Positions 1 through 64,000 of a DNA stretch of 64,000 bases are shown one piece after another; positions within the stretch are counted from its first letter, which is position 1, and the number at the start of each line of letters is the position of its first letter. The notes beneath the pieces are model-generated. The model worked only from the letters and a program-made list of their open reading frames with translations. It searched no databases and had not been told where the DNA came from. The position numbers and the translations under genes were made by a program. Source of the DNA: a virus; IMG/VR virus record IMGVR_UViG_3300009129_001478, positions 33,632-97,631 of that record; one strand, 5' to 3'.

Positions 1-2
1 AT

Positions 3-683
3 CTTCTTGAATTCATAGCGGAACATAATCGTTTTCTAGAGCTTTGGGAGAAAGACTTGATAAATATTGTTTCGGCTGAATCATCTTATTTTGTCCCGCA
101 GGCATTGACCAAAATTATGAATGAGGGCTGGGCAGTTCTTATCCACGAAAAAATAGTTAAAAGTTTGGATATGCCAGATGATTACCACTTGGCTTTTATT
201 CGTTTACATAATCAAGTAATTCGCCCCCATTTAGGACGAGTAAACCCCTACCACTTAGGTTATAAAATATTTCGTCACATTGAGGAGAAATATGGGTTTG
301 ATGAATGTTTGCGCGCAAGGGAAACTCACAATGATGAAACTTTTATAAAATCTTATTTTGATCTTGAAATGTGTAAAGATTTGAATTTATTTACCTATTC
401 TATGGATCAGAGAGAGGGAGCAACAAAAATTAGAGATGTATCCGGGGAAGATAGTTGGAGAACTATTCGCGACGAGCTAATTAAGAATGTAGGACTTAAT
501 GCTGTTCCGGTTATCGTCGTAAAGGAATTGTTAAAGGATGGTACACTAATACTTGAACACGAACACGACGGGAGAGATCTGGAGTTGTCAGAAGCTAATA
601 AAGTTTTTGGACATATCAATGAACTCTGGTCCGGTAATATAAAGTTTACTACAATTATTGAAGACGAAACTTGGGAGTTTTGA
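3..683 (+). CDS. spoVR: SpoVR/YcgB family protein (5'-truncated by window edge)
   Basis: Frame is open from nt 3 (LLEFIAEHNRFLELWEKDLIN...). SpoVR motifs YFVPQALTKIMNEGWA, NPYHLG, HNDETFI, LEHEHDGRDL. Directly upstream of prkA. Confidence 0.92.
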   Translation, partial: LLEFIAEHNRFLELWEKDLINIVSAESSYFVPQALTKIMNEGWAVLIHEKIVKSLDMPDDYHLAFIRLHNQVIRPHLGRVNPYHLGYKIFRHIEEKYGFDECLRARETHNDETFIKSYFDLEMCKDLNLFTYSMDQREGATKIRDVSGEDSWRTIRDELIKNVGLNAVPVIVVKELLKDGTLILEHEHDGRDLELSEANKVFGHINELWSGNIKFTTIIEDETWEF

Positions 684-689
684 TCCACC

Positions 690-2633
690 ATGGCAAAAGA
701 AAATAAATCTGGAAAGTTTTTGAAGCTGGTTGAAAAACACCGGGAGAAAAAATCAGTTGATAAATTTCAAGGCACTTTAGAGGAATACCTCAAGCTAATT
801 GAAGCAGACCCATCTATACCCATATTATCACACAAAAGGCTATATGATGTTCTTTCTGGAAATGGTATTACTAGAATGTCTAAATCTGATTCACGCTGCA
901 ATAAATTATTCAGTGGCGAGGAAATTAGGACTTATGATTATTTCCAATCAAAATTCTTTGGAATGGAAAGATCGTTAGCTAAAATTATGAGATTTTTACG
1001 GTCAGCTTCCCTGAAGGGAGAAGAGAGCCGCCAGGTATTATTACTTCTAGGTCCTGTTGGTGCCGGCAAATCTGCCCTAATGGAGCACATAAAATCAGCC
1101 CTGGAACAATGTGATCCTATGTATCATATTGAAGGTTGTCCAATCCATGAAGAACCTCTTCATTTGATTCCCCGCTCCTTGAGGGAAGAATTTCAAAGTA
1201 TTTATAATATAAAAATAGAAGGTGATTTATGTCCAGTATGCCGGCATCGCCTAAAAGAAAAATTCAATAATGACTATACAACAATGCCAATAGCCCAGTC
1301 TTCGTTTTCAGTTCGTGGGCGGCGAGGTGTAGGCGTTGTCCCACCGATGGATGCCAATAGTCAGGATGTTACAATTTTAGTTGGTAGTGAGGACATTTCT
1401 AAGTTAGATTTATATTCTGAAGATGATCCGCGAGTTTTATCTCTAAATGGTGCCTTCAATGTTGGTAATCGTGGTATTGTAGAGTTTGTTGAGGTTTTCA
1501 AAAATGAGATTGAATTTCTTCACACTATGATCACAGCAACACAAGAAAAGGCTGTACCATCACCAGGCAAAGGTCCTATGATTTATTTTGATGGCGTTAT
1601 CCTGGCTCACTGTAATGAGGCTGAGTGGAACAAATTCAAGTCGGAAAATACGAATGAAGCCATTCTTGATCGTATTGTTCGTGTAAATGTACCCTATTGT
1701 TTGGAGGTTTCTGAAGAGCAAAAGATTTATGAAAAAATGCTAGGACTGTCTGACTTTGATGGTCATATCGCCCCTCATACACTTGAGATTGCTAGTATGT
1801 TTGCCGTTCTAAGTCGTCTGCATCCATCTAATAAGGTTGACCCACTGACAAAGATGAAGCTTTATGACGGCGAAGAGGTAATTGAAAAAGGACATGTCAA
1901 AAAAATAGATATTAAAGATCTTAGAGATGAAACCAGAGATGAAGGGATGACAGGAATTTCTACAAGATTCATTATGAAAGCTATTGATTCGTCTCTATCA
2001 GATAGTGATAAAAATATGGTAACTCCTATCTCTATCCGAGATGCACTCATTAAGCAAGTCAAGGATCAGATTGTAGTAGAGGATGACAGAAACCGTTATC
2101 TTGATTTTTTAGGTAAGACTTTACATGATGAATATTTGAATATTCTAGAGAAGGAAATAACCAAAGCTTTTGTATCTGCCTATGATGAACAAGCAGAAGC
2201 TCTTTTCAACAATTATTTAGATCATGCAGAGGCATATGTGAATATGACCACGGTCAAAGATGTTGTAACAAATGAAGAAATTTCTCCCGACGAACCATTC
2301 ATGGTTTCTATTGAGGAACAAATCGCAATTGTTGGCACAGCCAAAGAAAACTTCAGAGTTGATATTACTGCCTTCATGTTTTCAAAGCTCCGCCGCGGAG
2401 AAAAAGTAGACTGGAAGAGTTATGCTCCTCTAAAAGAAGCCATTGAGAGTAAATTAACATCCTCAGTAAAAGAAATATCTCGCATTGTTACCAAATCTAA
2501 GAGTCGCGATAAAAAACAACAAGGAAAATATAACGAAATGGTTAAAACTCTGATGGATGAATATGGATATAATGAAGATTCAGCCGAAGAAGTAATCAAG
2601 TTTGCTGCAAATAATCTGTGGAGAGATAGCTAA
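690..2633 (+). CDS. prkA: PrkA/YeaG AAA+ serine protein kinase
   Basis: Walker A GPVGAGKS, GCPIHEEPL, GDLCPVC, NRGIVEFVEVFK, NEAILDRI, EGMTGISTRF, C-terminal YGYNEDSA; 647 aa, typical length. Confidence 0.95.
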   Translation: MAKENKSGKFLKLVEKHREKKSVDKFQGTLEEYLKLIEADPSIPILSHKRLYDVLSGNGITRMSKSDSRCNKLFSGEEIRTYDYFQSKFFGMERSLAKIMRFLRSASLKGEESRQVLLLLGPVGAGKSALMEHIKSALEQCDPMYHIEGCPIHEEPLHLIPRSLREEFQSIYNIKIEGDLCPVCRHRLKEKFNNDYTTMPIAQSSFSVRGRRGVGVVPPMDANSQDVTILVGSEDISKLDLYSEDDPRVLSLNGAFNVGNRGIVEFVEVFKNEIEFLHTMITATQEKAVPSPGKGPMIYFDGVILAHCNEAEWNKFKSENTNEAILDRIVRVNVPYCLEVSEEQKIYEKMLGLSDFDGHIAPHTLEIASMFAVLSRLHPSNKVDPLTKMKLYDGEEVIEKGHVKKIDIKDLRDETRDEGMTGISTRFIMKAIDSSLSDSDKNMVTPISIRDALIKQVKDQIVVEDDRNRYLDFLGKTLHDEYLNILEKEITKAFVSAYDEQAEALFNNYLDHAEAYVNMTTVKDVVTNEEISPDEPFMVSIEEQIAIVGTAKENFRVDITAFMFSKLRRGEKVDWKSYAPLKEAIESKLTSSVKEISRIVTKSKSRDKKQQGKYNEMVKTLMDEYGYNEDSAEEVIKFAANNLWRDS

Positions 2634-2642
2634 GGCAACAAG

Positions 2643-3620
2643 ATGTCTAATTTTGCAGACAAGATTAAAACTCTCAGAGATTTTGTCGGGAATACTCCAT
2701 TAATCAAAATTATAGTAGATGTTGCCGGCAAAAATGTAGTAATTTATGCCAAATATGAAGCTTGGAGCTTCTCTGGAAGCATAAAAGACCGCATGGCCTT
2801 ACAAATATTGCAAAGTGCAGAGAATTTATCACAATTTCACGAAGGTGATACCATAATAGAGGCTACGAGTGGCAATACTGGGATTGCTTTTGCTGCGATG
2901 GGAGCTTATTTGGGGAGTGAGGTTCATATTTACATGCCAAATTGGCTTTCTGAAGAGAGAAAATCTCTTTTAAGATTTTACGGGGCAAAATTGCACGAAA
3001 TAAGCGAAAAAGATGGTGGATTTCTTAAATGTATAGAGCTAGCATCCAAAAAAAGTGAAAAAAAGGGCTTTTTCGGACCAAAACAGTTTACTAATGCATG
3101 GAATGTGTTTTCGCACATGAATTCAACAGCACCTGAACTCCATAAATGCCTTAGCGAACAAAACTTGCCTAAACTCGGCGCTTTTGTTGCAGGAGTCGGC
3201 ACTGGGGGTACTATTATGGGTTTTCATCACTATTTCAACGACAGGGATGGTGATTTTACTGCTTTTCCGGTGTTTCCAGAGAATAATATTGACAGGGGAC
3301 ATAGAATTGAGGGTATAGGGGACAGTTTTATTCCCAAGATTTTAAATTTAGATGAATTGGGTAAAATTATAAGAGTAAAAGACTCGGATGCTATAAATGT
3401 TGCAAGACAAATGAATAAACTAGGACTATCAGTAGGTATTTCATCAGGTGCTAATGTATTTGCAGCCGCGCTGAAAGCTTCAGAACTTCAAAATAACCTG
3501 ACCGTCGCGACGGTTCTATGTGATGATAATAAGAAATACCTTTCTACTGATTTGTGTTCTGATAGTGTTGAGGAACTCTCAAGCGAAATAAAAATCAAAG
3601 ATTTTATAAGGATTACTTGA
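2643..3620 (+). CDS. cysK: Cysteine synthase (PLP-dependent O-acetylserine sulfhydrylase)
   Basis: VGNTPL, SGSIKDR (PLP lysine), EATSGNTG, GVGTGGT, HRIEGIG, GISSGAN, KYLST. Confidence 0.92.
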   Translation: MSNFADKIKTLRDFVGNTPLIKIIVDVAGKNVVIYAKYEAWSFSGSIKDRMALQILQSAENLSQFHEGDTIIEATSGNTGIAFAAMGAYLGSEVHIYMPNWLSEERKSLLRFYGAKLHEISEKDGGFLKCIELASKKSEKKGFFGPKQFTNAWNVFSHMNSTAPELHKCLSEQNLPKLGAFVAGVGTGGTIMGFHHYFNDRDGDFTAFPVFPENNIDRGHRIEGIGDSFIPKILNLDELGKIIRVKDSDAINVARQMNKLGLSVGISSGANVFAAALKASELQNNLTVATVLCDDNKKYLSTDLCSDSVEELSSEIKIKDFIRIT

Positions 3621-3644
3621 CTTTCTCGGGAATGATGATAATAT
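3617..3644 (+). promoter_or_regulatory. sigma70-type promoter (TTGACT-N13-TGn-TAATAT)
   Basis: -35 TTGACT 3617-3622, extended -10 TGA-TAATAT 3636-3644; same geometry as the sites at 5231 and 5765. Confidence 0.6.
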
Positions 3645-3666
3645 GTATTAGTAAGAGGGTCTGATA

Positions 3667-4050
3667 TTGTCCAGCACAAGTGAAGATATCTTACAGAAAC
3701 TTAAAGGAGTCTTAGAAGATGCTCTCGGAGACCCCAGGGATTTCCAGTTGGGCGAATATCCCAAAGAGGGGCTCCCTGTTGGTACAATCTCGCGATCAAA
3801 TATTCACAACAGGCTGTGTGTTATTGTAGATGCCTTTTATGGTGACTTGGATGAAGACAATCAAAAAATTATTATCTATACGGTGTTATTGTTTCCCGAG
3901 AGAATCGCCTTTGGTAAAAATAGTTCCCAACTGTCTGAAAATCAATACTACTTATCAAACGAGTATGAATATGATATTATAGGATATCTTATGATCCCTC
4001 CAGTAAACTTAGAAAATTTTTCTCATATATTGGGATCAAGTTTGTTATGA
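3667..4050 (+). CDS. Hypothetical protein
   Basis: 127-aa ORF with TTG start, RBS-like GAGGGT, and ATGA coupling to the next gene. Confidence 0.7.
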   Translation: MSSTSEDILQKLKGVLEDALGDPRDFQLGEYPKEGLPVGTISRSNIHNRLCVIVDAFYGDLDEDNQKIIIYTVLLFPERIAFGKNSSQLSENQYYLSNEYEYDIIGYLMIPPVNLENFSHILGSSLL

Positions 4051-4814
4051 AATTAGAACCAAAAGCTCTTTTGTTTGATATGGATGGTACTCTAACTGTC
4101 CCGCGTCAGCGAATAAGTAATGAAGTTTTAGAAGCTCTCTCCAACACCTCCGTTGGACTCAAGAGACATTTAGTTACCGGCTCCGAGATGGATAAAATTG
4201 ATGAGCAAATTCCTAGTGATATTTTGTTAAAATTGTTTGATAGAGTATACGCATGCAATGGAACGCGCGTATATAATTGTTCACTAGATATGGATGATGA
4301 AACAAAAGCTATTGAGCCAGAACTGATTCATAAAGTTTCTCTAGTTGATCATTATTCGCCGGCTGATCTAAATCATATTGTAAATGTTTTACTGAAGATT
4401 GTTACGGATACACACACGAAGGTTAAGACTGGCACCTTTATTGAATGGCGTGAAAGCCAAATAAATTTCTCTGTGGTTGGCAGAAACTGCTCACAACTTC
4501 AGCGTGAAGATTATGTCAAATGGGACAAAAAAAGCGGAGAAAGAAAAAAGATTGTCAATCAGCTTCGCGAAGAATTTAAGGGCTGGGGTCTGGCCTTCCA
4601 ACTTGGTGGTCAAATTTCTATTGATATTACACGAGAAGGTTGGGATAAAAGCTATGCATTTGAAAACATGATTGAGACACCCGATCAGTGCGTATTTTTT
4701 GGCGACAAGATTTGCAAAGATGGTAATGATTTAGATATTGCTATGAAATCAGCAGCCTATCACGATATTCAAGGACCTGCCGAACTAATTTTGGCTCTAC
4801 AGGAGTATAGATGA
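4047..4814 (+). CDS. pmm: Eukaryote-type phosphomannomutase (HAD IIB)
   Basis: HAD motif I FDMDGTLT, GTFIEWR, INFSVVGR, GGQISID, GWDKSY, FFGDK..DGND. Confidence 0.9.
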   Translation: MKLEPKALLFDMDGTLTVPRQRISNEVLEALSNTSVGLKRHLVTGSEMDKIDEQIPSDILLKLFDRVYACNGTRVYNCSLDMDDETKAIEPELIHKVSLVDHYSPADLNHIVNVLLKIVTDTHTKVKTGTFIEWRESQINFSVVGRNCSQLQREDYVKWDKKSGERKKIVNQLREEFKGWGLAFQLGGQISIDITREGWDKSYAFENMIETPDQCVFFGDKICKDGNDLDIAMKSAAYHDIQGPAELILALQEYR

Positions 4815-5005
4815 GTGATCCCATCAATTACGCTACTGGTTGGTATTCTATTAGCCCTGCTTTTGCCTGGTGGAGGTCTAATGTTCATCGCGTGGATCCG
4901 CTCAAAGCGCGCCGAAAAGCAGCGAGAGTTGTTGAAGAAATTAAACAAAAAGAGAAAGCTAACTCTGCAAAAATTGCAGAGGGAACAATTGATATATATG
5001 CGTAG
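4811..5005 (+). CDS. Small hypothetical protein (alternative overlapping frame 4815-5042 also plausible)
   Basis: ATGA overlap with the pmm stop; 64 aa ending GTIDIYA. Confidence 0.5.
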   Translation: MSDPINYATGWYSISPAFAWWRSNVHRVDPLKARRKAARVVEEIKQKEKANSAKIAEGTIDIYA

Positions 5006-5038
5006 TAAACAAAACAAGCATTCAAGAAGGGATAAAAA

Positions 5039-5218
5039 ATGAATTGCTTTCAAATTGAAGTCCGCGGCGTAACCTTTACCATTTGGGCCCCCACTCTGCG
5101 TGAAGCTGTGGAGACCTTTATGATTGATATGGATTTTTTTGAAGTCCCCAAGGATATGGTGACCTGTGCTCCTATTCCTTCGTCTAATATGTTCCCACCA
5201 GAAGTTACTGGTTTTTAA
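5039..5218 (+). CDS. Small hypothetical protein (59 aa, MNCFQIEVRG...)
   Basis: Read manually; below the ORF-track cut-off; AAGGGA RBS upstream. Confidence 0.55.
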   Translation: MNCFQIEVRGVTFTIWAPTLREAVETFMIDMDFFEVPKDMVTCAPIPSSNMFPPEVTGF

Positions 5219-5230
5219 TTCATTTTTTTC

Positions 5231-5258
5231 TTGACTTCCCAGCAGACCATGATATTAT
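5231..5258 (+). promoter_or_regulatory. sigma70-type early promoter
   Basis: TTGACT-N13-TGA-TATTAT upstream of the RBS AAGGGAG and ORF 5280. Confidence 0.7.
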
Positions 5259-5279
5259 GGTGTTGTAAGGGAGAGAAAT

Positions 5280-5759
5280 ATGAAGCTTCAAGCTGCCATC
5301 AAAAAGATCAAGAACCGAGCCAAAGTGGTTGGACTAGATGTTGATATCCAAGAGCATAAACGCTCGCACGATTCACTCTTCTCCATTCGCTTTGAGAACT
5401 CTAACCAAGTTATCAGCTTTTATAACCAGCGTAACGGCGCGGACGATGTTAATCTCATCAAAGTTACACGAGACGGCGACTATAGTGACCCGCAGTCGGA
5501 TTACTTTGCCGGGTCCTTTGTAGATAACATTACGCAGGCTCTGAATTGGGTTGCTCCTCTGCCGGCAAAATATCCTGTCGGCTCGCTGGTTCGTTTCAAG
5601 GGCAATAAGCGAAATGACCGTGCCAGGCTCGCCGGCAAAATTGGACTTGTTATAGAAGCTCAATCGGGCGGAACCTACAAAATCAATGTAATAGAAAATA
5701 GGTCATCGCCGCGTTACGATCCTTACTACTCTGAACGAGACCTAGAAAAAGTTTCATAA
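5280..5759 (+). CDS. Hypothetical early protein (C-terminal SH3/KOW-like segment)
   Basis: 159 aa; own promoter and RBS; YPVGSLVRF...GKIGLVIE pattern. Confidence 0.75.
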   Translation: MKLQAAIKKIKNRAKVVGLDVDIQEHKRSHDSLFSIRFENSNQVISFYNQRNGADDVNLIKVTRDGDYSDPQSDYFAGSFVDNITQALNWVAPLPAKYPVGSLVRFKGNKRNDRARLAGKIGLVIEAQSGGTYKINVIENRSSPRYDPYYSERDLEKVS

Positions 5760-5764
5760 ATAAC

Positions 5765-5792
5765 TTGACCTATCTCGTGTCCGTGTTATTAT
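5765..5792 (+). promoter_or_regulatory. sigma70-type early promoter
   Basis: TTGACC-N13-TGT-TATTAT upstream of ORF 5812. Confidence 0.7.
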
Positions 5793-5811
5793 AGGTTATA
5801 AGGGGCTAGCA

Positions 5812-6129
5812 ATGGCTGAATCAAATCCCGAAGTTGAATTCCACCTTGAAGGTTTTCTAAAGGATTGCCAGCAAATGTTGGAAGAGCACTACTCTGAGAA
5901 GTATGCCAACCTTAAAGTCCCTGAAGTGGATTTCAAAGAGGGTGGAAAGTATTACAAAGTCTTCAAAAATGAAGGTCTCCGAGGAAGTGCTTATGTTTGG
6001 TTCTTCGTCGGCAAAGAGGACGGCTTGATTTGGAAGGCTGCCTCTTGGAAAGCTCCCGCTAAGAACTTCCCTCGTGGAAATATTCTGACAGACAACGCCA
6101 AAGATGTAATTGGCATTTACGGATTATAA
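5812..6129 (+). CDS. Conserved phage hypothetical protein (KxASWKAPAK motif)
   Basis: GGKYYKV...FFVGKEDGLIWKAASWKAPAKNFPRGNI; I recognise this motif from uncharacterised myophage proteins. Confidence 0.8.
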   Translation: MAESNPEVEFHLEGFLKDCQQMLEEHYSEKYANLKVPEVDFKEGGKYYKVFKNEGLRGSAYVWFFVGKEDGLIWKAASWKAPAKNFPRGNILTDNAKDVIGIYGL

Positions 6130-6246
6130 ATGACTGACAAAGAAAAACAAGACAGAGATGATCTAGTTGACCGAGTAATGGCTATTGCTCGTGATCTAAA
6201 ACTTCAAGCTGATAAAGAAATTGCAGAGGCAGAGGAGGAAAAATGA
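6130..6246 (+). CDS. Small acidic hypothetical protein (38 aa)
   Basis: MTDKEKQDRDDLVDRVMAIARDLKLQADKEIAEAEEEK; abuts the upstream stop and is ATGA-coupled to the next gene. Confidence 0.55.
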   Translation: MTDKEKQDRDDLVDRVMAIARDLKLQADKEIAEAEEEK

Positions 6247-6455
6247 GAAACATTTTTATTGCAATTATTTTAGTGGCGGGCGTAGGTTGCTCGCATAGTC
6301 AAAATGCTTCCGTTCGCATCCAAAAGGGCGATACCCTCAGTGAACTCGCGGTAAAACATAAGATCAATAGGAAAAAGCTTAGGAAGCTTAACCCTCAGAT
6401 CAAAAACCCCAATGTTATTATCGCCGGGAAAAACCTTAGACTCCGCGCGAAGTAG
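6243..6455 (+). CDS. LysM-domain lipoprotein
   Basis: Signal peptide with lipobox-like GVGC; LysM pattern IQKGDTLSELA...LRKLNPQIKNPNVIIAGKNLRL. Confidence 0.88.
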   Translation: MRNIFIAIILVAGVGCSHSQNASVRIQKGDTLSELAVKHKINRKKLRKLNPQIKNPNVIIAGKNLRLRAK

Positions 6456-6465
6456 GAAAAAGAAA

Positions 6466-6762
6466 ATGACCAATCCAAAGCCAGGCAAGACTGGGTGGTT
6501 GACCTTGCAGGAATTTGACCACGAAACTTTTATCCAGTGGTTTATTTCAGAATCACAAGCCGGCAGAATGTCACCAGAGCGTCTAAATGAAGCAAGTTGG
6601 GGAGTAAGTCCCCAGTTTCTGATCAACGCCTCTTTTGATGCTGAGGCTGCGGAACAGGCAACGTGGATGAAGCCTCTATTGTTCTTGGTTGGTGTTGCTA
6701 CGGGAATGATTGGTGGAGCACTTTTGAGTTTAGAAACACCTATTTATTGGCTAAGTTTTTAG
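6466..6762 (+). CDS. Hypothetical membrane protein
   Basis: ATG at 6466 after AGGA; C-terminal hydrophobic helix. Confidence 0.65.
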   Translation: MTNPKPGKTGWLTLQEFDHETFIQWFISESQAGRMSPERLNEASWGVSPQFLINASFDAEAAEQATWMKPLLFLVGVATGMIGGALLSLETPIYWLSF

Positions 6763-6766
6763 AATT

Positions 6767-6904
6767 ATGAATTCATTTTTACACACTCTTTTCGGACTTT
6801 CGTTTGTTGGCGGATCTATGTATTTGCTTTATACAGCGATTATAAGGGAAAGAAAAAGGAGAATCACAATGAAACAGGAGATTGCCAAAACCCGACGACG
6901 ATAA
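6767..6904 (+). CDS. Small membrane protein (45 aa)
   Basis: MNSFLHTLFGLSFVGGSMYLLYTAIIRERKRR...; TM helix plus basic tail; read manually. Confidence 0.5.
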   Translation: MNSFLHTLFGLSFVGGSMYLLYTAIIRERKRRITMKQEIAKTRRR

Positions 6905-6911
6905 GTGTCAA

Positions 6912-7069
6912 GGGTCAACCTAGGCCGATCTGGCAGGCGGCAAGAATAGCCAGCGTCCCTACCTACAGTACCCACATACCTTGGAAGAGTTGCGTGTGGA
7001 AGACGGTTTGTAGGGTTAGATATACTACAAATAGGAATCCCGTAATCGTTCGGGTGAAAACTCTTCAAA
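6912..7069 (+). ncRNA. Putative structured non-coding RNA(s): imperfect hairpin 6912-6973 and cloverleaf-like fold 6984-7066
   Basis: Intergenic. Complementary pairs GAAGAGTT/AACTCTTC, TTTGTAG/CTACAAA, CCCG/CGGG, CGT/ACG, CTGGC/GCCAG, GGGT/ACCC. Immediately 5' of tRNA-Lys. Confidence 0.45.
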
Positions 7070-7073
7070 TTAT

Positions 7074-7146
7074 AGGGACATAGCTCAGTTGGTAGAGCAA
7101 CAGACTTTTAATCTGATGGTCGTGGGTTCAATCCCCACTGTCCCCA
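7074..7146 (+). tRNA. trnK: tRNA-Lys (UUU)
   Basis: Cloverleaf, anticodon loop CTTTTAA, T-loop TTCAATC; A1:C72 and A27:A43 mismatches; no encoded CCA. Confidence 0.9.
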
Positions 7147-7160
7147 CAACAGGAATGACA

Positions 7161-7769
7161 ATGATTAAAGTACTCGGAAAGTTGCCAAGAGAATTAGCCG
7201 TCGCCGTCAGCGGCGGTCCAGATTCCATGGCTATTCTAGACTTCTTAAGTAATAATCATGATGTGACCGCTGTCTATTTTGACCACGGCACAGACTTCGG
7301 GCGGAAATGTAAAAGATTTGTAAAGAACTTTTGCGATAGTAAAGAAATTCCCGTTATTATCGGCATAAATTATAACGGTCGCGACCGCCAGAAATCACAA
7401 GAAGAACACTGGCGAGATGAGCGCTATAAATTCTTTCACAGCTTTGACATGCCAGTTGTTTCTGGTCACAATTTAGACGATGTGATAGAGTGGTATTTGT
7501 TCTCTTCAATTAACGGACATGGGAAAGTTATCCCCTACAACAATAAAAACGTTATTAGACCGTTTATCTCTACTTCTAAACGAACGCTGGAAAGCTGGTG
7601 TAACAAAAAGGAAATACCATTCTTAGTAGATCCTGCCAACATTGATAGAAAATTTATGAGAAGTATTATCAGACATGATATTATACCACATGCCCGATTA
7701 ATAAACCCAGGAATGGAAAAAACATTCCGTAAGCTTGTAGAGAAGGAATATGAGAATGTGTGTTCATGA
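7161..7769 (+). CDS. tilS: tRNA(Ile)-lysidine synthetase TilS, catalytic domain only
   Basis: PP-loop AVSGGPDSMA, RDERYKFF, GHNLDD, IRPF, DPAN...RSIIRH; AGGA RBS before ATG 7161. The ORF-track start at 7089 lies inside the tRNA. Confidence 0.88.
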   Translation: MIKVLGKLPRELAVAVSGGPDSMAILDFLSNNHDVTAVYFDHGTDFGRKCKRFVKNFCDSKEIPVIIGINYNGRDRQKSQEEHWRDERYKFFHSFDMPVVSGHNLDDVIEWYLFSSINGHGKVIPYNNKNVIRPFISTSKRTLESWCNKKEIPFLVDPANIDRKFMRSIIRHDIIPHARLINPGMEKTFRKLVEKEYENVCS

Positions 7770-8367
7770 GAGAATTTTTGAAAATAAGAATCTGAAAGAA
7801 TATATCAACCGCTCGCTTCATAACAATTGGCGAGGCACATATTTTGAAGATTATCCTAGAATGGACCCCAAACAAAAAGGGCACTTTGGTGAAGAATATG
7901 TTGAAGGGTTTATGGAACTGGAATTAGGTGCAGAAGTTGTTGCTCCAACCAACCCTGGGCATGATCGGATTATTGACGGCTACAAAACGGAGATCAAATT
8001 CTCTTTAGCCAATTCAGTTCGGACCAAGGATGGTGATAAACTGATTCAGCCTGATACTTTTACTTTCAATCATATTGCTGCTGAAAAAGATTGGGATCGG
8101 TTTATTTTCTTTGGAATCAACCCATATCACGATCAAGGTAACCAAATCCTTTCAGAAAAAAACAGGATGGAAAAACCCCCACTTATCCGAGCATACTGGA
8201 TGGAAAAGAATGATTTCTTAAACTATATCATTCAAGCTGACCGTAAGCCGTTCCGAAAACAACAAGGCGGAGAGAAATCCAACAACGATGATTATATCGT
8301 CCCAGGGTTGGAAAATTTCTACAAATTGATTGATCTGCCGTTTATCAAAGAGATTAATTCATGGTAG
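7750..8367 (+). CDS. Putative type II restriction endonuclease (PD-(D/E)xK)
   Basis: KGHFGEEYV...GHDRIIDGYKTEIKFS catalytic pattern; directly upstream of a DNA methyltransferase. Confidence 0.65.
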   Translation: MRMCVHERIFENKNLKEYINRSLHNNWRGTYFEDYPRMDPKQKGHFGEEYVEGFMELELGAEVVAPTNPGHDRIIDGYKTEIKFSLANSVRTKDGDKLIQPDTFTFNHIAAEKDWDRFIFFGINPYHDQGNQILSEKNRMEKPPLIRAYWMEKNDFLNYIIQADRKPFRKQQGGEKSNNDDYIVPGLENFYKLIDLPFIKEINSW

Positions 8368-8388
8368 AATACTACTCATGGAGCAACT

Positions 8389-9282
8389 ATGATTTATCAT
8401 ATTGATGTTGTTGATGGTCTCCGGAAATTAGAGTCTGAGAGTGCTGACTGTATTATTGTTGACCCGCCGTATAACATCGGCAAAGATTACGGCAATAACA
8501 AAACAGAACTAGAGACTTCAGAATATGTTTCCTGGGCTAAACAATGGCTGGCAGAATGCGAACGAGTTCTGAAGCCCGAGGGAACGCTGTATATTTATGG
8601 CTTCTCAGAAATCCTCGCACACCTGTCAGTGAATATCAATATGAATAAGCGTTGGCTAATCTGGCATTATACAAATAAGACAGTTCCCAGCTTAAACTTT
8701 TGGCAAAGAACTCACGAATCTATTTTGTGTTGCTGGAAAGAGCAGAAAACCTTCTTCAGGGATCAAGTAAGAATTCCATATACTGAAACGTTTCTCAAAA
8801 ATGCAGCGGGCAAAAAAAGGAAAAATACAAAAGGACGCTTTGGCAACAAAGAAAGCACCTATACAGCCCACGAAAAGGGAGCACTTCCAAGAGATGTTAT
8901 TTGCTCTCCATCTTTGGCTGGTGGTGCTGGTTTGAAAGAAAGATTCTTTTATTCTCCTTCCCGCGAAAAGCTGTATACCTCTAAGCAGAAAAAAGCTCTC
9001 GTTGTGGATGATACGATTTCACATCCCACTCAGAAGCCGACGAAGGTAACAGAAATTCTTTTGGATGCCTGCATTGAAGAAGGAAGTTCAGCAACGGTTG
9101 TTGTGCCATTTGCTGGCACTGGCAGCGAATGTTATGTTTGTGAGCAGCGTGGTTATGAGTGGACAGCATTTGAAATCAATGAAGAATTTGTAGATATGGG
9201 AAATCTGTTGGTGAAAGATGGGTTTCCAAACAACAAAGAAGAGGAACTGATAGAATACGATTATTGTGGGCCTGTATCATAA
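8389..9282 (+). CDS. N6-adenine/N4-cytosine DNA methyltransferase (beta class)
   Basis: DPPY motif IV N-terminal, HPTQKP, motif I VPFAGTGS, FEINEEF. Confidence 0.92.
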   Translation: MIYHIDVVDGLRKLESESADCIIVDPPYNIGKDYGNNKTELETSEYVSWAKQWLAECERVLKPEGTLYIYGFSEILAHLSVNINMNKRWLIWHYTNKTVPSLNFWQRTHESILCCWKEQKTFFRDQVRIPYTETFLKNAAGKKRKNTKGRFGNKESTYTAHEKGALPRDVICSPSLAGGAGLKERFFYSPSREKLYTSKQKKALVVDDTISHPTQKPTKVTEILLDACIEEGSSATVVVPFAGTGSECYVCEQRGYEWTAFEINEEFVDMGNLLVKDGFPNNKEEELIEYDYCGPVS

Positions 9283-9344
9283 TTGGTTAATGAAACCGCC
9301 TCATAAGCGGTTATATCGGGGTTCAAGTCCCTGCGGGCCTACCA
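9268..9344 (+). tRNA. trnI: tRNA-Ile2 (CAU, lysidine-modified type)
   Basis: GGGCCTG acceptor stem, anticodon loop CTCATAA, discriminator A, encoded CCA. Lacks initiator features. tilS is nearby. Confidence 0.85.
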
Positions 9345-9346
9345 AA

Positions 9347-9423
9347 GGACCAGTAGCTCAGTTGGATAGAGCAACAGCCTTCTAAGCTGTCGGTCGCAGG
9401 TTCAAATCCTGCCTGGTTCGCCA
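9347..9423 (+). tRNA. trnR: tRNA-Arg (UCU)
   Basis: Cloverleaf, anticodon loop CTTCTAA, encoded CCA. Confidence 0.95.
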
Positions 9424-9425
9424 TT

Positions 9426-9500
<75 letters not shown>

Positions 9501-9501
<1 letters not shown>

Positions 9502-9530
9502 AGCCTCATCTTCGGGTGGGGCTTTTTTAT
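9501..9530 (+). terminator. Rho-independent terminator
   Basis: GCCTCATC-TTCG-GGTGGGGC hairpin followed by a T-run. Confidence 0.85.
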
Positions 9531-9532
9531 TT

Positions 9533-9560
9533 TTTACGATCCCTTAAAACTATGTATAAT
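9533..9560 (+). promoter_or_regulatory. sigma70-type promoter for tRNA-Ala/Ser
   Basis: TTTACG-N16-TATAAT, 10 nt upstream of tRNA-Ala. Confidence 0.6.
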
Positions 9561-9570
9561 AGAACACGAA

Positions 9571-9646
9571 GGGGAGTTAGCTCATCTGGTAGAGCGCCTG
9601 CTTTGCACGCAGGGGGTGATCGGTTCGACTCCGATACTCTCCACCA
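9571..9646 (+). tRNA. trnA: tRNA-Ala (UGC)
   Basis: Cloverleaf, G3:U70 pair, anticodon loop TTTGCAC, encoded CCA. Confidence 0.95.
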
Positions 9647-9650
9647 TAGA

Positions 9651-9693
9651 GTGCGATTCTAGCACACGACCTGAGCATGTCACAAAACTGCTT
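9651..9693 (+). ncRNA. Small hairpin plus H-type pseudoknot in the tRNA spacer
   Basis: GTGC/GCAC hairpin; then stem GAC/GTC with loop GAGCA complementary to downstream TGCTT after an A-rich linker. Confidence 0.4.
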
Positions 9694-9699
9694 ATATTT

Positions 9700-9787
9700 G
9701 GAAGGATGACCGAGAGGCCGATGGTGCAGCATTGGAAATGCTGTGTGGGGTAACCCACCGAGGGTTCGAATCCCTCTCCTTCCTCCA
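9700..9787 (+). tRNA. trnS: tRNA-Ser (GGA)
   Basis: Class II tRNA with long variable arm GTGGG-GTAA-CCCAC, anticodon loop TTGGAAA, encoded CCA. Confidence 0.93.
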
Positions 9788-9795
9788 TAATATTA

Positions 9796-9820
9796 AAGCT
9801 CCCGATCGGGGGCTTTTTTG
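9796..9820 (+). terminator. Rho-independent terminator
   Basis: AAAGCTCCC-GATC-GGGGGCTTTTTT. Confidence 0.8.
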
Positions 9821-10062
9821 TTGAATAAGATCGTGGCTTTGCCGTCTATAGGATATCCGAGACTAAAACAAAAAGTTCGGATTTTAGTGGGACAAAAAAA
9901 TAATGAATAAAGATGTTATTTTGAGCGTCCAATTAGACGATCGCAATACTATATAACGCGATCGGTTGATTATAGTTTTCCCAACAGTTACTATAAATCA
10001 TAAATACACCTTCTAGTGTTGGGTTCTTTATATATTTTATTTTCCCGAGGAGGAAAATTATT

Positions 10063-10710
10063 ATGGCCATGATTGGTAATACAATTGTTGCAAGAGGTGA
10101 ACACCTCTCTGATAAATCGGTCGCTGACGCGATCGTAGTTTCTGACGCGTCAAGTCAGGCTAGCACTCTTGGTGCTCAGTTGACTGCTTTGCGCGCTTCG
10201 GATGCTTCCGAAGCTTCTGCTCGTGCTGCTGCTGATACTGCTGTTAGCGCTGCATTCGCTGCTGCTGACACTGCCTTGGTTGGTGGTGCATCTGCAAGTC
10301 ACAACACATTGAAGAAGATCGAAGATCTTCTTGATGCTGAGATTGCTGCTCGTGGTGCTGCTGATACTGCTGACGCTGCTGCTTGGGCTGCTGCTGACGT
10401 TGTAGTTAGCAATGCATTCGCTGCTGCTGACACTGCCTTGGTTGGTGGTGCATCTGCAACTCACAACACATTGAAGAAGATCGAAGATCTTCTTGATGCT
10501 GAGATTGCTGCTCGTGGTGCTGCTGATACTGCTGTTAGCGCTGCATTCGCTGCTGCTGACACCGCTCTAGGTGCTCGCATTGATAATCTTAAGTCAGGTG
10601 CTGCCAGTGAGAAATTCGCTCAGATCACCCTTCAGGACGCCGCTGTGTCTACTGATTCATATAGCCTCACTGTTAGTAATGGTGAGATGGTCTTCGCGAA
10701 GATCGCATAA
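10063..10710 (+). CDS. Ala-rich coiled-coil repeat protein, probable virion fibre/decoration protein
   Basis: Strong RBS GAGGAGG; GCT-biased codons; two near-identical 54-aa repeats with GGAS..HNTLKKIEDLL, resembling the DTLKEI motif of phage fibre proteins. Confidence 0.75.
   Translation: MAMIGNTIVARGEHLSDKSVADAIVVSDASSQASTLGAQLTALRASDASEASARAAADTAVSAAFAAADTALVGGASASHNTLKKIEDLLDAEIAARGAADTADAAAWAAADVVVSNAFAAADTALVGGASATHNTLKKIEDLLDAEIAARGAADTAVSAAFAAADTALGARIDNLKSGAASEKFAQITLQDAAVSTDSYSLTVSNGEMVFAKIA
10251..10560 (+). repeat. Intragenic tandem repeat, 162-nt period
   Basis: tgcattcgctgctgctgacactgccttggttggtggtgcatctgcaa... at 10251 and 10413, nearly identical. Confidence 0.9.
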
Positions 10711-10749
10711 TATAAACTAACGTTTGTATTAGGTTGAAATAGTTTTTTG

Positions 10750-10781
10750 AAAAGGGTGGCTTTTGCTGCCCTTTTCTTTTA
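10750..10781 (+). terminator. Rho-independent terminator
   Basis: AAAGGGTGGC-TTTT-GCTGCCCTTT followed by a T-rich tract. Confidence 0.8.
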
Positions 10782-10817
10782 TTTAAAATGGGTGCCCTTA
10801 AAGTTGCGAGGTAAAAA

Positions 10818-11447
10818 ATGAGCAATAAAGTGAAACTAAAAATGAAAAGGGTAAAACTTGAATATGATTTCAAGAAAGCAGAGTTAGAAGAAGCCAGGGA
10901 TCTAAGAGAAGATAATGTAGAAAAATTCAACAAAGACTTTGAGGCGGAAATGGCTTATATTAACAGAGACGGACCAGAGATAAAAATATCAGAGGAAGAG
11001 AAAGAAAAAAAAGAAGACAATTCCAGAGATCTAAGTGAAGAGGGAATGAAAGCTTTGAAGAATATTTATAGGCAAATTGCCAACATGACTCATCCAGATA
11101 AGACTGGTGATGATTCACTTGTAAATAAGTTCCATAAAGCTGCTGAATATTATAAAACAAAGAATCTTTCCGAGATAGTGTATCTGGCAACAGAGTTAGG
11201 TATTGAGCTTCCTGATGATTTATTAGAAGATGAATTGCTTTATGTTGAACTTGAAAAAGAAATAAAAGACCTATCAGAAAAGGTTTCCCAAATTAAGAAA
11301 TCTATTAGCTGGGCATGGGCCAATGCTAAAACAGAAGAGGAAAAGGAAGTACTTAAAAAAATCATATATAACTTTTGGGGAATTTCCACAGAAGAGGTTT
11401 CTAATTATAGAGATAATCTCACAAAGGAGAATGTAGATAATGAGTGA
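10818..11447 (+). CDS. J-domain (DnaJ-like, HPD motif) protein
   Basis: LKNIYRQIANMTHPDKTGDD..FHKAAEYY flanked by coiled coils. Confidence 0.75.
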   Translation: MSNKVKLKMKRVKLEYDFKKAELEEARDLREDNVEKFNKDFEAEMAYINRDGPEIKISEEEKEKKEDNSRDLSEEGMKALKNIYRQIANMTHPDKTGDDSLVNKFHKAAEYYKTKNLSEIVYLATELGIELPDDLLEDELLYVELEKEIKDLSEKVSQIKKSISWAWANAKTEEEKEVLKKIIYNFWGISTEEVSNYRDNLTKENVDNE

Positions 11448-11727
11448 TTCCGCAAAGAGAGAAATAACCTTCCTAGTTCCAGAAAGTGAAGTATTGGTAA
11501 GTTATCGTTATTTATTGTTGATGACACTGGGCAGGTTTGAAAAGTTGCACAATGAAGATTCAGTTCCAATGCAACAGGACTTATTGGATGGGAATTTGAA
11601 AGCGGCTTTGGAAAAAATAGAAAACTATCAAGCCCAAGCAGCGGATCTAATTGAAAATCTGGATCATGTATTGGAGCTACTCAAGGCAGAACTACCAAAA
11701 AAAGGGGCCAAAAAAACAAAAAAGTAA
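11440..11727 (+). CDS. Hypothetical protein
   Basis: 95 aa; AAGGAG RBS. Confidence 0.7.
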   Translation: MSDSAKREITFLVPESEVLVSYRYLLLMTLGRFEKLHNEDSVPMQQDLLDGNLKAALEKIENYQAQAADLIENLDHVLELLKAELPKKGAKKTKK

Positions 11728-11729
11728 AA

Positions 11730-11870
11730 ATGTCGGTGAAGGAATCCCTAGAGAAGACTGGTAAACTTTCATTTGGAAAGATGGGAAAATACGGCGGCAG
11801 ATTTGATCTTAAAACTCAGAAACTTACACCCCATAACATAAAACCAATGAAAATTGATATAAAAGACTGA
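11730..11870 (+). CDS. Small basic hypothetical protein (46 aa)
   Basis: MSVKESLEKTGKLSFGKMGKYGGRFDLK...; read manually. Confidence 0.45.
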   Translation: MSVKESLEKTGKLSFGKMGKYGGRFDLKTQKLTPHNIKPMKIDIKD

Positions 11871-11874
11871 TTAT

Positions 11875-13098
11875 TTATTCGCCAATACAAAGGTCGTTGA
11901 AAATCTGTTTAATTTGTTGGAAAACAGTAGCAGAATTAACGGATGGTGAATAAAGTCTATTTTGTTCCCCTCTTACTAAATGAATGAACATGTTGTGGTG
12001 CTCTGGGAGAGCAAAAACAAATATTTCAAATCCTCCATCCACAGCTATTTGATTAACCTCGGCAACGGGGGTACCCGTCACAGTCTGCGCAATTTCATCA
12101 GTCATTATAATGATAACTTTCTGGCTTCCTGGGTTCCATGAATAAATATAATCTCCATTCATTATCCATTTAGCTACATCAACAGAGGGTTCAATACCGC
12201 CACCCGGAAGAAGTTGAATACCTTCCAAATATTCTAAAAATTCATCAGCCGGAACAAAATCAGTGATCAGCATAGAATATCTTGTAAGGATAGGAGTACC
12301 GCCGCCAGTATTTTGACTCCCGATAACCGACAGTCCAAATCTAAAGTTGCTGGTGATCGGGTCATCTAAGAGTGGGGAAATCCCCTCTATCATAGATTGT
12401 ATTTCATCATCAAATGAGCCGGAAATATCAATAACAAAAACAATATCTACACCACGATTGTCAAAACCTTCATCAACTTCGCCATCGCAGTCATTATCTT
12501 TATTATCGCAGATTTCATCCACAGGGAGAACCTCTCCATCACAAGGACCGTCAAAACCCCCGTCTTGACAATAACGAACTCCCGCTCGGCATTCCCCGAC
12601 AGCCATTGTTCCATGAGGACCATCATAACAGACAATGGCTGTTGAGTTCGCCACTCCCTCATCTATAGATCCGTCACAATTATTATCTAAGCCGTCACAT
12701 AATTCCTCAGAGGGTCCGATATGTCCTTCACAACGAGTGCTCCCGTTATCACACACCATCACCCCAGGGACACATAACCCTACTCCATAGTTAGCCCCCT
12801 CAATAAATCCGCATAACTGATTTTCTTCGGGATAGGTTTCATCAATATACAAATCGCAGTCATTATCCAGACCATCACAGATTTCCTCTACGGGACCTTG
12901 GGCTCCAACACAATCAGACCAGCCGGCACTTGAACAAGTTTGTGTGCCATATTTACACTCACCCACGGGCATGCGTGTACTTTCAGGGTCCCACGAACAT
13001 TCCCTTACATCCCCAGGGGGGCACGGAACTCTGATTAGTTCTTGTTCTTCACAGGCTGTAAAAAATAAAGGCAGTAACAAGAAAACAAAACGTCTCAT
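11875..13098 (-). CDS. Lipoprotein with Cys-rich 'EICDGLDNDCDG..DE' repeats and a C-terminal vWA domain
   Basis: Lipobox FTAC; three MopE-related/myxobacterial-type Cys repeats; MIDAS DISGS and MTDE. Start at MRRFV (13098) by TAATG coupling. Confidence 0.88.
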   Translation of the reverse strand: MRRFVFLLLPLFFTACEEQELIRVPCPPGDVRECSWDPESTRMPVGECKYGTQTCSSAGWSDCVGAQGPVEEICDGLDNDCDLYIDETYPEENQLCGFIEGANYGVGLCVPGVMVCDNGSTRCEGHIGPSEELCDGLDNNCDGSIDEGVANSTAIVCYDGPHGTMAVGECRAGVRYCQDGGFDGPCDGEVLPVDEICDNKDNDCDGEVDEGFDNRGVDIVFVIDISGSFDDEIQSMIEGISPLLDDPITSNFRFGLSVIGSQNTGGGTPILTRYSMLITDFVPADEFLEYLEGIQLLPGGGIEPSVDVAKWIMNGDYIYSWNPGSQKVIIIMTDEIAQTVTGTPVAEVNQIAVDGGFEIFVFALPEHHNMFIHLVRGEQNRLYSPSVNSATVFQQIKQIFNDLCIGE

Positions 13099-13565
13099 TA
13101 CATGGTCGCCTCTATACATTGTTCATATGATGAATACATCATCATAGTCAAAGCACTACTATTGGAAACTCTAAACCTTACGCTTTTTAATGGTAATTGT
13201 CCTTTAGTATAATTTGCGATTAATACAATTGGGGGAGTATTTTTATCCTGGGAAGGTATATTAAATGCTAATAAAATAGATTCGCCCGGACCACTTTGGA
13301 TTATGCCGGAAATGTATCCCTCTTCAATTACTTCTGGAATTCCTATTTGTACTGGAGATGTGTCACCTGGGTAAGTTGTAATTTTATTACTTATATGGAT
13401 GACCCATTTACAATTCTTATTTTTTCCAGGGGTATAATATGTGGACTTAGTTGGGACAATGGTTGGATATTGTCGGTTAGCCTGTACTTGATAGTAGAGT
13501 GCTGTGGCTGAAGAGAGTGCCAGTAATCCTAATAGTGTAACTCGTTTTTTGAGGAAATCTAACAT
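13098..13565 (-). CDS. Hypothetical exported/membrane protein
   Basis: N-terminal hydrophobic segment; GGAGAGG RBS. Confidence 0.7.
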   Translation of the reverse strand: MLDFLKKRVTLLGLLALSSATALYYQVQANRQYPTIVPTKSTYYTPGKNKNCKWVIHISNKITTYPGDTSPVQIGIPEVIEEGYISGIIQSGPGESILLAFNIPSQDKNTPPIVLIANYTKGQLPLKSVRFRVSNSSALTMMMYSSYEQCIEATM

Positions 13566-13576
13566 AAAACCTCTCC

Positions 13577-13837
13577 TTATGGGAGGGGGTCTATATTAAC
13601 TACCTCTCCCGTGGGAGATAAAGTAATAAAAGGCATTTTCTTTATCTCTTTATTAAGTATCTGGTTGTTTGAGCTTTTTGTCTTCTTTTCTATCCAGACA
13701 AGAATTTGAGTTTTTTCCTTGACTTTGCCAACATAAGACCATTTGCCCTCAATCTTTTGCCAAACGCTAGGAAAATCAAGATTTAGATTTTGTCCAGAAA
13801 GCAGTAAAAGCCCCGACAACATAATGTTGTTGATCAT
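13577..13837 (-). CDS. Hypothetical protein
   Basis: 86 aa; AAGGA RBS; first gene of the minus-strand unit. Confidence 0.6.
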   Translation of the reverse strand: MINNIMLSGLLLLSGQNLNLDFPSVWQKIEGKWSYVGKVKEKTQILVWIEKKTKSSNNQILNKEIKKMPFITLSPTGEVVNIDPLP

Positions 13838-13918
13838 TTTCTAATCCATTCCTTTGGTGAAATCATTCCACAGATTTACTGTGGATAAATAGTATCCTTT
13901 CAATCTAGTTACTATACT

Positions 13919-14809
13919 ATGAAGAAAAAAACACCTTTTTACGTCAAGTTTCTTATAATTTTGTTGTTTTGTTTATCAAGTTGTGTTAGTGGTTGTACCA
14001 CAGTTAATATTAAAGACGGAGAAAAATCCGAGATTTTACCACGCCGAGCGTTTGTACAAATTCAACAATCAGTAGAATTAGAAGGGTGTGGATTAGACCC
14101 CGAAACAAAAAAAAGCAAGTGTCAAAAGGCTGTGATGCGTTATGTATCTTCCGGAGCATTTGTTTTCCATAGTGAAGTAACCGAAGGTGTTTCTTATGTT
14201 TTGACAGCAGGTCATTCGTGCGAATCTACTATTCCAAAAAGACAAAATATTGATGGATTCATTGTGAAAAACCTCGGATCTAAATTCAAAGTTGTAGGAC
14301 TCAACGGTCATCAATATTCCGCCGAGGTTGTCAACATAAACCGGCGATTTGATTTATGTGTTCTGAAGGTGTCCGATGTTTATAATACCCCTCCAATATT
14401 GAAAATAGCTGATAAAGAACCCCGAAAGGGTGAAACAGTAACTAATATGGCTGCTCCGCATGGGTTGTACTGGCCCGGCACTGTGTTAATATTTAAAGGA
14501 GTTTTTTCTGGATACCATACGCGAGGATATTCCATATATACTATCCCGACAAAACCCGGATCCAGCGGATCTCCAATAATCAATAACAGAAACCAATTAG
14601 TTGGAGTGATCTTTGCCGGCTATCCCGTAATAGAGCATGTTGGATTATCTTCTCCTCTGGTAGCGATCAAAATTTTCCTGAAGAAGTCTATAGCCTTGGG
14701 AGAGATGGCTTTGTGGGAAAAATCAAACATTCCCAAAGCAAATACTCAGATTGACAGGTTGTGGATAAAAGAAATGAAGTCAAAACTTGATCAAGCTTTC
14801 GGGCAATGA
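13919..14809 (+). CDS. Trypsin-like serine protease with signal/lipoprotein N-terminus
   Basis: Catalytic triad motifs LTAGHSC, DLCVL, PGSSGSP. Confidence 0.88.
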   Translation: MKKKTPFYVKFLIILLFCLSSCVSGCTTVNIKDGEKSEILPRRAFVQIQQSVELEGCGLDPETKKSKCQKAVMRYVSSGAFVFHSEVTEGVSYVLTAGHSCESTIPKRQNIDGFIVKNLGSKFKVVGLNGHQYSAEVVNINRRFDLCVLKVSDVYNTPPILKIADKEPRKGETVTNMAAPHGLYWPGTVLIFKGVFSGYHTRGYSIYTIPTKPGSSGSPIINNRNQLVGVIFAGYPVIEHVGLSSPLVAIKIFLKKSIALGEMALWEKSNIPKANTQIDRLWIKEMKSKLDQAFGQ

Positions 14810-14842
14810 ATATATAAGGAAAATCCACAGTAGGAAAATCTT

Positions 14843-15292
14843 ATGAGCAATTTATCAAATTCTACAGCCAAGCCAACGATCAATTCTACGGCGTATAAAT
14901 ATAGCCCAGTTACTCACGCTCGTATTAAATTAAGTGGAAACACCACCACAGCCCCCATAAATTTAACAACGGGGGGTGTTCTTATTCATACTTGTGCAGA
15001 TTATTGTGTAGATGAGGTATATTTGTGGGTTTCTAATTATGATTCAACAAATCGTTTGTTGACGGTTGAGGTTGGGGGAGATGGCTCCTTTTCTGATGCA
15101 TCAAAAACATTTGAAATCTCAATCACCAAAGAAGAGGGACTTATTCAAATTTACCCTGGTGTTCCTCATGAGAACCTTACCATTTATGCTAAGGCTGCTG
15201 CCAACAATGCATTAAACATTTTTGGATATGTGCATCGGCATTATAGAATTAGCCTTTCGGATGCTGGACTCGGCTTTGACGGCTCTGAATAG
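14843..15292 (+). CDS. Putative small virion structural protein
   Basis: Beta-rich; DEVYLWVSN...LTVEVG...NALNIFGYV pattern seen in phage virion accessory proteins. Confidence 0.6.
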   Translation: MSNLSNSTAKPTINSTAYKYSPVTHARIKLSGNTTTAPINLTTGGVLIHTCADYCVDEVYLWVSNYDSTNRLLTVEVGGDGSFSDASKTFEISITKEEGLIQIYPGVPHENLTIYAKAAANNALNIFGYVHRHYRISLSDAGLGFDGSE

Positions 15293-15307
15293 ATAGAGGA
15301 TTATATT

Positions 15308-15592
15308 ATGGGAAAAAGGCGCTCATTAGGTCATGTTAATAGTAGAATAGGTGACATAAGGTTCAAACAAATACAAATAGCCCTTCAACAGCTACAAATA
15401 GCCAGTGTAGGGTATTTGGGCGAATTCAATATAGATGGAGATACATTGGTCACCAACGATAGAAGCATTCATGTATCTGGTTCGGGAAACTATTTATACA
15501 TTACAGGTACTGATGAATCAGGCGCTCCACAGACCTATTATTTTGATGTGGTCAATGGCGAGTTAAACTTTTTACAGTCAGGTTCTTCGTAA
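15308..15592 (+). CDS. Hypothetical protein
   Basis: 94 aa; GAGG RBS. Confidence 0.65.
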   Translation: MGKRRSLGHVNSRIGDIRFKQIQIALQQLQIASVGYLGEFNIDGDTLVTNDRSIHVSGSGNYLYITGTDESGAPQTYYFDVVNGELNFLQSGSS

Positions 15593-15629
15593 GTTCTTTG
15601 GACTCTAATGACTTAGAGGAAATTTACTA

Positions 15630-15638
15630 ACTATTTAT
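15630..15638 (+). promoter_or_regulatory. Putative late-promoter motif ACTATTTAT
   Basis: Variants recur 5' of structural genes at 9948, 13885 (minus), 13904, 14809, 30296, 38575, 53152 and 61065. Confidence 0.55.
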
Positions 15639-15679
15639 AATACATATTTGTTATATTTTACCTTAAGGAGGAAACAATT

Positions 15680-15868
15680 ATGGCAAGCCCAGGATTAAGA
15701 AAACGTCGTCGTCTCGCTGCACTCGCTGCCGAAGGAAAGGCTCCTGCACCCGCAGCAGCACCCGAAGCTGAAGCACCTGCTGAAGAGGCTCCCGAAGCAA
15801 AAAAGAGCGCCCCGAAAAAGGCAGCGAAAAAAGCAGCGAAGAAGTCCAGTGCTAAAAAAGCTGACTAA
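15680..15868 (+). CDS. Small Ala/Lys/Pro-rich protein with histone-H1-like tail
   Basis: Perfect RBS TAAGGAGG; RKRRR N-terminus, PEAEA linker, KKAAKKAAKK tail. Confidence 0.75.
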   Translation: MASPGLRKRRRLAALAAEGKAPAPAAAPEAEAPAEEAPEAKKSAPKKAAKKAAKKSSAKKAD

Positions 15869-16088
15869 GGCTCTTCTTTTAAATGAAGATCTAAGAATAG
15901 ATCCTGCGGCGTCTGTACAGGCGTTGTATGATATTATTACGAGTGTGAGAGTTACAAATAAAAGAGACACGAATCGTCTCTCGGTAGCCAAAGAGCACCT
16001 TCGCTCTATTAAACGCCATGTAAGATCTCTAAACGAGCGTGTAAGTTCTTTAGAAGAACAATTGAAACTTCTGAACGAGGAGAAGTAA
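15849..16088 (+). CDS. Hypothetical coiled-coil protein
   Basis: 79 aa, GTG start; abuts the next gene. Confidence 0.65.
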   Translation: MLKKLTKALLLNEDLRIDPAASVQALYDIITSVRVTNKRDTNRLSVAKEHLRSIKRHVRSLNERVSSLEEQLKLLNEEK

Positions 16089-16089
16089 A

Positions 16090-19000
16090 ATGGGTGGTGT
16101 CGCTGGTCACATGGACCATCTCTATGACAACAGAAGTCTAACATTTGGTAAGATGAAGGAGATTATAAAAGCCGCGGCGGATGCCGAGCTTACTGCCGAA
16201 GAAAAGGTAGACGGACAAAATCTCTTTCTTTCTTATTCTATTCCTGATGCTAAAGCCAAAGGAGCCAGAAATAAAGGAAATTTAATGGCCGGAGGTTTAG
16301 ACGCCGTTGGATTAGCCACAAAATTTGCCGGTAGAGGTGGATTAGAAAAAGCTTTTACAGGAGGCTTTGATGCTTTTGAAAGAGCGGTTGAGGCTCTTTC
16401 GGATGAAGAAAAGCTAAAAGTTTTCGGACCAGATACAAATATTTGGTATAACGCAGAAATTATGGATCCTGGCACCGAGGGGGATAAAAATGACCCCGGA
16501 TCAGTTAATGTGATTAAATATGATAACAAAACTTTGAAGATCCACGGTGTTGGTCATTTCCGTTTTGACAGAGAGACAGGGGAAAGGTTGCCCATCCCTG
16601 ATGGTTCATTAGAAACTATTGATAATTCTTTAGACAGAATGCAAAATCAGTTGTCTGGTCATCCTTTTTCTATTGCTCGTAAGGCAATTATCCAATTACA
16701 AAAATTAGAAGATGAAGAGGCTTTAATTAAGACAATCTCCCGAATCAATAAAGAAATATCCGACCACCAATTGAATGATGAGTCCACGATGATAGATTAT
16801 ATGTTTTCTCGTTTATCAAATGGTATGGATACCGACTTGCCTAATAATTTAAAAGATGAAATTGTCAAGTATCTTTTAAAGCTTCCCGGCAATATTGGAC
16901 TGAGGGCTCTCAAAAAAGGATTATCGCCACATGATCTACAAGATTTGAATAATATTATCAATTCTAGAAAATCATTGTTATTACAAGCTATTGAGCCCCT
17001 GGAAATAACTATACATGATTTTGCAGTTGAATTACTAAAAGGTTTGGATAGTGTTTTCATAGCTGACAGAGATGCCGAGGTTATCCGTCTTAGAGATGAG
17101 CTAGCCACAGCAGTTCGCGAATTGACAGCGAGAGGTCCCGAAGATCCCGCGGCAATGGAAGTGATGCAAAGACATTTGAATAAAATCAAAGACTTTTCAC
17201 AAATTACTACTCCTGTTGAGGCTGTGGTTTTTGATTATGATGGTCATACATATAAATTTTCTGGTAATTTTGCGCCGCTGAATCAAATTCTTGGAATGTT
17301 TAAGTTTGGTGGAAGAACCCCTGCTCCTGTACAGAAAGAAAGTGTATCTTATAACAGAACCATTCTAAAAGAAGATGAAGGAAATATTAAGAGAGAAAAA
17401 GCAAAACAATTTGTTCTCTCGCTTCCTAAATTTGTACCAACTGAGGCTTGGGGTGATCCTGCTTCTATGGAAAGAAAACAAATTCAAAAGATATTTGATA
17501 CTGTCGGTGGGGGTGCCACAATACAAGAAAAGCTTGCATTCCTAAACGATAGTATTGAAAATCCTCGCGGTGGTATTCGTTCACCACGAAGAATTATTAG
17601 CACTCTTATCTTATTAGAATCTTTATCAGCAGTCATTAGAAGCTTCAATTCTGCCTCTGCTGGCTTTGTTTTTGAGGGATTCTTATCAGCACTATTTCGT
17701 GGAAGACAAGAAGCTGAAGTGAGTGAAAAAGGAAATCTACCTATTCAAGATCTTATTGCCTTTTCAGAACTTGAGGATGCAAAACCAGTCCCTATTAGTC
17801 TCAAATTATTAAACCAAACAACCAAGATTGAAGGAAGTTATACTAATCTTGTTGATTCTCTAGAAGAGTTTGGACAAATGGTATATATCGTTGCTAGAAA
17901 AGATGGTGATAAAATTGCTTTAGAAAAATTCACTTTTACAAGAGATAATTTTATAAATGCAATTATTGCATCTGCTACTGGAGGCACCACAAAGGAATCT
18001 GACTTATTTACTTTGCCTCCTACGGTTGCGCGCACAACTGAAAATTCCATCAAAAGGCTTAATAAGTTAAAAGGTGATGCCAACTGGGCAGAAAAATATA
18101 AACTCTTACAAATGACAAAGGGCTATAGGAATAGAAAAAAGGTCCCTCCTGTACCAGATGAAACTGTTACAATTTCCGATGAACTGCCGGATGGAACTGA
18201 TATAAAACCTCAACAGCTAGCGGCTCATAGAGTCTACACTGTGGAAGAAAATAAGAGACTTCTCTCGGAGGGATTATTATTAGAGCGCTCCGGTGGTACC
18301 CAGTGGTCTATTAGCCCCCAACAACTTAAGGCTATTTCTAGAAACTTGGATTACGAGACTCTAGGAACACTACCAATCTCCACAGAAAGAGTGGTTGACA
18401 TTGCCGAACAATATATGGAATTCTTATCTGATAATTTACAAAGAGTTTTTGATGCAACCTCTAAGTTGTCTGAAAATATAAGTGACTATTTCACCTATCA
18501 AGATAGAAGTCAGGCTATTGGTGCCGGACAAAAAGCAATTGAAGAATCTAAAATTGTTGCTGACGAGATGACTCAGCAGATTTCTCAGGATACGAGCGTC
18601 CCAGGACAACGCAATGAATCTGTTCAACATCTCGTTGAGGAAAAAGGTAAAAGAATTGCATTGTTTCCCGGCAAGTTCAAGCCACCTCATAAAGGTCACT
18701 ACGAGTTCGTAAATCAAGTGGCTAAAAGATCTGATGTAGATAATGTAATAGTTTTGATTAGCCCTGTGGATAAAGCAGAGGTCTCTGCCGAGGAATCTTT
18801 AGAGATATGGTCTAGGTTTCTATCTTCCCCTGACGCATCACCTAATATAAGCGTAGATATCGCAGATTATAGAAGTCCTGTAACTACGGTATATGAATTT
18901 TTAGCTGATCCTGTAAAGTCAAGACCAAAAGACACTATCCTACTAATCAAGAGCAGTAAGGACGAGGGTGATGCCCGTTTTCAGAATGCTAAAGCATATG

Positions 19001-19392
19001 CCGAAAGACATAACCCAGGAGTTTCCGTAGAAGAAATAGAAGAAGACCCGATCACATCCTCTACCGGTGTAGTATTCAGCGCTGAAGATTTGCGTGAGTT
19101 TATTACCGCAAATAAAAAAGAAGAATTCCTTAGTTATATGCCCGACAGTATTGACGGTGAAGAAATTTGGAGAATATTCAAGCCAATGGATCAGGTTGAT
19201 TCTGAGATTGATAATGCAATAGAGGAAATGTCTAGCATGGCTGGTGGCAGCATAGGTGGCTCTGCCTCTGCGCCGGCCGCTGGCGCGCCACTTGGTTCGC
19301 CAGGTTATGCGCCGGCTTCTTTTCCGAAGAAAAGACGCAAAAAAAGCACGAAACCTAAAGTAAATCGTCCCAAACGTCAAAGACGAAGATAA
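16090..19392 (+). CDS. Multidomain protein: RNA/DNA-ligase-like nucleotidyltransferase + putative PD-(D/E)xK-like domain + HxGH nucleotidyltransferase
   Basis: EKVDGQN (KxDG), NAEIM, VEAVVF...YKF in the N-terminal third; AGFVFEGFL...PIQD...PISLK in the middle; FPGKFKPPHKGH in the C-terminal part. Confidence 0.7.
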   Translation: MGGVAGHMDHLYDNRSLTFGKMKEIIKAAADAELTAEEKVDGQNLFLSYSIPDAKAKGARNKGNLMAGGLDAVGLATKFAGRGGLEKAFTGGFDAFERAVEALSDEEKLKVFGPDTNIWYNAEIMDPGTEGDKNDPGSVNVIKYDNKTLKIHGVGHFRFDRETGERLPIPDGSLETIDNSLDRMQNQLSGHPFSIARKAIIQLQKLEDEEALIKTISRINKEISDHQLNDESTMIDYMFSRLSNGMDTDLPNNLKDEIVKYLLKLPGNIGLRALKKGLSPHDLQDLNNIINSRKSLLLQAIEPLEITIHDFAVELLKGLDSVFIADRDAEVIRLRDELATAVRELTARGPEDPAAMEVMQRHLNKIKDFSQITTPVEAVVFDYDGHTYKFSGNFAPLNQILGMFKFGGRTPAPVQKESVSYNRTILKEDEGNIKREKAKQFVLSLPKFVPTEAWGDPASMERKQIQKIFDTVGGGATIQEKLAFLNDSIENPRGGIRSPRRIISTLILLESLSAVIRSFNSASAGFVFEGFLSALFRGRQEAEVSEKGNLPIQDLIAFSELEDAKPVPISLKLLNQTTKIEGSYTNLVDSLEEFGQMVYIVARKDGDKIALEKFTFTRDNFINAIIASATGGTTKESDLFTLPPTVARTTENSIKRLNKLKGDANWAEKYKLLQMTKGYRNRKKVPPVPDETVTISDELPDGTDIKPQQLAAHRVYTVEENKRLLSEGLLLERSGGTQWSISPQQLKAISRNLDYETLGTLPISTERVVDIAEQYMEFLSDNLQRVFDATSKLSENISDYFTYQDRSQAIGAGQKAIEESKIVADEMTQQISQDTSVPGQRNESVQHLVEEKGKRIALFPGKFKPPHKGHYEFVNQVAKRSDVDNVIVLISPVDKAEVSAEESLEIWSRFLSSPDASPNISVDIADYRSPVTTVYEFLADPVKSRPKDTILLIKSSKDEGDARFQNAKAYAERHNPGVSVEEIEEDPITSSTGVVFSAEDLREFITANKKEEFLSYMPDSIDGEEIWRIFKPMDQVDSEIDNAIEEMSSMAGGSIGGSASAPAAGAPLGSPGYAPASFPKKRRKKSTKPKVNRPKRQRRR

Positions 19393-19412
19393 TTATAGAG
19401 GATTTTTTAATT

Positions 19413-20207
19413 ATGATCAACAGAAAAACCTTAGTAGCCGAACAGTTGATTCGCGAATATGTGCGCGAAAAACTAAAAGAACGTCTTGGTAACATCCATA
19501 GGCAAGAGGCTCACTTGAGGGCTGCCATCAGAACTTTAATTGTAGAAGCTGAGACAGGAACAGAAGAGCCCAGCACATACACAGGTATTAACGTTTTGGC
19601 AGATTTGTTGAGAAATATTATCCCCACAGTTCAAGATGATTACATGATGCTCACAACATCTAAGGAACAGAGAGATTCTTTTCGTAACCACTTGATCCAT
19701 GCTGTCAAAGATTCCTTGAGACCTATTGAAATAACTACTGATGCTGAAGATCTGGAAGTATCTGAAAATATAGAGTATAAAATTGACAAAACTTTGTTGA
19801 CTGAGAAAGTTGTGGTAGATATTGACGACGGTGAAGAAGAACTAGAGTCTCTAGAGGGCGAATTCATTGATATTGAAGAAGAAGAGGAGGATGAGTTCGT
19901 TCAAATAGAAGATCAGAACGAGACAGGTAGAAACTTTGCCGCCGATTCTTTTAAGAGAGTTGAAAAACAGATCGTAGATGCCTATGACATGCTGGCAGAC
20001 AACCAAGATAGAGACCTGTTTTACGATTATCTCATTACAAACTTACTTCTCTATTTTGATAAGTTTGAAAACGATCTGGCGAACACACTCCCAGATGTAA
20101 CCACTCCCGAATATGAAGCGGAAAAAGAAAAAGAAGATTTAGATCAAATTGAAGATCTTGCTGCCGAAGAGGCAGAGGAAGAATTTGAACTAGATTTAGA
20201 AATTTAA
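19413..20207 (+). CDS. Acidic hypothetical protein (possible internal head protein)
   Basis: 264 aa, very Glu/Asp-rich, several (I/L)xE motifs. Confidence 0.75.
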   Translation: MINRKTLVAEQLIREYVREKLKERLGNIHRQEAHLRAAIRTLIVEAETGTEEPSTYTGINVLADLLRNIIPTVQDDYMMLTTSKEQRDSFRNHLIHAVKDSLRPIEITTDAEDLEVSENIEYKIDKTLLTEKVVVDIDDGEEELESLEGEFIDIEEEEEDEFVQIEDQNETGRNFAADSFKRVEKQIVDAYDMLADNQDRDLFYDYLITNLLLYFDKFENDLANTLPDVTTPEYEAEKEKEDLDQIEDLAAEEAEEEFELDLEI

Positions 20208-20295
20208 CTTAACACTTTCTTTTAAACTATTATACTGCTATTGTCAGCTTTGAAAACCCTGCTAGCATTAATAGCATTTTCTGAAGGTAAATAAG

Positions 20296-20324
20296 TTGAC
20301 AAGTACTGCGTCATATTGTATAGT
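20296..20324 (+). promoter_or_regulatory. sigma70-type promoter of tmRNA
   Basis: TTGACA-N17-TATAGT, 9 nt upstream of the tmRNA 5' end. Confidence 0.8.
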
Positions 20325-20333
20325 CTTATATAC

Positions 20334-20660
20334 GGGGGTAACAGGTATCGATTGATGGGAAAGTAAAAACGGTGCAAGGGTGAGGGAAGCGGGGCTCACT
20401 AAAAACGCTTATCTAATAATCGCAGCTTAAAAACGATTATACAAAAAACATCAGCAGCTTAAAAACCTGACTATGTTTGAGGCGGTGGCAGCCAATAAAC
20501 AGAAAGCTACGCTATGTTTCTAAGTGCTTTTGATTGTTTTGGCCGGAATAAAACGATCTAGTCAAGTGGTCTGTCCGACGAAAAAAACAGCTCTAACCTT
20601 GTGAATGACCTTTTTATGGAACTAGACAAGACGGGAGTTCGAATCTCCCTACCTCCACCA
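20334..20660 (+). ncRNA. ssrA: tmRNA
   Basis: 5' GGGGGTA pairs with 3' TACCTCC-A-CCA (G3:U70); T-arm GGGAG-TTCGAAT-CTCCC preceded by GAC; pk1 GTGAG/CTCAC with AAGCG/CGCTT; 327 nt. Confidence 0.92.
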
Positions 20661-20686
20661 GCCGCCTTCGGGCGGCTTTTTCTTTG
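20661..20686 (+). terminator. Rho-independent terminator
   Basis: GCCGCC-TTCG-GGCGGC-TTTTT. Confidence 0.9.
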
Positions 20687-20727
20687 TTGAATCAACTAGA
20701 TATTAAAGTAGACAAGGAGGTCATAAA

Positions 20728-22029
20728 TTGACCAAAACAGTGTTATTAGATACAAATGTTTTATTAACTGAAGTTCAGTCTATTTTATCGTTCGGAAAAA
20801 ACAACATCGCCATTCCGACAATTGTTTTAGATGAAATAGATAAGCATAAGCACAGACAAGATACACCGGGACTAAATGCCCGCATTACCAACAGATTCCT
20901 AGATGAACTAAGAGAAAAGGGTAGTCTCCTGAGTGGAGTATCTCTGGGACGAAGTAAAGGAAAGATATTTGCCGCGCAGTTTGATAAAGAATATATCCCT
21001 GATGGTATGAATCCAGACGATTCGGATAATAAGATAATTGCCACCGCCCTCAAGCTCATATCAGAAAAACAAGAAGTTACAGTAATTTCTAGGGATATCA
21101 ACATGCGGGTCAAATGTGATTCATTTGGGATTCCATGTCAAGATTACCATCCTGAAAAAGTAATCAGTTCGGTCAAAAACCTTTACGACGGTGCCTCAGT
21201 TATTGAAGTAGACGAAGATCTTATAAACGATTTTTATGCCGGCAAATCTACTTATATGCCGAAAGAATTGGGGCTTTTCCCTAATCAATTTGTTTTACTA
21301 AAAAGCCAGAGTAGTTCTAAATCTGCTGTTTGTGGATATAAAAACCCAAACACGCCCTTGGCAAAAATAAACAAATACAAAAACATATGGGGATTATCGG
21401 CAAAAAATAAAGAACAAGATTTCGCCATGAATCTTTTATTCAATCAAGACATACAAATAGTGTCAATGACCGGTCCTGCCGGAACGGGAAAGACATTACT
21501 GGCAGCGGCTTGTGGATTAGAACAGGTTGTCAATAAATCTAAAACATCCGGAGGGTACGACAAGCTCATTATTACCCGACCAGTACAACCCATGGGAAGA
21601 GACATTGGGTTTCTGCCCGGTACTCTAGAAGAAAAGATGTCCCCATGGATCGCTCCTTTGCGCGATAATTTAGAGCACCTTTACGGCGACCGTATGGCAC
21701 TTGATATGCAGATAGAACAAGGAATTATTGAGATAGAAGCAATGACTTTTATCCGAGGCAGATCTATAGCAAATGCATTCATAATAGTAGATGAAGCGCA
21801 GAATTTAACAGCCCATGAGTTAAAGACTATAATTACACGAGTGGGACATGGGACAAAACTCATTTTGACTGGAGATGTTCAACAGATAGACAATTCTTAT
21901 GTTGATGCTGTCTCAAATGGGCTTACTCATGCTGTGGAAAAATTCAAAAACTATGAAATCTCCGGACATGTTACTCTATACAAAGGCGAACGCTCCAAAT
22001 TGGCAACATTAGCAGCGAAGATATTATGA
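20728..22029 (+). CDS. phoH: PhoH2-type protein (PIN RNase domain + PhoH ATPase)
   Basis: LLDTNVL (PIN), GPAGTGKT, RDIGFLPG, FIRGRS, VDEAQN, GDVQQID. Confidence 0.93.
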   Translation: MTKTVLLDTNVLLTEVQSILSFGKNNIAIPTIVLDEIDKHKHRQDTPGLNARITNRFLDELREKGSLLSGVSLGRSKGKIFAAQFDKEYIPDGMNPDDSDNKIIATALKLISEKQEVTVISRDINMRVKCDSFGIPCQDYHPEKVISSVKNLYDGASVIEVDEDLINDFYAGKSTYMPKELGLFPNQFVLLKSQSSSKSAVCGYKNPNTPLAKINKYKNIWGLSAKNKEQDFAMNLLFNQDIQIVSMTGPAGTGKTLLAAACGLEQVVNKSKTSGGYDKLIITRPVQPMGRDIGFLPGTLEEKMSPWIAPLRDNLEHLYGDRMALDMQIEQGIIEIEAMTFIRGRSIANAFIIVDEAQNLTAHELKTIITRVGHGTKLILTGDVQQIDNSYVDAVSNGLTHAVEKFKNYEISGHVTLYKGERSKLATLAAKIL

Positions 22030-22673
22030 GAGATTACATTCTAGAGAGTACAAAAAACACAACTCGTCATTTCAAGTTTGGCGGCATTACTGTTAATCAG
22101 GCTGATGGTGTTGATTTTTCTCCTGTCTTCCGGGCAATTGAGGATAAATTTCCTTCTCATTATTTTATGGGACTCAAAGGTGTTGAAATAGCCCACCGTG
22201 AGGAATTTGATGATCGTAAAATCTCAGCACTTTATAGCGATAACTGGCTTTATATTAGTGATAGACAAGACGGAGCGACAGATTTTCTAGATGATCTAGT
22301 TCACGAATTGGCTCATCATGTTGAGACGGTATATCAAGATGAGACTTATGGTGACGGGAAAATAACCGAAGAATTCCTTAAAAAGAGGAAAATGTTGGAA
22401 CAAGAGCTGAAGTCGGAAGGATATTGGACCAATGAATATTCATTCAATAAAATACAGTATGATAAAGATCTAGATGAATTTTTATACGATCGTGTGGGTA
22501 AAAATATGTTAAACATGTCTACGGCTGGCATATTCATTAGACCTTATGCTTCAATATCCCTCAGAGAGTATTTTGCAACGGGTTTTGAAGCTTTTTACAT
22601 GGGAAAGAAAAATTCCCTTTCCAAAATCAGCCCAGTGTTGTATAATAAGATAGAGAACCTACATAATCTCTAA
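22026..22673 (+). CDS. Zincin-like metallopeptidase
   Basis: HELAHH (HExxH) with downstream REYFATGFE third-ligand motif. Confidence 0.7.
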   Translation: MRDYILESTKNTTRHFKFGGITVNQADGVDFSPVFRAIEDKFPSHYFMGLKGVEIAHREEFDDRKISALYSDNWLYISDRQDGATDFLDDLVHELAHHVETVYQDETYGDGKITEEFLKKRKMLEQELKSEGYWTNEYSFNKIQYDKDLDEFLYDRVGKNMLNMSTAGIFIRPYASISLREYFATGFEAFYMGKKNSLSKISPVLYNKIENLHNL

Positions 22674-22687
22674 GAAAGAGAGTTAAA

Positions 22688-23527
22688 ATGGCCGGCAAAC
22701 ACATTTCCTACTCGGAGTGGAAGAATTGGCATATTTGCCCCCACTATCATAAGCTCACTTATATTGACAAGGTTGCTCAATTTGAGGGCAATATTTACAC
22801 AGCTTTCGGAAAGGCTCTTCATACCGTTTGTGAATTTACTTTGACTTCCCCCGAAAAATACAGGGAAGCGGGTGCGATTGATGCGTTAGTTAAAGAGCAA
22901 TTTATTGCGGAACTCAACGCTCTGCCCGAGAGTGAGCAGCAGGTAGCCAAGCGTGATTTTAACCTCAAAGAGTGGCTTGTAAGTGGACTGGAAATCGTTC
23001 CCGACCTTTATCGCTGCCTGACCGAGAAGTTCGGCAAGTTGGGCGAGGACTGGGAAGTATTATCCGCAGAGGAACAACTCTATGAGCCCATCACAGAATT
23101 TACCGAAGCAGAAAAAAACTTTAAAGGTTTTATTGACTTGGTGGTTTTTTCCAAGAAAGATGAAAAGATTCATTTGATTGATTGGAAAACTTGTTCATGG
23201 GGATGGAAGCCCAGGAAGAAGAGTGATACCATCCTTGCTTATCAGTTGGTATTTTATAAGCATTTTTACGCTCGTAAATATGAAGTGAATCCGAAAGAAA
23301 TAGATTGTCATTTTGTTTTACTTAAACGAACAGCCAAGCCCGGCAAGAAAGCGGAATTCGTGCGGGTAACAGCAGCGAAAAAAAGAACAACAGACGCACT
23401 TAACGCCTTGACAAAAGCACTGCATAATATCAATAAGGAAAATTATATCAAAAATCGCAATGCCTGTACAGATTGTAAGGATCGTTTCGGAACGTGCGAA
23501 TTCTATATGACAGAGTATTGTAGTTAG
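22688..23527 (+). CDS. PD-(D/E)xK nuclease, RecB/Cas4-like with 4-Cys cluster
   Basis: ISYS...CP, FGKALH, GFIDLV, IDWKT, YQLVFY, C-terminal CTDC...CEF...C. Confidence 0.85.
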   Translation: MAGKHISYSEWKNWHICPHYHKLTYIDKVAQFEGNIYTAFGKALHTVCEFTLTSPEKYREAGAIDALVKEQFIAELNALPESEQQVAKRDFNLKEWLVSGLEIVPDLYRCLTEKFGKLGEDWEVLSAEEQLYEPITEFTEAEKNFKGFIDLVVFSKKDEKIHLIDWKTCSWGWKPRKKSDTILAYQLVFYKHFYARKYEVNPKEIDCHFVLLKRTAKPGKKAEFVRVTAAKKRTTDALNALTKALHNINKENYIKNRNACTDCKDRFGTCEFYMTEYCS

Positions 23528-23534
23528 GAAAAAT

Positions 23535-24785
23535 ATGTCCGATAAAATAAAGGTTATGACAATCAGCGATCACCCACTTCTGCCATCGGGTGTGGGTACT
23601 CAAACAAAATATATGATTGAGGCGCTTATAAAATCTGGTAAATTTGAAGTTTTTTCATTAGGGGGTGCCATGAAGCATCCCAGTTATAATTTAATGAGAC
23701 ATCAAGAAAATTGGGATATTTTACCTGTAGATGGATATGGTGAAAAAAACCAAGTTTTAGGGTTAATCAACCAAATACGACCAGATATGTTATGGTTTAT
23801 GACAGATCCACGCTATTATGAGTGGTTATGGGATTTTGAAGAAGACATTCGCCACAATATTCCCATGGTTTACTATCATGTTTGGGACAATTATCCGTTC
23901 CCGATGTTCAATAAGCGATATTATGATTCAAATGATGTGGTTGCTACCATCTCAAAAGTAACAAGCGATATTGTTCAAAATGTTTCACCGGACGTTGAGG
24001 AGATTTATATTCCTCATGCAGTCCCGATGAAGATATTCAAAACACCAACAAAATCAAAAGTAAATCAAGTATTCCAGAATAACCCTAAGTTGAAGGATAA
24101 ATTCATCTTTTTCTGGAACAATAGAAATGCGAGAAGAAAACAAAGCGGGACTCTGATATTATGGTTCAGCGAATTTCTGAAACAAGAACATGTAGATGAG
24201 AAAAACACATGTCTTATTATGCATACAAAAACAGATGACCCGCATGGACAGCCTTTGGAATATTTAGCAGAAAGTAACAATCTTGTTTCCGGTGAGATTA
24301 TTTTCTCAAAACAGTCTTTACCGACAGAAGATCTGGCAATGTTATATGGAATTGCCGACTGCACTATCAATATCTCAGATGCCGAAGGCTTTGGTTTGGC
24401 AACTTTGGAATCTCTTTCAAGCGAAACTCCAATTATTGTAACGATGACTGGTGGACTTCAAGAGCAGGTGACTGACGGCGAGAATTGGTTTGGAATAGGC
24501 ATTGAGCCAGCCTCCAAAGCTCTCATCGGCTCTCAGCAGGTTCCCTACATTTTTGAAGACCGGATTTCAAAGGAATCTTTCATTGATGCGCTCAATCAAA
24601 TTTATGCCATGACTCCCAAAGAAAGAGCAGATCTAGGGAAAAAAGGTAGAGAACATGTCATGAAAAACTACAATTTTGAAGATTATGGAACAACCTGGGT
24701 TAAAGTACTCCAAGAAGTCCACGAAAAGTACGGATCGTGGGAAACTCGTAAGAATTATAAGCCATGGAGAATGACGGAAATATGA
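23535..24785 (+). CDS. Glycosyltransferase family 4 (GT-B)
   Basis: SDHP..PSGVG, NRNARRKQ, EGFGLATLE, GGLQEQV. Confidence 0.9.
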   Translation: MSDKIKVMTISDHPLLPSGVGTQTKYMIEALIKSGKFEVFSLGGAMKHPSYNLMRHQENWDILPVDGYGEKNQVLGLINQIRPDMLWFMTDPRYYEWLWDFEEDIRHNIPMVYYHVWDNYPFPMFNKRYYDSNDVVATISKVTSDIVQNVSPDVEEIYIPHAVPMKIFKTPTKSKVNQVFQNNPKLKDKFIFFWNNRNARRKQSGTLILWFSEFLKQEHVDEKNTCLIMHTKTDDPHGQPLEYLAESNNLVSGEIIFSKQSLPTEDLAMLYGIADCTINISDAEGFGLATLESLSSETPIIVTMTGGLQEQVTDGENWFGIGIEPASKALIGSQQVPYIFEDRISKESFIDALNQIYAMTPKERADLGKKGREHVMKNYNFEDYGTTWVKVLQEVHEKYGSWETRKNYKPWRMTEI

Positions 24786-26056
24786 CGAAACAAAAGAAAA
24801 TCTTAATCATAGGCTCTTTCTGCAATATCAGCGGATATAGTGACCATGCACGACTCATAGCAGATGCTTTCATTCAGCACCCTGGCAACCACACATTACA
24901 TCTCATAGATCTCCAGTGGGCTGAGGCTACGAGAACTCCTGAATACTCCGAGAAGTATTTGCCTTATATTCAACATACTCAAGAATACCTAAAGTTCCTG
25001 AAGTCTACAAACACTTCAATGGCTGCCGGCTTTGACTGCTGTTTTCAGGTGCGCCCTCCTAACGAGTGGCACAGAGTTACCAACTATGATATAGGGGTGA
25101 CAGCCGCTTTAGAAACTGTGGCTGCCCCTGAAGAGTGGATTCCTAATTGCAACATGATGCAGCAGATTCTTGTGGTTTCACAGCATTCTAAGAAAAACCT
25201 TTTGAATGCCGTTCACAGCCAGAGTAAGGAAAAAATTAGGACGCCTATTGAGGTCGTTCCTTTCTATAATAACCTTCCTCTGGAAAGAGAAAAATTTTCC
25301 GGCTACGAGGGGCTCTCAACTAATAAAAATTTCTTGTGCGTGTCTCAATTTGCTCCTCGGAAAAATCTGTTTAGAATGATGCACCTGTTCCTTGATGAAT
25401 TCGGTGATGATGAAGATGTAGGGCTTGTCCTTAAAACATATATGAGAAACAATAGTCACATAGATTATTACAACATCTCTGCGATGTTGAAAAAATTTGT
25501 GAATGATATAAAACCAAACAAGAAGTGTAAAATACATCTTATACACGGCAGTCTTACTCAAAATGAAATGGCATCACTATATGATGCCGAAGTCATAGAT
25601 GCTTATATTTCACTGACCCATGGCGAAGGATTCGGAATACCTATTTTCAATGCTGTTTGTTCAGACATTCCAGTAGTTGCTCCTTCTTGGTCTGGTCATA
25701 TGGATTATCTCAAAGCTCCTGTAATCAATCCAACTAGTGGCAAGGCGAAAACGAAAAACCTCTTTCTCAAAACAGGTTATGACTTGGGAGAGGTGAGAGA
25801 AGAACATCTGATGCCCGACCTTATCACCCAGGGAGCAAAATGGTGTTATCCTAATGAAAAACAATTCCGTAAAAATATTAGAACTGCTATAACATCAACT
25901 TCTTTATGCAAAAAAGAGGCTAAGATTTTAGGGGAACACATTAGAAAAGAATATACACAAGAAAAAATTAACCAGATGTATTATGATGTAATAGATGCTA
26001 TTGGAGAAATAGATGCTGCGGGAGAAACCGACAACGCACAAATATTTGAATTGTAA
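24782..26056 (+). CDS. Glycosyltransferase family 4 (GT-B)
   Basis: SGYSDHAR, APRKN, THGEGFGIP, WSGHMDY; ATGA coupling places the start at 24782. Confidence 0.88.
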   Translation: MTKQKKILIIGSFCNISGYSDHARLIADAFIQHPGNHTLHLIDLQWAEATRTPEYSEKYLPYIQHTQEYLKFLKSTNTSMAAGFDCCFQVRPPNEWHRVTNYDIGVTAALETVAAPEEWIPNCNMMQQILVVSQHSKKNLLNAVHSQSKEKIRTPIEVVPFYNNLPLEREKFSGYEGLSTNKNFLCVSQFAPRKNLFRMMHLFLDEFGDDEDVGLVLKTYMRNNSHIDYYNISAMLKKFVNDIKPNKKCKIHLIHGSLTQNEMASLYDAEVIDAYISLTHGEGFGIPIFNAVCSDIPVVAPSWSGHMDYLKAPVINPTSGKAKTKNLFLKTGYDLGEVREEHLMPDLITQGAKWCYPNEKQFRKNIRTAITSTSLCKKEAKILGEHIRKEYTQEKINQMYYDVIDAIGEIDAAGETDNAQIFEL

Positions 26057-27239
26057 CATATTCTCCCAACATGCAGACCTGGCTGCTGAAGATATTTTAA
26101 AATCAAATAAGCTGTGTCTAGAATTTGAACAGGATGAATTATCTATTGTTCACTCACAAATGGACAGGTACCCTCGCGCCGCAGATTATCTTCATATTTT
26201 AGAAACACGCGCTATCACTAACTATCCCTTCTCCTGTAAGAAGATGAGATATACCGCAACCTTTCACAATATTCAATATATTGATCCTCAAAAGCCTGGA
26301 CTTCTTTTGCCAATAAAAGATTCCATAGATCTTTTGGAATTTACTTTATCTAACCTTAAAAAAATGAAGGTGACCGAAGTAGCCAATATCACGATTATTG
26401 ATGATAGGTCTGAGGAAGCAGAAAAAATTCAACAACTAGCAAATCAACATGGGGCAATTTATATCCGAGTTGACTACCCTTCAGAAATATTTAACTTCTC
26501 TATGTTGAATAATATTGCCGCTTTTTTATATCACAAATTAGGACATGAGGATATTATCCTTTGGAATGCTGATTTATGGGCTCCCGATAAAACAACCGTG
26601 CCGAAGCTTTTGAACGCACACAAAAAGAGCAAGCGTGATGGAGTAAAACTCACAGGAACAAAACTCCTTTATCCAGAGTCTGGATTTTGTCCTCTCATAA
26701 ATGAACAGCGGACTGTGAGGGAATTAGCACAAGATTTTACAATGCCTGAGGAGAATTTGAAAAACATGGGACTCTTTGGAAAGACTCAATATGGTGGAGG
26801 ATCTTATGTTGTTACAATACCGTTCCTAAAAAACCTCAGTCATCTGTTTATGTCTCCGGTACATTATGGGAGATTTTTAGAGAGAACTAATTCTGCTGTT
26901 AACATAAACCGGCAGACTAGGTTTGTAACAGGGGCATTTCAAATTATAGACCTTGAATCCTTTATAAAGTTGGGAGGGCTTTGCCCGACCCTATCGTGTA
27001 GCCATCAAGACGCGGACTTTTGTTTGAGATTAGTACATGGCGGCGACAAAGTTCAATATATAGGAAAAGACCTCCACCTATATCACGGAGAGTCTTTGGT
27101 GATTTCCTCAAAATTAGAGGAAGGTGCCGAATCTCTCAAACATGCCCACAGCGATACACGAGATAAACTAATTTCAGACGAAGTGATGTATTCTCTGTTG
27201 TGGAATTATTACTTTTTCACTGGACAGATTGCATCATAA
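26013..27239 (+). CDS. Glycosyltransferase family 2 (GT-A)
   Basis: IIDDRS, FNFSMLNN, WNAD, VTGAF, QDADFCLR, LYHGES. Confidence 0.85.
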   Translation: MLREKPTTHKYLNCNIFSQHADLAAEDILKSNKLCLEFEQDELSIVHSQMDRYPRAADYLHILETRAITNYPFSCKKMRYTATFHNIQYIDPQKPGLLLPIKDSIDLLEFTLSNLKKMKVTEVANITIIDDRSEEAEKIQQLANQHGAIYIRVDYPSEIFNFSMLNNIAAFLYHKLGHEDIILWNADLWAPDKTTVPKLLNAHKKSKRDGVKLTGTKLLYPESGFCPLINEQRTVRELAQDFTMPEENLKNMGLFGKTQYGGGSYVVTIPFLKNLSHLFMSPVHYGRFLERTNSAVNINRQTRFVTGAFQIIDLESFIKLGGLCPTLSCSHQDADFCLRLVHGGDKVQYIGKDLHLYHGESLVISSKLEEGAESLKHAHSDTRDKLISDEVMYSLLWNYYFFTGQIAS

Positions 27240-27240
27240 C

Positions 27241-28122
27241 ATGAAAAAGATTTTATTGGGACAAAATCACCTGCACACATTGGGAGGTAGTGAAACTTTT
27301 ATTTATACAATGGCTCGCGAACTGGTGCGCCTTGGACATGATGTAGATATTCTCACACTTCAAGAGGGGATAATGTCTCAACTAATCAACCGAGAGTTGG
27401 GGTGTTCTATTAACTCAATATCCAACTCATACGATATTGCGTTCATAAATCACACTACGGTCGTAAATGGAGTTTTGAATCTGTTCCCAGGTAGTAACAT
27501 TATTCAAACATGCCACGGAATATTCCCAGAACTTGAACAGCCGGTACCGGGCGTCCGTCATGTTGCTATTTCAAAAGAGGTCCAAAACTACCTGTCCTCC
27601 AAGGGTCTTAATTCCACCTTAATTCATAATGGCATTGACTGTGATTTATTTTGCCCAAACGGCAAATTTTCAAAAGACCTTAACAAAATATTTAGCCTGT
27701 CTCAATCAGACCAGTTCAATCAAATGCTGACAGAGATCGGTAATGAATTAGGTATAACGGTGGAGTATAATAATAAATTCACCTCACCGCGAGTTGATAT
27801 ACAAAATGTCATAAAAACAGCAGACTTGGTAGTAAGCCTAGGTCGCGGCGCTTATGAGGGAATGGCGTGCGGAAAGCCCGTTCTAATTGCGGACCAAAGA
27901 CCATATCAGCCAGGCTTCATGGATGGGATGGTAACCTCTCAGAACATTGACGACTTTCTAGAAAATAACTGCTCAGGAAGAAAAACTCAAAAGCCGGTCA
28001 CTAAAGAAAATCTTTTATCAGAGATAGAAAAATATGATTTCACACAGGGACCAAGAAATAGGCAATACGCCTTAGAGAATCTTAATATTCAAAAACAAGT
28101 ACAGGAATATTTGAAACTATGA
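27241..28122 (+). CDS. Glycosyltransferase family 4 (GT-B)
   Basis: LGGSETF, QTCHG, IHNGID, GRGAYEGMACGKPV. Confidence 0.85.
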   Translation: MKKILLGQNHLHTLGGSETFIYTMARELVRLGHDVDILTLQEGIMSQLINRELGCSINSISNSYDIAFINHTTVVNGVLNLFPGSNIIQTCHGIFPELEQPVPGVRHVAISKEVQNYLSSKGLNSTLIHNGIDCDLFCPNGKFSKDLNKIFSLSQSDQFNQMLTEIGNELGITVEYNNKFTSPRVDIQNVIKTADLVVSLGRGAYEGMACGKPVLIADQRPYQPGFMDGMVTSQNIDDFLENNCSGRKTQKPVTKENLLSEIEKYDFTQGPRNRQYALENLNIQKQVQEYLKL

Positions 28123-28832
28123 AATTAGTAGGGTTGACTCGTGTCCGTAATGAATCAGAAATTATGGAAGAAACTTTAGATCATATGTCAGAATTTTGTT
28201 CAGAAGTTTTTGTATATGATGATTGTTCGGAGGACAATACGGTAGAGATTTGTAAAAACCATCCAGTTGTGACTTCGGTGGTTGAGGGGCAACAGTGGGA
28301 TTCTTTCCGTGCCCGAGCAGAATTTGAAAATAGACATGCCGTATATTCCGAGGCAGCTAAACACTTATCCAGCGATGACTGGTTTGTATATATGGATGCC
28401 GACGAGAGAATTGAGTTTGATTGGTCAAAACTTACTAATGATTTAGATGCAGTTAGAATGAGGCTCTTTGACTTTTATATTACACAAGAAGACGTCCAAC
28501 AAAAATACACTGAAAGAAAATGGATAGGACCAGAATACCGTCAAATTCTATTTGCTTTCAGGTTTGGTGCCACGACAGGATATCACGGTCTAGATCAAAG
28601 AGAATGTTCTTTAAAATCATTCAGAATTTTGGATGAAGGATCGGTCAAACATTATGGAAAATCTATTTCTGTAGATCAGTGGGAAGAAACCTGCGATTAT
28701 TATGCAAATCATTTCCCCATGTACGCCGCTAAATGGCTAGCACGCAAAGGAAAAGCGGTTCATACTAAATCAGATTTTGGAAGAGATTTAATTTTATGGG
28801 AAGAAAGATTTAAAAAAGGCTTGCTTCTGTAA
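28119..28832 (+). CDS. Glycosyltransferase family 2 (GT-A)
   Basis: RVRNE, YDDCSEDNT, MDADE, KHYG. Confidence 0.88.
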   Translation: MKLVGLTRVRNESEIMEETLDHMSEFCSEVFVYDDCSEDNTVEICKNHPVVTSVVEGQQWDSFRARAEFENRHAVYSEAAKHLSSDDWFVYMDADERIEFDWSKLTNDLDAVRMRLFDFYITQEDVQQKYTERKWIGPEYRQILFAFRFGATTGYHGLDQRECSLKSFRILDEGSVKHYGKSISVDQWEETCDYYANHFPMYAAKWLARKGKAVHTKSDFGRDLILWEERFKKGLLL

Positions 28833-28849
28833 TATACTTATGGTACACT
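28821..28849 (+). promoter_or_regulatory. sigma70-type promoter
   Basis: TTGCTT-N17-TACACT with TG extension, followed by AGGAG RBS. Confidence 0.55.
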
Positions 28850-28860
28850 AGGAGAATAAA

Positions 28861-29052
28861 ATGAAATTATCACCTCAAGCAATCGGCGCACTTTTGATGA
28901 CTTTGCAAAAGTGTTTATCAGAACAAACAGACATAACAGAACTATTGTCCGGCTGGGATTTAGAACTTCGTGATGATCTGATATATGTTTTGAACGCCCC
29001 AACCGTTTCAGTAGAACCAGTACCAGAAGTCAATAAATTTGAAGTAGAATAA
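28861..29052 (+). CDS. Hypothetical protein
   Basis: 63 aa; AGGAG RBS. Confidence 0.7.
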   Translation: MKLSPQAIGALLMTLQKCLSEQTDITELLSGWDLELRDDLIYVLNAPTVSVEPVPEVNKFEVE

Positions 29053-29321
29053 TGCCACTTTATCATTATTTGTGTAATAGTTGCAATAAGCAATTTGAAA
29101 TACGTCACAAATATCGTGAAGCTGGCATAATTTGTACTCATTGTGATTCTGAGGAAATAAAGAAACACCTAGGTAACACAATCTCCGTTGTGAAACAGAC
29201 CAAGCACAGTAAAACTAAAAAAGTCGGCACAGAAGTTCACGAAGCAATACAAGACGGAAAAGAAGATTTGGCTAAGGCAAAAAAAGAATTAGCCGGGAAA
29301 GCGAGAAAGACCCATGGATGA
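29052..29321 (+). CDS. FmdB-family zinc-ribbon protein
   Basis: MPLYHYLCNSC...FE...CTHCDS. Confidence 0.85.
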   Translation: MPLYHYLCNSCNKQFEIRHKYREAGIICTHCDSEEIKKHLGNTISVVKQTKHSKTKKVGTEVHEAIQDGKEDLAKAKKELAGKARKTHG

Positions 29322-29610
29322 AATAATCGTTTGGCTAGTGTTGGGAATTTCTGCGCTGAGTAATATTTTCCTTCTATGGTATTGCAGAAATCTTATAAAA
29401 TTTGTAAAATTAACTACGGAGGATGTAACAAATCTTCAGGATTCAATTGATTCCTATAAAGAACATCTGACCCAGGTATATGGGCTTGAGACATTTTATG
29501 GTGATCAGACTCTTCAAGGGCTCTTACAGCACACCAAAGATCTGAGCGGTGCCGTAGATGATTTTGTTGATATAAACACAAAAATGCTTTACGGAGAAGA
29601 AGATGGCTAG
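29314..29610 (+). CDS. Hypothetical membrane protein
   Basis: N-terminal TM helix plus coiled coil. Confidence 0.7.
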   Translation: MDEIIVWLVLGISALSNIFLLWYCRNLIKFVKLTTEDVTNLQDSIDSYKEHLTQVYGLETFYGDQTLQGLLQHTKDLSGAVDDFVDINTKMLYGEEDG

Positions 29611-30292
29611 ACGATCTAAGAAGAAGAATCATTATTTTACAAAAGTCACAGAACAGGCCATTATTGATTATTGTGCCACAGACAGCCTATCCGAGCGCAC
29701 AGACTTATATGTTCAACATATTCAACCGGCTTTTGATGAACTTGTAACAAAGATTGTTTATACTTATAAATTTACCTCTCTAGAAAACATTGATTATTTG
29801 AAAGAGGACTGCAAGGTCTGGTTAACAACTATTTTAGGAAAATTTGACCCGACCCAGGGCACAAAAGCTTTTTCTTATTTTTCCGTCGTCACTAAAAATT
29901 GGTTCACTCACAAAGCTAAACAACAGACCAAAAAGAATCGTCGCGAGATTGAATATGATTCTATGATCCGCGAAATAGAAGCTGTTTCTACTACTGATAG
30001 CGAGGATCTTTTTGATGAACAAGAGGAGAGAGAATTTTGGGAGTTCTTACTTGTGGAAGTAAAAAGCTGGAAAAACCCGAATCTTAAGCCCAATGAAGAA
30101 AAAGTATTGAATGCTATACTAACCCTGATGACCAACGTGGATCAAATAGAAATCTTTAATAAAAAGGCAATATATCTCTACATGAGAGAAATTACAGGAC
30201 TAAACACAAAACAAATAGTTAGTTGCCTCAACAAGATGAGAGAGAAGTTCAGAATTTTCAAGAGCAAGTGGAACGAAGGAGAAATTAAGTGA
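29603..30292 (+). CDS. Phage RNA polymerase sigma factor (T4 gp55-like late sigma)
   Basis: NHYFTK...EQAIIDY, region-2-like KFDPTQGTKAFSYFSVVTKNWF, C-terminal HTH-like REITGLNTKQI; sits at the start of the structural block. Confidence 0.75.
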   Translation: MARRSKKKNHYFTKVTEQAIIDYCATDSLSERTDLYVQHIQPAFDELVTKIVYTYKFTSLENIDYLKEDCKVWLTTILGKFDPTQGTKAFSYFSVVTKNWFTHKAKQQTKKNRREIEYDSMIREIEAVSTTDSEDLFDEQEEREFWEFLLVEVKSWKNPNLKPNEEKVLNAILTLMTNVDQIEIFNKKAIYLYMREITGLNTKQIVSCLNKMREKFRIFKSKWNEGEIK

Positions 30293-30307
30293 CTCCCTAT
30301 TTATTGT

Positions 30308-30598
30308 ATGAAAAAGAACCTAGAATCATTAATAGAGCAAGCTCTAGATAATATAAACAAGGATCGTCAAGTCACTGAAGACTTGCTTTCCAGCCTTAAA
30401 GAATATATGGTTGTGTCGGCAGATCGTTATTCTGATAGCGGCCCCGTCGCAGCCAAATTTGTAGAAACACTTCAAAGAAGTAATGAACAACTTGTTAAGT
30501 TGGCAACATTAGTTTATAAAAAAGATACAGCAACAAGACAAGACGGACTGTCAGAAGCGGACAAGAATCAGTTATTTGATATGCTCAATAAGGAGTAA
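30308..30598 (+). CDS. Hypothetical protein
   Basis: 96 aa, helical; preceded by CCTATTTAT. Confidence 0.7.
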   Translation: MKKNLESLIEQALDNINKDRQVTEDLLSSLKEYMVVSADRYSDSGPVAAKFVETLQRSNEQLVKLATLVYKKDTATRQDGLSEADKNQLFDMLNKE

Positions 30599-30603
30599 TA
30601 AAA

Positions 30604-31776
30604 ATGGCAGATTCTGATAACAAACCAGTTGATTTAACACAAACTGCCTGGCGTCCGCCTGACGGTGTTGTCAATTTGATTAAACAAAACAACCGAAAAC
30701 TTATCGCCAAAAAGAGTACTTACAAAGAAAATCAAGTTGTCACGGCCAAATTACTAACGCCAGGAATTCGCGAACCAAGGTGGTATGAGCGCGTTGGGAA
30801 TTTTCTATTTGGGGAAACTTCGGATTCCAATCCAAAACTAATCAAATACAGAGTAAGGGTTGAGGAAGACCCAAGATCTTATGTGTGTCCGGAACCCCTA
30901 AACGCCGATGATAATGCGATTGATTTACCTCAAATTGTCTGCGACATTGATGAAGGCATTCAACAAGACCTACCAGCAGGTGCCAAAGTACAAATAAGAA
31001 TCAATAATCCTAATACTTGTTTTACTGCGGCAACCGGAGCAACAATTATAAAAATCATTGATGCCTCTCCAGATAACTGGAATGAAACCTCTGAAAACTG
31101 CCAATCACCTTTGCCTAATAGTGGATCAGCACAGAAATCCACAGTAAGAAAGACCTGCACGACCACCAGGGGGGGCAAAGCCGGCGGGCCACTAAGATCA
31201 ACATCTATTCCAAAATCAACGTCAGGTAAATACCCAAGATCTCCTACTACGGCGAGGTCCACCCAGGGGTATACTAAAAATGCTAGCAATGCATCTGTAG
31301 GGACTATTTCATCTCAGTTTGGTAAACGACCACCACCAAGAGGTGGCGGATCTGTAAATCATCATGGAGTTGATATTGCTATAAGTAAAGGGAAAAGCGT
31401 TTATGCAGCACTGGATGGCGAGCTAATTGCCGCAGCACAATCAGGAAATCCAGATAAAGAAGGGGCAGGCTATTATGCTGTTATAAAACACACAGCCTAT
31501 AAAGCAAGCACCCCAGGGAGTACTTTTTATACACTTTATATGCACCTTACAAAGGGCACTGTAATTACTTCCGTAAACACGTTCGGCAATGGACAAAAAG
31601 TCTCAGCAGGGCAATTAATTGCTAAATCTGGTGATTCAGGTTATGGCGGAGCCCACCTTCATTTTGGAGTAGTATATGACAATGGCGACTGGTCCACAGG
31701 AGGACAGGTTTCAGCATATGGATATCATGCTGATCCTGAGACAGATTTTTGGCCAAATCAATTTGAGAAGAAGTAA
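30604..31776 (+). CDS. M23 metallo-endopeptidase-domain virion protein
   Basis: SSQFGKR, HHGVDIA, YTLYMHL, GAHLHF. Confidence 0.85.
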   Translation: MADSDNKPVDLTQTAWRPPDGVVNLIKQNNRKLIAKKSTYKENQVVTAKLLTPGIREPRWYERVGNFLFGETSDSNPKLIKYRVRVEEDPRSYVCPEPLNADDNAIDLPQIVCDIDEGIQQDLPAGAKVQIRINNPNTCFTAATGATIIKIIDASPDNWNETSENCQSPLPNSGSAQKSTVRKTCTTTRGGKAGGPLRSTSIPKSTSGKYPRSPTTARSTQGYTKNASNASVGTISSQFGKRPPPRGGGSVNHHGVDIAISKGKSVYAALDGELIAAAQSGNPDKEGAGYYAVIKHTAYKASTPGSTFYTLYMHLTKGTVITSVNTFGNGQKVSAGQLIAKSGDSGYGGAHLHFGVVYDNGDWSTGGQVSAYGYHADPETDFWPNQFEKK

Positions 31777-31781
31777 TAGAA

Positions 31782-32702
31782 ATGCCTAGAAGACCAACAA
31801 TAGCAGACACATATTTAAGCGCCACCAAAAAGAGGAAGCTAAGACTTAGCCCAGGCGATGTAGAAAAATATGCTTCTGGTTTCGGCAACGGTCCAATGTT
31901 GGCAGCAAAGCCACAAATAAACACAACCGCTGCTGAAAAAGTAATTACTGGTGAATCTAATGCCGCTATTATTATTGGTCGCGACCGCCCCGGATCCAGA
32001 GGATCAGGACTTGGAGCAGTGGGGCGCTGGACAAATGTGGCAAGAATAGATTTAATTGCCGGCATAAACGGTGTGTGTGCAAAAGAGACAGATGCAGAAG
32101 GTGACCCAATAGCAACCGACCCAAATACCTACATGGATTCCTCAAGAATATATATGACACAACAAGCTGCGAATATTGATTCGGAAGAATATTTCAACGT
32201 TGTTGATGGAAAGGTCGGAATAGTAGAAAATGAGCCGGCAATTGTTATTAAGTCAGACTCGGTTAGAATTATCGGACGACAGGGAATAAAAATTGTAACA
32301 GGCACTGACAAATATTCTGCTGGTGCGGGTTGGTTTATTGGAGAGCAGGTCCGTGGCATTGATCTTATTGCCGGCAATGATGACCGAGACTTGCAACCAT
32401 TGGTCAAGGGCAATGATCTGCACAAATTATTAATAAGACAACAAGACCTGTCCTCTGAACTTATGGGGTTTTTAGATTTCCAACTGAAGCTTCTTTTAAC
32501 TTATATGGCTTCCCAGTCACCTGAACCCAAAACCAGAGCGGCTGGAACAGTAAAATTAGCGGGGATGATGCCATCCTTAGTTACACATATAATTGGAATG
32601 AATGTATGGACTTTGAAAAGTGTGTTTCACAAACTAAATTTTTCAGACGAAAACCCTTTTGCATTCTATAATTTTAAGAGTAAATTTAACAACACGAACT
32701 AA
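31782..32702 (+). CDS. Putative baseplate spike / gp5-like C-terminal protein
   Basis: IIIGRDR, IVIKSDSVRIIGRQGIKI beta-repeat pattern, QPLVKGNDL; located in the baseplate cluster. Confidence 0.6.
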   Translation: MPRRPTIADTYLSATKKRKLRLSPGDVEKYASGFGNGPMLAAKPQINTTAAEKVITGESNAAIIIGRDRPGSRGSGLGAVGRWTNVARIDLIAGINGVCAKETDAEGDPIATDPNTYMDSSRIYMTQQAANIDSEEYFNVVDGKVGIVENEPAIVIKSDSVRIIGRQGIKIVTGTDKYSAGAGWFIGEQVRGIDLIAGNDDRDLQPLVKGNDLHKLLIRQQDLSSELMGFLDFQLKLLLTYMASQSPEPKTRAAGTVKLAGMMPSLVTHIIGMNVWTLKSVFHKLNFSDENPFAFYNFKSKFNNTN

Positions 32703-32707
32703 TAAAC

Positions 32708-35700
32708 ATGACCCTCAATAGCCAACAAAAAAATATTGTCAACCCATTTGCTCAAGAGTCTACATCTTATGTGTTTTCTGATCGCAGAAACAGGTTTGTG
32801 CTGGATGTCATTCATGATTCTTATATCAATTTTCATACGTTTTTGACAGAGGGCCAACAACTTTTGTTGAGCATGGAAGAATTACAGGCTTTACAAATTG
32901 AAAAGGAAACCCCCAACTTGAACGTTTCCGCGGCTGACCTTGCCGCCTATACAATACTCTATCGTCAAAATAGTATTATTGTAGAGATGGAAGGAGACCG
33001 CATAAAACTTGAAGTACCCAGTGGGGAAATCTCCCAAGAAAAACTTTCTAGTTTGGTTTCTCAACTGGAACAACGAGGTGTTATTGATTTATATACTTCT
33101 AATTCAACTCCATCATCTTTGCTCCCTGAAAATGTAAATAATTTAGGACCGGCAGGTCTCGTCTCACGATTGATTGCTATTCCTCCTAATCACTCAAACG
33201 AATATCTCACACTAATGAGAAAATCAGTAAATTTACAAAACGAGATACCTTTAGAATCGTTTGAGAGTATAGAAAACTTTTCTATGTCTCCAGTTGCCAC
33301 ATCGTTTGTCAATAGCGACAATAATGTTGATATTTACGATTGGCGAGAGAATTGTGGACCTGGCACGGATACAAATAAAATTTATTATAACACTGTAGAT
33401 GATAAATTTTATTATACAACAAGAACAGACATTACGGCAACCCAACTATTTGACATGTCCTACTGGGCACAGTCACAAGAAGCTGCCCAGGAAATGCTTA
33501 AGGCTGTAAGAACAGGGCTTTCAGAGATCTTGAAGTTTACGGGAAAATATTCCCCAGAAAATCTTCAGAAACTTTTAGATTATGGTCTCGCCTCGGATAA
33601 TGTAAATTTTGTATCACACCTAGGAGTACGTCCCGGCTCTCGGTGGATACACGCCATAAGGGTCAAGAGGGGTGATATTGATAATTTAGAGCCCGGCGCA
33701 AGCGGGGCCGTAATTTCATATGATGAATTTGAACTGACTCCACTAGAGAAGGCACAAATTCTAGTTGATTCCCAAAAGAATAAAGCGACTAATAAGAAAT
33801 TTATGAATGTTGGAAATCTTATTCGTTACATTCCCAACGTAGTATTTGCATTGAGAGAATATGCCTATCAACTCAAAGATGAAAACATTTCACCAGAGGA
33901 TATTCAAGGAATTGATTTGTCCCGAGAAGCCACCAGAATAGATTCATTTATTGATATGTTATCTTTGGCTTACATTTATAACAAGGTAACCCTAGATGAT
34001 AATGATGTTATTGAATTTGGCTTTACTGATCAATACGAGTTGGAGTATTTTGTAGTAAACGGCTTTCTTATGACGAGAGGCATAGGAAATAAAACATTTT
34101 ATAAAACACCCGAAGATGAGGAGGCTCCAAAGAAGATTTTAGATGCCTTTTCTCTCTTAAGTCCTACAGCATATAGTGCTATTTCTAATAGCTATGGGAT
34201 TTATAGTGATTATTCTTTGCGCGCAGAAGACTCCAAGAAACCATGGACTGTGTTCTTTGACGATTATCTATACCCCCCAGTTAGCCTGTCTCCTGAAAAG
34301 ATTAGAGAGAAGGCAGAAAATTCACTTTTACAATGGAGGCGCTCAAGAAGACAAAAACTTTATACTAAAATTGTAAATCTCAACAAAGAAGGTAAAGAAA
34401 TTGAGGATAATTTTAGAAGAAAAAATAAAAGTCGTAACCCATATTATCAAGTTGCTACAATCTTAGGTACGACCATTGTCGCTGGACAAAGGGACTGTAA
34501 TACTGCTCAATCTGAAGTGTTGAGAAATGTTTTACAATTTTGGCAAAATGTTACAGGGAAGACCAAAATTAGATCTTTAGTTCGTCAAGCTATTATGCTA
34601 ACAAGAGATGAATTGATACAAGATTCTGTAACTAAAGCATATTTGTCAGGGGCTCTTGCCGCAGGTGATAACCCTCGTCTGTTTATTCGCGAAATTGAAC
34701 AGAAAATCAACCAAGAAATATTTTGCGGATTAGATGTTATGGGAAATGTAATTGAAACACAATTTTTAGATGCAAAAAATATGTCACCCGAGAAAACAGC
34801 CGGTGGCAAACCCCCCGGACTCGGCGCGCCCCTCAAAATAGACTTAAACGTTCCCAAGGGCATTCAGGGGTTCACTAAATCAAAACACCAAAGACAGACT
34901 GAACTCTATGAAAAAATGGTAAAGGAGATTATACTAGGGTTTATTAAGAGTATTGCTCTAGGAATTATTAAAGATGTTGTCAAGGCAGTTTTGGGATGTG
35001 GTCCAGATGGACCTAATGAAGATACTCTCAATGATGTTCTTAAAGATTTGAGGTTTGGGTTTTTAGACCTCAATGAATATCTCGGCGATATTGATGTTGT
35101 TGAAATTGCAAAAAAAGCAGACATGTATAATATCCGAGGAGAAGAGAAAATAGACCCCACGCTTGAACAGATAACAACTTTTATCCGAGACGTTTCATAT
35201 ATGTGTACACCGAGCGAGCTTGATCGCTTGACCTATGGTGATGGAGATAATATATTATATGAACTGATTTTGGAGACTATTGAAGACGGAGTAATCACTT
35301 TTCCGGTGGAAAGGAACGCTAACCCCAACGAAGAAATAGAGAGAAGAACAATCAACCCAGAGATATATGGAAGCATAGAATTTTCAGTAGATAAGATTCA
35401 GAACTTCTTTATTTTCCTCGGTGATTCCATGCGTGATGAAAATGCTGAAGAATTGGCTAAATTTACATTTTCTCCCCTAGAGGCTTACTGCGCCGACCGG
35501 GACCCAAGCTTGGATACTTTAGGTTTAGAAATTAGCCAAGAACAATTAGAGGCACAATATTTTAGTCTCGCCGAGGATAAGATAGCTAAAATAAACGCTA
35601 TGTGTGATTTGTTGCGCGGATTAGAGAACATACAAAGGCAGTTAGAAGACCTTATAAATTCTATCCCTATTATGGAGGGATATAATGATCTTCTTCAGAG

Positions 35701-38182
35701 TATTGCAGATTTCTCAAATGCCTTGTGGCAAGCTTTTGCAGATTGGTGGGCTAACCTATTTGAGGAACCGCTAAAAGAAGCACAAAGCCCGCAATTTAAT
35801 TTGTATGTAACAAGCTTTGGTCAAGACCTTTTTTATTCTATTCGTATGTTAATTTCTAGACGCATAATGGTGGCACAACAAAGAACAGTAGATAAATATG
35901 AAGAATTTTCATATTATGCGCCCACTTGGAATAGAAGAACTGGGTACAAGAGATCTCGTGTTGATTTACCCTATCCTCCACCTGACAAGTTGACTGATCC
36001 ATGGTTTTCTGACCCCGTTATAGCAGATACAGATGATAACGAAGCTTCTTATGCCATGAGAACATCACCACTCCCGCTTCGCGAACAACTTTATGCAGTT
36101 AGGAACATGCGGTCTAACTGGAATGAGGCTTTGGATGATTATTACACGCGGCTGCACAACCAATTGCGGAGTTATTGGACAAGACAAAAGCTAGCATATA
36201 CACCAGACCAATGGATAGCTAATTTCCCCGAGTATGCCTCTTGTACAATGTATGTTAACAATCTGAATGATGGCGGCGTCCGAATTTTCAGACGAGTAAA
36301 GACCAGAAAAACTACTTTCGTCACACCCGGCGAAGACCCCTTTGTGATAGAATCAAAATTATTAGCAATGTATATACCCAAAGAAGGAGATTCTGAACCA
36401 GATCAGTCCGGCGTTGATTATTATCGGCTATTATCTGGGATTGGAGATAAACATGTTGGCGGAGAAAACACAGGTGGTCCACTAATTCATGGCGAATTCG
36501 CAGTAGATGAAGAACCTATCCTTCCATCAGCCCGAACATCCCTGATGCCCTCTAGAAACAACCCTAAAGTGACAGAATTGATTAATGATACTATGCAGGG
36601 ATTAATTAGCTGGGAAGTAACAGATTCTATTATTGGTAATCATGAAAAAGCCCCCGTTCCATCAGGCACAGGTCATGACCTTGCAGTTACAGAAGATGAA
36701 CCCGTCGCCCCGTGGATTCAAGAGGAATCCGACCAAGGAGGGGTTATAGATACTTGGTCGGTTGCCAATTGGTCCGAATTTATTGATGAACAAATTAATG
36801 ATTCTTATATCCAGACATACAATAAAGCAAAACTAAGACCATATTTGAAAGCTACTAATATACCTCCATTCGTAGTAAATGATGATAAGTGTGTAACAAA
36901 CGAAGAAGCTCAAATAGCTCAGTCTGTAATCTTATCTATTCAGTCGCGCATCCAGCCTTTCTTTATGAATGTTCTTCCCCTTGCCAGAGTATATCCACAC
37001 TGGAATAGTATAGGTACAGCCCGGCTCGTAACAGATTATTTATCGCGCAAGATATACGAAGATCTTAATAAGAAGGAATTGGTAAATTTGATGTATGATA
37101 AATTGCCAATAGTACAGAAAGTTTTTTCTGATGTTCCGGAGAATGATTTAGATTTGAGTGATTCTCAGACGCCAAAACAATTTATAGCAACATTGGTCGA
37201 GAAAATATACGGAGCAATGCTGCGAAATATATCATCAAAAGTGTATACGTCAATTTCTAGTTCGCCATATTCTCCAAGCATAACAAAAGATCGCTATAGA
37301 GCTATGCTAATAAAGTTCTTTACAGAACTTAGCACTGCGCTCCTAGCAGAAGGAAATGAGGAAGACCAACTCGGATTAACTGGACGGCAATATCGCAACG
37401 CAATTCTGTTTATTGATAATGTTTTGCTGATAGATTTCAACGGAGAAAAACTCCTAACGCCAAAGGGGTATTTGTATGGCACTTATTATTTCCCTATGTC
37501 ATTTTTTATTGGGTTATACCTAATAACATATGACAGCCTGGTAAACATTAGTAGAAATTTTGAGTCAGGATATTTTAAAACTTTAGTAGAAATTGCTGGG
37601 GCTGATGATTCTTTGTTGAGCAACCTTACAGGTCAAAGTATTACAAAGTATCAACAACAATTAGAAATATTTCCTGTAAAAGAAGTCACTTGGGATCGCG
37701 TGGAAATGACTTATTACACCCGAGAACAAGTCTTGGACAGGATTGCTGCCCTCACGGCTTTAGAGGAAAACGAACCACAGGCAATTTTATTGAGAGAGTA
37801 TCCAGACTTCTTCCGCCGTTATGGCAGCCGAGATCTACCAGAACAGATGATCGAGAGCTTGGGAGAGGTTCTTCTTTTTATGTGGACCGAAAACGTTCCC
37901 TTAACAATTGAAACTCTAAGAGAAAGATTAGCGCTCCACACCACCCTCAACGGGGAACCCATCCATCCCCGCCCCGGAGAGCGGGTATACCCATATTATG
38001 CTGCTTTTATGTTATTAGAAGAAATAGAATCAAGAAATTTAAGAACCCTGGAAGATGTATTTGGAGATCTGGAAAATCTAGTAGCAATGTGGAGGACGGA
38101 CCCCGGACTACAGATAATGCACGAACTGAAAAAACAAATACCCGTAGAAAAAAACAAGTTAGAAGCGCTACTTAGAACATGA
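32708..38182 (+). CDS. Very large hypothetical virion protein (1824 aa)
   Basis: Uninterrupted ORF between spike-like and gp25 genes; no motif recognised. Confidence 0.75.
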   Translation: MTLNSQQKNIVNPFAQESTSYVFSDRRNRFVLDVIHDSYINFHTFLTEGQQLLLSMEELQALQIEKETPNLNVSAADLAAYTILYRQNSIIVEMEGDRIKLEVPSGEISQEKLSSLVSQLEQRGVIDLYTSNSTPSSLLPENVNNLGPAGLVSRLIAIPPNHSNEYLTLMRKSVNLQNEIPLESFESIENFSMSPVATSFVNSDNNVDIYDWRENCGPGTDTNKIYYNTVDDKFYYTTRTDITATQLFDMSYWAQSQEAAQEMLKAVRTGLSEILKFTGKYSPENLQKLLDYGLASDNVNFVSHLGVRPGSRWIHAIRVKRGDIDNLEPGASGAVISYDEFELTPLEKAQILVDSQKNKATNKKFMNVGNLIRYIPNVVFALREYAYQLKDENISPEDIQGIDLSREATRIDSFIDMLSLAYIYNKVTLDDNDVIEFGFTDQYELEYFVVNGFLMTRGIGNKTFYKTPEDEEAPKKILDAFSLLSPTAYSAISNSYGIYSDYSLRAEDSKKPWTVFFDDYLYPPVSLSPEKIREKAENSLLQWRRSRRQKLYTKIVNLNKEGKEIEDNFRRKNKSRNPYYQVATILGTTIVAGQRDCNTAQSEVLRNVLQFWQNVTGKTKIRSLVRQAIMLTRDELIQDSVTKAYLSGALAAGDNPRLFIREIEQKINQEIFCGLDVMGNVIETQFLDAKNMSPEKTAGGKPPGLGAPLKIDLNVPKGIQGFTKSKHQRQTELYEKMVKEIILGFIKSIALGIIKDVVKAVLGCGPDGPNEDTLNDVLKDLRFGFLDLNEYLGDIDVVEIAKKADMYNIRGEEKIDPTLEQITTFIRDVSYMCTPSELDRLTYGDGDNILYELILETIEDGVITFPVERNANPNEEIERRTINPEIYGSIEFSVDKIQNFFIFLGDSMRDENAEELAKFTFSPLEAYCADRDPSLDTLGLEISQEQLEAQYFSLAEDKIAKINAMCDLLRGLENIQRQLEDLINSIPIMEGYNDLLQSIADFSNALWQAFADWWANLFEEPLKEAQSPQFNLYVTSFGQDLFYSIRMLISRRIMVAQQRTVDKYEEFSYYAPTWNRRTGYKRSRVDLPYPPPDKLTDPWFSDPVIADTDDNEASYAMRTSPLPLREQLYAVRNMRSNWNEALDDYYTRLHNQLRSYWTRQKLAYTPDQWIANFPEYASCTMYVNNLNDGGVRIFRRVKTRKTTFVTPGEDPFVIESKLLAMYIPKEGDSEPDQSGVDYYRLLSGIGDKHVGGENTGGPLIHGEFAVDEEPILPSARTSLMPSRNNPKVTELINDTMQGLISWEVTDSIIGNHEKAPVPSGTGHDLAVTEDEPVAPWIQEESDQGGVIDTWSVANWSEFIDEQINDSYIQTYNKAKLRPYLKATNIPPFVVNDDKCVTNEEAQIAQSVILSIQSRIQPFFMNVLPLARVYPHWNSIGTARLVTDYLSRKIYEDLNKKELVNLMYDKLPIVQKVFSDVPENDLDLSDSQTPKQFIATLVEKIYGAMLRNISSKVYTSISSSPYSPSITKDRYRAMLIKFFTELSTALLAEGNEEDQLGLTGRQYRNAILFIDNVLLIDFNGEKLLTPKGYLYGTYYFPMSFFIGLYLITYDSLVNISRNFESGYFKTLVEIAGADDSLLSNLTGQSITKYQQQLEIFPVKEVTWDRVEMTYYTREQVLDRIAALTALEENEPQAILLREYPDFFRRYGSRDLPEQMIESLGEVLLFMWTENVPLTIETLRERLALHTTLNGEPIHPRPGERVYPYYAAFMLLEEIESRNLRTLEDVFGDLENLVAMWRTDPGLQIMHELKKQIPVEKNKLEALLRT

Positions 38183-38583
38183 CAAAAAGACAAGGAATAT
38201 CACCGCGCGTCCCTCTAATATATGATAAGACTGATGGACCGTATCGTCTAAATAAAACTCTCAAAGAGGCTATTAAACAGAACTTTAAGAATATTGTTCT
38301 TACATCACCTGGCGAAAGAGTAATGATTCCAAACTTTGGTGTTGGTATTTATAATCTTTTATTTGAAAATGTGGGACCAGCCACATTTGAAGAAATTGCC
38401 TCGCGAGTAGCCGAACAGACCGAGGCGTATGCTCCTGCTGTCAATCTCGTATCTGTCGTTTTTACCACATCGGACGAAGACCCAACAATGGACTTCAACG
38501 AGGTGAGAATTGTAATCACATATAATATACTACCATATGATGAGGAAGATCAGCTAATAATAACATCAACAATGACTAGTTAA
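38179..38583 (+). CDS. Baseplate wedge protein gp25-like (GPW/gp25)
   Basis: IKQNFKNIVLTSPGERVMIPNFGVGI...LFE. Confidence 0.92.
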   Translation: MTKRQGISPRVPLIYDKTDGPYRLNKTLKEAIKQNFKNIVLTSPGERVMIPNFGVGIYNLLFENVGPATFEEIASRVAEQTEAYAPAVNLVSVVFTTSDEDPTMDFNEVRIVITYNILPYDEEDQLIITSTMTS

Positions 38584-38606
38584 AAGACGAGGCGAGCACA
38601 AATATT

Positions 38607-40400
38607 ATGGCAAAAAGACCGATAAACTACACTAGCAGAGATTTTGAAAGTATCAAGCAAGACTTGGTGAACTATGCTGAAAGGTATTATCCCACAACCT
38701 TTAAGGATTTCAGTGAAGCTTCTTTTGGTGCATTGATGATGGATATGGTAGCCTATGTCGGCGATCAATTGTCTTTTTATGCTGACTTCCAGGCTAATGA
38801 GAGTTTTTTAGATAGTGCCATAACTTATGAGAATGTCAATCGTCTTTCAAACACACTGGGTTATAAAACCCCAGGCGCTGCAAAATCTACAGGACAAGCT
38901 TCTTTTTATGTTATTGTTCCCGCTGATCCCAACTCACGAGGTCCTGATTTAGATTATTTTCCAATTCTGCAAAGAGGGAGTCTAATCTCGTCAAAAAACG
39001 GATCCGCTTTTACGCTAGTGGATAATGTGGATTTTACAAATCCCAACAATGAAGTTACTGTAGCCCGAGTAGATGATTCAACCGGTAATCCTACATTTTT
39101 TGCAGTGAAAGCATATGGGCAAGTTGTGTCCGGACAGATCTACGAACAAATAACGGCTGTTACTGACTACCAAAGATTTTTGAGAATTAATGTCGATCAG
39201 GAAAATATAAGCGAAATACTGTCCGTAAAAGACAGCCAGGGGAATGAGTATTATGAGGTTGACTTTTTAACTCAAGATGTTATTATACAAGAATTTCAAA
39301 ATACAACTTCTGATCGCGAAGTTGTTCCTTATATTATGAAACTCAAGCCTGTTCCGCGCAGGTTCGTGACAGAGTTTGAATCAAATGGAGATACTTATAT
39401 TCAGTTTGGTTATGGTTCACAAGATAATATTACGACAGATGTTGTAGCAGATCCAGCAGATGTTGTTATGAACGTAAATGGTCGCACACATGTGACAGAT
39501 CAAACTTTTGACCCAACAAACCTAATCCAGACTGATAAGTTTGGAGTAGTCCCCACCAATACCACCCTGACCATTGAATACGCAGCCAATACTTCAGATG
39601 AAATAAACATTGCCGTGAATGGCTTGAGTGAAGTAATATCTCCTCGCCTATCTTTCAAGAACCAGGGCACGCTGGACCTCAATTTGGTCAATGGGGTTGT
39701 AACCTCTGTAGAAGTAGAAAATGAAAGCCCAATTCTGGGAGACACAAGCATATTGACGGCTGAAGAAATTAGAGAAAGAGCCTTCGGAACATTTGCATCC
39801 CAAAACCGCGCCGTCACCCGCGTAGATTATATTAACCTTATTTATCGCATGCCTTCAAAGTTTGGTAAAGTCAAGAGAGCTAACGTTGTTCGCGACGTAG
39901 ATTCTTTGAAAAGAAACCTGAATGTATATCTTTTGTCGGAAAATGCTAATGGCGATCTAATTGAGCCAAACGGGAATCTTAAAGAAAATACAAGAGTTTG
40001 GCTAAACAAATATAGAATGATCAATGATACTATTGATGTTCTGAACGGCAAAGTGATCAATATTGGCATCAAATTCAAGGTCCTTCCAGAATTAGACGTC
40101 AACCGCTATGAACTCCTAGATGCTTGCATACAAAAATTGAAAGATGAATATATCAATATCAAGTTCAATATTGGGGAGGCAGTTTATATTTCCCAGATTT
40201 ACAAACTACTAAATGAAGTGCCGGGCGTGGTGGACACGACAGAAGTAGAACTCGTTAATAATGTTGGCGGAGTTTATAGCAATTATAGATTTGATATTGA
40301 TTCTAATCTTTCAGACGATGGAAGATTCTTGGTGTTACCTGAAGATGCCGCTGCTGAGGTGTTGCTGCCAAATACAGATATTATAGGAGCGGTGATCTAA
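38607..40400 (+). CDS. Baseplate wedge protein gp6-like (baseplate J family)
   Basis: YTSRDFESIKQDL, ANESFLDSA, LGY, IQFG, QNRAVT..DY. Confidence 0.9.
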   Translation: MAKRPINYTSRDFESIKQDLVNYAERYYPTTFKDFSEASFGALMMDMVAYVGDQLSFYADFQANESFLDSAITYENVNRLSNTLGYKTPGAAKSTGQASFYVIVPADPNSRGPDLDYFPILQRGSLISSKNGSAFTLVDNVDFTNPNNEVTVARVDDSTGNPTFFAVKAYGQVVSGQIYEQITAVTDYQRFLRINVDQENISEILSVKDSQGNEYYEVDFLTQDVIIQEFQNTTSDREVVPYIMKLKPVPRRFVTEFESNGDTYIQFGYGSQDNITTDVVADPADVVMNVNGRTHVTDQTFDPTNLIQTDKFGVVPTNTTLTIEYAANTSDEINIAVNGLSEVISPRLSFKNQGTLDLNLVNGVVTSVEVENESPILGDTSILTAEEIRERAFGTFASQNRAVTRVDYINLIYRMPSKFGKVKRANVVRDVDSLKRNLNVYLLSENANGDLIEPNGNLKENTRVWLNKYRMINDTIDVLNGKVINIGIKFKVLPELDVNRYELLDACIQKLKDEYINIKFNIGEAVYISQIYKLLNEVPGVVDTTEVELVNNVGGVYSNYRFDIDSNLSDDGRFLVLPEDAAAEVLLPNTDIIGAVI

Positions 40401-40401
40401 A

Positions 40402-42357
40402 ATGGCTATCAAAAAATATTACGCCGATAAAGACAATACAATTACAAATGCATACAAGAGTAATTTGATAACTCGTGGCACCGGGTCCAATATGGGCGCA
40501 GCAGATATTCTTGAGGCTTTTGTCATTCACGGACAAACATCAGCATCTGTCACGACTTCTCCTTCTGCGGCTAATGCTACCAATGCAGAACAGAGCCGAT
40601 TTATTATTCAATTTCCGCTAGCGACTATTGCATCTGATATGTCTAGCGGCATTTTGCCGGCAGATACGGGTAGCATTAAGTTCTATTTGAATCTCTACAA
40701 TGCTCCCCATGGTAATACAGCACCTAGAGATTTTTCACTAGATGTTTATATGCTTTCTCAGGAGTGGACAGAGGGTCGCGGATTAGATATGGAAAATTAT
40801 ACAGACCTCGGCGCGTCAAGTTGGGAATCTGCTTCGTCCGGAACAACATGGACCCAGGCTGGCGGAACATATTTGCCGGCAGTCGGTACCGCTACAGCTA
40901 CTGTTTCCTTTATTACGGATAGTACACCTACTGCACTTGATGACGGCAAAACCATCATCATAACAAACTATGATGGCACGATTGCCACCTTTACTTTGAC
41001 AGCCGCTACCCGCTCCTCTACCGAAATTGATCGGTCTGCTATTGGTAATGTTAACGACTTTGCTACTGAGATTAAAGCCTCTATGGACCTGGCAGTTGCT
41101 GCTGGACTTCTCAAGGCTACCGTATCCCCCGTAGAAAACGATATCAACGGAAATCCAAGAATGATCACTCTTACTGCGGGAGCAGCCGGAACAATCGGCA
41201 ATCAATCTGTGGCGGGAACATTTATTACTGGTGGGGGCGGAGAAGTAATTTGCAATGCTACCTGTAATGATCCTTCGGTTGGCAATGGGTCATTGGCATT
41301 TACCGGCGGAGTTGATGCCGGTTCCACTCAAAAAACGTTTTCCTTTGAGACAGGTCTAGAAAATTTATCACTTGATGTTTCTGATCAGGTTTATAAATGG
41401 CTGGATGCTGTGAGTGGCGACCTGAATTGCGGTTTCCTTATAAAATTTCCAGACTCTATAGTATCGGGGTCTCAAAACTTGTACACTAAAAAGTTCTTCT
41501 CCAGAACCAGCGAGTTTTTTCATTACCGACCAACCTTAGAAGCCCGCTGGGATTCTACAAGGAAAGATAATCGTGGAAACTTCTTTGCCAGCAGCAGCGT
41601 TGCCTCAGCCGCCAACAATTTGAATACTCTTTACCTCTATAATATAGTGAGAGGACAACTTCAGAACCTCCCAGGAGTGGTAAACGAAACGTTGACAGTT
41701 GATATCTATTCTGGGAGCACAAGTCCTGCCGGCACTCCGCTAAGCCTTATAAAGTCTGGTGGTACAGCAGCGACAAGCGTTCCAGCCGGCATTTTGCGTG
41801 AAAACGGAGCAACAATTACCGGTGTTTATACAGCATCGTTTGCATCCACTAGTTCTTTGGACACTGTATTTGATGTTTGGCATACTGGCTCGGGTGCTTC
41901 TAGGGTAAATTTCTATACTGCTTCATATGGTCCTAAAACCTTTGGAACCATTGATGGACTTTATCGCGAAGAATATTTAACCTCTATAACAAATTTAGAA
42001 GATTCTTATACACAAGGACAGACCCCAAACCTTCGCGTATTTGCTAGAAAGAAAAATTGGAACCCCAACATTTATACAGTCGCGACAGCGGAAACACTCC
42101 CAGAAATTATAGAAGATTCTTATTACCGCGTTCATAGAGTTGTTGATGGCTTAGAGGTCATCCCTTTTGGTACGGGAAGTACTAACAACTACTTCAGTCG
42201 TCTCTCATACGACGTGAGCGGTAATTATTTTGAATTAGATACTTCCTGTTTAGAGCCTGGTTATGCATATGGAATTACATTTGCATACTATTTACAGGGT
42301 GAGTATGCTGAACAACCCGAGGTGTTCAAGTTCAAAATTAAAGAAGAAGATAAATGA
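40402..42357 (+). CDS. Virion/baseplate-associated protein carrying one inserted 142-aa module
   Basis: KDNTI, SRFIIQF, WTEGRG, GFLIK, KKFFSR...PTLEARWD (DNRLRE-like framework); repeat module at 40891-41316. Confidence 0.7.
   Translation: MAIKKYYADKDNTITNAYKSNLITRGTGSNMGAADILEAFVIHGQTSASVTTSPSAANATNAEQSRFIIQFPLATIASDMSSGILPADTGSIKFYLNLYNAPHGNTAPRDFSLDVYMLSQEWTEGRGLDMENYTDLGASSWESASSGTTWTQAGGTYLPAVGTATATVSFITDSTPTALDDGKTIIITNYDGTIATFTLTAATRSSTEIDRSAIGNVNDFATEIKASMDLAVAAGLLKATVSPVENDINGNPRMITLTAGAAGTIGNQSVAGTFITGGGGEVICNATCNDPSVGNGSLAFTGGVDAGSTQKTFSFETGLENLSLDVSDQVYKWLDAVSGDLNCGFLIKFPDSIVSGSQNLYTKKFFSRTSEFFHYRPTLEARWDSTRKDNRGNFFASSSVASAANNLNTLYLYNIVRGQLQNLPGVVNETLTVDIYSGSTSPAGTPLSLIKSGGTAATSVPAGILRENGATITGVYTASFASTSSLDTVFDVWHTGSGASRVNFYTASYGPKTFGTIDGLYREEYLTSITNLEDSYTQGQTPNLRVFARKKNWNPNIYTVATAETLPEIIEDSYYRVHRVVDGLEVIPFGTGSTNNYFSRLSYDVSGNYFELDTSCLEPGYAYGITFAYYLQGEYAEQPEVFKFKIKEEDK
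40891..41316 (+). repeat. Dispersed in-frame coding repeat, copy 1 (142 codons)
   Basis: ATATVSFITD...DDGKTIIITN...NGNPRMITLT...LAFTGGVD; DNA blocks shared with copies 2-4. Confidence 0.92.
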
Positions 42358-45300
42358 GTGTAAAAAAGCTATTTGACAATAACAAACAAATCGTTACTGT
42401 TGGAAAATTCCTAAAGCTTAGTGCGCCCGATGCCCTGGGTGATGGAATAGAATCCGACGCTCACTTATCTGCATCCATTCAGAAGCAGGATTATTTTCTC
42501 CCCCCAGTTGATTATTCAAAACCAGAAAATTTTGTAAAGTTTGGTTCTGCCGAACAATATTATTCTAATGCCTTCAATTATATTGCCAACTATTATCCTT
42601 ATGATGGATCAATTTTGGAAAGGGTTAGTTTTTATAATAAAATCAATCCTTTAGAAAAATACATTCTTGAGGATTTATATCCAACTTCTACGGGCTATGT
42701 CACCATCGGTGCGGACTATGGCACCGTGACAACAAATGCAACAGGGTATGACTCCTCGTCGGCAGAATATATTCAGATCAAGGGCGGCCCACACTCCGGA
42801 TCCATTTATAAGGAATCTAAAAATAGAACATCTAATCTTGAATTTGGTGGATCCAGCGGAAGCTCTGTTGAATTCTTTCTAAAAAAGAACTCAGCCAGTG
42901 ACGGGATTTCAAGTTCAGAGAAGCAAGTAATATTTGACCTTTGGAATGGTGCCTCTGATACTAGCGCCACAGCCACTGCCATTATCATTACAGACGGCAC
43001 GCCAATTGCTCCCGATGATGGCAAAACCATTATCATAACAAATTATGATGGCACCACCGCTACTTTTACTTTGACAGCCGGCACTCGTTCTTCTACAGAA
43101 ATTGATCGGTCTGCTATTGGCAATGCCAACGATTTCGCCACTGAGATTAAAGCTTCTATGGATTTAGCAGTTGCTGCCGGACTCATCAAGGGCACTGTAT
43201 CTGCTGTAGAAAACGACGCCAACGGCAATCCAAGAATGATCACGATCACTGCTGGATTAGCCGGCACTATCGGGAATAAAGCTGTTTCAGGAACATTTAT
43301 AACTGGTGGCGGCGGAGAATTAGTTTGTAACCCTGCTGGCAACGATCCTGCGAGCGGAAATGGAACACTAGCATTTACCGGCGGCGTTGACGGCGGCTAT
43401 GGTAGAATGAGAATTGAGTTAAGGTCTCCCACCGAAGATCGCTTCTATGTTACCATGTTATCCGGCGCGACGGGCTTTAGCAGTATTCCTGTTCCCACAA
43501 CAGGTAACATAGACATTACTGATGGGGTTTTCCGGAATTTTGCGTTTGTCTTCAACACCTCCGGCTCTATACCGACTTTAGATTTCTTCGTCAACGGTGC
43601 ATGTATCCAAACGGGCATAACTTCTTCAGCCATCAGCGCAATTGGTTTAGTGACCGGCTCAATGATCGGCAACATTGGCGCACTGCGGACAGACATTGAG
43701 GGATCCCCAGGCGCAGCAGAAGGGTATGGTAAACTTTCAGCGTCTATTGATGAATTCCGATTTTGGAAAACAAGCAGGAACGATGAGCAGATTGGCCGAT
43801 ATTGGTTTGATAATGTCGGCGGCGGCACGGATAAATACGATGCCAATGTGGGACTTGGCGTATATCTTAAGTTTAATGAAGGTATAACTCAAACAGCCAG
43901 TGTTGATAAAATTTGTTTAGATTATTCTGGGCGATTGTCAAATGGTACATTCACGGGCTATAGTAACACCTATAGTAGGAATACTGCTTCTGCAATTGAC
44001 TCCCTTAGTTTAGAGTCAGTCAAAGAAGTTGGCGACCCAATCATTAGAACATCCAATCCGCTCTATATTACAACCAAGGCGGACTATGTTTTGACCGGCA
44101 GCAATTATGATTATAATAATAATTCTCGCTTGCTAAATCATCTTCCTAACTGGATAATTGAAGAAGAAGAAAACGGCGAGAATGAAATTGTAAGTGTCAC
44201 GCAAATTTTATCCAGTTATTTTGACACCCTTTATAATCAACTAACTGCTCTCAAAGAATTACGACATCTAAAATATATTAGTGGCAGCGCCACGGGATCT
44301 ATTAATGAGTATCCCTATAATGATCGTTTGGTTGAATCTATGGGACTAGAAATGCCCGAATTCTTCCAAAATGCCGGCACCTTGCAGCAATTCTTAAAGA
44401 GAGATGAACAAATCAATTTTGAGCAGCGACTTGTAGGGGTCAAAAACTCAATTTATAAAAACATCTACAATAACCTTAGTTTTATTCTAAAGTCTAAGGG
44501 AACTGAAAAATCAATCAGAAACTTCATTCGCTGTTTGGGTGTCAGTGAGGAGGTTATAGCCCTCAACACTTATCCGGATAATTCTGACTATGAAATTAAA
44601 AGTAATTATTATTCTACAACAAGCACCAAACGATTTGCAGATTTTACAGGATTTCTAAATCAAGATGATGTAAAGGCAACGGTTTATCAATATCCGGACT
44701 CTTCCAATATAAATTCAAAAGGCTTCGTAACGGGTTCAGTAAATCTAGAAGAGTTTGCTTTTTCTCTCCAAAGTGAAATAGTTTTCCCAAATAAAGATAA
44801 CCCAGAACTCTTGCCTTACGTTATGCCCAGGGTAGTGACATCTTCTTTGATGGGTTTCCATACTCCATTTGATTCAGATCAGACGTCAACCGATATGACG
44901 TGGCAAACAGCCGGTAATGACTATGGACTTCAGGTTTACGCTATTCGTAGCCCAGGAGAATATCCTAAAGTCTATTCTCCCAATTATCGCGTAAGAGACG
45001 CATATTTTGTAGTTAAGGACCGCGCAGGCACTACACTCCTCACGAGTTCTATTTTTAATGATGTATATGATAATCAAAAGTGGAACTTTACTTTATCATT
45101 GCGTCCGAAAAAATATCCATTCGCTGACGGTATAAACGGAGCATCAGTCTCTACGGACGGATACACGCTAGAATTGTATGGTGTAAATTATGACACTGGT
45201 ATAAAAAGAAACAGCTTTTTAGCCAGTGCTGACATGACTTACAACGCCGCGGCACCTATTGTAGAATCTAATAAGAGAGTCTATGTCGGCGCTCACCGAA

Positions 45301-47195
45301 CAAACTATACAGGCAGTCTTTTAACAAGATCTGATGTCCGCGCATCTAGTGTTAGATATTGGACAGATCATTTCCCCACTGGAACCTTGGATCTCCAAGC
45401 CAAGGAGACGGATACACACGGACGCCTAAGACCTTACAGAAATGCGTATTCTTTCCAATCACAAAATCCAAATGTTTATATCCCCCGCATTCAGACTCTT
45501 GCTCTTAATTGGGATTTTGCCGACATTACTGGAAGCGATACGTCAGGACAGTTTACGGTACAAGACATATCTTCAGGATCGGTAGCTGCCGATTATCCAA
45601 GCCAATACCAAAAGGCAATGTTCAGTAACATCAATTTGCGGCAGCATTCTGGACGAGGTGACTTCTTCGCTGCCAGTGCAACACCAGTTCGCAAGGAATA
45701 TGTTTATACTGAAAAACTACAAGTCCCTGAATATGTTGGCGGCGAAGAAATGGTTCAGGCTCTCAATTCCGATGAGCAGACTTTTGGAATTTATACAAGA
45801 CCTGAGACTTTCTACTTTGCCGTAGAACGAAGCATGTATCGCAGTATCTCCAACAGGATGCTTGAATTATTCGCCAGCATTGAGGATTTCAACAATCTCA
45901 TCGGCGAGCCTGTAAATAAATACCGCTTAAACTATAAGCGCATGGAAAAGGTCCGAGAGATATTCTTCCGGAAGGTAAGAAACGATATTCCAGACCTAGA
46001 GAAATATATTGATTATTATAAGTGGCTAGACACTTCAATGAGTCAGGTGATTGAAGAGTTTTTCCCTGAATCTGCTCGCCACGCATCTGATGTTCGTAAA
46101 ATTGTTGAGAACCACGTTCTTGAGCGTCCAAAAATCCAGCATAAGATTTCAATACTAAGAGACCGACACCCCGGCGGCACCCCCGGTCCATCTGGTTCTA
46201 TTAGGGGATCTGTCTGCCTGGATTATCCTGGCTGGGGCAAAAACCATAGACCAATCTCCGGACTCCAAACTCAGAACTGTTTTTGGTGGCAGACAAGAGC
46301 CGAACGAGATGAGCCACCTCTTGTAGTGACTGCCGGCAACCTGCCATCACGCAATGCTGTTCTCAACGCCGCTCAAAAAGATGCAAACTCTCATTCTCTG
46401 ATTTGTTTATCAGCTAACATCATTCCTCCGTATTACGGCGGCATCAATCAGTATCTTAATAAGAAGCGCCGCTTCCGTGATTTAACCTTTGATAGGTTTG
46501 AGCCACTTGAAGATTGCACAGATGAAGATGTTCCGAACGAAAAGAAGAAGATTGCCTTCAGGGCAACCAAAGACGGCACGCTCTACAAAGGCAGCCAGAT
46601 CACACCGTTCACCGCAGTAAGTTCTAGCATCCTTTCAGGTTATAATGCAGAACTTAACAGTTCAGGCTTGACAGGTATCTCTCTTACTAACCTCCACGAA
46701 GACAGTATCCTTCCATATCGTCACAGTGTTCCTATGCAGGGACCGTTCCCTCAACGCTGGGTCGGTGGTATCCAAGCACGTCACAACGCACCATTTAGAA
46801 CAGTAGATCGCGCTGAAGAATACAGTTTAGAGATTACCACCGGCACTGGCTCCATAACAACCTTAACCATAGAAAACCAACCTAAAGGTCAATACCTAAG
46901 AGGGCTGGCTTCCAAATCACCTGTCAACATATCCAATATCAAAACCGTCATTTCTGAACACACCACTCCCGATGGTGTCCGAGTTGTCGGAAACTATTCA
47001 AAATATTATGAAGTCGTACAGGGCAATGATCGCTCAGAAACCAATATGGACTTTGTGTTCAACAACGATCATTACGCCTACAGTATGCCATCAGCATTTC
47101 TAACCCCTCCCGCGCGCAGAACACTAGGATTAACAGGTTCAGCAGATTACCCAGCACCTCGCCAGCGTCAAGCTGTCGCAGCTACTGCAATCTAG
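42354..47195 (+). CDS. Giant baseplate/tail-associated protein, N-terminal part (LamG-like domains; ends at an in-frame TAG)
   Basis: NFVKFGSA, LSASIDEFRFW, KSKGTEKSIR. The frame continues past TAG 47193-47195 into the next ORF, giving 3599 codons in total. Confidence 0.75.
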   Translation: MSVKKLFDNNKQIVTVGKFLKLSAPDALGDGIESDAHLSASIQKQDYFLPPVDYSKPENFVKFGSAEQYYSNAFNYIANYYPYDGSILERVSFYNKINPLEKYILEDLYPTSTGYVTIGADYGTVTTNATGYDSSSAEYIQIKGGPHSGSIYKESKNRTSNLEFGGSSGSSVEFFLKKNSASDGISSSEKQVIFDLWNGASDTSATATAIIITDGTPIAPDDGKTIIITNYDGTTATFTLTAGTRSSTEIDRSAIGNANDFATEIKASMDLAVAAGLIKGTVSAVENDANGNPRMITITAGLAGTIGNKAVSGTFITGGGGELVCNPAGNDPASGNGTLAFTGGVDGGYGRMRIELRSPTEDRFYVTMLSGATGFSSIPVPTTGNIDITDGVFRNFAFVFNTSGSIPTLDFFVNGACIQTGITSSAISAIGLVTGSMIGNIGALRTDIEGSPGAAEGYGKLSASIDEFRFWKTSRNDEQIGRYWFDNVGGGTDKYDANVGLGVYLKFNEGITQTASVDKICLDYSGRLSNGTFTGYSNTYSRNTASAIDSLSLESVKEVGDPIIRTSNPLYITTKADYVLTGSNYDYNNNSRLLNHLPNWIIEEEENGENEIVSVTQILSSYFDTLYNQLTALKELRHLKYISGSATGSINEYPYNDRLVESMGLEMPEFFQNAGTLQQFLKRDEQINFEQRLVGVKNSIYKNIYNNLSFILKSKGTEKSIRNFIRCLGVSEEVIALNTYPDNSDYEIKSNYYSTTSTKRFADFTGFLNQDDVKATVYQYPDSSNINSKGFVTGSVNLEEFAFSLQSEIVFPNKDNPELLPYVMPRVVTSSLMGFHTPFDSDQTSTDMTWQTAGNDYGLQVYAIRSPGEYPKVYSPNYRVRDAYFVVKDRAGTTLLTSSIFNDVYDNQKWNFTLSLRPKKYPFADGINGASVSTDGYTLELYGVNYDTGIKRNSFLASADMTYNAAAPIVESNKRVYVGAHRTNYTGSLLTRSDVRASSVRYWTDHFPTGTLDLQAKETDTHGRLRPYRNAYSFQSQNPNVYIPRIQTLALNWDFADITGSDTSGQFTVQDISSGSVAADYPSQYQKAMFSNINLRQHSGRGDFFAASATPVRKEYVYTEKLQVPEYVGGEEMVQALNSDEQTFGIYTRPETFYFAVERSMYRSISNRMLELFASIEDFNNLIGEPVNKYRLNYKRMEKVREIFFRKVRNDIPDLEKYIDYYKWLDTSMSQVIEEFFPESARHASDVRKIVENHVLERPKIQHKISILRDRHPGGTPGPSGSIRGSVCLDYPGWGKNHRPISGLQTQNCFWWQTRAERDEPPLVVTAGNLPSRNAVLNAAQKDANSHSLICLSANIIPPYYGGINQYLNKKRRFRDLTFDRFEPLEDCTDEDVPNEKKKIAFRATKDGTLYKGSQITPFTAVSSSILSGYNAELNSSGLTGISLTNLHEDSILPYRHSVPMQGPFPQRWVGGIQARHNAPFRTVDRAEEYSLEITTGTGSITTLTIENQPKGQYLRGLASKSPVNISNIKTVISEHTTPDGVRVVGNYSKYYEVVQGNDRSETNMDFVFNNDHYAYSMPSAFLTPPARRTLGLTGSADYPAPRQRQAVAATAI
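42966..43391 (+). repeat. Dispersed in-frame coding repeat, copy 2
   Basis: ATATAIIITDGTP...LAFTGGVD, 426 nt, no indels relative to copy 1. Confidence 0.92.
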
Positions 47196-47600
47196 ATTAC
47201 AGATGGTACACCGATTGGAGCCGATGACGGTAAGACAATCGTCGTTACAAATGATGATTTAACTGTAGCTACTTTCACTTTGACGGCAGCCACACGCTCT
47301 TCTACACAAATTGATCGGTCTGCTATTGGTAATGCTAATGATTTCGCTACTGAGATTAAAGCTTCTATGGACCTGGCAGTAGCCGCTGGACTTCTCAAGT
47401 GTACAGTATCTGATGTTGAGAATGATGCCAACGGCAATCCAAGAATGATTACGTTGACTTCTGCGATTACTGGACAAAAAGGTAATCAACCTGTGGCAGG
47501 AACGTTTATTACTGGCGGCGGCGGAGAGTTAATTTGCAATCCAGCCGGCAACGACCCTGCTGCCGGCAATGGAACTTTGGCATTCACAGGCGGTGATGAC
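47175..47600 (+). repeat. Dispersed in-frame coding repeat, copy 3 (contains the TAG at codon 7)
   Basis: VAATAI*ITDGTPIGADDGKT...LAFTGGDD, 426 nt. Confidence 0.92.
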
Positions 47601-50600
47601 GCAGTTCGCACGAACCAGACAATCTTTACTGACCGATTTGCTGCACCTGGCTCCAAGCAAGATTCTAAACAACAATTTAGGGATGTGAACTCTGATCAGT
47701 TCTCTCCCAACAATGCGCTGCCCTTCAGAAACATGGCAGTACGTCAACCTTATCACAAGGATTTGACTGAACATTCACTGTTTGGCGGTGTTGTTGGTGT
47801 TGCTACTGGTAGTGCTGTTCTTATTACAGATTCCGCGCCAATTGCTGCCGATGACGGCAAAACAATCGTCCTCACCAATTTTGACGATACAACCGTAACC
47901 CTTACGATGACTGCTGCCACAACCTCTGCTACACAGATCTCGCGCGCAGCGTCAGGTAATGCTGATCTCTTTGCTATTGCCATCAAGGCTTCTCTAGACT
48001 TGGCCTTCGCCGATGGGACTTTGAAATCTAGAGTTTCGGCAGTTGAGAACGATGCCAACGGCAATCCAAGAATGATCACCCTGACTTCAAAAGTCGCGGG
48101 AACAAGAGGAAATAAATCAGTATATGGAACATTAATAACCGGTGGTGGCGGCGAAGTAATTTGCAACCCTGCCGGCAATGATCCAGGGCTAGGCAACGGT
48201 ACACTAACCTTCTTGGGCGGAACAGACAAACCTTCAGTACACAAAACCCCAATGAACCGGGTCAACCAACTTCTGATTGACACAACCTTCCCAACGACAA
48301 CTGTCATCACGGGAAGTACATTTGATAATGGTTATGTGACTAGAGCTTTGCCGGCTGCTGACAGATCTCAGTGGACTTCTTATATTTCCGGCTCAGACAA
48401 CGCTTCGGTTTATGGTCAATATGTTGCTTTGCGTTCTCGCTACCCTGCAAACATCTCTTTTGTAACTCAAAGTCTCAACTCTGTTTCAAGCTGGGATTCT
48501 GCCCTTGTCTTTGATTTAGCATATACAAAAAAATTCAAGTGGTCTAAGAATCGTGATTTTGTACCATGGAAGCAAATAAGCAATGGTACAAGCCCATATG
48601 CTAAATTCTATACACAGAAGAACACCTACAATATTCTCCCGCAAGAAATAGAGACCGTGCAGGATGGAACCGGATTATCAATGATTTCCTATGCTGATGG
48701 TTCTCGTGGGACTTTGCCAACTACTGCGCGACAAGTTACAGATAGGAAGGGAAATACTTCTAATTATTATTATTCTGTTTCCCTCAGAGAAGCGCCAATC
48801 ACCTCTAGGTACAAGCCTTTAATCCACCAAATCAAGACCCCACTGGGAACACCGGCAAAAACGTTGGGCGAGAAAATAACTGTAAGTATGAAATACAGTT
48901 ATGGTAACGAGTTGATGGGTTTTGCAAACAGAGAACTCAATCGCCAATTAGATGGTGGATTGAAGTTTTCTTACGGGAAAATAAAAAGACCTTATGAAAT
49001 ACTAAGAGATCAGTTTGTACCACCAACTCCTCGCGTTGTCAATGGTGCAGATCTTATTAAGGTGTTCTCATATCCTGAAACAATTTATCCTAAAGAGATT
49101 TATACATATTTCTCTGGCTCCAGAGCCCGGCTGTCATTTATCAATGATTTCTGGAGGAGTGATATAGCGGTTGCGAGCTATAATGTGGGTGCTTTCACTT
49201 CCTATGTTAACCTTCGGAGCGAAGAAAACAAGCTAGCTTACAATAGGCAGCTTTCCCGCGTTCAAGGAAATTTTGTAACATCCCAGGGTTACGCAGTCCA
49301 AGCTTCAGAACAAACACCATATAATTCATTGGACGCTTCCCATCCTATTGGGACTGGTAATGGCTCTGGGTCCATGTGGCCACTTGATTCATATCTATAT
49401 TCTGATTCTACAGGATCTTTGGTCACGATTTTGACAGCTTCTGCTCCTGTAGTTTTTGCCGATGCGGCAACAATGCCTTGCGGCGAACTAATGATGACCC
49501 ACTATGGAACGATTAATGATAAGGTGACCAATGTTTCTTTCCGCGACGGGACAGCTTCTTATGTTGCTGCAAACATTAATTCAGCACAATATGTGTATAA
49601 TATCCCTGTAACTACTTTCACCGCATACGCAACTCCAGCCGTGCCGGCAAATGCATCAATTACAGCCGTTGAGACCGTGCCAAGTATTTTGGATGGAAAA
49701 ACAATTATAATTACAACAACCACTACTGCTGTGACATTTACATTTGACCAGACAAAATTACCAAGTTCCGCCTTATTGAGGGTTAATGCAACATCTTATT
49801 TCATAGGGTGTAGCGGCGTTAGTACCACAAACGATGTTATAAATGCTATCTATACTTCTGTTTCTTTATGTAAATCAAATGCAGAGATTGATGTAACACC
49901 AGTAAACCCAGGTGCTGTTGGTGCTGTGATGCAGATTGTGGCAGATGTACCCGGCGTGGCAATGAATGGGCAGGCTATTACAGGTACAGGAATTTCCGGC
50001 GGACAATGTACTCAGATCGCTTTTTCTGGCGGCGCTGCTGGCGGAGTTGCGTTCTCGGGAGAACTACCAGAGCCTCGCGCGCCTGGTGCCGCTTATACTC
50101 GCCCGGCTTGGACTGCTGGTCGCGACCGTCGTTATGTTGACGGACCAAGAAGAGGACAAATTGCACAATCCGTATATCCATTTTATGGGTCATACGAGGA
50201 ATATGTATCAGATATTAGATTGGTTGGTAAAGACCATACAATCTTGCCAGAGTTCCGAATCAGCGAGCATGTTGAACAATACAAGAACGAAGGAGCCCTC
50301 TTTGCAGTCATATCAGCAAGTCTTGAAATAACAGGGTCTAATACCAGTAATTTTGACGGAACCAATCCAAGCTTCTATGAAAGGTTTGCCCAAACTGATG
50401 ATATTGAATTCTTGGAAGATTTTATGCCCACTGACGAAGGTGATCGTAATTTCATATTCAATAATTATCCTCGCCACTTTGAGTTGGAGTCAGAAGCCAT
50501 CGTCAAATTATTGCCCTATAGCGGCTTTTACCCGGTAGACAGAACTCTAGATATTGCCTCTTTATTTAGAACGACATATTCCCCAAATGCTGTGTTTACA

Positions 50601-53153
50601 GGCACTTCAGGCGGAACTACTCCAGCCTGGCGGTCAATTCTTAGACCTTTCTTTGCGCCAGGGATCATGTATAACTCAATCAAATCCGGACTTGCAGTGG
50701 ATTATCCCATCAGGAGGTCTGGAAGAAACGCTGATCAATATTTCCCCCTTGGTGCCGCGACCTTTGACAGTCTTAGGGGTTGTTTAAGCGGAGCTTTAGA
50801 TAGTTCCACTACTGAGGCTGGTACTATTCCCGGCAACTCTAGACGAAATAAGACAGATTTAGAGTGGGCAACCTCAACAGAGGTAGATAAATTCTTCTGG
50901 GCAGACAGGCTGCCATTTGAAACAATTCTTGATCCTGCTGCCGCACTGGAAGATGGGTTTGAAAAGCCTACCGTTCTGTCGGACATTAACCAACTTTTAT
51001 ACCTAGACGTTAGTGGCTCTATTACAACCAAGGGGCTGGATGATACTCTTTATAAAAAGGCAGTCTCCAATTTCTTAGCAAATGTACCCAAATTCTTCCT
51101 GAGCAAAAAAGAAAACAAGTTTGGCTCAGATGGGTACTTGACTAAATTTGTGGCACAGTTTGGAAAACCAGCATCAGCCGAGGGTGAAGTTTCCACCCCG
51201 GTCAGGACAGTGGGTGTCCAAAAAGATGTCGCCTATATGATGGAAATTGGACTGATGAAGACAGATGAATTCAATTTTTATAGCAACCCATATGCTTTTG
51301 GTGTCCCTACTGCTACTGGTTCTGCGGGGTGGGATACTCTGACTGCCAATCAAGTACCAAAGCCCCTGTCGTGGCCACGCCATCGCGGCGAATTTGCTCC
51401 ATTTACACCACCTCATTATTATGGCCCTTCTTTGGTTCGTATCACGTTTATGCCAGAAGGCGACAGAGAGGAATATACACTAGATGAAATTATTAACAAT
51501 GATCGGGGAGAGGTTTTTGTTCAATTCTTGAATGCGAGTGGTAGTTTTTATGATTTCACATCTGGGTCATTTGTTGACCGAGACGGCGCTGCAACCTCCA
51601 CTACGGCTACTCCTGACTATGGCTGGAACCGTGCATGGCAAAACCGAATGGACTTGGATGCCTCTATAAGTATTAACAATGAGTTTCCCACCGATCATGG
51701 AGGATTGTATAAATCTACTGACCCCAATAAGTGGGTCATCATGCCTAAGTGGGAATGCCCAACCTTAGACTTCCCAGACCGGTCAGGACCAGCAGACCAA
51801 TATGCACTTTCATCGTCAGTGTCCACAGGATTATATACTTCTTCGGCGCAGGGGATGTGGCACCAATATGGTGTGATGCCCCAGACTAACCAGGGATCAT
51901 ATTTGTATATTAAAGACATTCCCACTGGAGAACTAGAAGAATATGATTTAGTGGCAATTGCCAGCACAGTGGGCGTGAATACAGAGAGAACATATAAATA
52001 TGTGAAGAAGGTACCTGATTTTGTTTTAGAAACAAATAGATCAGTGCAGTCTTTAGCAGACTTATGTGGCTTTGATCCTGAAGAAATCATCAGATCCGGA
52101 TTTGATATGTCTAAGGCTAAACGCCTAGGAGAACTTGCAGTTGATGACGAAAAGAGTATTTCTGAAGCGATCCTAGCACTGCCTTTCTATATTGATCCAA
52201 AATTAAATAAACCCAGACTAATAACTCTCCAGGCACCTGCTGACAAACTCGGGCCTAAAATTAAGCAGTTTAGGAAGCAATTTACCAAGTTCTCGTTGCC
52301 TCCTGTTTTGGCAAGAAAGCTTTTAGGTATGATCCCACAGGGATATCCCACTATTCCTGATTTTATTAATCCTTTTGGTGGAGATGATTATGATTCCATC
52401 TTGGATGGAGAGGAAATGGCAGAAACCCCTGTGGTTTATCTAATGGAACACAAAGTTTCTTTAACAAGGCAGGATTTATCCGATATTTGGCAAGGGATTA
52501 TGCCGGAACTTTCAACTAATTTCAAACAGAGTGTTTCGGCTATAGACCATTATATGCCCGGCGACAATGTAGAAGAAGATCCCACTCGCTTCCCAGAAGT
52601 AATGAGGGAGCAGCTAAATTTAGATATGCCTCGCGACGGTCATCCAAGATATGATTTATTGGATATTGCAAAACACCCAGATCGTCTAGGGTTCTTTCCC
52701 GATATTAAATGGCTTGTTTTCAAAGTCAAGGAGCGAGGCATTCCCTCTTATACACAAATGGTTGTAGAAGAAGTTGAGGGAGATAAGGCATTTACCTATG
52801 ATAGTGTCCGGCAAATGTTCATAAATGAGGGGATGGACCAGAGAACCGCTTCGCGACTCCTCGCCGATAGGGACAACTTTTCTAAGAGTATTTATATACT
52901 CAAACATCATCTATCTGACCCAACCTATAATTGGCCATATGATTACTGCTCAGTACTTGAATTGGGTAAAATAAACACCAAGATAGGCTTCCGTCCGGAA
53001 CTTAAGACAGAGATGGAGGAATATGAAAACGAAGGAAGGTTTAGGACCAGAGAATTAGAGAGAGCAGTTGAAGAAACAAGAACGGGCTCCGGAGTGATTC
53101 CCTCGCCAGGGTTAGACCTGCGCCAAGGACTGTCACAAAACCGCCCAGAGTGA
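47280..53153 (+). CDS. Giant baseplate/tail-associated protein, C-terminal part (in frame with 42354-47195)
   Basis: 1957-aa ORF whose TTG 'start' lies inside repeat copy 3 with no RBS; frame open from 47196. Confidence 0.7.
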   Translation: MTAATRSSTQIDRSAIGNANDFATEIKASMDLAVAAGLLKCTVSDVENDANGNPRMITLTSAITGQKGNQPVAGTFITGGGGELICNPAGNDPAAGNGTLAFTGGDDAVRTNQTIFTDRFAAPGSKQDSKQQFRDVNSDQFSPNNALPFRNMAVRQPYHKDLTEHSLFGGVVGVATGSAVLITDSAPIAADDGKTIVLTNFDDTTVTLTMTAATTSATQISRAASGNADLFAIAIKASLDLAFADGTLKSRVSAVENDANGNPRMITLTSKVAGTRGNKSVYGTLITGGGGEVICNPAGNDPGLGNGTLTFLGGTDKPSVHKTPMNRVNQLLIDTTFPTTTVITGSTFDNGYVTRALPAADRSQWTSYISGSDNASVYGQYVALRSRYPANISFVTQSLNSVSSWDSALVFDLAYTKKFKWSKNRDFVPWKQISNGTSPYAKFYTQKNTYNILPQEIETVQDGTGLSMISYADGSRGTLPTTARQVTDRKGNTSNYYYSVSLREAPITSRYKPLIHQIKTPLGTPAKTLGEKITVSMKYSYGNELMGFANRELNRQLDGGLKFSYGKIKRPYEILRDQFVPPTPRVVNGADLIKVFSYPETIYPKEIYTYFSGSRARLSFINDFWRSDIAVASYNVGAFTSYVNLRSEENKLAYNRQLSRVQGNFVTSQGYAVQASEQTPYNSLDASHPIGTGNGSGSMWPLDSYLYSDSTGSLVTILTASAPVVFADAATMPCGELMMTHYGTINDKVTNVSFRDGTASYVAANINSAQYVYNIPVTTFTAYATPAVPANASITAVETVPSILDGKTIIITTTTTAVTFTFDQTKLPSSALLRVNATSYFIGCSGVSTTNDVINAIYTSVSLCKSNAEIDVTPVNPGAVGAVMQIVADVPGVAMNGQAITGTGISGGQCTQIAFSGGAAGGVAFSGELPEPRAPGAAYTRPAWTAGRDRRYVDGPRRGQIAQSVYPFYGSYEEYVSDIRLVGKDHTILPEFRISEHVEQYKNEGALFAVISASLEITGSNTSNFDGTNPSFYERFAQTDDIEFLEDFMPTDEGDRNFIFNNYPRHFELESEAIVKLLPYSGFYPVDRTLDIASLFRTTYSPNAVFTGTSGGTTPAWRSILRPFFAPGIMYNSIKSGLAVDYPIRRSGRNADQYFPLGAATFDSLRGCLSGALDSSTTEAGTIPGNSRRNKTDLEWATSTEVDKFFWADRLPFETILDPAAALEDGFEKPTVLSDINQLLYLDVSGSITTKGLDDTLYKKAVSNFLANVPKFFLSKKENKFGSDGYLTKFVAQFGKPASAEGEVSTPVRTVGVQKDVAYMMEIGLMKTDEFNFYSNPYAFGVPTATGSAGWDTLTANQVPKPLSWPRHRGEFAPFTPPHYYGPSLVRITFMPEGDREEYTLDEIINNDRGEVFVQFLNASGSFYDFTSGSFVDRDGAATSTTATPDYGWNRAWQNRMDLDASISINNEFPTDHGGLYKSTDPNKWVIMPKWECPTLDFPDRSGPADQYALSSSVSTGLYTSSAQGMWHQYGVMPQTNQGSYLYIKDIPTGELEEYDLVAIASTVGVNTERTYKYVKKVPDFVLETNRSVQSLADLCGFDPEEIIRSGFDMSKAKRLGELAVDDEKSISEAILALPFYIDPKLNKPRLITLQAPADKLGPKIKQFRKQFTKFSLPPVLARKLLGMIPQGYPTIPDFINPFGGDDYDSILDGEEMAETPVVYLMEHKVSLTRQDLSDIWQGIMPELSTNFKQSVSAIDHYMPGDNVEEDPTRFPEVMREQLNLDMPRDGHPRYDLLDIAKHPDRLGFFPDIKWLVFKVKERGIPSYTQMVVEEVEGDKAFTYDSVRQMFINEGMDQRTASRLLADRDNFSKSIYILKHHLSDPTYNWPYDYCSVLELGKINTKIGFRPELKTEMEEYENEGRFRTRELERAVEETRTGSGVIPSPGLDLRQGLSQNRPE
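47802..48227 (+). repeat. Dispersed in-frame coding repeat, copy 4
   Basis: ATGSAVLITDSAP...LTFLGGTD, 426 nt; more diverged than copies 1-3. Confidence 0.9.
49647..50033 (+). repeat. Divergent fifth member of the inserted module family
   Basis: ANASIT...LDGKTIIIT...VTFTF...PGVAMNGQAITG...IAFSGG; protein-level similarity only. Confidence 0.6.
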
Positions 53154-53163
53154 TACTTAAGAT

Positions 53164-54054
53164 ATGGTTAAGTTTTTTGATCAAAAACAAGAAGTCATCC
53201 AAATAGAGTTGACACCCTATGGAAGACAGAAGCTTTCAGATGGAAAGTTTAGTCCCTCATATTATGCCTTTTATGACACAGGGATCCTATATGACGGCTC
53301 TCATGGCGGTATAACTGAAACACAGAATCAAATAGTTGAAAGGATAAAAAATTCAACTCCAAGGTCGCGACCCGTAACTAAATTTACATCATCTGTGCGC
53401 CCTGTGATCTCTATAGCGAGCGCCAATTATAAAAACTATTTTGACCAACATGAGCCATATTGTGCAACTTATAATAGATTTCTTGGCAAAAATAATCTTT
53501 TTTCCGATTTTGCTCCATCGTGGGATATACGGGTCACAGCCACTAGTGATGTTAGGTTAAATGAACATCCCACATATGAGGCAAATAACACGTTGCCGGT
53601 TGTTTCGGCATCATTGGATATTTCTTATTCGGTTCAGAGGAGTGGGTCTTCTACTCTCTATTCTCTGGAGGAGGACGAACAAATAACCTTAGACGTGCAA
53701 GAACTAAATACAGTTTTTAGTGTCAATGGAAATTATGATCTTGAGGTATTCAAAATAGATGAACAAGGAGAAATGGAAGCCTTATCCTTTATTAATACGA
53801 GGTCTTCCAATGCTGAAAATCTTAGAGACCAAACAACACCAGCAGTTTTGACCCAAACTATTCGGGGCAATAACGAGTCTATACTGGCAGGATTTCCAAC
53901 CTTGGACAACACTTATGTAGAGTATTATTTTGATATTCTTTTAGACCAAGAGGTTCCTGGGGTAGAGATGCCTTCCAACTCAACCATATACAAGGTCAAT
54001 ACCGAGAGAAATCCCGGCAACATTTGTAAGGTTGTTACCAACGAGACTTTGTAA
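53164..54054 (+). CDS. Hypothetical virion protein
   Basis: FFDQKQEVIQIELTPYGRQKLS.GKF.P.YYAFYD; N-terminus resembles that of ORF 61111. Confidence 0.7.
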   Translation: MVKFFDQKQEVIQIELTPYGRQKLSDGKFSPSYYAFYDTGILYDGSHGGITETQNQIVERIKNSTPRSRPVTKFTSSVRPVISIASANYKNYFDQHEPYCATYNRFLGKNNLFSDFAPSWDIRVTATSDVRLNEHPTYEANNTLPVVSASLDISYSVQRSGSSTLYSLEEDEQITLDVQELNTVFSVNGNYDLEVFKIDEQGEMEALSFINTRSSNAENLRDQTTPAVLTQTIRGNNESILAGFPTLDNTYVEYYFDILLDQEVPGVEMPSNSTIYKVNTERNPGNICKVVTNETL

Positions 54055-54068
54055 CCATAGGATAAGAA

Positions 54069-57000
54069 ATGCTATTACGATCAATTAAGAGTTTAGATTT
54101 TGGGTCCATCACTTTAGAGGTGAGCAGAAAAGAAGAAGATCCAAACGCCGTCAAAAGAATGGGTATTGTTAATACTTCTTTTGTGCAGGCTGCCTCTAGA
54201 ATCGCAGAAATGGATCAAGAATTAGAGGATCTAAGGATTAGAGTAGTAGCATCGTATAGTAAAAAATCATCACAACTTATAGATTTCACAACCCAGCGTA
54301 CCAACGAGTACCTACTCATGGACGAGTCAAATAGGGAATTCGGATTAAACTATCCCGCTGACCAATACATCAATTTTTTACGAGACAGTCTGGGTAATGC
54401 CAGCTATGTTCTAAATGAATCACAGCCAGTATCCCCATATTCTACCAAAAGATCACTGGTCCCAGAAATGTTTAGAAATAGATTTTCTAGCTCCAATACT
54501 CTAGACGGAACTGTATATTATGATGTTCCCCTAACACAAATCATGCCCCGAAACGAAGATGGGGAGATTATTCGGCGTTCTGCTGTGGGGACAAATGTGG
54601 CCACTATAGAAGGAGGATCATCTCAGCTTCTCACCAGCAATATAGGTCCGGGTGATGAGCCACCTGTTATGGAGGGACCTCAAGAAAATCGCGAGAACCC
54701 TGGCATGATCCAAGGACGACCGGGCGCACAATTAGAGGATGGGAGAGATTGGAGCGAGGTACATATCGCACTTGTTTCACGAGTAAGCACTCAGAATTTA
54801 CAGCGAGTCTATTTAGAGCCTATCGTTTTTGATTTGTCCGGTCTGACCGAGGGTGATCTAGATCAGCTAACATTCTATATGTTTATCTACGACTCCCAGT
54901 TCGCCGACGAGGGTGACAATTTTGAATTACCTGAGATTTCGTTGGTTACAGGGATGAGCCCTTCGCGAACCGCAACTGTCATTGGGGATAGATATTCCTG
55001 GCCAAGGATTACTCAGGCGCACCCATACAGAGGGCCAGGACCCCATCTTCGAAATGGTAATTATCGCGACGCAACAATCTCAATTGCCCCCCAGGCAACA
55101 ATCTTTCAGCGCATAGACCTAAGTCCCCAAGATGTTGTCATTGAGAGGGTAAATTCTATGTTTGATAGAGTTTATGGCTCTTTGTCCAGAACTATTCTAG
55201 ACGACAAGCCAGAAATAAAGAAGATCATCAAAAAGGACAACTTCTTTTCAGATTTGTGGATTTCTAAGGATAGTGACGAAAATAATCGCTTTATGTTTGC
55301 TTTTGATATAGAATCTTGTTTAGCTAAAAATAGCTATTTCCCATTTTTATACAGAAGTAAGAAAATATCTAACCAGTTGATCAACGGGATAGGTCTGATG
55401 AGAGGTCCAGACTCTGATCCTTCTAGAGTGTTCCAAATGAATGTAATTCGCCGCTTTGTATCCAAAGATGCATCACAGCCCATCAATGATTTGGGAACAT
55501 CGGGTAGAGCAGTAGAAACTGGACCGAATTCAACCTTCCCAGAAAAAGTTGTAGGGGAAGCGACTCCTGTAGAGGATATTTTCCTCACTCCGGAAAGAAC
55601 AGATACAAGAAGCAATAAGATTATATTTTTTGAAGGGAAAGACCAATTTTCAATATTCCAAAAATATGGCGGCAACAAAGGCGCTCAAATAAATGCAAAT
55701 TTCATTTATGGTGCTGAATATGTGGTTTATGATGCCGCTCCAATTTTTATGAGAAATATGATCCTATATCTTATGGAGAGGAAATCTATGGTCGCAGACA
55801 TTTTTGCCACTATCGTAAATTCTGTCCCAACTCCCAGAGGATATACGGGCGGTGTAGTGAATGATGGCAGAGATCTTTACAATCCAAAAAGACGCACCCT
55901 AAACGTACCTCTAAATAACATCAAGGGCAAAGTAGGCGGAAGAGTCCAAATGTTTGACCGGGCCCTTATTGTAGCCGCGGCAGAATACCAGCAACTGCTA
56001 GATGATTTGAATCCTTTCGCATTTGAAAACGCCAGAGTAAATGTTGCTGAGCTTTATCGCGATGAATTTACCAAGAACGGCGGACTTATTGATCCGCTAG
56101 TGATCAAGGACTTAGAGAAGCTAATGGATGTGGGTATTCAACTAATCTATAGAAAGCTGACAGAGATATTCCCAAATGACCCTCTCGGTCGTGGGCTAGC
56201 ACTTGATGAGGACTCAAAACTTCAGCGCAGAGGATTTTGCCAGCGTAAATTACCTTTAATTCAGGATAAAATTTTCTTTAACCAGCCAGTTCCGAAAGGA
56301 AAAGATTTGGGATATGGCACAGATTATGTCTTTGACCGCGAAAACAATAGAGGGCAGTTCGGACTTTCCAGAATTTCCCTAACAGAATATGAAGACCGCG
56401 TAAGATCAGAGTTTTCAAAATATTTCCAATCAGTTAACGAAGCGCCACTGGCACCCGTGGATTCTTATCTCTCTCCTGCCTACGCTTATATGACTTCACG
56501 AGTTATTCGTGTCCCTGAACGTAAGACCATGAATGTTCTTGCTGATTCCGCCAACAACTCTGGCATCACGGTGGTTCGCTATAATTTGAATAGATACGCT
56601 CAATTGTTTGCTGATATAGCAAACATGAGGTTTTTCATAGAAAATCGTCGTGTCAACCCAATGCCGGAAGATGATAATCCACAGCAGCCTAAGAACAATA
56701 TTCTTTATGATTCTGTCTTACAGGCACTAGAAGAACAACATTGTGTAGAGTTTAGTTCAACGCCAACACCTCAGTATAATCCCCCAAAGGTCATGACTGG
56801 AGAGTTTCCTCCCACAACAGAGGATGGCTCTTTTGTAGCGGGGTCATATATTTTTAGGAACGGACCTTTGGCTATTCCAAGCTTGATTGGCGGCGCTAAC
56901 AATACCGATCCCGCTGTTTTAACTTATCTAAGTAGTTCTGATGCATCACTCGCAAATACTTCTGAGGCTCAACAAAAGGGACAAATGGATAAAGATAGAG

Positions 57001-57926
57001 CGAGACGGGCGCTCATTGAGCGTCCAATCAAATTACCATTTGCAATTTTGGGCGAATTGACCGTTGACAGCGATATTGACTTACGGTTTAGGTACGAAGA
57101 TATACGCTTCAACTCTTTAAAAGAATTTCTCCACGCAACACATATTGAAGATAATAGTCTAAGATCTGTTCTCCAAGATACTTTTGTTTCCGGGCTACCT
57201 AATCAGGTCAAGAGTGCGATTATCGTTGCAGCCACCACACACCGGAATCGTTTTGGTAATGAAACAGTGCAGTTTGATGCTTGTCGTCCACTTTTATCAG
57301 ACAAAGATCCCGGCAACTCAACTCGCGAAGAGAATATGCTCATAAGCTTCTCTGAGAACTCACCTGATGAGCCTCCATTTCCATTCACTTACGATCCCAT
57401 GAAGATCTATGCTAAGTTCCTAACTTTCTGGATAAACTATAAACAAATAGCCATGATAGAATATTTGGACGGGTTCAACAACCTAACCCAAGAAGAAGAT
57501 TTTTCAACAGATGTTTTAACGGTGAGTAGTATTGATAATGTTCGGGTAGATAAAACAAAACTACCCGAGTGGCAACTCGTTTCTCAGGAAATCATGGCCG
57601 AGGCAGTCAAAGATGGGCAAAGCTTATTATGTCGTGTTAGACTTATGTCTCCACTTGACTACATTAAAATACTGAGCGGATATAAACAACCAGTCTTAGA
57701 TGTGGTTCAGGAATATTTTGAGCGCAAGGAGTCACTAGAGTTGCCAATGTATAATAAATACTTTTTGCTCGGACCACAAGAAGAAGTGGAACAACCGCGA
57801 GAAGATCCACCAGAAAAATATCCAGACTGGTATTTTGATGAAGCCACGGTACGAGGTGTAGAAACCGTACAGACGGATATCCCACTCTATGGATTTGTTG
57901 GGTCTAGTTATGGGGAGTCCAAGTAG
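54069..57926 (+). CDS. Large hypothetical virion protein (1285 aa)
   Basis: Uninterrupted ORF in the structural block. Confidence 0.75.
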   Translation: MLLRSIKSLDFGSITLEVSRKEEDPNAVKRMGIVNTSFVQAASRIAEMDQELEDLRIRVVASYSKKSSQLIDFTTQRTNEYLLMDESNREFGLNYPADQYINFLRDSLGNASYVLNESQPVSPYSTKRSLVPEMFRNRFSSSNTLDGTVYYDVPLTQIMPRNEDGEIIRRSAVGTNVATIEGGSSQLLTSNIGPGDEPPVMEGPQENRENPGMIQGRPGAQLEDGRDWSEVHIALVSRVSTQNLQRVYLEPIVFDLSGLTEGDLDQLTFYMFIYDSQFADEGDNFELPEISLVTGMSPSRTATVIGDRYSWPRITQAHPYRGPGPHLRNGNYRDATISIAPQATIFQRIDLSPQDVVIERVNSMFDRVYGSLSRTILDDKPEIKKIIKKDNFFSDLWISKDSDENNRFMFAFDIESCLAKNSYFPFLYRSKKISNQLINGIGLMRGPDSDPSRVFQMNVIRRFVSKDASQPINDLGTSGRAVETGPNSTFPEKVVGEATPVEDIFLTPERTDTRSNKIIFFEGKDQFSIFQKYGGNKGAQINANFIYGAEYVVYDAAPIFMRNMILYLMERKSMVADIFATIVNSVPTPRGYTGGVVNDGRDLYNPKRRTLNVPLNNIKGKVGGRVQMFDRALIVAAAEYQQLLDDLNPFAFENARVNVAELYRDEFTKNGGLIDPLVIKDLEKLMDVGIQLIYRKLTEIFPNDPLGRGLALDEDSKLQRRGFCQRKLPLIQDKIFFNQPVPKGKDLGYGTDYVFDRENNRGQFGLSRISLTEYEDRVRSEFSKYFQSVNEAPLAPVDSYLSPAYAYMTSRVIRVPERKTMNVLADSANNSGITVVRYNLNRYAQLFADIANMRFFIENRRVNPMPEDDNPQQPKNNILYDSVLQALEEQHCVEFSSTPTPQYNPPKVMTGEFPPTTEDGSFVAGSYIFRNGPLAIPSLIGGANNTDPAVLTYLSSSDASLANTSEAQQKGQMDKDRARRALIERPIKLPFAILGELTVDSDIDLRFRYEDIRFNSLKEFLHATHIEDNSLRSVLQDTFVSGLPNQVKSAIIVAATTHRNRFGNETVQFDACRPLLSDKDPGNSTREENMLISFSENSPDEPPFPFTYDPMKIYAKFLTFWINYKQIAMIEYLDGFNNLTQEEDFSTDVLTVSSIDNVRVDKTKLPEWQLVSQEIMAEAVKDGQSLLCRVRLMSPLDYIKILSGYKQPVLDVVQEYFERKESLELPMYNKYFLLGPQEEVEQPREDPPEKYPDWYFDEATVRGVETVQTDIPLYGFVGSSYGESK

Positions 57927-57929
57927 AAA

Positions 57930-58841
57930 ATGTCTTTCAAGAGAAAAATAAATGTTGCAACACCTGGCAATGCCCGCGATCCTCTTCGGAGGTTTTATAA
58001 TCGCAAGGGATATATAAAACCCCTTCGCGAAGATCCTTCCCTGGAAGCATCGGCTGAAGATCATGGGAGCAAAGTCCGCTGGTCTTTGGGGGGCTGGGAA
58101 CAAAATTTAGATTTACCTAAACTCGCGACCCAAAAACAAATGGACGATTGGCTTTCTGCCTATAAACAGGACACCACCGCCCAGAGACATGGTTGGCTTG
58201 AAGAGATTCGTTCAAACGATTATCTTTCTGGTGACGGGATGGGAGGAATTATTAGCCTGCCCAATGTTTTTTCCAAGCTGAGGATTGACAGCCTGGATCG
58301 CATATTGAGAGAGTCTGGGGATCTAATTAGTGCCCGACTCTCTTCTATGGACGTGTTTCATGCCGGCGAGCCCACAGAAGAAGCTGTCAGTTTTTATAGC
58401 TCCATTCTTGCCACTGCAAAAATAGACGCGCCCTTGTATGTACATGCTGCCAATATGCTCATGCCCGACCAGAGGAGGTCCGAATTTCAGTCCAATATTA
58501 TAGAGCTTGAAACAGAGGTTGCCGCACAACAGCGTAGACTTGAAGCTGCCCAAGATGATATAGCCGAGTCCCTTGATCGCGACCAGACGGTATCCCAAGC
58601 ACGCTATGATTTTGTCGCAAGTTTAGAGCGCAGAATTACAGAACTAGAGAGAGAAATTGCAGCAAACCGATCGCAAATTGCTGCGATAAACCCCCAAGCT
58701 TTTCCGACTTTGGATGTGTCTTTTAGGTTTGGTACACTTTATTTATATGCTGGATTAGGTGCGGAAATCTTAGCAGACAAAATAGCTCTTTATAATGCAG
58801 TTAGGAACGTTCTAGGCACTGAAACAATCTTGAACTTTTAA
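57930..58841 (+). CDS. Hypothetical virion protein, N-terminal part (coiled coil; ends at an in-frame TAA)
   Basis: Frame continues after TAA 58839-58841 into ORF 58941. Confidence 0.65.
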   Translation: MSFKRKINVATPGNARDPLRRFYNRKGYIKPLREDPSLEASAEDHGSKVRWSLGGWEQNLDLPKLATQKQMDDWLSAYKQDTTAQRHGWLEEIRSNDYLSGDGMGGIISLPNVFSKLRIDSLDRILRESGDLISARLSSMDVFHAGEPTEEAVSFYSSILATAKIDAPLYVHAANMLMPDQRRSEFQSNIIELETEVAAQQRRLEAAQDDIAESLDRDQTVSQARYDFVASLERRITELEREIAANRSQIAAINPQAFPTLDVSFRFGTLYLYAGLGAEILADKIALYNAVRNVLGTETILNF

Positions 58842-58940
58842 CATTTTACTCCGGAACATAAACGCACAACATATGAAGCCGTCAAATTCACAATAGAAAC
58901 ACCATATGTCACAAGAACCGAGATCTACCCCTTTCTAGAG

Positions 58941-61040
58941 TTGAACGCAGGACTCAAAAATGAACAGGGCATTTCCAGAATAAATCCAGAGTACCTTTTT
59001 TATGATGAGAATTTTGAAAAAGCCATCAGCGGATCTAACCTTCCAGAGAATGTACAGCCCAGCATGTATATTTATGATCTCTCTACCTCTGCCATAACTG
59101 ATAATGAGGGGTTGACAGTCAGTCCGGGCTGGCAAGGCGACCCATCTGTTGGGAATAAACTACAATATTGGTATTCGTGGCTAATGCGCCTCGCGGGAAA
59201 TATCCCCATTAATCAAAATCTTTTGAACGATACGAGTTTGCGAGATTATCTGGATTCTTTTGCTCACGAAGCAACTTGCAACCTTACGGAACAACAAAAA
59301 AGTATAATCAACCGCATGTACCGAACAATAATGGTTCCCGCCACAGAGATGGATACGTTAAATAAGATGGAAGAAAAGAAGCGATTCTTTCCGATGTATT
59401 TGGAAACCTCTTTTGCAACTTCGCCGCAGGGTGATGTTGGGGAGATCATTGAAAAGAATAAAACAAGTTCCCCCGTTTTGGAATACCTACATGCCGGCTC
59501 CGGCAGAGACAAGGTTTATGAAATCCGAGCAGATTATCTTATTGGCGACTTTATAGATTTTCCAGACGACGATATGTTCAAAAATGTTTATCTATCAAAA
59601 CCTCTTAGGGTAACAGAGCTTTATGAAGCTTTGAATTATGGATCCCATAGAGAGGTCATTGATTCTTTGGTTATATCCGCTCATGGACTGGAGCCTGTCA
59701 CGAGAGAAGAACTAACAGTCGCTCAAGATGCGAATCGTGCTCGTGCATTTATAAATGTTCGTTCCGCGCTGTCCTCAAGGGCCAAAAAATACTTCAGCTA
59801 CCTGGGCAGAAAAACTGAATCACCCTCTGAGGCTCTAGGATATAGGCTAACCAAGCGCGACGAGGAAGGGACAAAGATACAAGATATTATCTTTGGAAAT
59901 TCAGGAGAAACAAAAACTATAAATTATGTTGACACTCAAGTCAAATATGATAAAAAATACCAATATGAGTTGAGTGAGTTCCGTCTTGCGGTCGGAACAG
60001 AATATGAATTATTCGTAGTTGACGCTCGCGAGCCACGCGAATTAAGAACACTTAATCGCGACGAGATACCAGACACCTTACCGCCGCAACAGGTTTTTTA
60101 TGATATTGTTTCTATTGAAAAACCCACAACTCAAGTGATAGAAGTTCCAATTTATGGATCATTTTATGAGATACCAGAATTTCCAGGCATGGAAAAAGGA
60201 TCGGATTATCCTCTGGCTAACATCATGTCTCATCCTCCTACAGCCCCAGATCTTCAGGTCCTACCTTTGTTGGATAATTTTCGGGAAATTAAATTAAACA
60301 CACAACTTAGTACCGGGGAATATGTGGGCAGTCAAGCCCTCAAGGTCATAAATGTTGGACAAAATGAAGAAAAACTTCAAGCACTTTATGAATACCAAAA
60401 ACAGTTTGAAAACTATGGACTAAAGCCAGGTCACCTAGAATATAAAAACGAAGGCGTAGAAGAAATACAAAAGGTAATATTACTCAGGTCAACGGGTCTA
60501 AATTTTGCGGCTCCAAGTTATGATGACCTATACGCTTCATTTACCATGGGGGAAGAGAGAGTGTTGTCTTTAAATCCCGTAGGTGATGAGGAAGAGGTTG
60601 TTTCATTTGATGTACTAGACACTTTAGAAACTAACGTGTATTATTATTATACTTGTTATGTGGAAGATGTTCATGGTAACCCATCATTGCCGGCTCCTAT
60701 TTATAGAGTGAGACTGGTATATGAAAAAGGCTTGTTCGTTCCTGAAATTGAACTCTTTCAATATAAGCCTATCTCTACGAAAGCTCCGAGCAGGAGATTT
60801 TCTAGATTTATTCGCATTGGAGCATCCGACATTCAAACTTTCCCTTTCTTTGATCTAGGTCCTGACGGCGATATGCAGGGTACAAAAAACCTAGCATCAG
60901 TACAAGGATCTACTGTTACCGGCAACAGTTTTGTCTTCCGTTTAACGTCGCGAGACACGGGTCGGAAGTTTGATATAAAGCTCACCTTCAATGAAAAAGT
61001 ATTAGAGGAAGACGATGAAAATACATTGTGTAATGAATAA
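58941..61040 (+). CDS. Hypothetical virion protein, C-terminal part (Fn3-like YVDTQVKYDKKYQY and NVYYYY segments)
   Basis: In frame with 57930-58841; TTG start with no RBS. Confidence 0.65.
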   Translation: MNAGLKNEQGISRINPEYLFYDENFEKAISGSNLPENVQPSMYIYDLSTSAITDNEGLTVSPGWQGDPSVGNKLQYWYSWLMRLAGNIPINQNLLNDTSLRDYLDSFAHEATCNLTEQQKSIINRMYRTIMVPATEMDTLNKMEEKKRFFPMYLETSFATSPQGDVGEIIEKNKTSSPVLEYLHAGSGRDKVYEIRADYLIGDFIDFPDDDMFKNVYLSKPLRVTELYEALNYGSHREVIDSLVISAHGLEPVTREELTVAQDANRARAFINVRSALSSRAKKYFSYLGRKTESPSEALGYRLTKRDEEGTKIQDIIFGNSGETKTINYVDTQVKYDKKYQYELSEFRLAVGTEYELFVVDAREPRELRTLNRDEIPDTLPPQQVFYDIVSIEKPTTQVIEVPIYGSFYEIPEFPGMEKGSDYPLANIMSHPPTAPDLQVLPLLDNFREIKLNTQLSTGEYVGSQALKVINVGQNEEKLQALYEYQKQFENYGLKPGHLEYKNEGVEEIQKVILLRSTGLNFAAPSYDDLYASFTMGEERVLSLNPVGDEEEVVSFDVLDTLETNVYYYYTCYVEDVHGNPSLPAPIYRVRLVYEKGLFVPEIELFQYKPISTKAPSRRFSRFIRIGASDIQTFPFFDLGPDGDMQGTKNLASVQGSTVTGNSFVFRLTSRDTGRKFDIKLTFNEKVLEEDDENTLCNE

Positions 61041-61110
61041 GAAAATTATTTTTGATAAAACGAGACTACTTAAGAAGAACTGCGCATGTGGTTTATAAAG
61101 AGGAAAAGTT

Positions 61111-62073
61111 ATGGCATTTTTAGACAATAGCGGCGATATCATATTAGACGCTGTTTTGACAGACGCAGGCAGAAAGCGGCTTGCAGCCGGCGATGGCAGT
61201 TTCAAAATTTCCAAGTTTGCTTTTGGTGATGATGAGGTTGACTATGCGCTGTATACACCAGTAACGTCTTCCGGGTACGAAGATCTAAGAATTCTTCAGC
61301 TTCCCGTATTTGAAGCATTTACAAATAACACGAGCGTTTTGAAGAATAAGCTTTTGACTTATGCTGACAACTCTCTTTTGTATTTGCCCGTTATTAAGCT
61401 AAATAATCTTCCGGCACTTGGCGCGCCAGACCTTACTGCTGGTGGGTACAATGTTGCCGTAGATGCAACCACCTACGCAGCTATTGACACCCCCAATCCC
61501 GCGGCTTTTAGTTCTGGAGGCTTCAGGGCTGCTCAAGATGGAGCCACTCCGGATAATTCAAAGCTTGTGTTTGATCAGGGTATAGACAGTGCAGATTTGA
61601 CTTTAGCAACTCTCGCAGACACCCAAAGAAACCTAATGGAAACTCAGTATATTATTGAAGTTGACAACCGGCTCCTTAAGTTAGCTACCACTGACGGCAC
61701 TGTAGCTACTCCAACATTTATTGATGACGATAGTGTGGCTAGTTATTATTTCTCAATGAATTCTAATGAAGATTACTTTGAGGACTTTATAATACAACAA
61801 ACAAATGATGGACCACGAAGCCCAGGTAAAGTAATTGGACCAACTGATACGACAGGAAGAATTGGCAGCCGCCTGAGTTTCCGCCTGAAAGCATCACTTG
61901 ACCTACAGGTCAACACTGCTTTATTTACAGAGCTTGGCTCAACCGGATTAGTCAACCCTGGCGCTGGCGATCTCCCTTTTAGAATGATTGATACGGTCAT
62001 TAGGATTACCGGATTCACAACCGGCTACCGTACCGATGTAGCTTTGAAACTACTGAAATCCTATACACCATAA
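61111..62073 (+). CDS. Conserved large-phage structural protein
   Basis: MAFLDNSGDIILDAVLTDAGRKRLA...KFAFGDDEVDY...PVFEAF; AGAGG RBS and late motif upstream. Confidence 0.75.
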   Translation: MAFLDNSGDIILDAVLTDAGRKRLAAGDGSFKISKFAFGDDEVDYALYTPVTSSGYEDLRILQLPVFEAFTNNTSVLKNKLLTYADNSLLYLPVIKLNNLPALGAPDLTAGGYNVAVDATTYAAIDTPNPAAFSSGGFRAAQDGATPDNSKLVFDQGIDSADLTLATLADTQRNLMETQYIIEVDNRLLKLATTDGTVATPTFIDDDSVASYYFSMNSNEDYFEDFIIQQTNDGPRSPGKVIGPTDTTGRIGSRLSFRLKASLDLQVNTALFTELGSTGLVNPGAGDLPFRMIDTVIRITGFTTGYRTDVALKLLKSYTP

Positions 62074-62086
62074 GAAGGAATAACAA

Positions 62087-63163
62087 ATGGCAACGAGTTT
62101 TAAGACATTACTAAGCACAGACGTTCTTCAGAACCGAACAAAGCTTCACGAGGCAATCCCCCTTACGGGAACGATTTTGTCCGGCACTTATGGTACTTTC
62201 GGCGCAGAGAGAAACGTAAAGAACTATTCTCATGGAATGTTCCAATCAGTTTATGACTATCCTTATCTAAGTTCATCCGCAAACCACATTCTAGATTTGA
62301 CTGTTGGTTTATATTCTGGATTGGCTGCCGGTTCGGTGGTGGGGGCCACACAGCTAAACCAGAAAAATGACATTTATAATGAAATGGCTCAAATGCTATG
62401 CGGCTATGACTCAAACGGAAATATCTTGAGGTTTGATGTTTCTGGTGCCTTTGGTACTGCCGATGCATCTACCAGAATGAATGTTGTGTATTTTGTCAAC
62501 TTTGCCAGACTTCTCACAAAAGACGAAATTCAAAAAGTGTCAGGCGGTGGATTCTCGCTAATCTTAAACGCTGGCAGCGGCTTGACTCCCGCTACTGTTG
62601 GTAACGAACTGGTCACACTAACTGATACTAATGCAACCAACGCATTGACAAATTCACCAGCAGGTGAATATAATGTCTTATGGGCTGCCTCTAGTGATGG
62701 CACGCCAACAGGCGTTGCTGCTGGGTTGGTATTCTACCAAGCTGGTATTGCTGTTGTGAGTTCCTCTGTGTTCAGTGCTCCAATTGCTGCCGGCACAAGA
62801 CCCATGAACCCTGCTTCTGATACTGCTGATGAACTCATAGTAACTGGTGCAATCAGTGCAAGTTGCGATGCCTTCCGTCGCAGAGTTCGCAATGTTAGCT
62901 TCAACAACACGACCGAACTAAACTCAACAATTTACTTCTGCCGTGCAGGGTCAAATGAATTCAACTACAGCAGCAACCCAACATATTTGAACGCCAGCAA
63001 AATCCGAGTCAAGGATGTAAGCACAGACGATCCAGTCTCTTATATTACGACTGTCGGTCTCTATGGGGCAAACAACGAGTTGTTGGCTGTCGGCAAATTG
63101 AGTGAACCTCTTAAGAAGACACCCGCAGACGAGTATACACTTAGGGTTAGACTAGACTACTAA
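62087..63163 (+). CDS. Baseplate/tail-fibre-attachment-like structural protein
   Basis: YFCRA..NEFNYSSNPT...YITTVGLY..NNELLAVGKLSEPLKK...RVRLDY. Confidence 0.7.
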   Translation: MATSFKTLLSTDVLQNRTKLHEAIPLTGTILSGTYGTFGAERNVKNYSHGMFQSVYDYPYLSSSANHILDLTVGLYSGLAAGSVVGATQLNQKNDIYNEMAQMLCGYDSNGNILRFDVSGAFGTADASTRMNVVYFVNFARLLTKDEIQKVSGGGFSLILNAGSGLTPATVGNELVTLTDTNATNALTNSPAGEYNVLWAASSDGTPTGVAAGLVFYQAGIAVVSSSVFSAPIAAGTRPMNPASDTADELIVTGAISASCDAFRRRVRNVSFNNTTELNSTIYFCRAGSNEFNYSSNPTYLNASKIRVKDVSTDDPVSYITTVGLYGANNELLAVGKLSEPLKKTPADEYTLRVRLDY

Positions 63164-63174
63164 CAGGAGGTTAT

Positions 63175-64000
63175 ATGTCATACCTCCATAAATTCGGTAG
63201 AGACGATATATTCATGAATCGGATGATTGCTCGTCCGGAATATGAGTTTGTTCTTTACAGCGGATCAGCTTATATTAATAATGACCGCAACATGGGGAGA
63301 AACATCCCCACGGGCTCCATTAGTTTATACGAATACAACGTTGACCGAGATGGTACGATTCAGCAGCTAATTTACCCATTTGTTATTAAGGATGGGTTTT
63401 GGCTAGCATTTCCCAATGTAACAACGGCGTCTTATGAGACTAGGGATTTTGGTGAGATGATAACGGGTTCATATCCCCTGACTGCTTCCATCACCCGCCA
63501 GTACTTTCACTCTACAACAGATCCATTTCCAGCGGGAACAGAAGCTGAGAAAGACGCTTTCATCACCAACCGCAAAAAATTAGTAGCTTTGCAAAATACA
63601 ATGAACTATTATCGTTATATCAGCAACAGCTATGAATACAGCCAAACATATGATTACGGCGTTGTCAACATGATTGAGATACCGTCCATATTCTTTGACT
63701 CAGGAATTGAGAAAGGGTCAGTTAGTCTTAAATTCTATTATACTGGCTCGTTGATGGACGAAGCAAAAGACTTACGTCAAAATGGCGAGCTTATTTCAAC
63801 CATGGGCGCTACAAGCGGGTCAATTATTGGCGTGGTTTTGTACAACGAGGGCTTTATCCTATTAACTTCTTCCACAAACATTAACACGACTTCATTTGAT
63901 GATTATCTTGGTACGACAAACTCTACCACTAATGTCAATCCCAGGTGGACATATTTTGGTGGCTATTTGGCAACAAGTAGTGCCGGCGGATTCCCCACTG
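63175..64000 (+). CDS. Structural protein (3'-truncated by window edge)
   Basis: AGGAGG RBS; MSYLHKFGRDDIF...IPSIFFDSGIEKGSV...GVVLYNEGFILL; open to the window end. Confidence 0.75.
   Translation, partial: MSYLHKFGRDDIFMNRMIARPEYEFVLYSGSAYINNDRNMGRNIPTGSISLYEYNVDRDGTIQQLIYPFVIKDGFWLAFPNVTTASYETRDFGEMITGSYPLTASITRQYFHSTTDPFPAGTEAEKDAFITNRKKLVALQNTMNYYRYISNSYEYSQTYDYGVVNMIEIPSIFFDSGIEKGSVSLKFYYTGSLMDEAKDLRQNGELISTMGATSGSIIGVVLYNEGFILLTSSTNINTTSFDDYLGTTNSTTNVNPRWTYFGGYLATSSAGGFPT

Follow-up and report, generated by a model that had tools for sequence, protein, structure and literature searches.

The 64,000-nucleotide stretch analysed here (the window) belongs to a 97.6-kb IMG/VR contig with an estimated completeness of about 48%. 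A T4-type Gp23 capsid protein is encoded by related contigs, which measure 175-179 kb and are 95-98% complete, and on this basis we assign the DNA to an uncultured T4-like myophage; the runs in which the sequence occurs are marine metagenomes. At 20334..20660 on the + strand, as are all elements of the gene described below, lies a full-length, one-piece tmRNA (ssrA) gene ending in ACCA. The Rfam model RF00023 matches this interval from end to end in an Infernal search (67.5 bits against a gathering score of 47, model positions 1-374), and the assignment is further supported by syntenic homologues and by the retention of 61 of the 63 base pairs of the family consensus. An earlier note on this DNA had proposed a phage tmRNA, and the full-length RF00023 match, the G3:U70 pair, the T-arm and the CCA end bear this out. 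It had also named ARAGORN and Infernal as checks; Infernal recovers the full model, as just described, whereas ARAGORN calls no tmRNA. Since ARAGORN likewise fails on 8 of 35 relatives whose tags are ordinary, its silence on this gene is not diagnostic.

The gene is flanked by recognizable signals for transcription. A sigma-70-type promoter (TTGACA-17-TATAGT, 20296..20324, 11/12 matches) ends 9 nt 5' of the mature 5' end, and the TTGACA...TATA(G/A)T arrangement is also seen upstream of most relatives' tmRNAs. Directly after the CCA stands an intrinsic terminator (GCCGCC-TTCG-GGCGGC with a T-run, 20660..20687), which is conserved in nearly all relatives. Within the RNA, the 5' strand of the 7-bp acceptor stem (GGGGGTA, 20334..20340) pairs with 20650-20656 (UACCUCC, before ACCA; alignment columns 2-8 with 344-350), and the G-U at pair 3, the G3:U70 pair, is present in 40 of the 40 sequences of the family alignment. 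The T-arm (GGGAG-TTCGAAT-CTCCC, 20633..20649) forms 5 bp, as indicated by the Rfam match and by columns 327-331 with 339-343. The pseudoknot 1 region (20380..20410), recognized from the Rfam match and the family alignment, comprises a GTGAG...CTCAC stem and AAGCG/CGCTT. Across the family, 24 of the 63 consensus base pairs show compensatory changes; pseudoknot 1 is nearly invariant and hence uninformative for covariation, as are the second stems of the pseudoknots, which are either invariant or outside the model. Helix 5 (20453..20472; columns 122-127 with 137-143) has compensatory changes among the relatives and contains GCA GCT TAA (20454-20462), the end of the original tag, no longer translated; it keeps 5 of its 6 pairs here, the outermost alone being broken.

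Behind the frame-setting context TAATC (U-5, A-4, A-3, U-2, C-1; 20417..20421), which is identical in the relatives L003, L030, L020, L025 and L021 with GCA as their resume codon, and thus directly 3' of ...AATAATC, lies the mini-ORF GCA GCT TAA (20422..20430, translation AA*). Its predicted addition to a rescued chain is Ala (from the charged tmRNA)-Ala-Ala. At two codons it falls short of the customary tag length, natural tmRNA tags being reported to range from 8 to 35 residues (PMC2862035); the Ala-Ala end and the stop are present, and the upstream parts of the degron are absent. The earlier note had drawn attention to this resume context with its early stop, and the frame set by the canonical context does end after two codons. 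The frame of E. coli tmRNA is set by the five nucleotides that precede the resume codon, UAGUC in that species, and above all by A86 at position -4 (PMC2481249). As UAAUC is identical to the context of relatives whose conserved tags prove the use of frame 0, resumption in frame 0, and hence Ala-Ala-stop, is expected for the short-tag tmRNA. Moreover, the contig has no suppressor tRNA and TAA is the commonest stop codon of its long ORFs, which together argue that the stop of the mini-ORF is not read through. The 13-mer GCAGCTTAAAAAC, which the note had seen to be repeated, is present in two copies, at 20422 and 20454, and not elsewhere in the 64-kb window, against a chance expectation of 0.01 in shuffled sequence, with two matches in 0 of 100 shuffles.

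The short-tag sequence is recovered with 0 differences and 0 gaps in Logan contigs from three samples of two studies: X1, the probable source sample (a contig of 3926 nt), and, from the second study, X2 (record 5, 206 nt, 20371-20576) and X3 (record 11, 854 nt, 20000-20576). A further sample, X7, was not counted among the carriers of the variant, its share being too small; its contig carries the tag region of a relative. Over 20334-20554, other contigs from X1 (record 2) and X7 (record 20) are found to come from related phages with a tag region of normal length. The presence of related tag alleles in the same samples makes co-infection and recombination between such alleles possible. The short tag itself is known from one strain-level population only.

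We gathered relatives from IMG/VR with the PhoH protein as a query and then with the invariant PK1 motif, and obtained 49 contigs in which a full-length tmRNA occupies the corresponding position upstream of PIN-PhoH, representing 40 distinct sequences. All 49 encode normal tags of 11-13 codons, starting at the same GCA (or GCU/GCC) after a UAAUC-type context. Among the distinct sequences the tags are ANDDFQLAQAA (14), ANDDFNMEMAA (6), ANNNAELALAA (6), ANDDFQLALAA (4) and minor variants, and the most distant relative encodes ANNSNYNDYALAA. In the family alignment codons 1, 2, 10 and 11 vary synonymously, with Ala, Asn, Ala and Ala being kept, and because this variation is synonymous we regard the long tag as a translated and selected message in the family. 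The second and third positions of tag codon 9 covary with bases 3' of the stop (A-U, U-A, G-C and C-G are all seen); helix 5 in this way reaches into the tag, so that codon 9 has to satisfy the RNA structure as well as the peptide. This dual constraint may account for the discrete tag classes (QLAQ, QLAL, NMEM and AELAL).

The early stop, whose conservation in related phages the earlier note had proposed to check, is shared by 0 of the 49 relatives. As 49 of 49 encode normal tags, we take the short tag to be the derived state of its lineage; judged from this comparison, it is a lineage-specific truncation and no designed property of this phage tmRNA family. The note had named two findings that would together speak against its reading: the first, an intact AND...AA tag in the relatives, is what we observe in 49 of 49, while the second, an extra GCTTAAA unsupported by reads, is contradicted by the independent samples that carry it. 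A search of IMG/VR with the exact short-tag motif gave no match, as did BLAST of the tmRNA and the surrounding 15 kb against public phage records. The sole match to the motif among JGI metagenome contigs, L093, was rejected as a chance 20-mer match, as this contig is GC-rich, dissimilar and without a tmRNA. The closest comparison is offered by the sister tmRNAs of L003, L030 and L025 (tag ANDDFQLALAA), which occupy the same locus with the same promoter and terminator, show about 88-89% identity outside the tag, and are identical to the short-tag tmRNA in PK1, UAAUC|GCA, helix 5 and the tRNA-like domain. These sisters encode 11 codons ending in AA, whereas the short-tag RNA stops after codon 2 and shows, besides the 7-nt duplication, a decayed interior with a broken frame.

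Alignment against this nearest tag class suggests a model of three events for the origin of the short frame. In the first, the 7 nt GCTTAAA, located immediately 3' of the penultimate codon of the tag, would have been copied to just behind the resume GCA, creating GCA GCU UAA. The resulting insertion (20425..20431) is an exact copy of 20457-20463 and is absent from 49 of 49 relatives; GCA on the left and AAC on the right flank both sites, a signature of a template switch between microhomologies. The duplicated tag end of the earlier note thus corresponds to a GCTTAAA copy that is present and real in independent samples. The further steps would be the loss of one unit of a tandem CGA-CGA and the gain of one A, giving a net change of +5 nt: the tag interior, bounded by the resume codon and the terminal GCAGCUUAA, measures 24 nt in 39 of 39 distinct aligned relatives and 29 nt here. 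What is left of the old tag interior (20432..20453) is, by alignment, a relic of 22 nt as against 24 nt in the relatives; its phase matches neither the resume codon nor the old tag end, such that the old frame would miss its Ala-Ala stop even without the duplication. Beyond the duplication, the old tag has thus undergone two further indels, together with 6-7 substitutions in 21 alignable nt relative to the nearest relatives. Neutral divergence from those relatives is near saturation (p of 0.64 at 4-fold sites; 85% amino-acid identity in PhoH). As a rough estimate, the truncation would not be brand new, yet it would be younger than the split from the sampled relatives.

We then compared the constraint on the RNA body with that on the former tag, using columns that are at least 90% conserved among the relatives. 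In the body only 4 of 216 such columns are changed, which is ordinary for the family, and the 61 consensus pairs kept compare with a median of 62 in the relatives, among which the number can fall to 48. In the former tag interior, by contrast, 7 of 13 conserved columns are changed (Fisher p = 9e-8 against the body), and this excess stays clear when the four adjacent insertion columns are counted as one event; no relative deviates at more than one interior column. The raw identity of the tag interior was set aside as evidence, as 14% of relative pairs at a similar distance are equally different; it is not significant because the family has several tag classes, and the conserved-column test was used in its place. 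The marks of a pseudogene are not seen: the gene retains both ends, G3:U70, its promoter and its terminator, and the change in the body lies within the range of the relatives. Such a conserved body next to a selectively decayed old tag argues against a decaying pseudogene, and the picture that we favour from these patterns is of an RNA that still works but probably no longer needs its long message.

Based on these observations we propose, with a probability of roughly 0.6, that the locus encodes an expressed, intact tmRNA which rescues ribosomes and adds only Ala-Ala-Ala, a weak degron, the loss of the tag being tolerated. The short-tag RNA would gain access to stalled ribosomes, accept the nascent chain and let translation terminate at a genuine stop codon, upon which the ribosome would be recycled; as translation on the tmRNA would end after GCA GCU, rescued chains would receive Ala-Ala-Ala alone, and the degradation signal would shrink to a bare Ala-Ala carboxy terminus. 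Because the ANDD(F) part and the hydrophobic antepenultimate residue are absent, proteolysis should be weak and dependent on the last residues of the substrate. By analogy with studied tmRNAs we infer the charging with alanine, the use of SmpB, the tri-alanine product and its weak degradation. The most likely history would be one in which the lost tag length was tolerated because ribosome rescue is the main benefit of a tmRNA to the phage. The earlier note had likewise suggested an RNA that frees ribosomes while weakening proteolytic targeting, and such a behaviour would fit published engineered variants (PMC2862035, PMC7652416, PMC10862746). Thus, an E. coli SsrA-STOP allele, which stops right after the resume codon, supports lambda-immP22 with an EOP of 0.9 (PMC2862035). 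Ala-Ala-COO- is the main determinant for ClpX (PMC7652416); terminal Ala-Ala, though necessary, is by itself insufficient for ClpXP without suitable upstream residues, and tags of fewer than 5 residues were weak in one screen (PMC10862746).

Several observations count against this proposal. The H. pylori SsrA-STOP allele (Ala-Val) is viable, yet it failed to complement the growth of E. coli (PMC2862035), which implies that minimal ORFs are not always functional. The long tag is under purifying selection in the 49 relatives, and the tag is therefore normally of importance to these phages. The Rfam score of the short-tag tmRNA is the lowest in the family (67.5 as against 81-110 bits in 8 relatives), and its stronger hairpin, taken up below, could by analogy with E. 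coli lower its activity somewhat by burying A-4 and the resume codon. Separately from these points, RNase R recruitment in E. coli is sensitive to which two codons end the tag (GCA GCU) and to where they lie (PMC4176180). These codons are kept in the short tag but moved away from helix 5, and whether nonstop-mRNA decay would proceed with the short tag is uncertain.

An alternative that we consider possible but unlikely is that the two-codon tag is adaptive, with selection having favoured fast recycling of ribosomes while degradation was deliberately avoided or retuned. The benefits might lie in sparing ClpXP capacity, in keeping truncated products, or in competing with the host tmRNA so that chains escape the full degron. 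In line with such selection, the truncation keeps exactly GCA GCU UAA, which is to say the Ala-Ala end read by ClpX and the codons linked to RNase R (PMC7652416, PMC4176180); the body, promoter and terminator are fully conserved; the phage keeps an intact ClpP-like gene; and the short tag, seen in three samples of two studies, has lasted long enough for further changes to accumulate. However, the microhomology GCA...AAC yields this exact product without any selection, and the short tag is confined to 1 of 50 lineages, the others keeping the long tag under purifying selection, with neither recurrence nor diversity within the lineage. Furthermore, a truncated-tag tmRNA in E. coli gives smaller phage plaques (PMC2862035).

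Somewhat more doubtful is the view that the tmRNA is dead or dying, its message having been destroyed and resumption being blocked by a stabilised hairpin, with the rest of the gene yet to decay. The hairpin in question (20416..20440), which the earlier note had pointed out as able to fold over the resume codon, emerges from local folding as 7 bp between the arms ATAATCG (20416-22) and CGATTAT (20434-40), with an 11-nt loop holding the stop codon and an energy of -4.2 kcal/mol. The equivalent hairpin of the relatives has -1.5 to -3.7 kcal/mol, about -2.3 in most. In 34 of 40 sequences the helix pairs positions -4 to +1 with tag codons 4-5 in one register, while in the ANNN subgroup the register is shifted (CUGC/GCAG); 91% of the cells are paired, with a double change at one pair only (weak covariation), and we therefore treat the structure as a conserved tendency and no proven element. 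E. coli has a similar weak helix (85-90 with 95-100), and stabilising it blocks tmRNA function (PMC2481249). As a family-wide feature, seen in E. coli too, that survived the insertion, the hairpin gives no evidence of a switch. A hairpin that covers the frame-setting A and the resume codon more stably than in most relatives, recalling the stabilised helix that inactivates E. coli tmRNA (PMC2481249), would suit a dead gene, as would the lowest Rfam score in the family, the destruction of the tag frame by three indels and the occurrence in one known population only. Yet its -4.2 kcal/mol differs little from the -3.7 seen in the ANNNAELALAA subgroup, where the tag is normal, and the promoter and terminator are intact; the body changed at just 4 of 216 columns and kept 61 of 63 pairs during the same period in which the old tag gathered many changes.

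It is far less probable that translation resumes in another frame, one base earlier to give RSLKTIIQKTSAA or one base later to give QLKNDYTKNISSLKT, yielding a tag of normal length or a switchable frame, as the earlier note had entertained. Its reading of the -1 frame is accurate, in that this frame runs as RSLKTIIQKTSAA* and reaches the conserved stop within helix 5 after Ala-Ala, and the N-D-Y that it saw after the first stop exists as a relic at 20432-20440, within the +1 frame QLKNDYTKNISSLKT*. Adenines are present at both -4 and -3, and upstream mutations can shift the frame of E. coli tmRNA (PMC2481249). The idea of a switchable frame nevertheless finds no support in the upstream frame-setting sequence, as UAAUC is identical to that of the relatives with proven use of frame 0. 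Both other frames are open by unconstrained sequence only, a 1-in-3 phase match and 11-15 open codons being unremarkable in A-rich sequence; the alternative peptides share nothing with the ANDDF...AA pattern of the family, and the net +5 nt is explained by independent indels. CGC or CAG would also be an unusual resume codon. An artefact of sequencing or assembly, conceivable for a short direct repeat in a small RNA gene where related strains co-occur in a metagenome assembly, can be practically discounted, as an independent assembler returns the identical sequence in the source sample and, over 20371-20576, in two samples of the other study.

Turning to the partners that the RNA would require, genes for SmpB, ArfA and SspB are found neither in this contig nor in three larger relatives (for SmpB, the 98%- and 95%-complete ones), so that the short-tag RNA would presumably depend on the SmpB of the host. 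A scan of bacterial genomes for the resume/tag motif produced, among the matches listed, mostly chance hits and at least 9 real tmRNAs with the context AAUC|GCA AAC GAC GAU (L112, L115, L119, L122, L139, L144, L149, L164 and L175), all of the listed ones being gammaproteobacterial. They come from Pseudoalteromonas, Alcanivorax, Neptunicella, Methylophilaceae and Methylobacillus and specify tags of the form ANDD(N/S)(Y/F)(A/S)LAA. Outside the motif, none of these cellular tmRNAs among the matches listed resembles the phage tmRNA. We take the shared context as a hint of a host within the gammaproteobacterial class. A gene for a ClpP-family protease of about 200 aa is also encoded at 10131-10622 of the full contig (G000; L219:1444-2046), outside the window, and in the relatives L218, L220 and L221. 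In alignment with solved ClpP structures, the protein of this contig apparently retains the Ser, His and Asp positions. From its presence in four records it follows that the family carries both a tagging RNA whose tag ends in AA and a Clp protease subunit, and that the short-tag lineage keeps ClpP; the phage ClpP may be either a degradation partner or a head protease.

Among known systems, the standard one-piece bacterial tmRNA, as represented by E. coli SsrA (ANDENYALAA), shares with the phage RNA its architecture, G3:U70, CCA and the U-A-x-U-C before GCA, and both have a terminal GCA GCU UAA and a weak helix around the resume codon (PMC2481249, PMC4176180). The short-tag tmRNA differs in being viral, in having no SmpB in its genome, and in its 2 codons as against the natural 8-35 residues (PMC2862035). 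The E. coli SsrA-STOP and truncated-tag alleles and the H. pylori SsrA-STOP allele resemble it in having a stop directly, or almost directly, after the resume codon, and such engineered minimal-tag alleles retain ribosome rescue while losing the degron (PMC2862035). They are laboratory constructs of one codon plus stops, whereas the phage allele is natural, consists of two Ala codons, would have arisen by duplication and persists in the environment, with its function being predicted. The tmRNA remnant of mycobacteriophage DS6A, of which only the tRNA-like domain is left, is likewise borne by a phage and without a normal tag message (PMC4131195), but the short-tag tmRNA still has every pseudoknot region, together with the resume context and a mini-ORF that can be translated up to its stop. 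The alanine tails of the RqcH type are similar in product only, being short C-terminal runs of alanine that end in Ala-Ala, and such degrons are reported to be capable of directing proteins to ClpXP (cited in PMC7652416); the machinery, template-free tailing on split 50S subunits, is entirely different. Judged by these analogies, the phage RNA is probably best described as a natural variant of a known RNA that resembles the engineered rescue-only alleles.

Phage tmRNAs are known (PMC4131195, PMC9004378) and occur in about 2.3% of phage genomes in one survey (PMC9004378). In the literature examined, we found no report of a natural two-codon tag. What phages gain from a tmRNA may be ribosome rescue on the one hand or tagging for destruction with recycling of amino acids on the other. 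The present family offers a natural comparison between 49 phages with an AA-ending tag of 11-13 codons under selection and one circulating lineage with two alanine codons. As a tentative suggestion, which we regard as possible but unlikely, the short-tag form might be a tmRNA selected for separation of function, performing recycling only and leaving a bare tri-alanine tail, and thereby either uncoupling rescue from SspB/ClpXP or feeding a weak degron to ClpX and the phage ClpP. Were this true, such selected separation of function would be the first natural evidence that a viral tmRNA brings its benefit by rescue and not by tagging, and the tag would be the shortest natural one reported for a tmRNA. 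The significance is limited by the single lineage and by a function inferred from sequence and analogy. In practical terms, tag-based finders such as ARAGORN can miss short-tag genes of this kind.

The neighborhood of the tmRNA gene has further features. Directly downstream lies a PIN-PhoH fusion gene (433 aa, 20728-22029), and this pairing is kept in 49 of 49 relatives; upstream of the more distant PhoH genes (43-57% identity; L037, L038, L040, L041, L043 and L044) no tmRNA was detected. The 1100-aa ORF upstream of the tmRNA (16090-19392) has no Pfam match, and its sole PHROG match is a weak one to a cytidyltransferase, restricted to the C-terminal part (residues 843-1039). Six tRNA genes, located at 9268-9787 and 7074-7147, specify Lys, Met, Arg, Thr, Ala-UGC and Ser, and of these the Ala-UGC tRNA would decode the GCA resume codon.

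What the first reader, a model, noticed from the sequence alone, without database searches (positions are those of the whole stretch)
40891..50033. A 142-aa 'mobile' protein module inserted in frame at five unrelated sites in baseplate-region proteins
Seen: four copies of exactly 426 nt with no indels, at 40891, 42966, 47175 and 47802, in two different genes. They share DNA blocks (aattgatcggtctgctattgg in copies 1-3; aatccaagaatgat in all four). A diverged fifth copy is at 49647. The flanks of each copy are unrelated to one another, so this is not a tandem gene duplication. The flanks also read as continuous host protein once the module is removed (e.g. VIFDLWNGASDTS|GGYGRMRIEL inside a LamG-like domain; HSLFGGVVGV|KPSVHK). 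Each module starts with an ATAT-like beta-strand and ends in F(T/L/S)GG, the signature of insertion domains in contractile sheath proteins whose N- and C-termini pair. There are no intein residues, terminal inverted repeats, target duplications or adjacent mobiliser. Inference: this is a self-contained plug-in domain that has recently spread by copy-paste or gene conversion into surface loops of virion proteins. It could be a selfish coding element or a modular virion-decoration/adhesion system.
Basis: partly seen in the sequence, partly recalled or inferred. Interest (0 to 1): 0.85.

Follow-up and report, generated by a model that had tools for sequence, protein, structure and literature searches.

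The report
Repeated plug-in domain in phage baseplate
An uncultured marine phage carries four in-frame copies of one 142-residue accessory domain inserted into loops of two baseplate proteins; this is an unusually clear but not fundamentally new example of how virion proteins gain surface domains, and it is not a jumping selfish element.

Summary
Four indel-free 426-nt copies (64-82% aa identity) lie at 40891, 42966, 47175 and 47802. Relatives at 87-89% aa identity lack them cleanly: a 505-aa gene and one 3185-aa ORF replace the window's 651-aa gene and 3599-codon frame.

The copies are not recent. dS among them is about 1 or more, and dN/dS is 0.02-0.17. Copies 2, 3 and 4 have orthologues at the same sites in other metagenomic phages. 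Host sequence next to the modules has a different ancestry from the rest of the gene. This points to homologous exchange of filled and empty alleles, not repeated transposition.

The "fifth copy" is a real but ancient homologue (hhalign 95.8%) and is present in all relatives examined.

The module is a compact alpha/beta domain (pLDDT 86.6) with no Pfam or PHROG match. Its fold resembles the outer domains of tail sheaths, FliD and flagellin. Related modules sit at other sites in these same two proteins, in tail sheaths and in other proteins of uncultured phages.

There are no intein residues, terminal repeats, duplications or mobiliser.

A TTG-to-TAG change inside copy 3 splits the giant gene. 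It also appears in a second, near-identical assembly.

Verdict: lineage-specific expansion of a new accessory-domain family, a known kind of event. Its function (adhesion or bracing) is inferred.

The parts
38179..38583 (+). gp25-like baseplate wedge subunit (134 aa), context
   Evidence: PHROG phrog_261 and phrog_43, 'baseplate wedge subunit', E = 9e-21
38607..40400 (+). gp6-like baseplate wedge subunit (597 aa), context
   Evidence: PHROG phrog_10646 and phrog_219, E = 6e-17 and 1e-14. About 32% identical to proteins of Microcystis phage Mel-JY01 and Flavobacterium phage immuto.
40402..42357 (+). Host gene 1: 651-aa baseplate-cluster protein (P0001) built of beta-sandwich domains. Homologues are 495-505 aa.
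   Evidence: 2781 homologues were found, and the 120 best are about 446-513 aa and lack the module. Alignment. Full-length model.
40891..41316 (+). Module copy 1 (c1), found only in this phage and a near-identical assembly
   Evidence: Clean 146-aa gap in P0002 and in all listed homologues. L083 and L002, which carry other copies, have 503-504-aa genes without c1.
42354..47195 (+). Host gene 2, N-terminal ORF (1613 aa) of a 3599-codon frame. Relatives have one ORF of 3185 aa or more.
42966..43391 (+). Module copy 2 (c2), inserted inside a sub-threshold LamG-like domain
   Evidence: 142-aa gap in L018. Orthologues at the same site in L083 and in fragment P0126. Laminin_G_3 spans L018 aa 184-338 at E = 2.9e-4, below Pfam's cut-off.
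47175..47600 (+). Module copy 3 (c3)
   Evidence: 143-aa gap in L018. Orthologues in L002, L006, L007, L081, L082 and P0148.
47193..47195 (+). In-frame TAG at module position 7 of c3. It replaces a Leu codon and splits host gene 2.
   Evidence: The c3 orthologues have TTG (L081, L006, L007) or TTA (L002) here. The same split (1613 + 1957 aa) occurs in a second ENA assembly that differs by 2 aa.
47196..53153 (+). Host gene 2, C-terminal part (1985 codons after the TAG). The first canonical start is TTG at 47280.
47802..48227 (+). Module copy 4 (c4). Its first strand appears to derive from host sequence.
   Evidence: About 139-aa gap in L018. Orthologues in L002, L007, L081, L082, P0148 and P0142. 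Alignment of empty and filled alleles.
49674..50027 (+). Resident, anciently diverged member of the same domain superfamily (the 'fifth copy'). It lies in a hypervariable stretch.
   Evidence: hhalign probability 95.8%, E = 7.8e-9. Present in L018 and all relatives examined, with extra tandem copies in L012, L059 and L042. Identity between relatives falls to 27-45% in this region.

Best explanation
The 142-aa unit is a compact alpha/beta accessory domain from a previously unannotated sequence family. Within one clade of uncultured marine myophages it was duplicated and inserted in frame into permissive loops of two baseplate proteins.

Shown:
- The insertions are clean relative to module-free homologues.
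- The copies are translated and under purifying selection.
- They are old. Copies c2, c3 and c4 have orthologues at the same sites in other phages, while c1 is unique to this phage.
- The differences from the closest relative reflect mosaic homologous recombination. Host sequence beside the modules has a different nearest relative from the rest of the gene, and flanking residues co-vary with the filled or empty state.

Inferred:
- Each new site arose by a rare illegitimate-recombination or template-switch event, without dedicated machinery. Selection kept it because the domain is exposed on the virion, where it could add weak adhesion to host-surface polymers or brace the baseplate periphery. 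This is the role proposed for the additional domains of tail sheaths and the Ig-like domains of phage structural proteins.
- The TAG in c3 is a single T-to-A nonsense change. It is probably tolerated because the giant protein can work as two chains (relatives have natural two-gene versions), or it is read through at low level.
For: Clean in-frame gaps in homologues of 87-89% aa identity. The 120 best homologues of host protein 1 all lack the module.

dN/dS is 0.10-0.16 among paralogues and 0.02-0.17 between orthologous copies, with dS of about 0.3-2.6.

In the module tree, all copies from this clade are monophyletic (95/89) and cluster by site among close relatives. L007 c3 groups with the c4 copies, which suggests conversion between copies.

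In the host tree, module-free L018/L001 and L003/L004 are nested among module bearers.

Flanking residues co-vary with the filled or empty state. Sliding identity shows WIN closest to L018 over most of the gene, closest to L002 over L018 aa 1101-1500 (next to c3), and closest to L081 just after c2 (91% against 74%).

L042 carries a different, diverged module about 15 residues upstream of the c3 site. More distant relatives carry many other 120-160-aa inserts at more than 20 other positions. This points to permissive loops, not a fixed target sequence.

The module model has pLDDT 86.6. Best fold matches are the cyanophage A-1(L) sheath outer domain (Z 8.6), H. pylori FliD (Z 8.5), the Mu, phiTE and XM1 sheaths, T4 gp11 and flagellin outer domains. 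BFVD hits fall in major tail, baseplate J-like and capsid proteins.

The module family occurs in tail sheath proteins (Pfam-confirmed), at other sites in homologues of both host proteins, and in unrelated proteins.

Literature: sheath additional domains are thought to be acquired for stability or adsorption (PMC9230969).

Some relatives split the giant gene into two genes with proper ATG starts.
Against: Function is entirely inferred. There is no binding motif, no experimental homologue and no virion data.

Fold matches at Z of about 8 are in the range the tool itself calls middling.

The mechanism of the original insertions cannot be read from the junctions; I saw no microhomology.

Module-free lineages nested among module bearers could also reflect precise losses.

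Synonymous sites are near saturation, so relative dating is rough.

I could not measure whether the N and C termini are adjacent in the model. The full-length model of host protein 1 is poor across the module (pLDDT below 50).
Confidence: 0.7

Rival explanations
1. The module is an autonomous, in-frame mobile coding element (a 'domain transposon' or homing-like cassette). It actively copies itself into virion genes and persists because it does not disrupt them.
For: The same module sits at four non-homologous sites in one genome. Presence/absence boundaries are precise. Module-free lineages are nested among module bearers. Related modules occur at 12 or more sites in at least five protein families. 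A 20-26-nt block (the NGNPRM codons) is identical between copies despite dS of 1 or more.
Against: No nuclease, recombinase or other mobiliser lies nearby. There are no terminal inverted repeats, no target duplications or shared target motif, no intein residues and no Rfam intron. The antisense frame is not conserved as open. Copies are old (dS about 1-2) and under strong protein-level selection. Copies are orthologous by site. Host flanks travel with the module. An independent insertion in L042 hit the same loop but at a different position.
Confidence: 0.07
2. The modules are ancient fixed parts of these proteins that were precisely deleted in L018/L001, in L003/L004 and in other lineages. 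On this view the window shows the ancestral state, not insertions.
For: Module-free L018/L001 and L003/L004 are nested inside a clade whose other members carry c3, with or without c4. Copies c2, c3 and c4 are old and under purifying selection.
Against: All outgroups (L012, L059, L014, L022, L039) and thousands of homologues of host protein 1 lack the modules. Empty alleles in both subclades resemble the outgroup sequence at the junction and resemble each other (SRRINE type), while filled alleles share different flanks. That fits allele exchange better than independent exact deletions. Copy c1 is unique to this phage.
Confidence: 0.12
3. The repeats or the TAG are assembly or sequencing artefacts of a metagenomic contig.
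For: Related contigs break or frameshift at the modules. L083 ends inside c2. The 172-kb contig has a garbled frame inside c3.
Against: The copies differ by 22-34% in DNA with codon-level (synonymous) divergence. Orthologues occur in independent samples and collections. The TAG-split ORF pair recurs in a second assembly from another source that differs at 2 residues.
Confidence: 0.03

Closest known systems
Additional (outer) domains of myophage tail sheath proteins (type 2/3 sheaths; e.g. cyanophage A-1(L), Mu, phiTE)
   Same: A small domain inserted into a loop of an essential structural protein, facing away from the functional core, dispensable, and variable between relatives. It gives the best fold match (8kee_A residues 92-184, Z 8.6, rmsd 2.3 over 92 residues). 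The same sequence family is found inside three Pfam-confirmed sheath proteins. The literature proposes stability or adsorption roles (PMC9230969).
   Different: Here the hosts are baseplate proteins, not the sheath. Four paralogous copies occur in one genome. There is no detectable sequence similarity to solved sheath domains. Most described sheath additional domains are Ig-like beta-sandwiches, whereas this one is alpha/beta.
Ig-like domains on phage structural proteins (Fraser, Yu, Maxwell & Davidson 2006, J Mol Biol; cited from my own knowledge and via PMC9230969)
   Same: Promiscuous accessory domains spread among unrelated virion proteins (tail, baseplate, capsid) of many phages. They are thought to give weak adhesion to cell-surface carbohydrates.
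   Different: Different fold (no Pfam Ig, FN3 or Big_2 match). Ig-like domains are typically terminal additions, sometimes made by frameshifting, whereas these are internal loop insertions. This family is so far confined to uncultured marine phages.
Flagellin and FliD D2/D3 outer domains
   Same: Variable outer domains inserted between conserved N- and C-terminal assembly regions of a polymerising protein. Fold similarity: 6iwy_A Z 8.5, 4nx9_A Z 6.8.
   Different: No sequence similarity. Different biological system. Homology is not established.
In-frame selfish insertions: inteins and Rickettsia palindromic elements
   Same: Insertions that keep the host reading frame and occur in many unrelated genes.
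   Different: There are no splicing residues (copies start with A or V and end in D) and no homing endonuclease, so this is not an intein. There is no palindromic or terminal-repeat structure, and the unit is under strong selection as a folded domain, so it is not an RPE-like element.

Membership tests
Intein | N-terminal Cys/Ser nucleophile, C-terminal His-Asn, and a Cys/Ser/Thr as first residue of the downstream extein | tested here: not met
   Copies begin with A or V (ATAT, VAAT, ATGS) and end in GG(V/D/T)D, followed by A, G, A or K.
Transposon / MITE / RPE-like DNA element | Terminal inverted repeats or a palindromic structure, and target-site duplications | tested here: not met
   No terminal inverted repeats within 90 nt of any copy. 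No duplications or shared motif at the junctions compared with empty sites in L018.
Self-splicing intron (group I/II) | Match to a catalytic RNA model, and no need to keep codon-level constraint | tested here: not met
   Rfam at gathering threshold finds only tRNAs and a tmRNA in the window. dN/dS of 0.1 shows the unit is translated.
Ig-like / FN3 / Big_2 phage accessory domains | Pfam match or an all-beta sandwich fold | tested here: not met
   No Pfam or PHROG family for the module or for module-bearing regions. The model has a 17-residue helix packed on a sheet.
Tail-sheath additional-domain / FliD D2-D3 / flagellin outer-domain fold | Structural superposition covering most of the domain with a score clearly above background | tested here: inconclusive
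   Z 8.6, 8.5 and 8.0 over 92-115 residues, with 23 chains at Z of 5 or more, nearly all sheath, FliD, flagellin or phage tail proteins. Foldseek against PDB found nothing at E of 0.001 or better. BFVD gave 11 hits at E of 0.001 or better. The scores are in the tool's 'middling' range.
Tail-sheath additional-domain / FliD D2-D3 / flagellin outer-domain fold | Inserted in a loop with adjacent N and C termini | not testable with these tools
Loop insertion is inferred from the clean gaps in homologues.
LamG / concanavalin-A-like domain (host context of c2) | Pfam Laminin_G_3 match at or above the gathering score, spanning the insertion site | tested here: inconclusive
   L018 aa 184-338 scores 21.5 bits against a cut-off of 27.6 (E = 2.9e-4), and the c2 site (after aa 206) lies inside the match. 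In the window the match restarts after the module.
Stop-codon reassignment (TAG read as sense) | TAG rare or absent as a terminator, in-frame TAGs in many genes, and a suppressor tRNA | tested here: not met
   TAG ends 16 of 87 long plus-strand ORFs. The six tRNAs in the contig include no suppressor. Only one in-frame TAG was seen. The contig is only part of the genome.

The most novel reading that the evidence does not exclude
The module is a new class of selfish element: a protein-coding cassette without its own enzyme. It would spread in frame between loops of virion genes by hijacking phage recombination-dependent replication, then move between phages with its flanks. The nucleotide-conserved NGNPRM block would act as a recombination signal. 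The broken giant gene (a TAG here and a frameshift inside c3 in the 172-kb relative) would be a cost of its activity.
Probability: 0.07. Interest if true: 0.85.

Novelty: new member of a known kind. Interest (0 to 1): 0.42.

Why it matters
Phage tail and baseplate proteins are known to pick up accessory surface domains, but the steps are rarely visible. This clade preserves filled and empty alleles at four sites, paralogues of graded age, and mosaic flanks. It is therefore a natural experiment on how a domain is inserted into the interior of an essential protein and then shared by recombination.

It also defines an unannotated domain family. Only 20 of 1.84 billion representative proteins match it, none of 50,697 cultured-phage records do, and it has no Pfam or PHROG model. 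The family decorates sheath, baseplate and other proteins of abundant uncultured marine myophages.

The insertion sites also mark loops of a giant baseplate protein that tolerate a 15-kDa insert, which is useful for display or engineering.

Tried and rejected
I recovered synteny through the search for related loci instead.
- Megablast of the region and tblastn of the module against 50,697 phage records found nothing.
- Pfam and PHROGs gave nothing for the module or for either host protein beyond a sub-threshold LamG match.
- The PDB sequence search with the host-protein-1 profile gave no hit.
- ESM Atlas gave only unnamed clusters.
- The full-length model of host protein 1 was poor across the module. 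Its Foldseek hits were generic Ig/MG-like beta-sandwich chains, so the T4 counterpart of this protein remains unknown.
- Antisense overprinted gene: the frame has 0-2 stops in each copy and is not conserved as open, so I rejected it.
- Suppressor tRNA or TAG recoding: rejected on present data.
- Microhomology at the junctions: none seen, though about 20% DNA divergence would hide it.
- Literature searches found no description of this domain or of repeated loop insertions in baseplate proteins.
- The scan's own index holds no look-alike sequence.
Full report
OBSERVATION

The region holds a baseplate gene cluster. It contains a gp25-like gene (38179-38583) and a gp6-like gene (38607-40400) (PHROG matches). 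These are followed by a 651-aa gene (40402-42357) and a 3599-codon frame (42354-53153) that carries a single in-frame TAG at 47193-47195.

The repeat finder recovers four gap-free copies with start-to-start spacings of 2075, 4209 and 627 nt. The 426-nt units at 40891, 42966, 47175 and 47802 align without indels. They are 64-82% identical as protein. The most distant pair gives BLASTP E = 4e-54. A profile built from the four copies finds no further copy in the 97.6-kb contig that holds the window.

The "fifth copy" (about 49674-50027) is not significant pairwise (E = 2.0). When its family alignment is compared with the module family alignment, hhalign gives 95.8% probability and E = 7.8e-9 over 106 columns. 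It is therefore a real but anciently diverged relative.

ARE THEY INSERTIONS?

Yes. A search with the 651-aa protein found 2781 homologues. The 120 best are about 446-513 aa long, and the closest (P0002, 88-89% identical) lacks exactly the module.

P0002 lies on a 178.6-kb IMG/VR contig (L018). In that contig the next gene is a single 3185-aa ORF. Aligned to the window's frame, it is 87% identical and shows clean gaps of 142, 143 and about 139 residues at c2, c3 and c4. It shows no gap at the fifth copy. The fifth copy is thus a resident domain shared by all relatives, and in L012, L059 and L042 it has extra tandem neighbours.

The c2 site lies inside a LamG-like match that is below Pfam's cut-off (L018 aa 184-338, 21.5 bits against a 27.6 cut-off).

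HOW OLD ARE THE COPIES, AND HOW DID THEY GET THERE?

The copies are not young. Nei-Gojobori dS is about 1.0-1.1 among c1-c3 and 1.7-2.1 to c4, with dN/dS of 0.10-0.16.

Other metagenomic phages carry orthologous copies at the same sites:
- c3 and c4 in L002, L007, L081, L082 and P0148.
- c3 alone in L006.
- c2 in L083 and in the more divergent fragment P0126.

Orthologous pairs have dN/dS of 0.02-0.17, with dS mostly above 1. Only c1 is unique. L083 and L002 have 503-504-aa genes without it, and no other protein in the 5.8-billion-sequence collection carries it.

In a maximum-likelihood tree all copies from this clade form one group (95/89). Within that group, copies cluster by site among close relatives. 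c1 joins the c2/c3 group, and L007's c3 groups with the c4 copies, which hints at conversion between copies.

A tree of the host protein places the module-free L018/L001 and L003/L004 inside the module-bearing clade, while all outgroups are empty.

Two observations explain this without repeated transposition or exact deletion. First, residues flanking the c3 and c4 sites co-vary with the filled or empty state across subclades. Second, sliding-window identity shows a mosaic:
- The window is closest to L018 over most of the gene.
- It is closest to L002 over L018 aa 1101-1500, next to c3.
- It is closest to L081 just after c2 (91% against 74%).

Modules therefore travel with their flanks by homologous recombination among co-circulating phages. 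The de novo insertions were few and older.

L042 carries a different, diverged module about 15 residues upstream of the c3 site. More distant relatives carry 120-160-aa inserts at more than 20 other positions in both proteins, and several of these are weakly similar to the module. These facts argue for permissive loops, not a target sequence.

WHAT IS THE MODULE?

It has no Pfam or PHROG match. AlphaFold2, run on a 15-sequence alignment, gives a confident compact alpha/beta domain (mean pLDDT 86.6, pTM 0.82).

An exhaustive structural search puts the outer domain of the cyanophage A-1(L) tail sheath first (Z 8.6). H. pylori FliD follows (Z 8.5), then the Mu, phiTE and XM1 sheaths, T4 gp11, T7-like nozzle proteins and flagellin outer domains. 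Among predicted viral structures it matches parts of major tail, baseplate J-like and capsid proteins. These scores are moderate, so I claim fold resemblance, not homology.

A profile search of 1.84 billion representative proteins finds only 20 matches. They include:
- three Pfam-confirmed tail sheath proteins;
- homologues of both host proteins with the module at other positions;
- several unrelated proteins.

None of 50,697 cultured-phage records has the module. The nearest cultured phages (Microcystis phage Mel-JY01 and Flavobacterium phage immuto) are only about 32% identical in the gp6-like protein.

MECHANISM AND FUNCTION

Shown: the module is a translated, selected, self-folding domain inserted in loops. 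It is dispensable in close relatives, and it is exchanged by recombination.

Inferred: it is exposed on the baseplate and either adds weak adhesion or braces neighbouring subunits. These are the roles proposed for sheath additional domains and Ig-like phage domains (PMC9230969; Fraser et al. 2006, from my own knowledge). The hypervariability around the resident fifth copy (identity between relatives falls to 27-45%) is what one expects of a host-facing region.

The original insertions probably arose by rare illegitimate recombination. The junctions give no direct evidence for this.

Selfish-element signatures are absent:
- no intein residues;
- no terminal repeats;
- no duplications;
- no Rfam element;
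- no conserved antisense ORF;
- no nearby mobiliser.

THE TAG

All c3 orthologues have Leu (TTG or TTA) where the window has TAG, so this is a single T-to-A change. TAG is an ordinary terminator in this genome (16 of 87 long plus-strand ORFs). The six tRNAs on the contig include no suppressor.

The same 1613 + 1957-aa split occurs in a second assembly from another source that differs by two residues. A consensus error is therefore unlikely.

Some relatives encode the giant protein as two genes with proper ATG starts, at other positions. A 172-kb relative has a disrupted frame inside its own c3. A break at this surface module may therefore be tolerated. Whether the downstream part is re-initiated or the stop is read through cannot be decided here.

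My comparison with orthologues supports its TTG-to-TAG reading.

VERDICT

The reading as a recently spreading or selfish mobile module is not supported. This is a lineage-specific expansion of a new accessory-domain family. It is a clear new example of a known kind of virion-protein evolution, and it carries an interesting secondary feature: the amber-split giant gene.

Noticed in passing
window 47193-47195: The amber codon inside c3 splits a gene that is one ORF of 3185 aa or more in relatives. It is a TTG-to-TAG change and recurs in a second, near-identical ENA assembly (P0141/P0147). No canonical start follows until the TTG at 47280.
   Followed up: partly
L010:15195-15259, L011:15188-15227, L043:12540-12544, L036:16563-16579: In more distant relatives the giant baseplate gene is naturally split into two genes with a stop followed by an ATG, at several different positions. 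L068 has a lone in-frame TAA (12823-12825) with no start after it.
   Followed up: partly
P0149 / P0142 (172,498-bp JGI contig): In this relative the giant gene is broken by a frame disruption inside its own c3 module, near the G-rich ITGGGGE codons. The 90%-identical P0148 (3458 aa) on another contig is intact. This could be an assembly error at a repeat or a second real break at c3.
   Followed up: no
window about 49600-50100 (L018 aa 2001-2100): A hypervariable stretch surrounds the resident fifth module. Identity between relatives drops to 27-45%. L012 and L059 have about 140 extra residues here, and L042 about 110, that look like further tandem members of the superfamily.
   Followed up: partly
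window 41143-41168, 43218-43243, 47427-47452, 48054-48079 (module codons about 85-92): The codons for NGNPRM (AACGGCAATCCAAGAATGAT) are identical at the nucleotide level in all four copies and nearly so in ten orthologues, despite dS of 1 or more elsewhere. This could be codon preference, a conversion tract or a DNA/RNA signal.
   Followed up: no
P0136 (646 aa): A module-family member sits in a protein with thrombospondin type-3-like DxDxDGxxDxxD repeats and a C-terminal hydrophobic segment. It looks cellular rather than viral, and its source is unknown.
   Followed up: no
L083 (contig Ga0098054_1000715) end: The contig ends inside the c2 module. The repeated modules probably break short-read assemblies, so module-bearing phages may be under-represented or fragmented in metagenome collections.
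   Followed up: no
window 20334-20660 and 7074-9784: A phage-encoded tmRNA (Rfam RF00023, 67.5 bits) and six tRNAs (Lys, Met, Arg, Thr, Ala, Ser). There is no suppressor among them.
   Followed up: no
window 30604-31776: A 390-aa protein with a C-terminal metallo-endopeptidase/endolysin-like domain (PHROG E about 1e-14) lies just upstream of the baseplate genes. It may be a tail-associated lysin.
   Followed up: no
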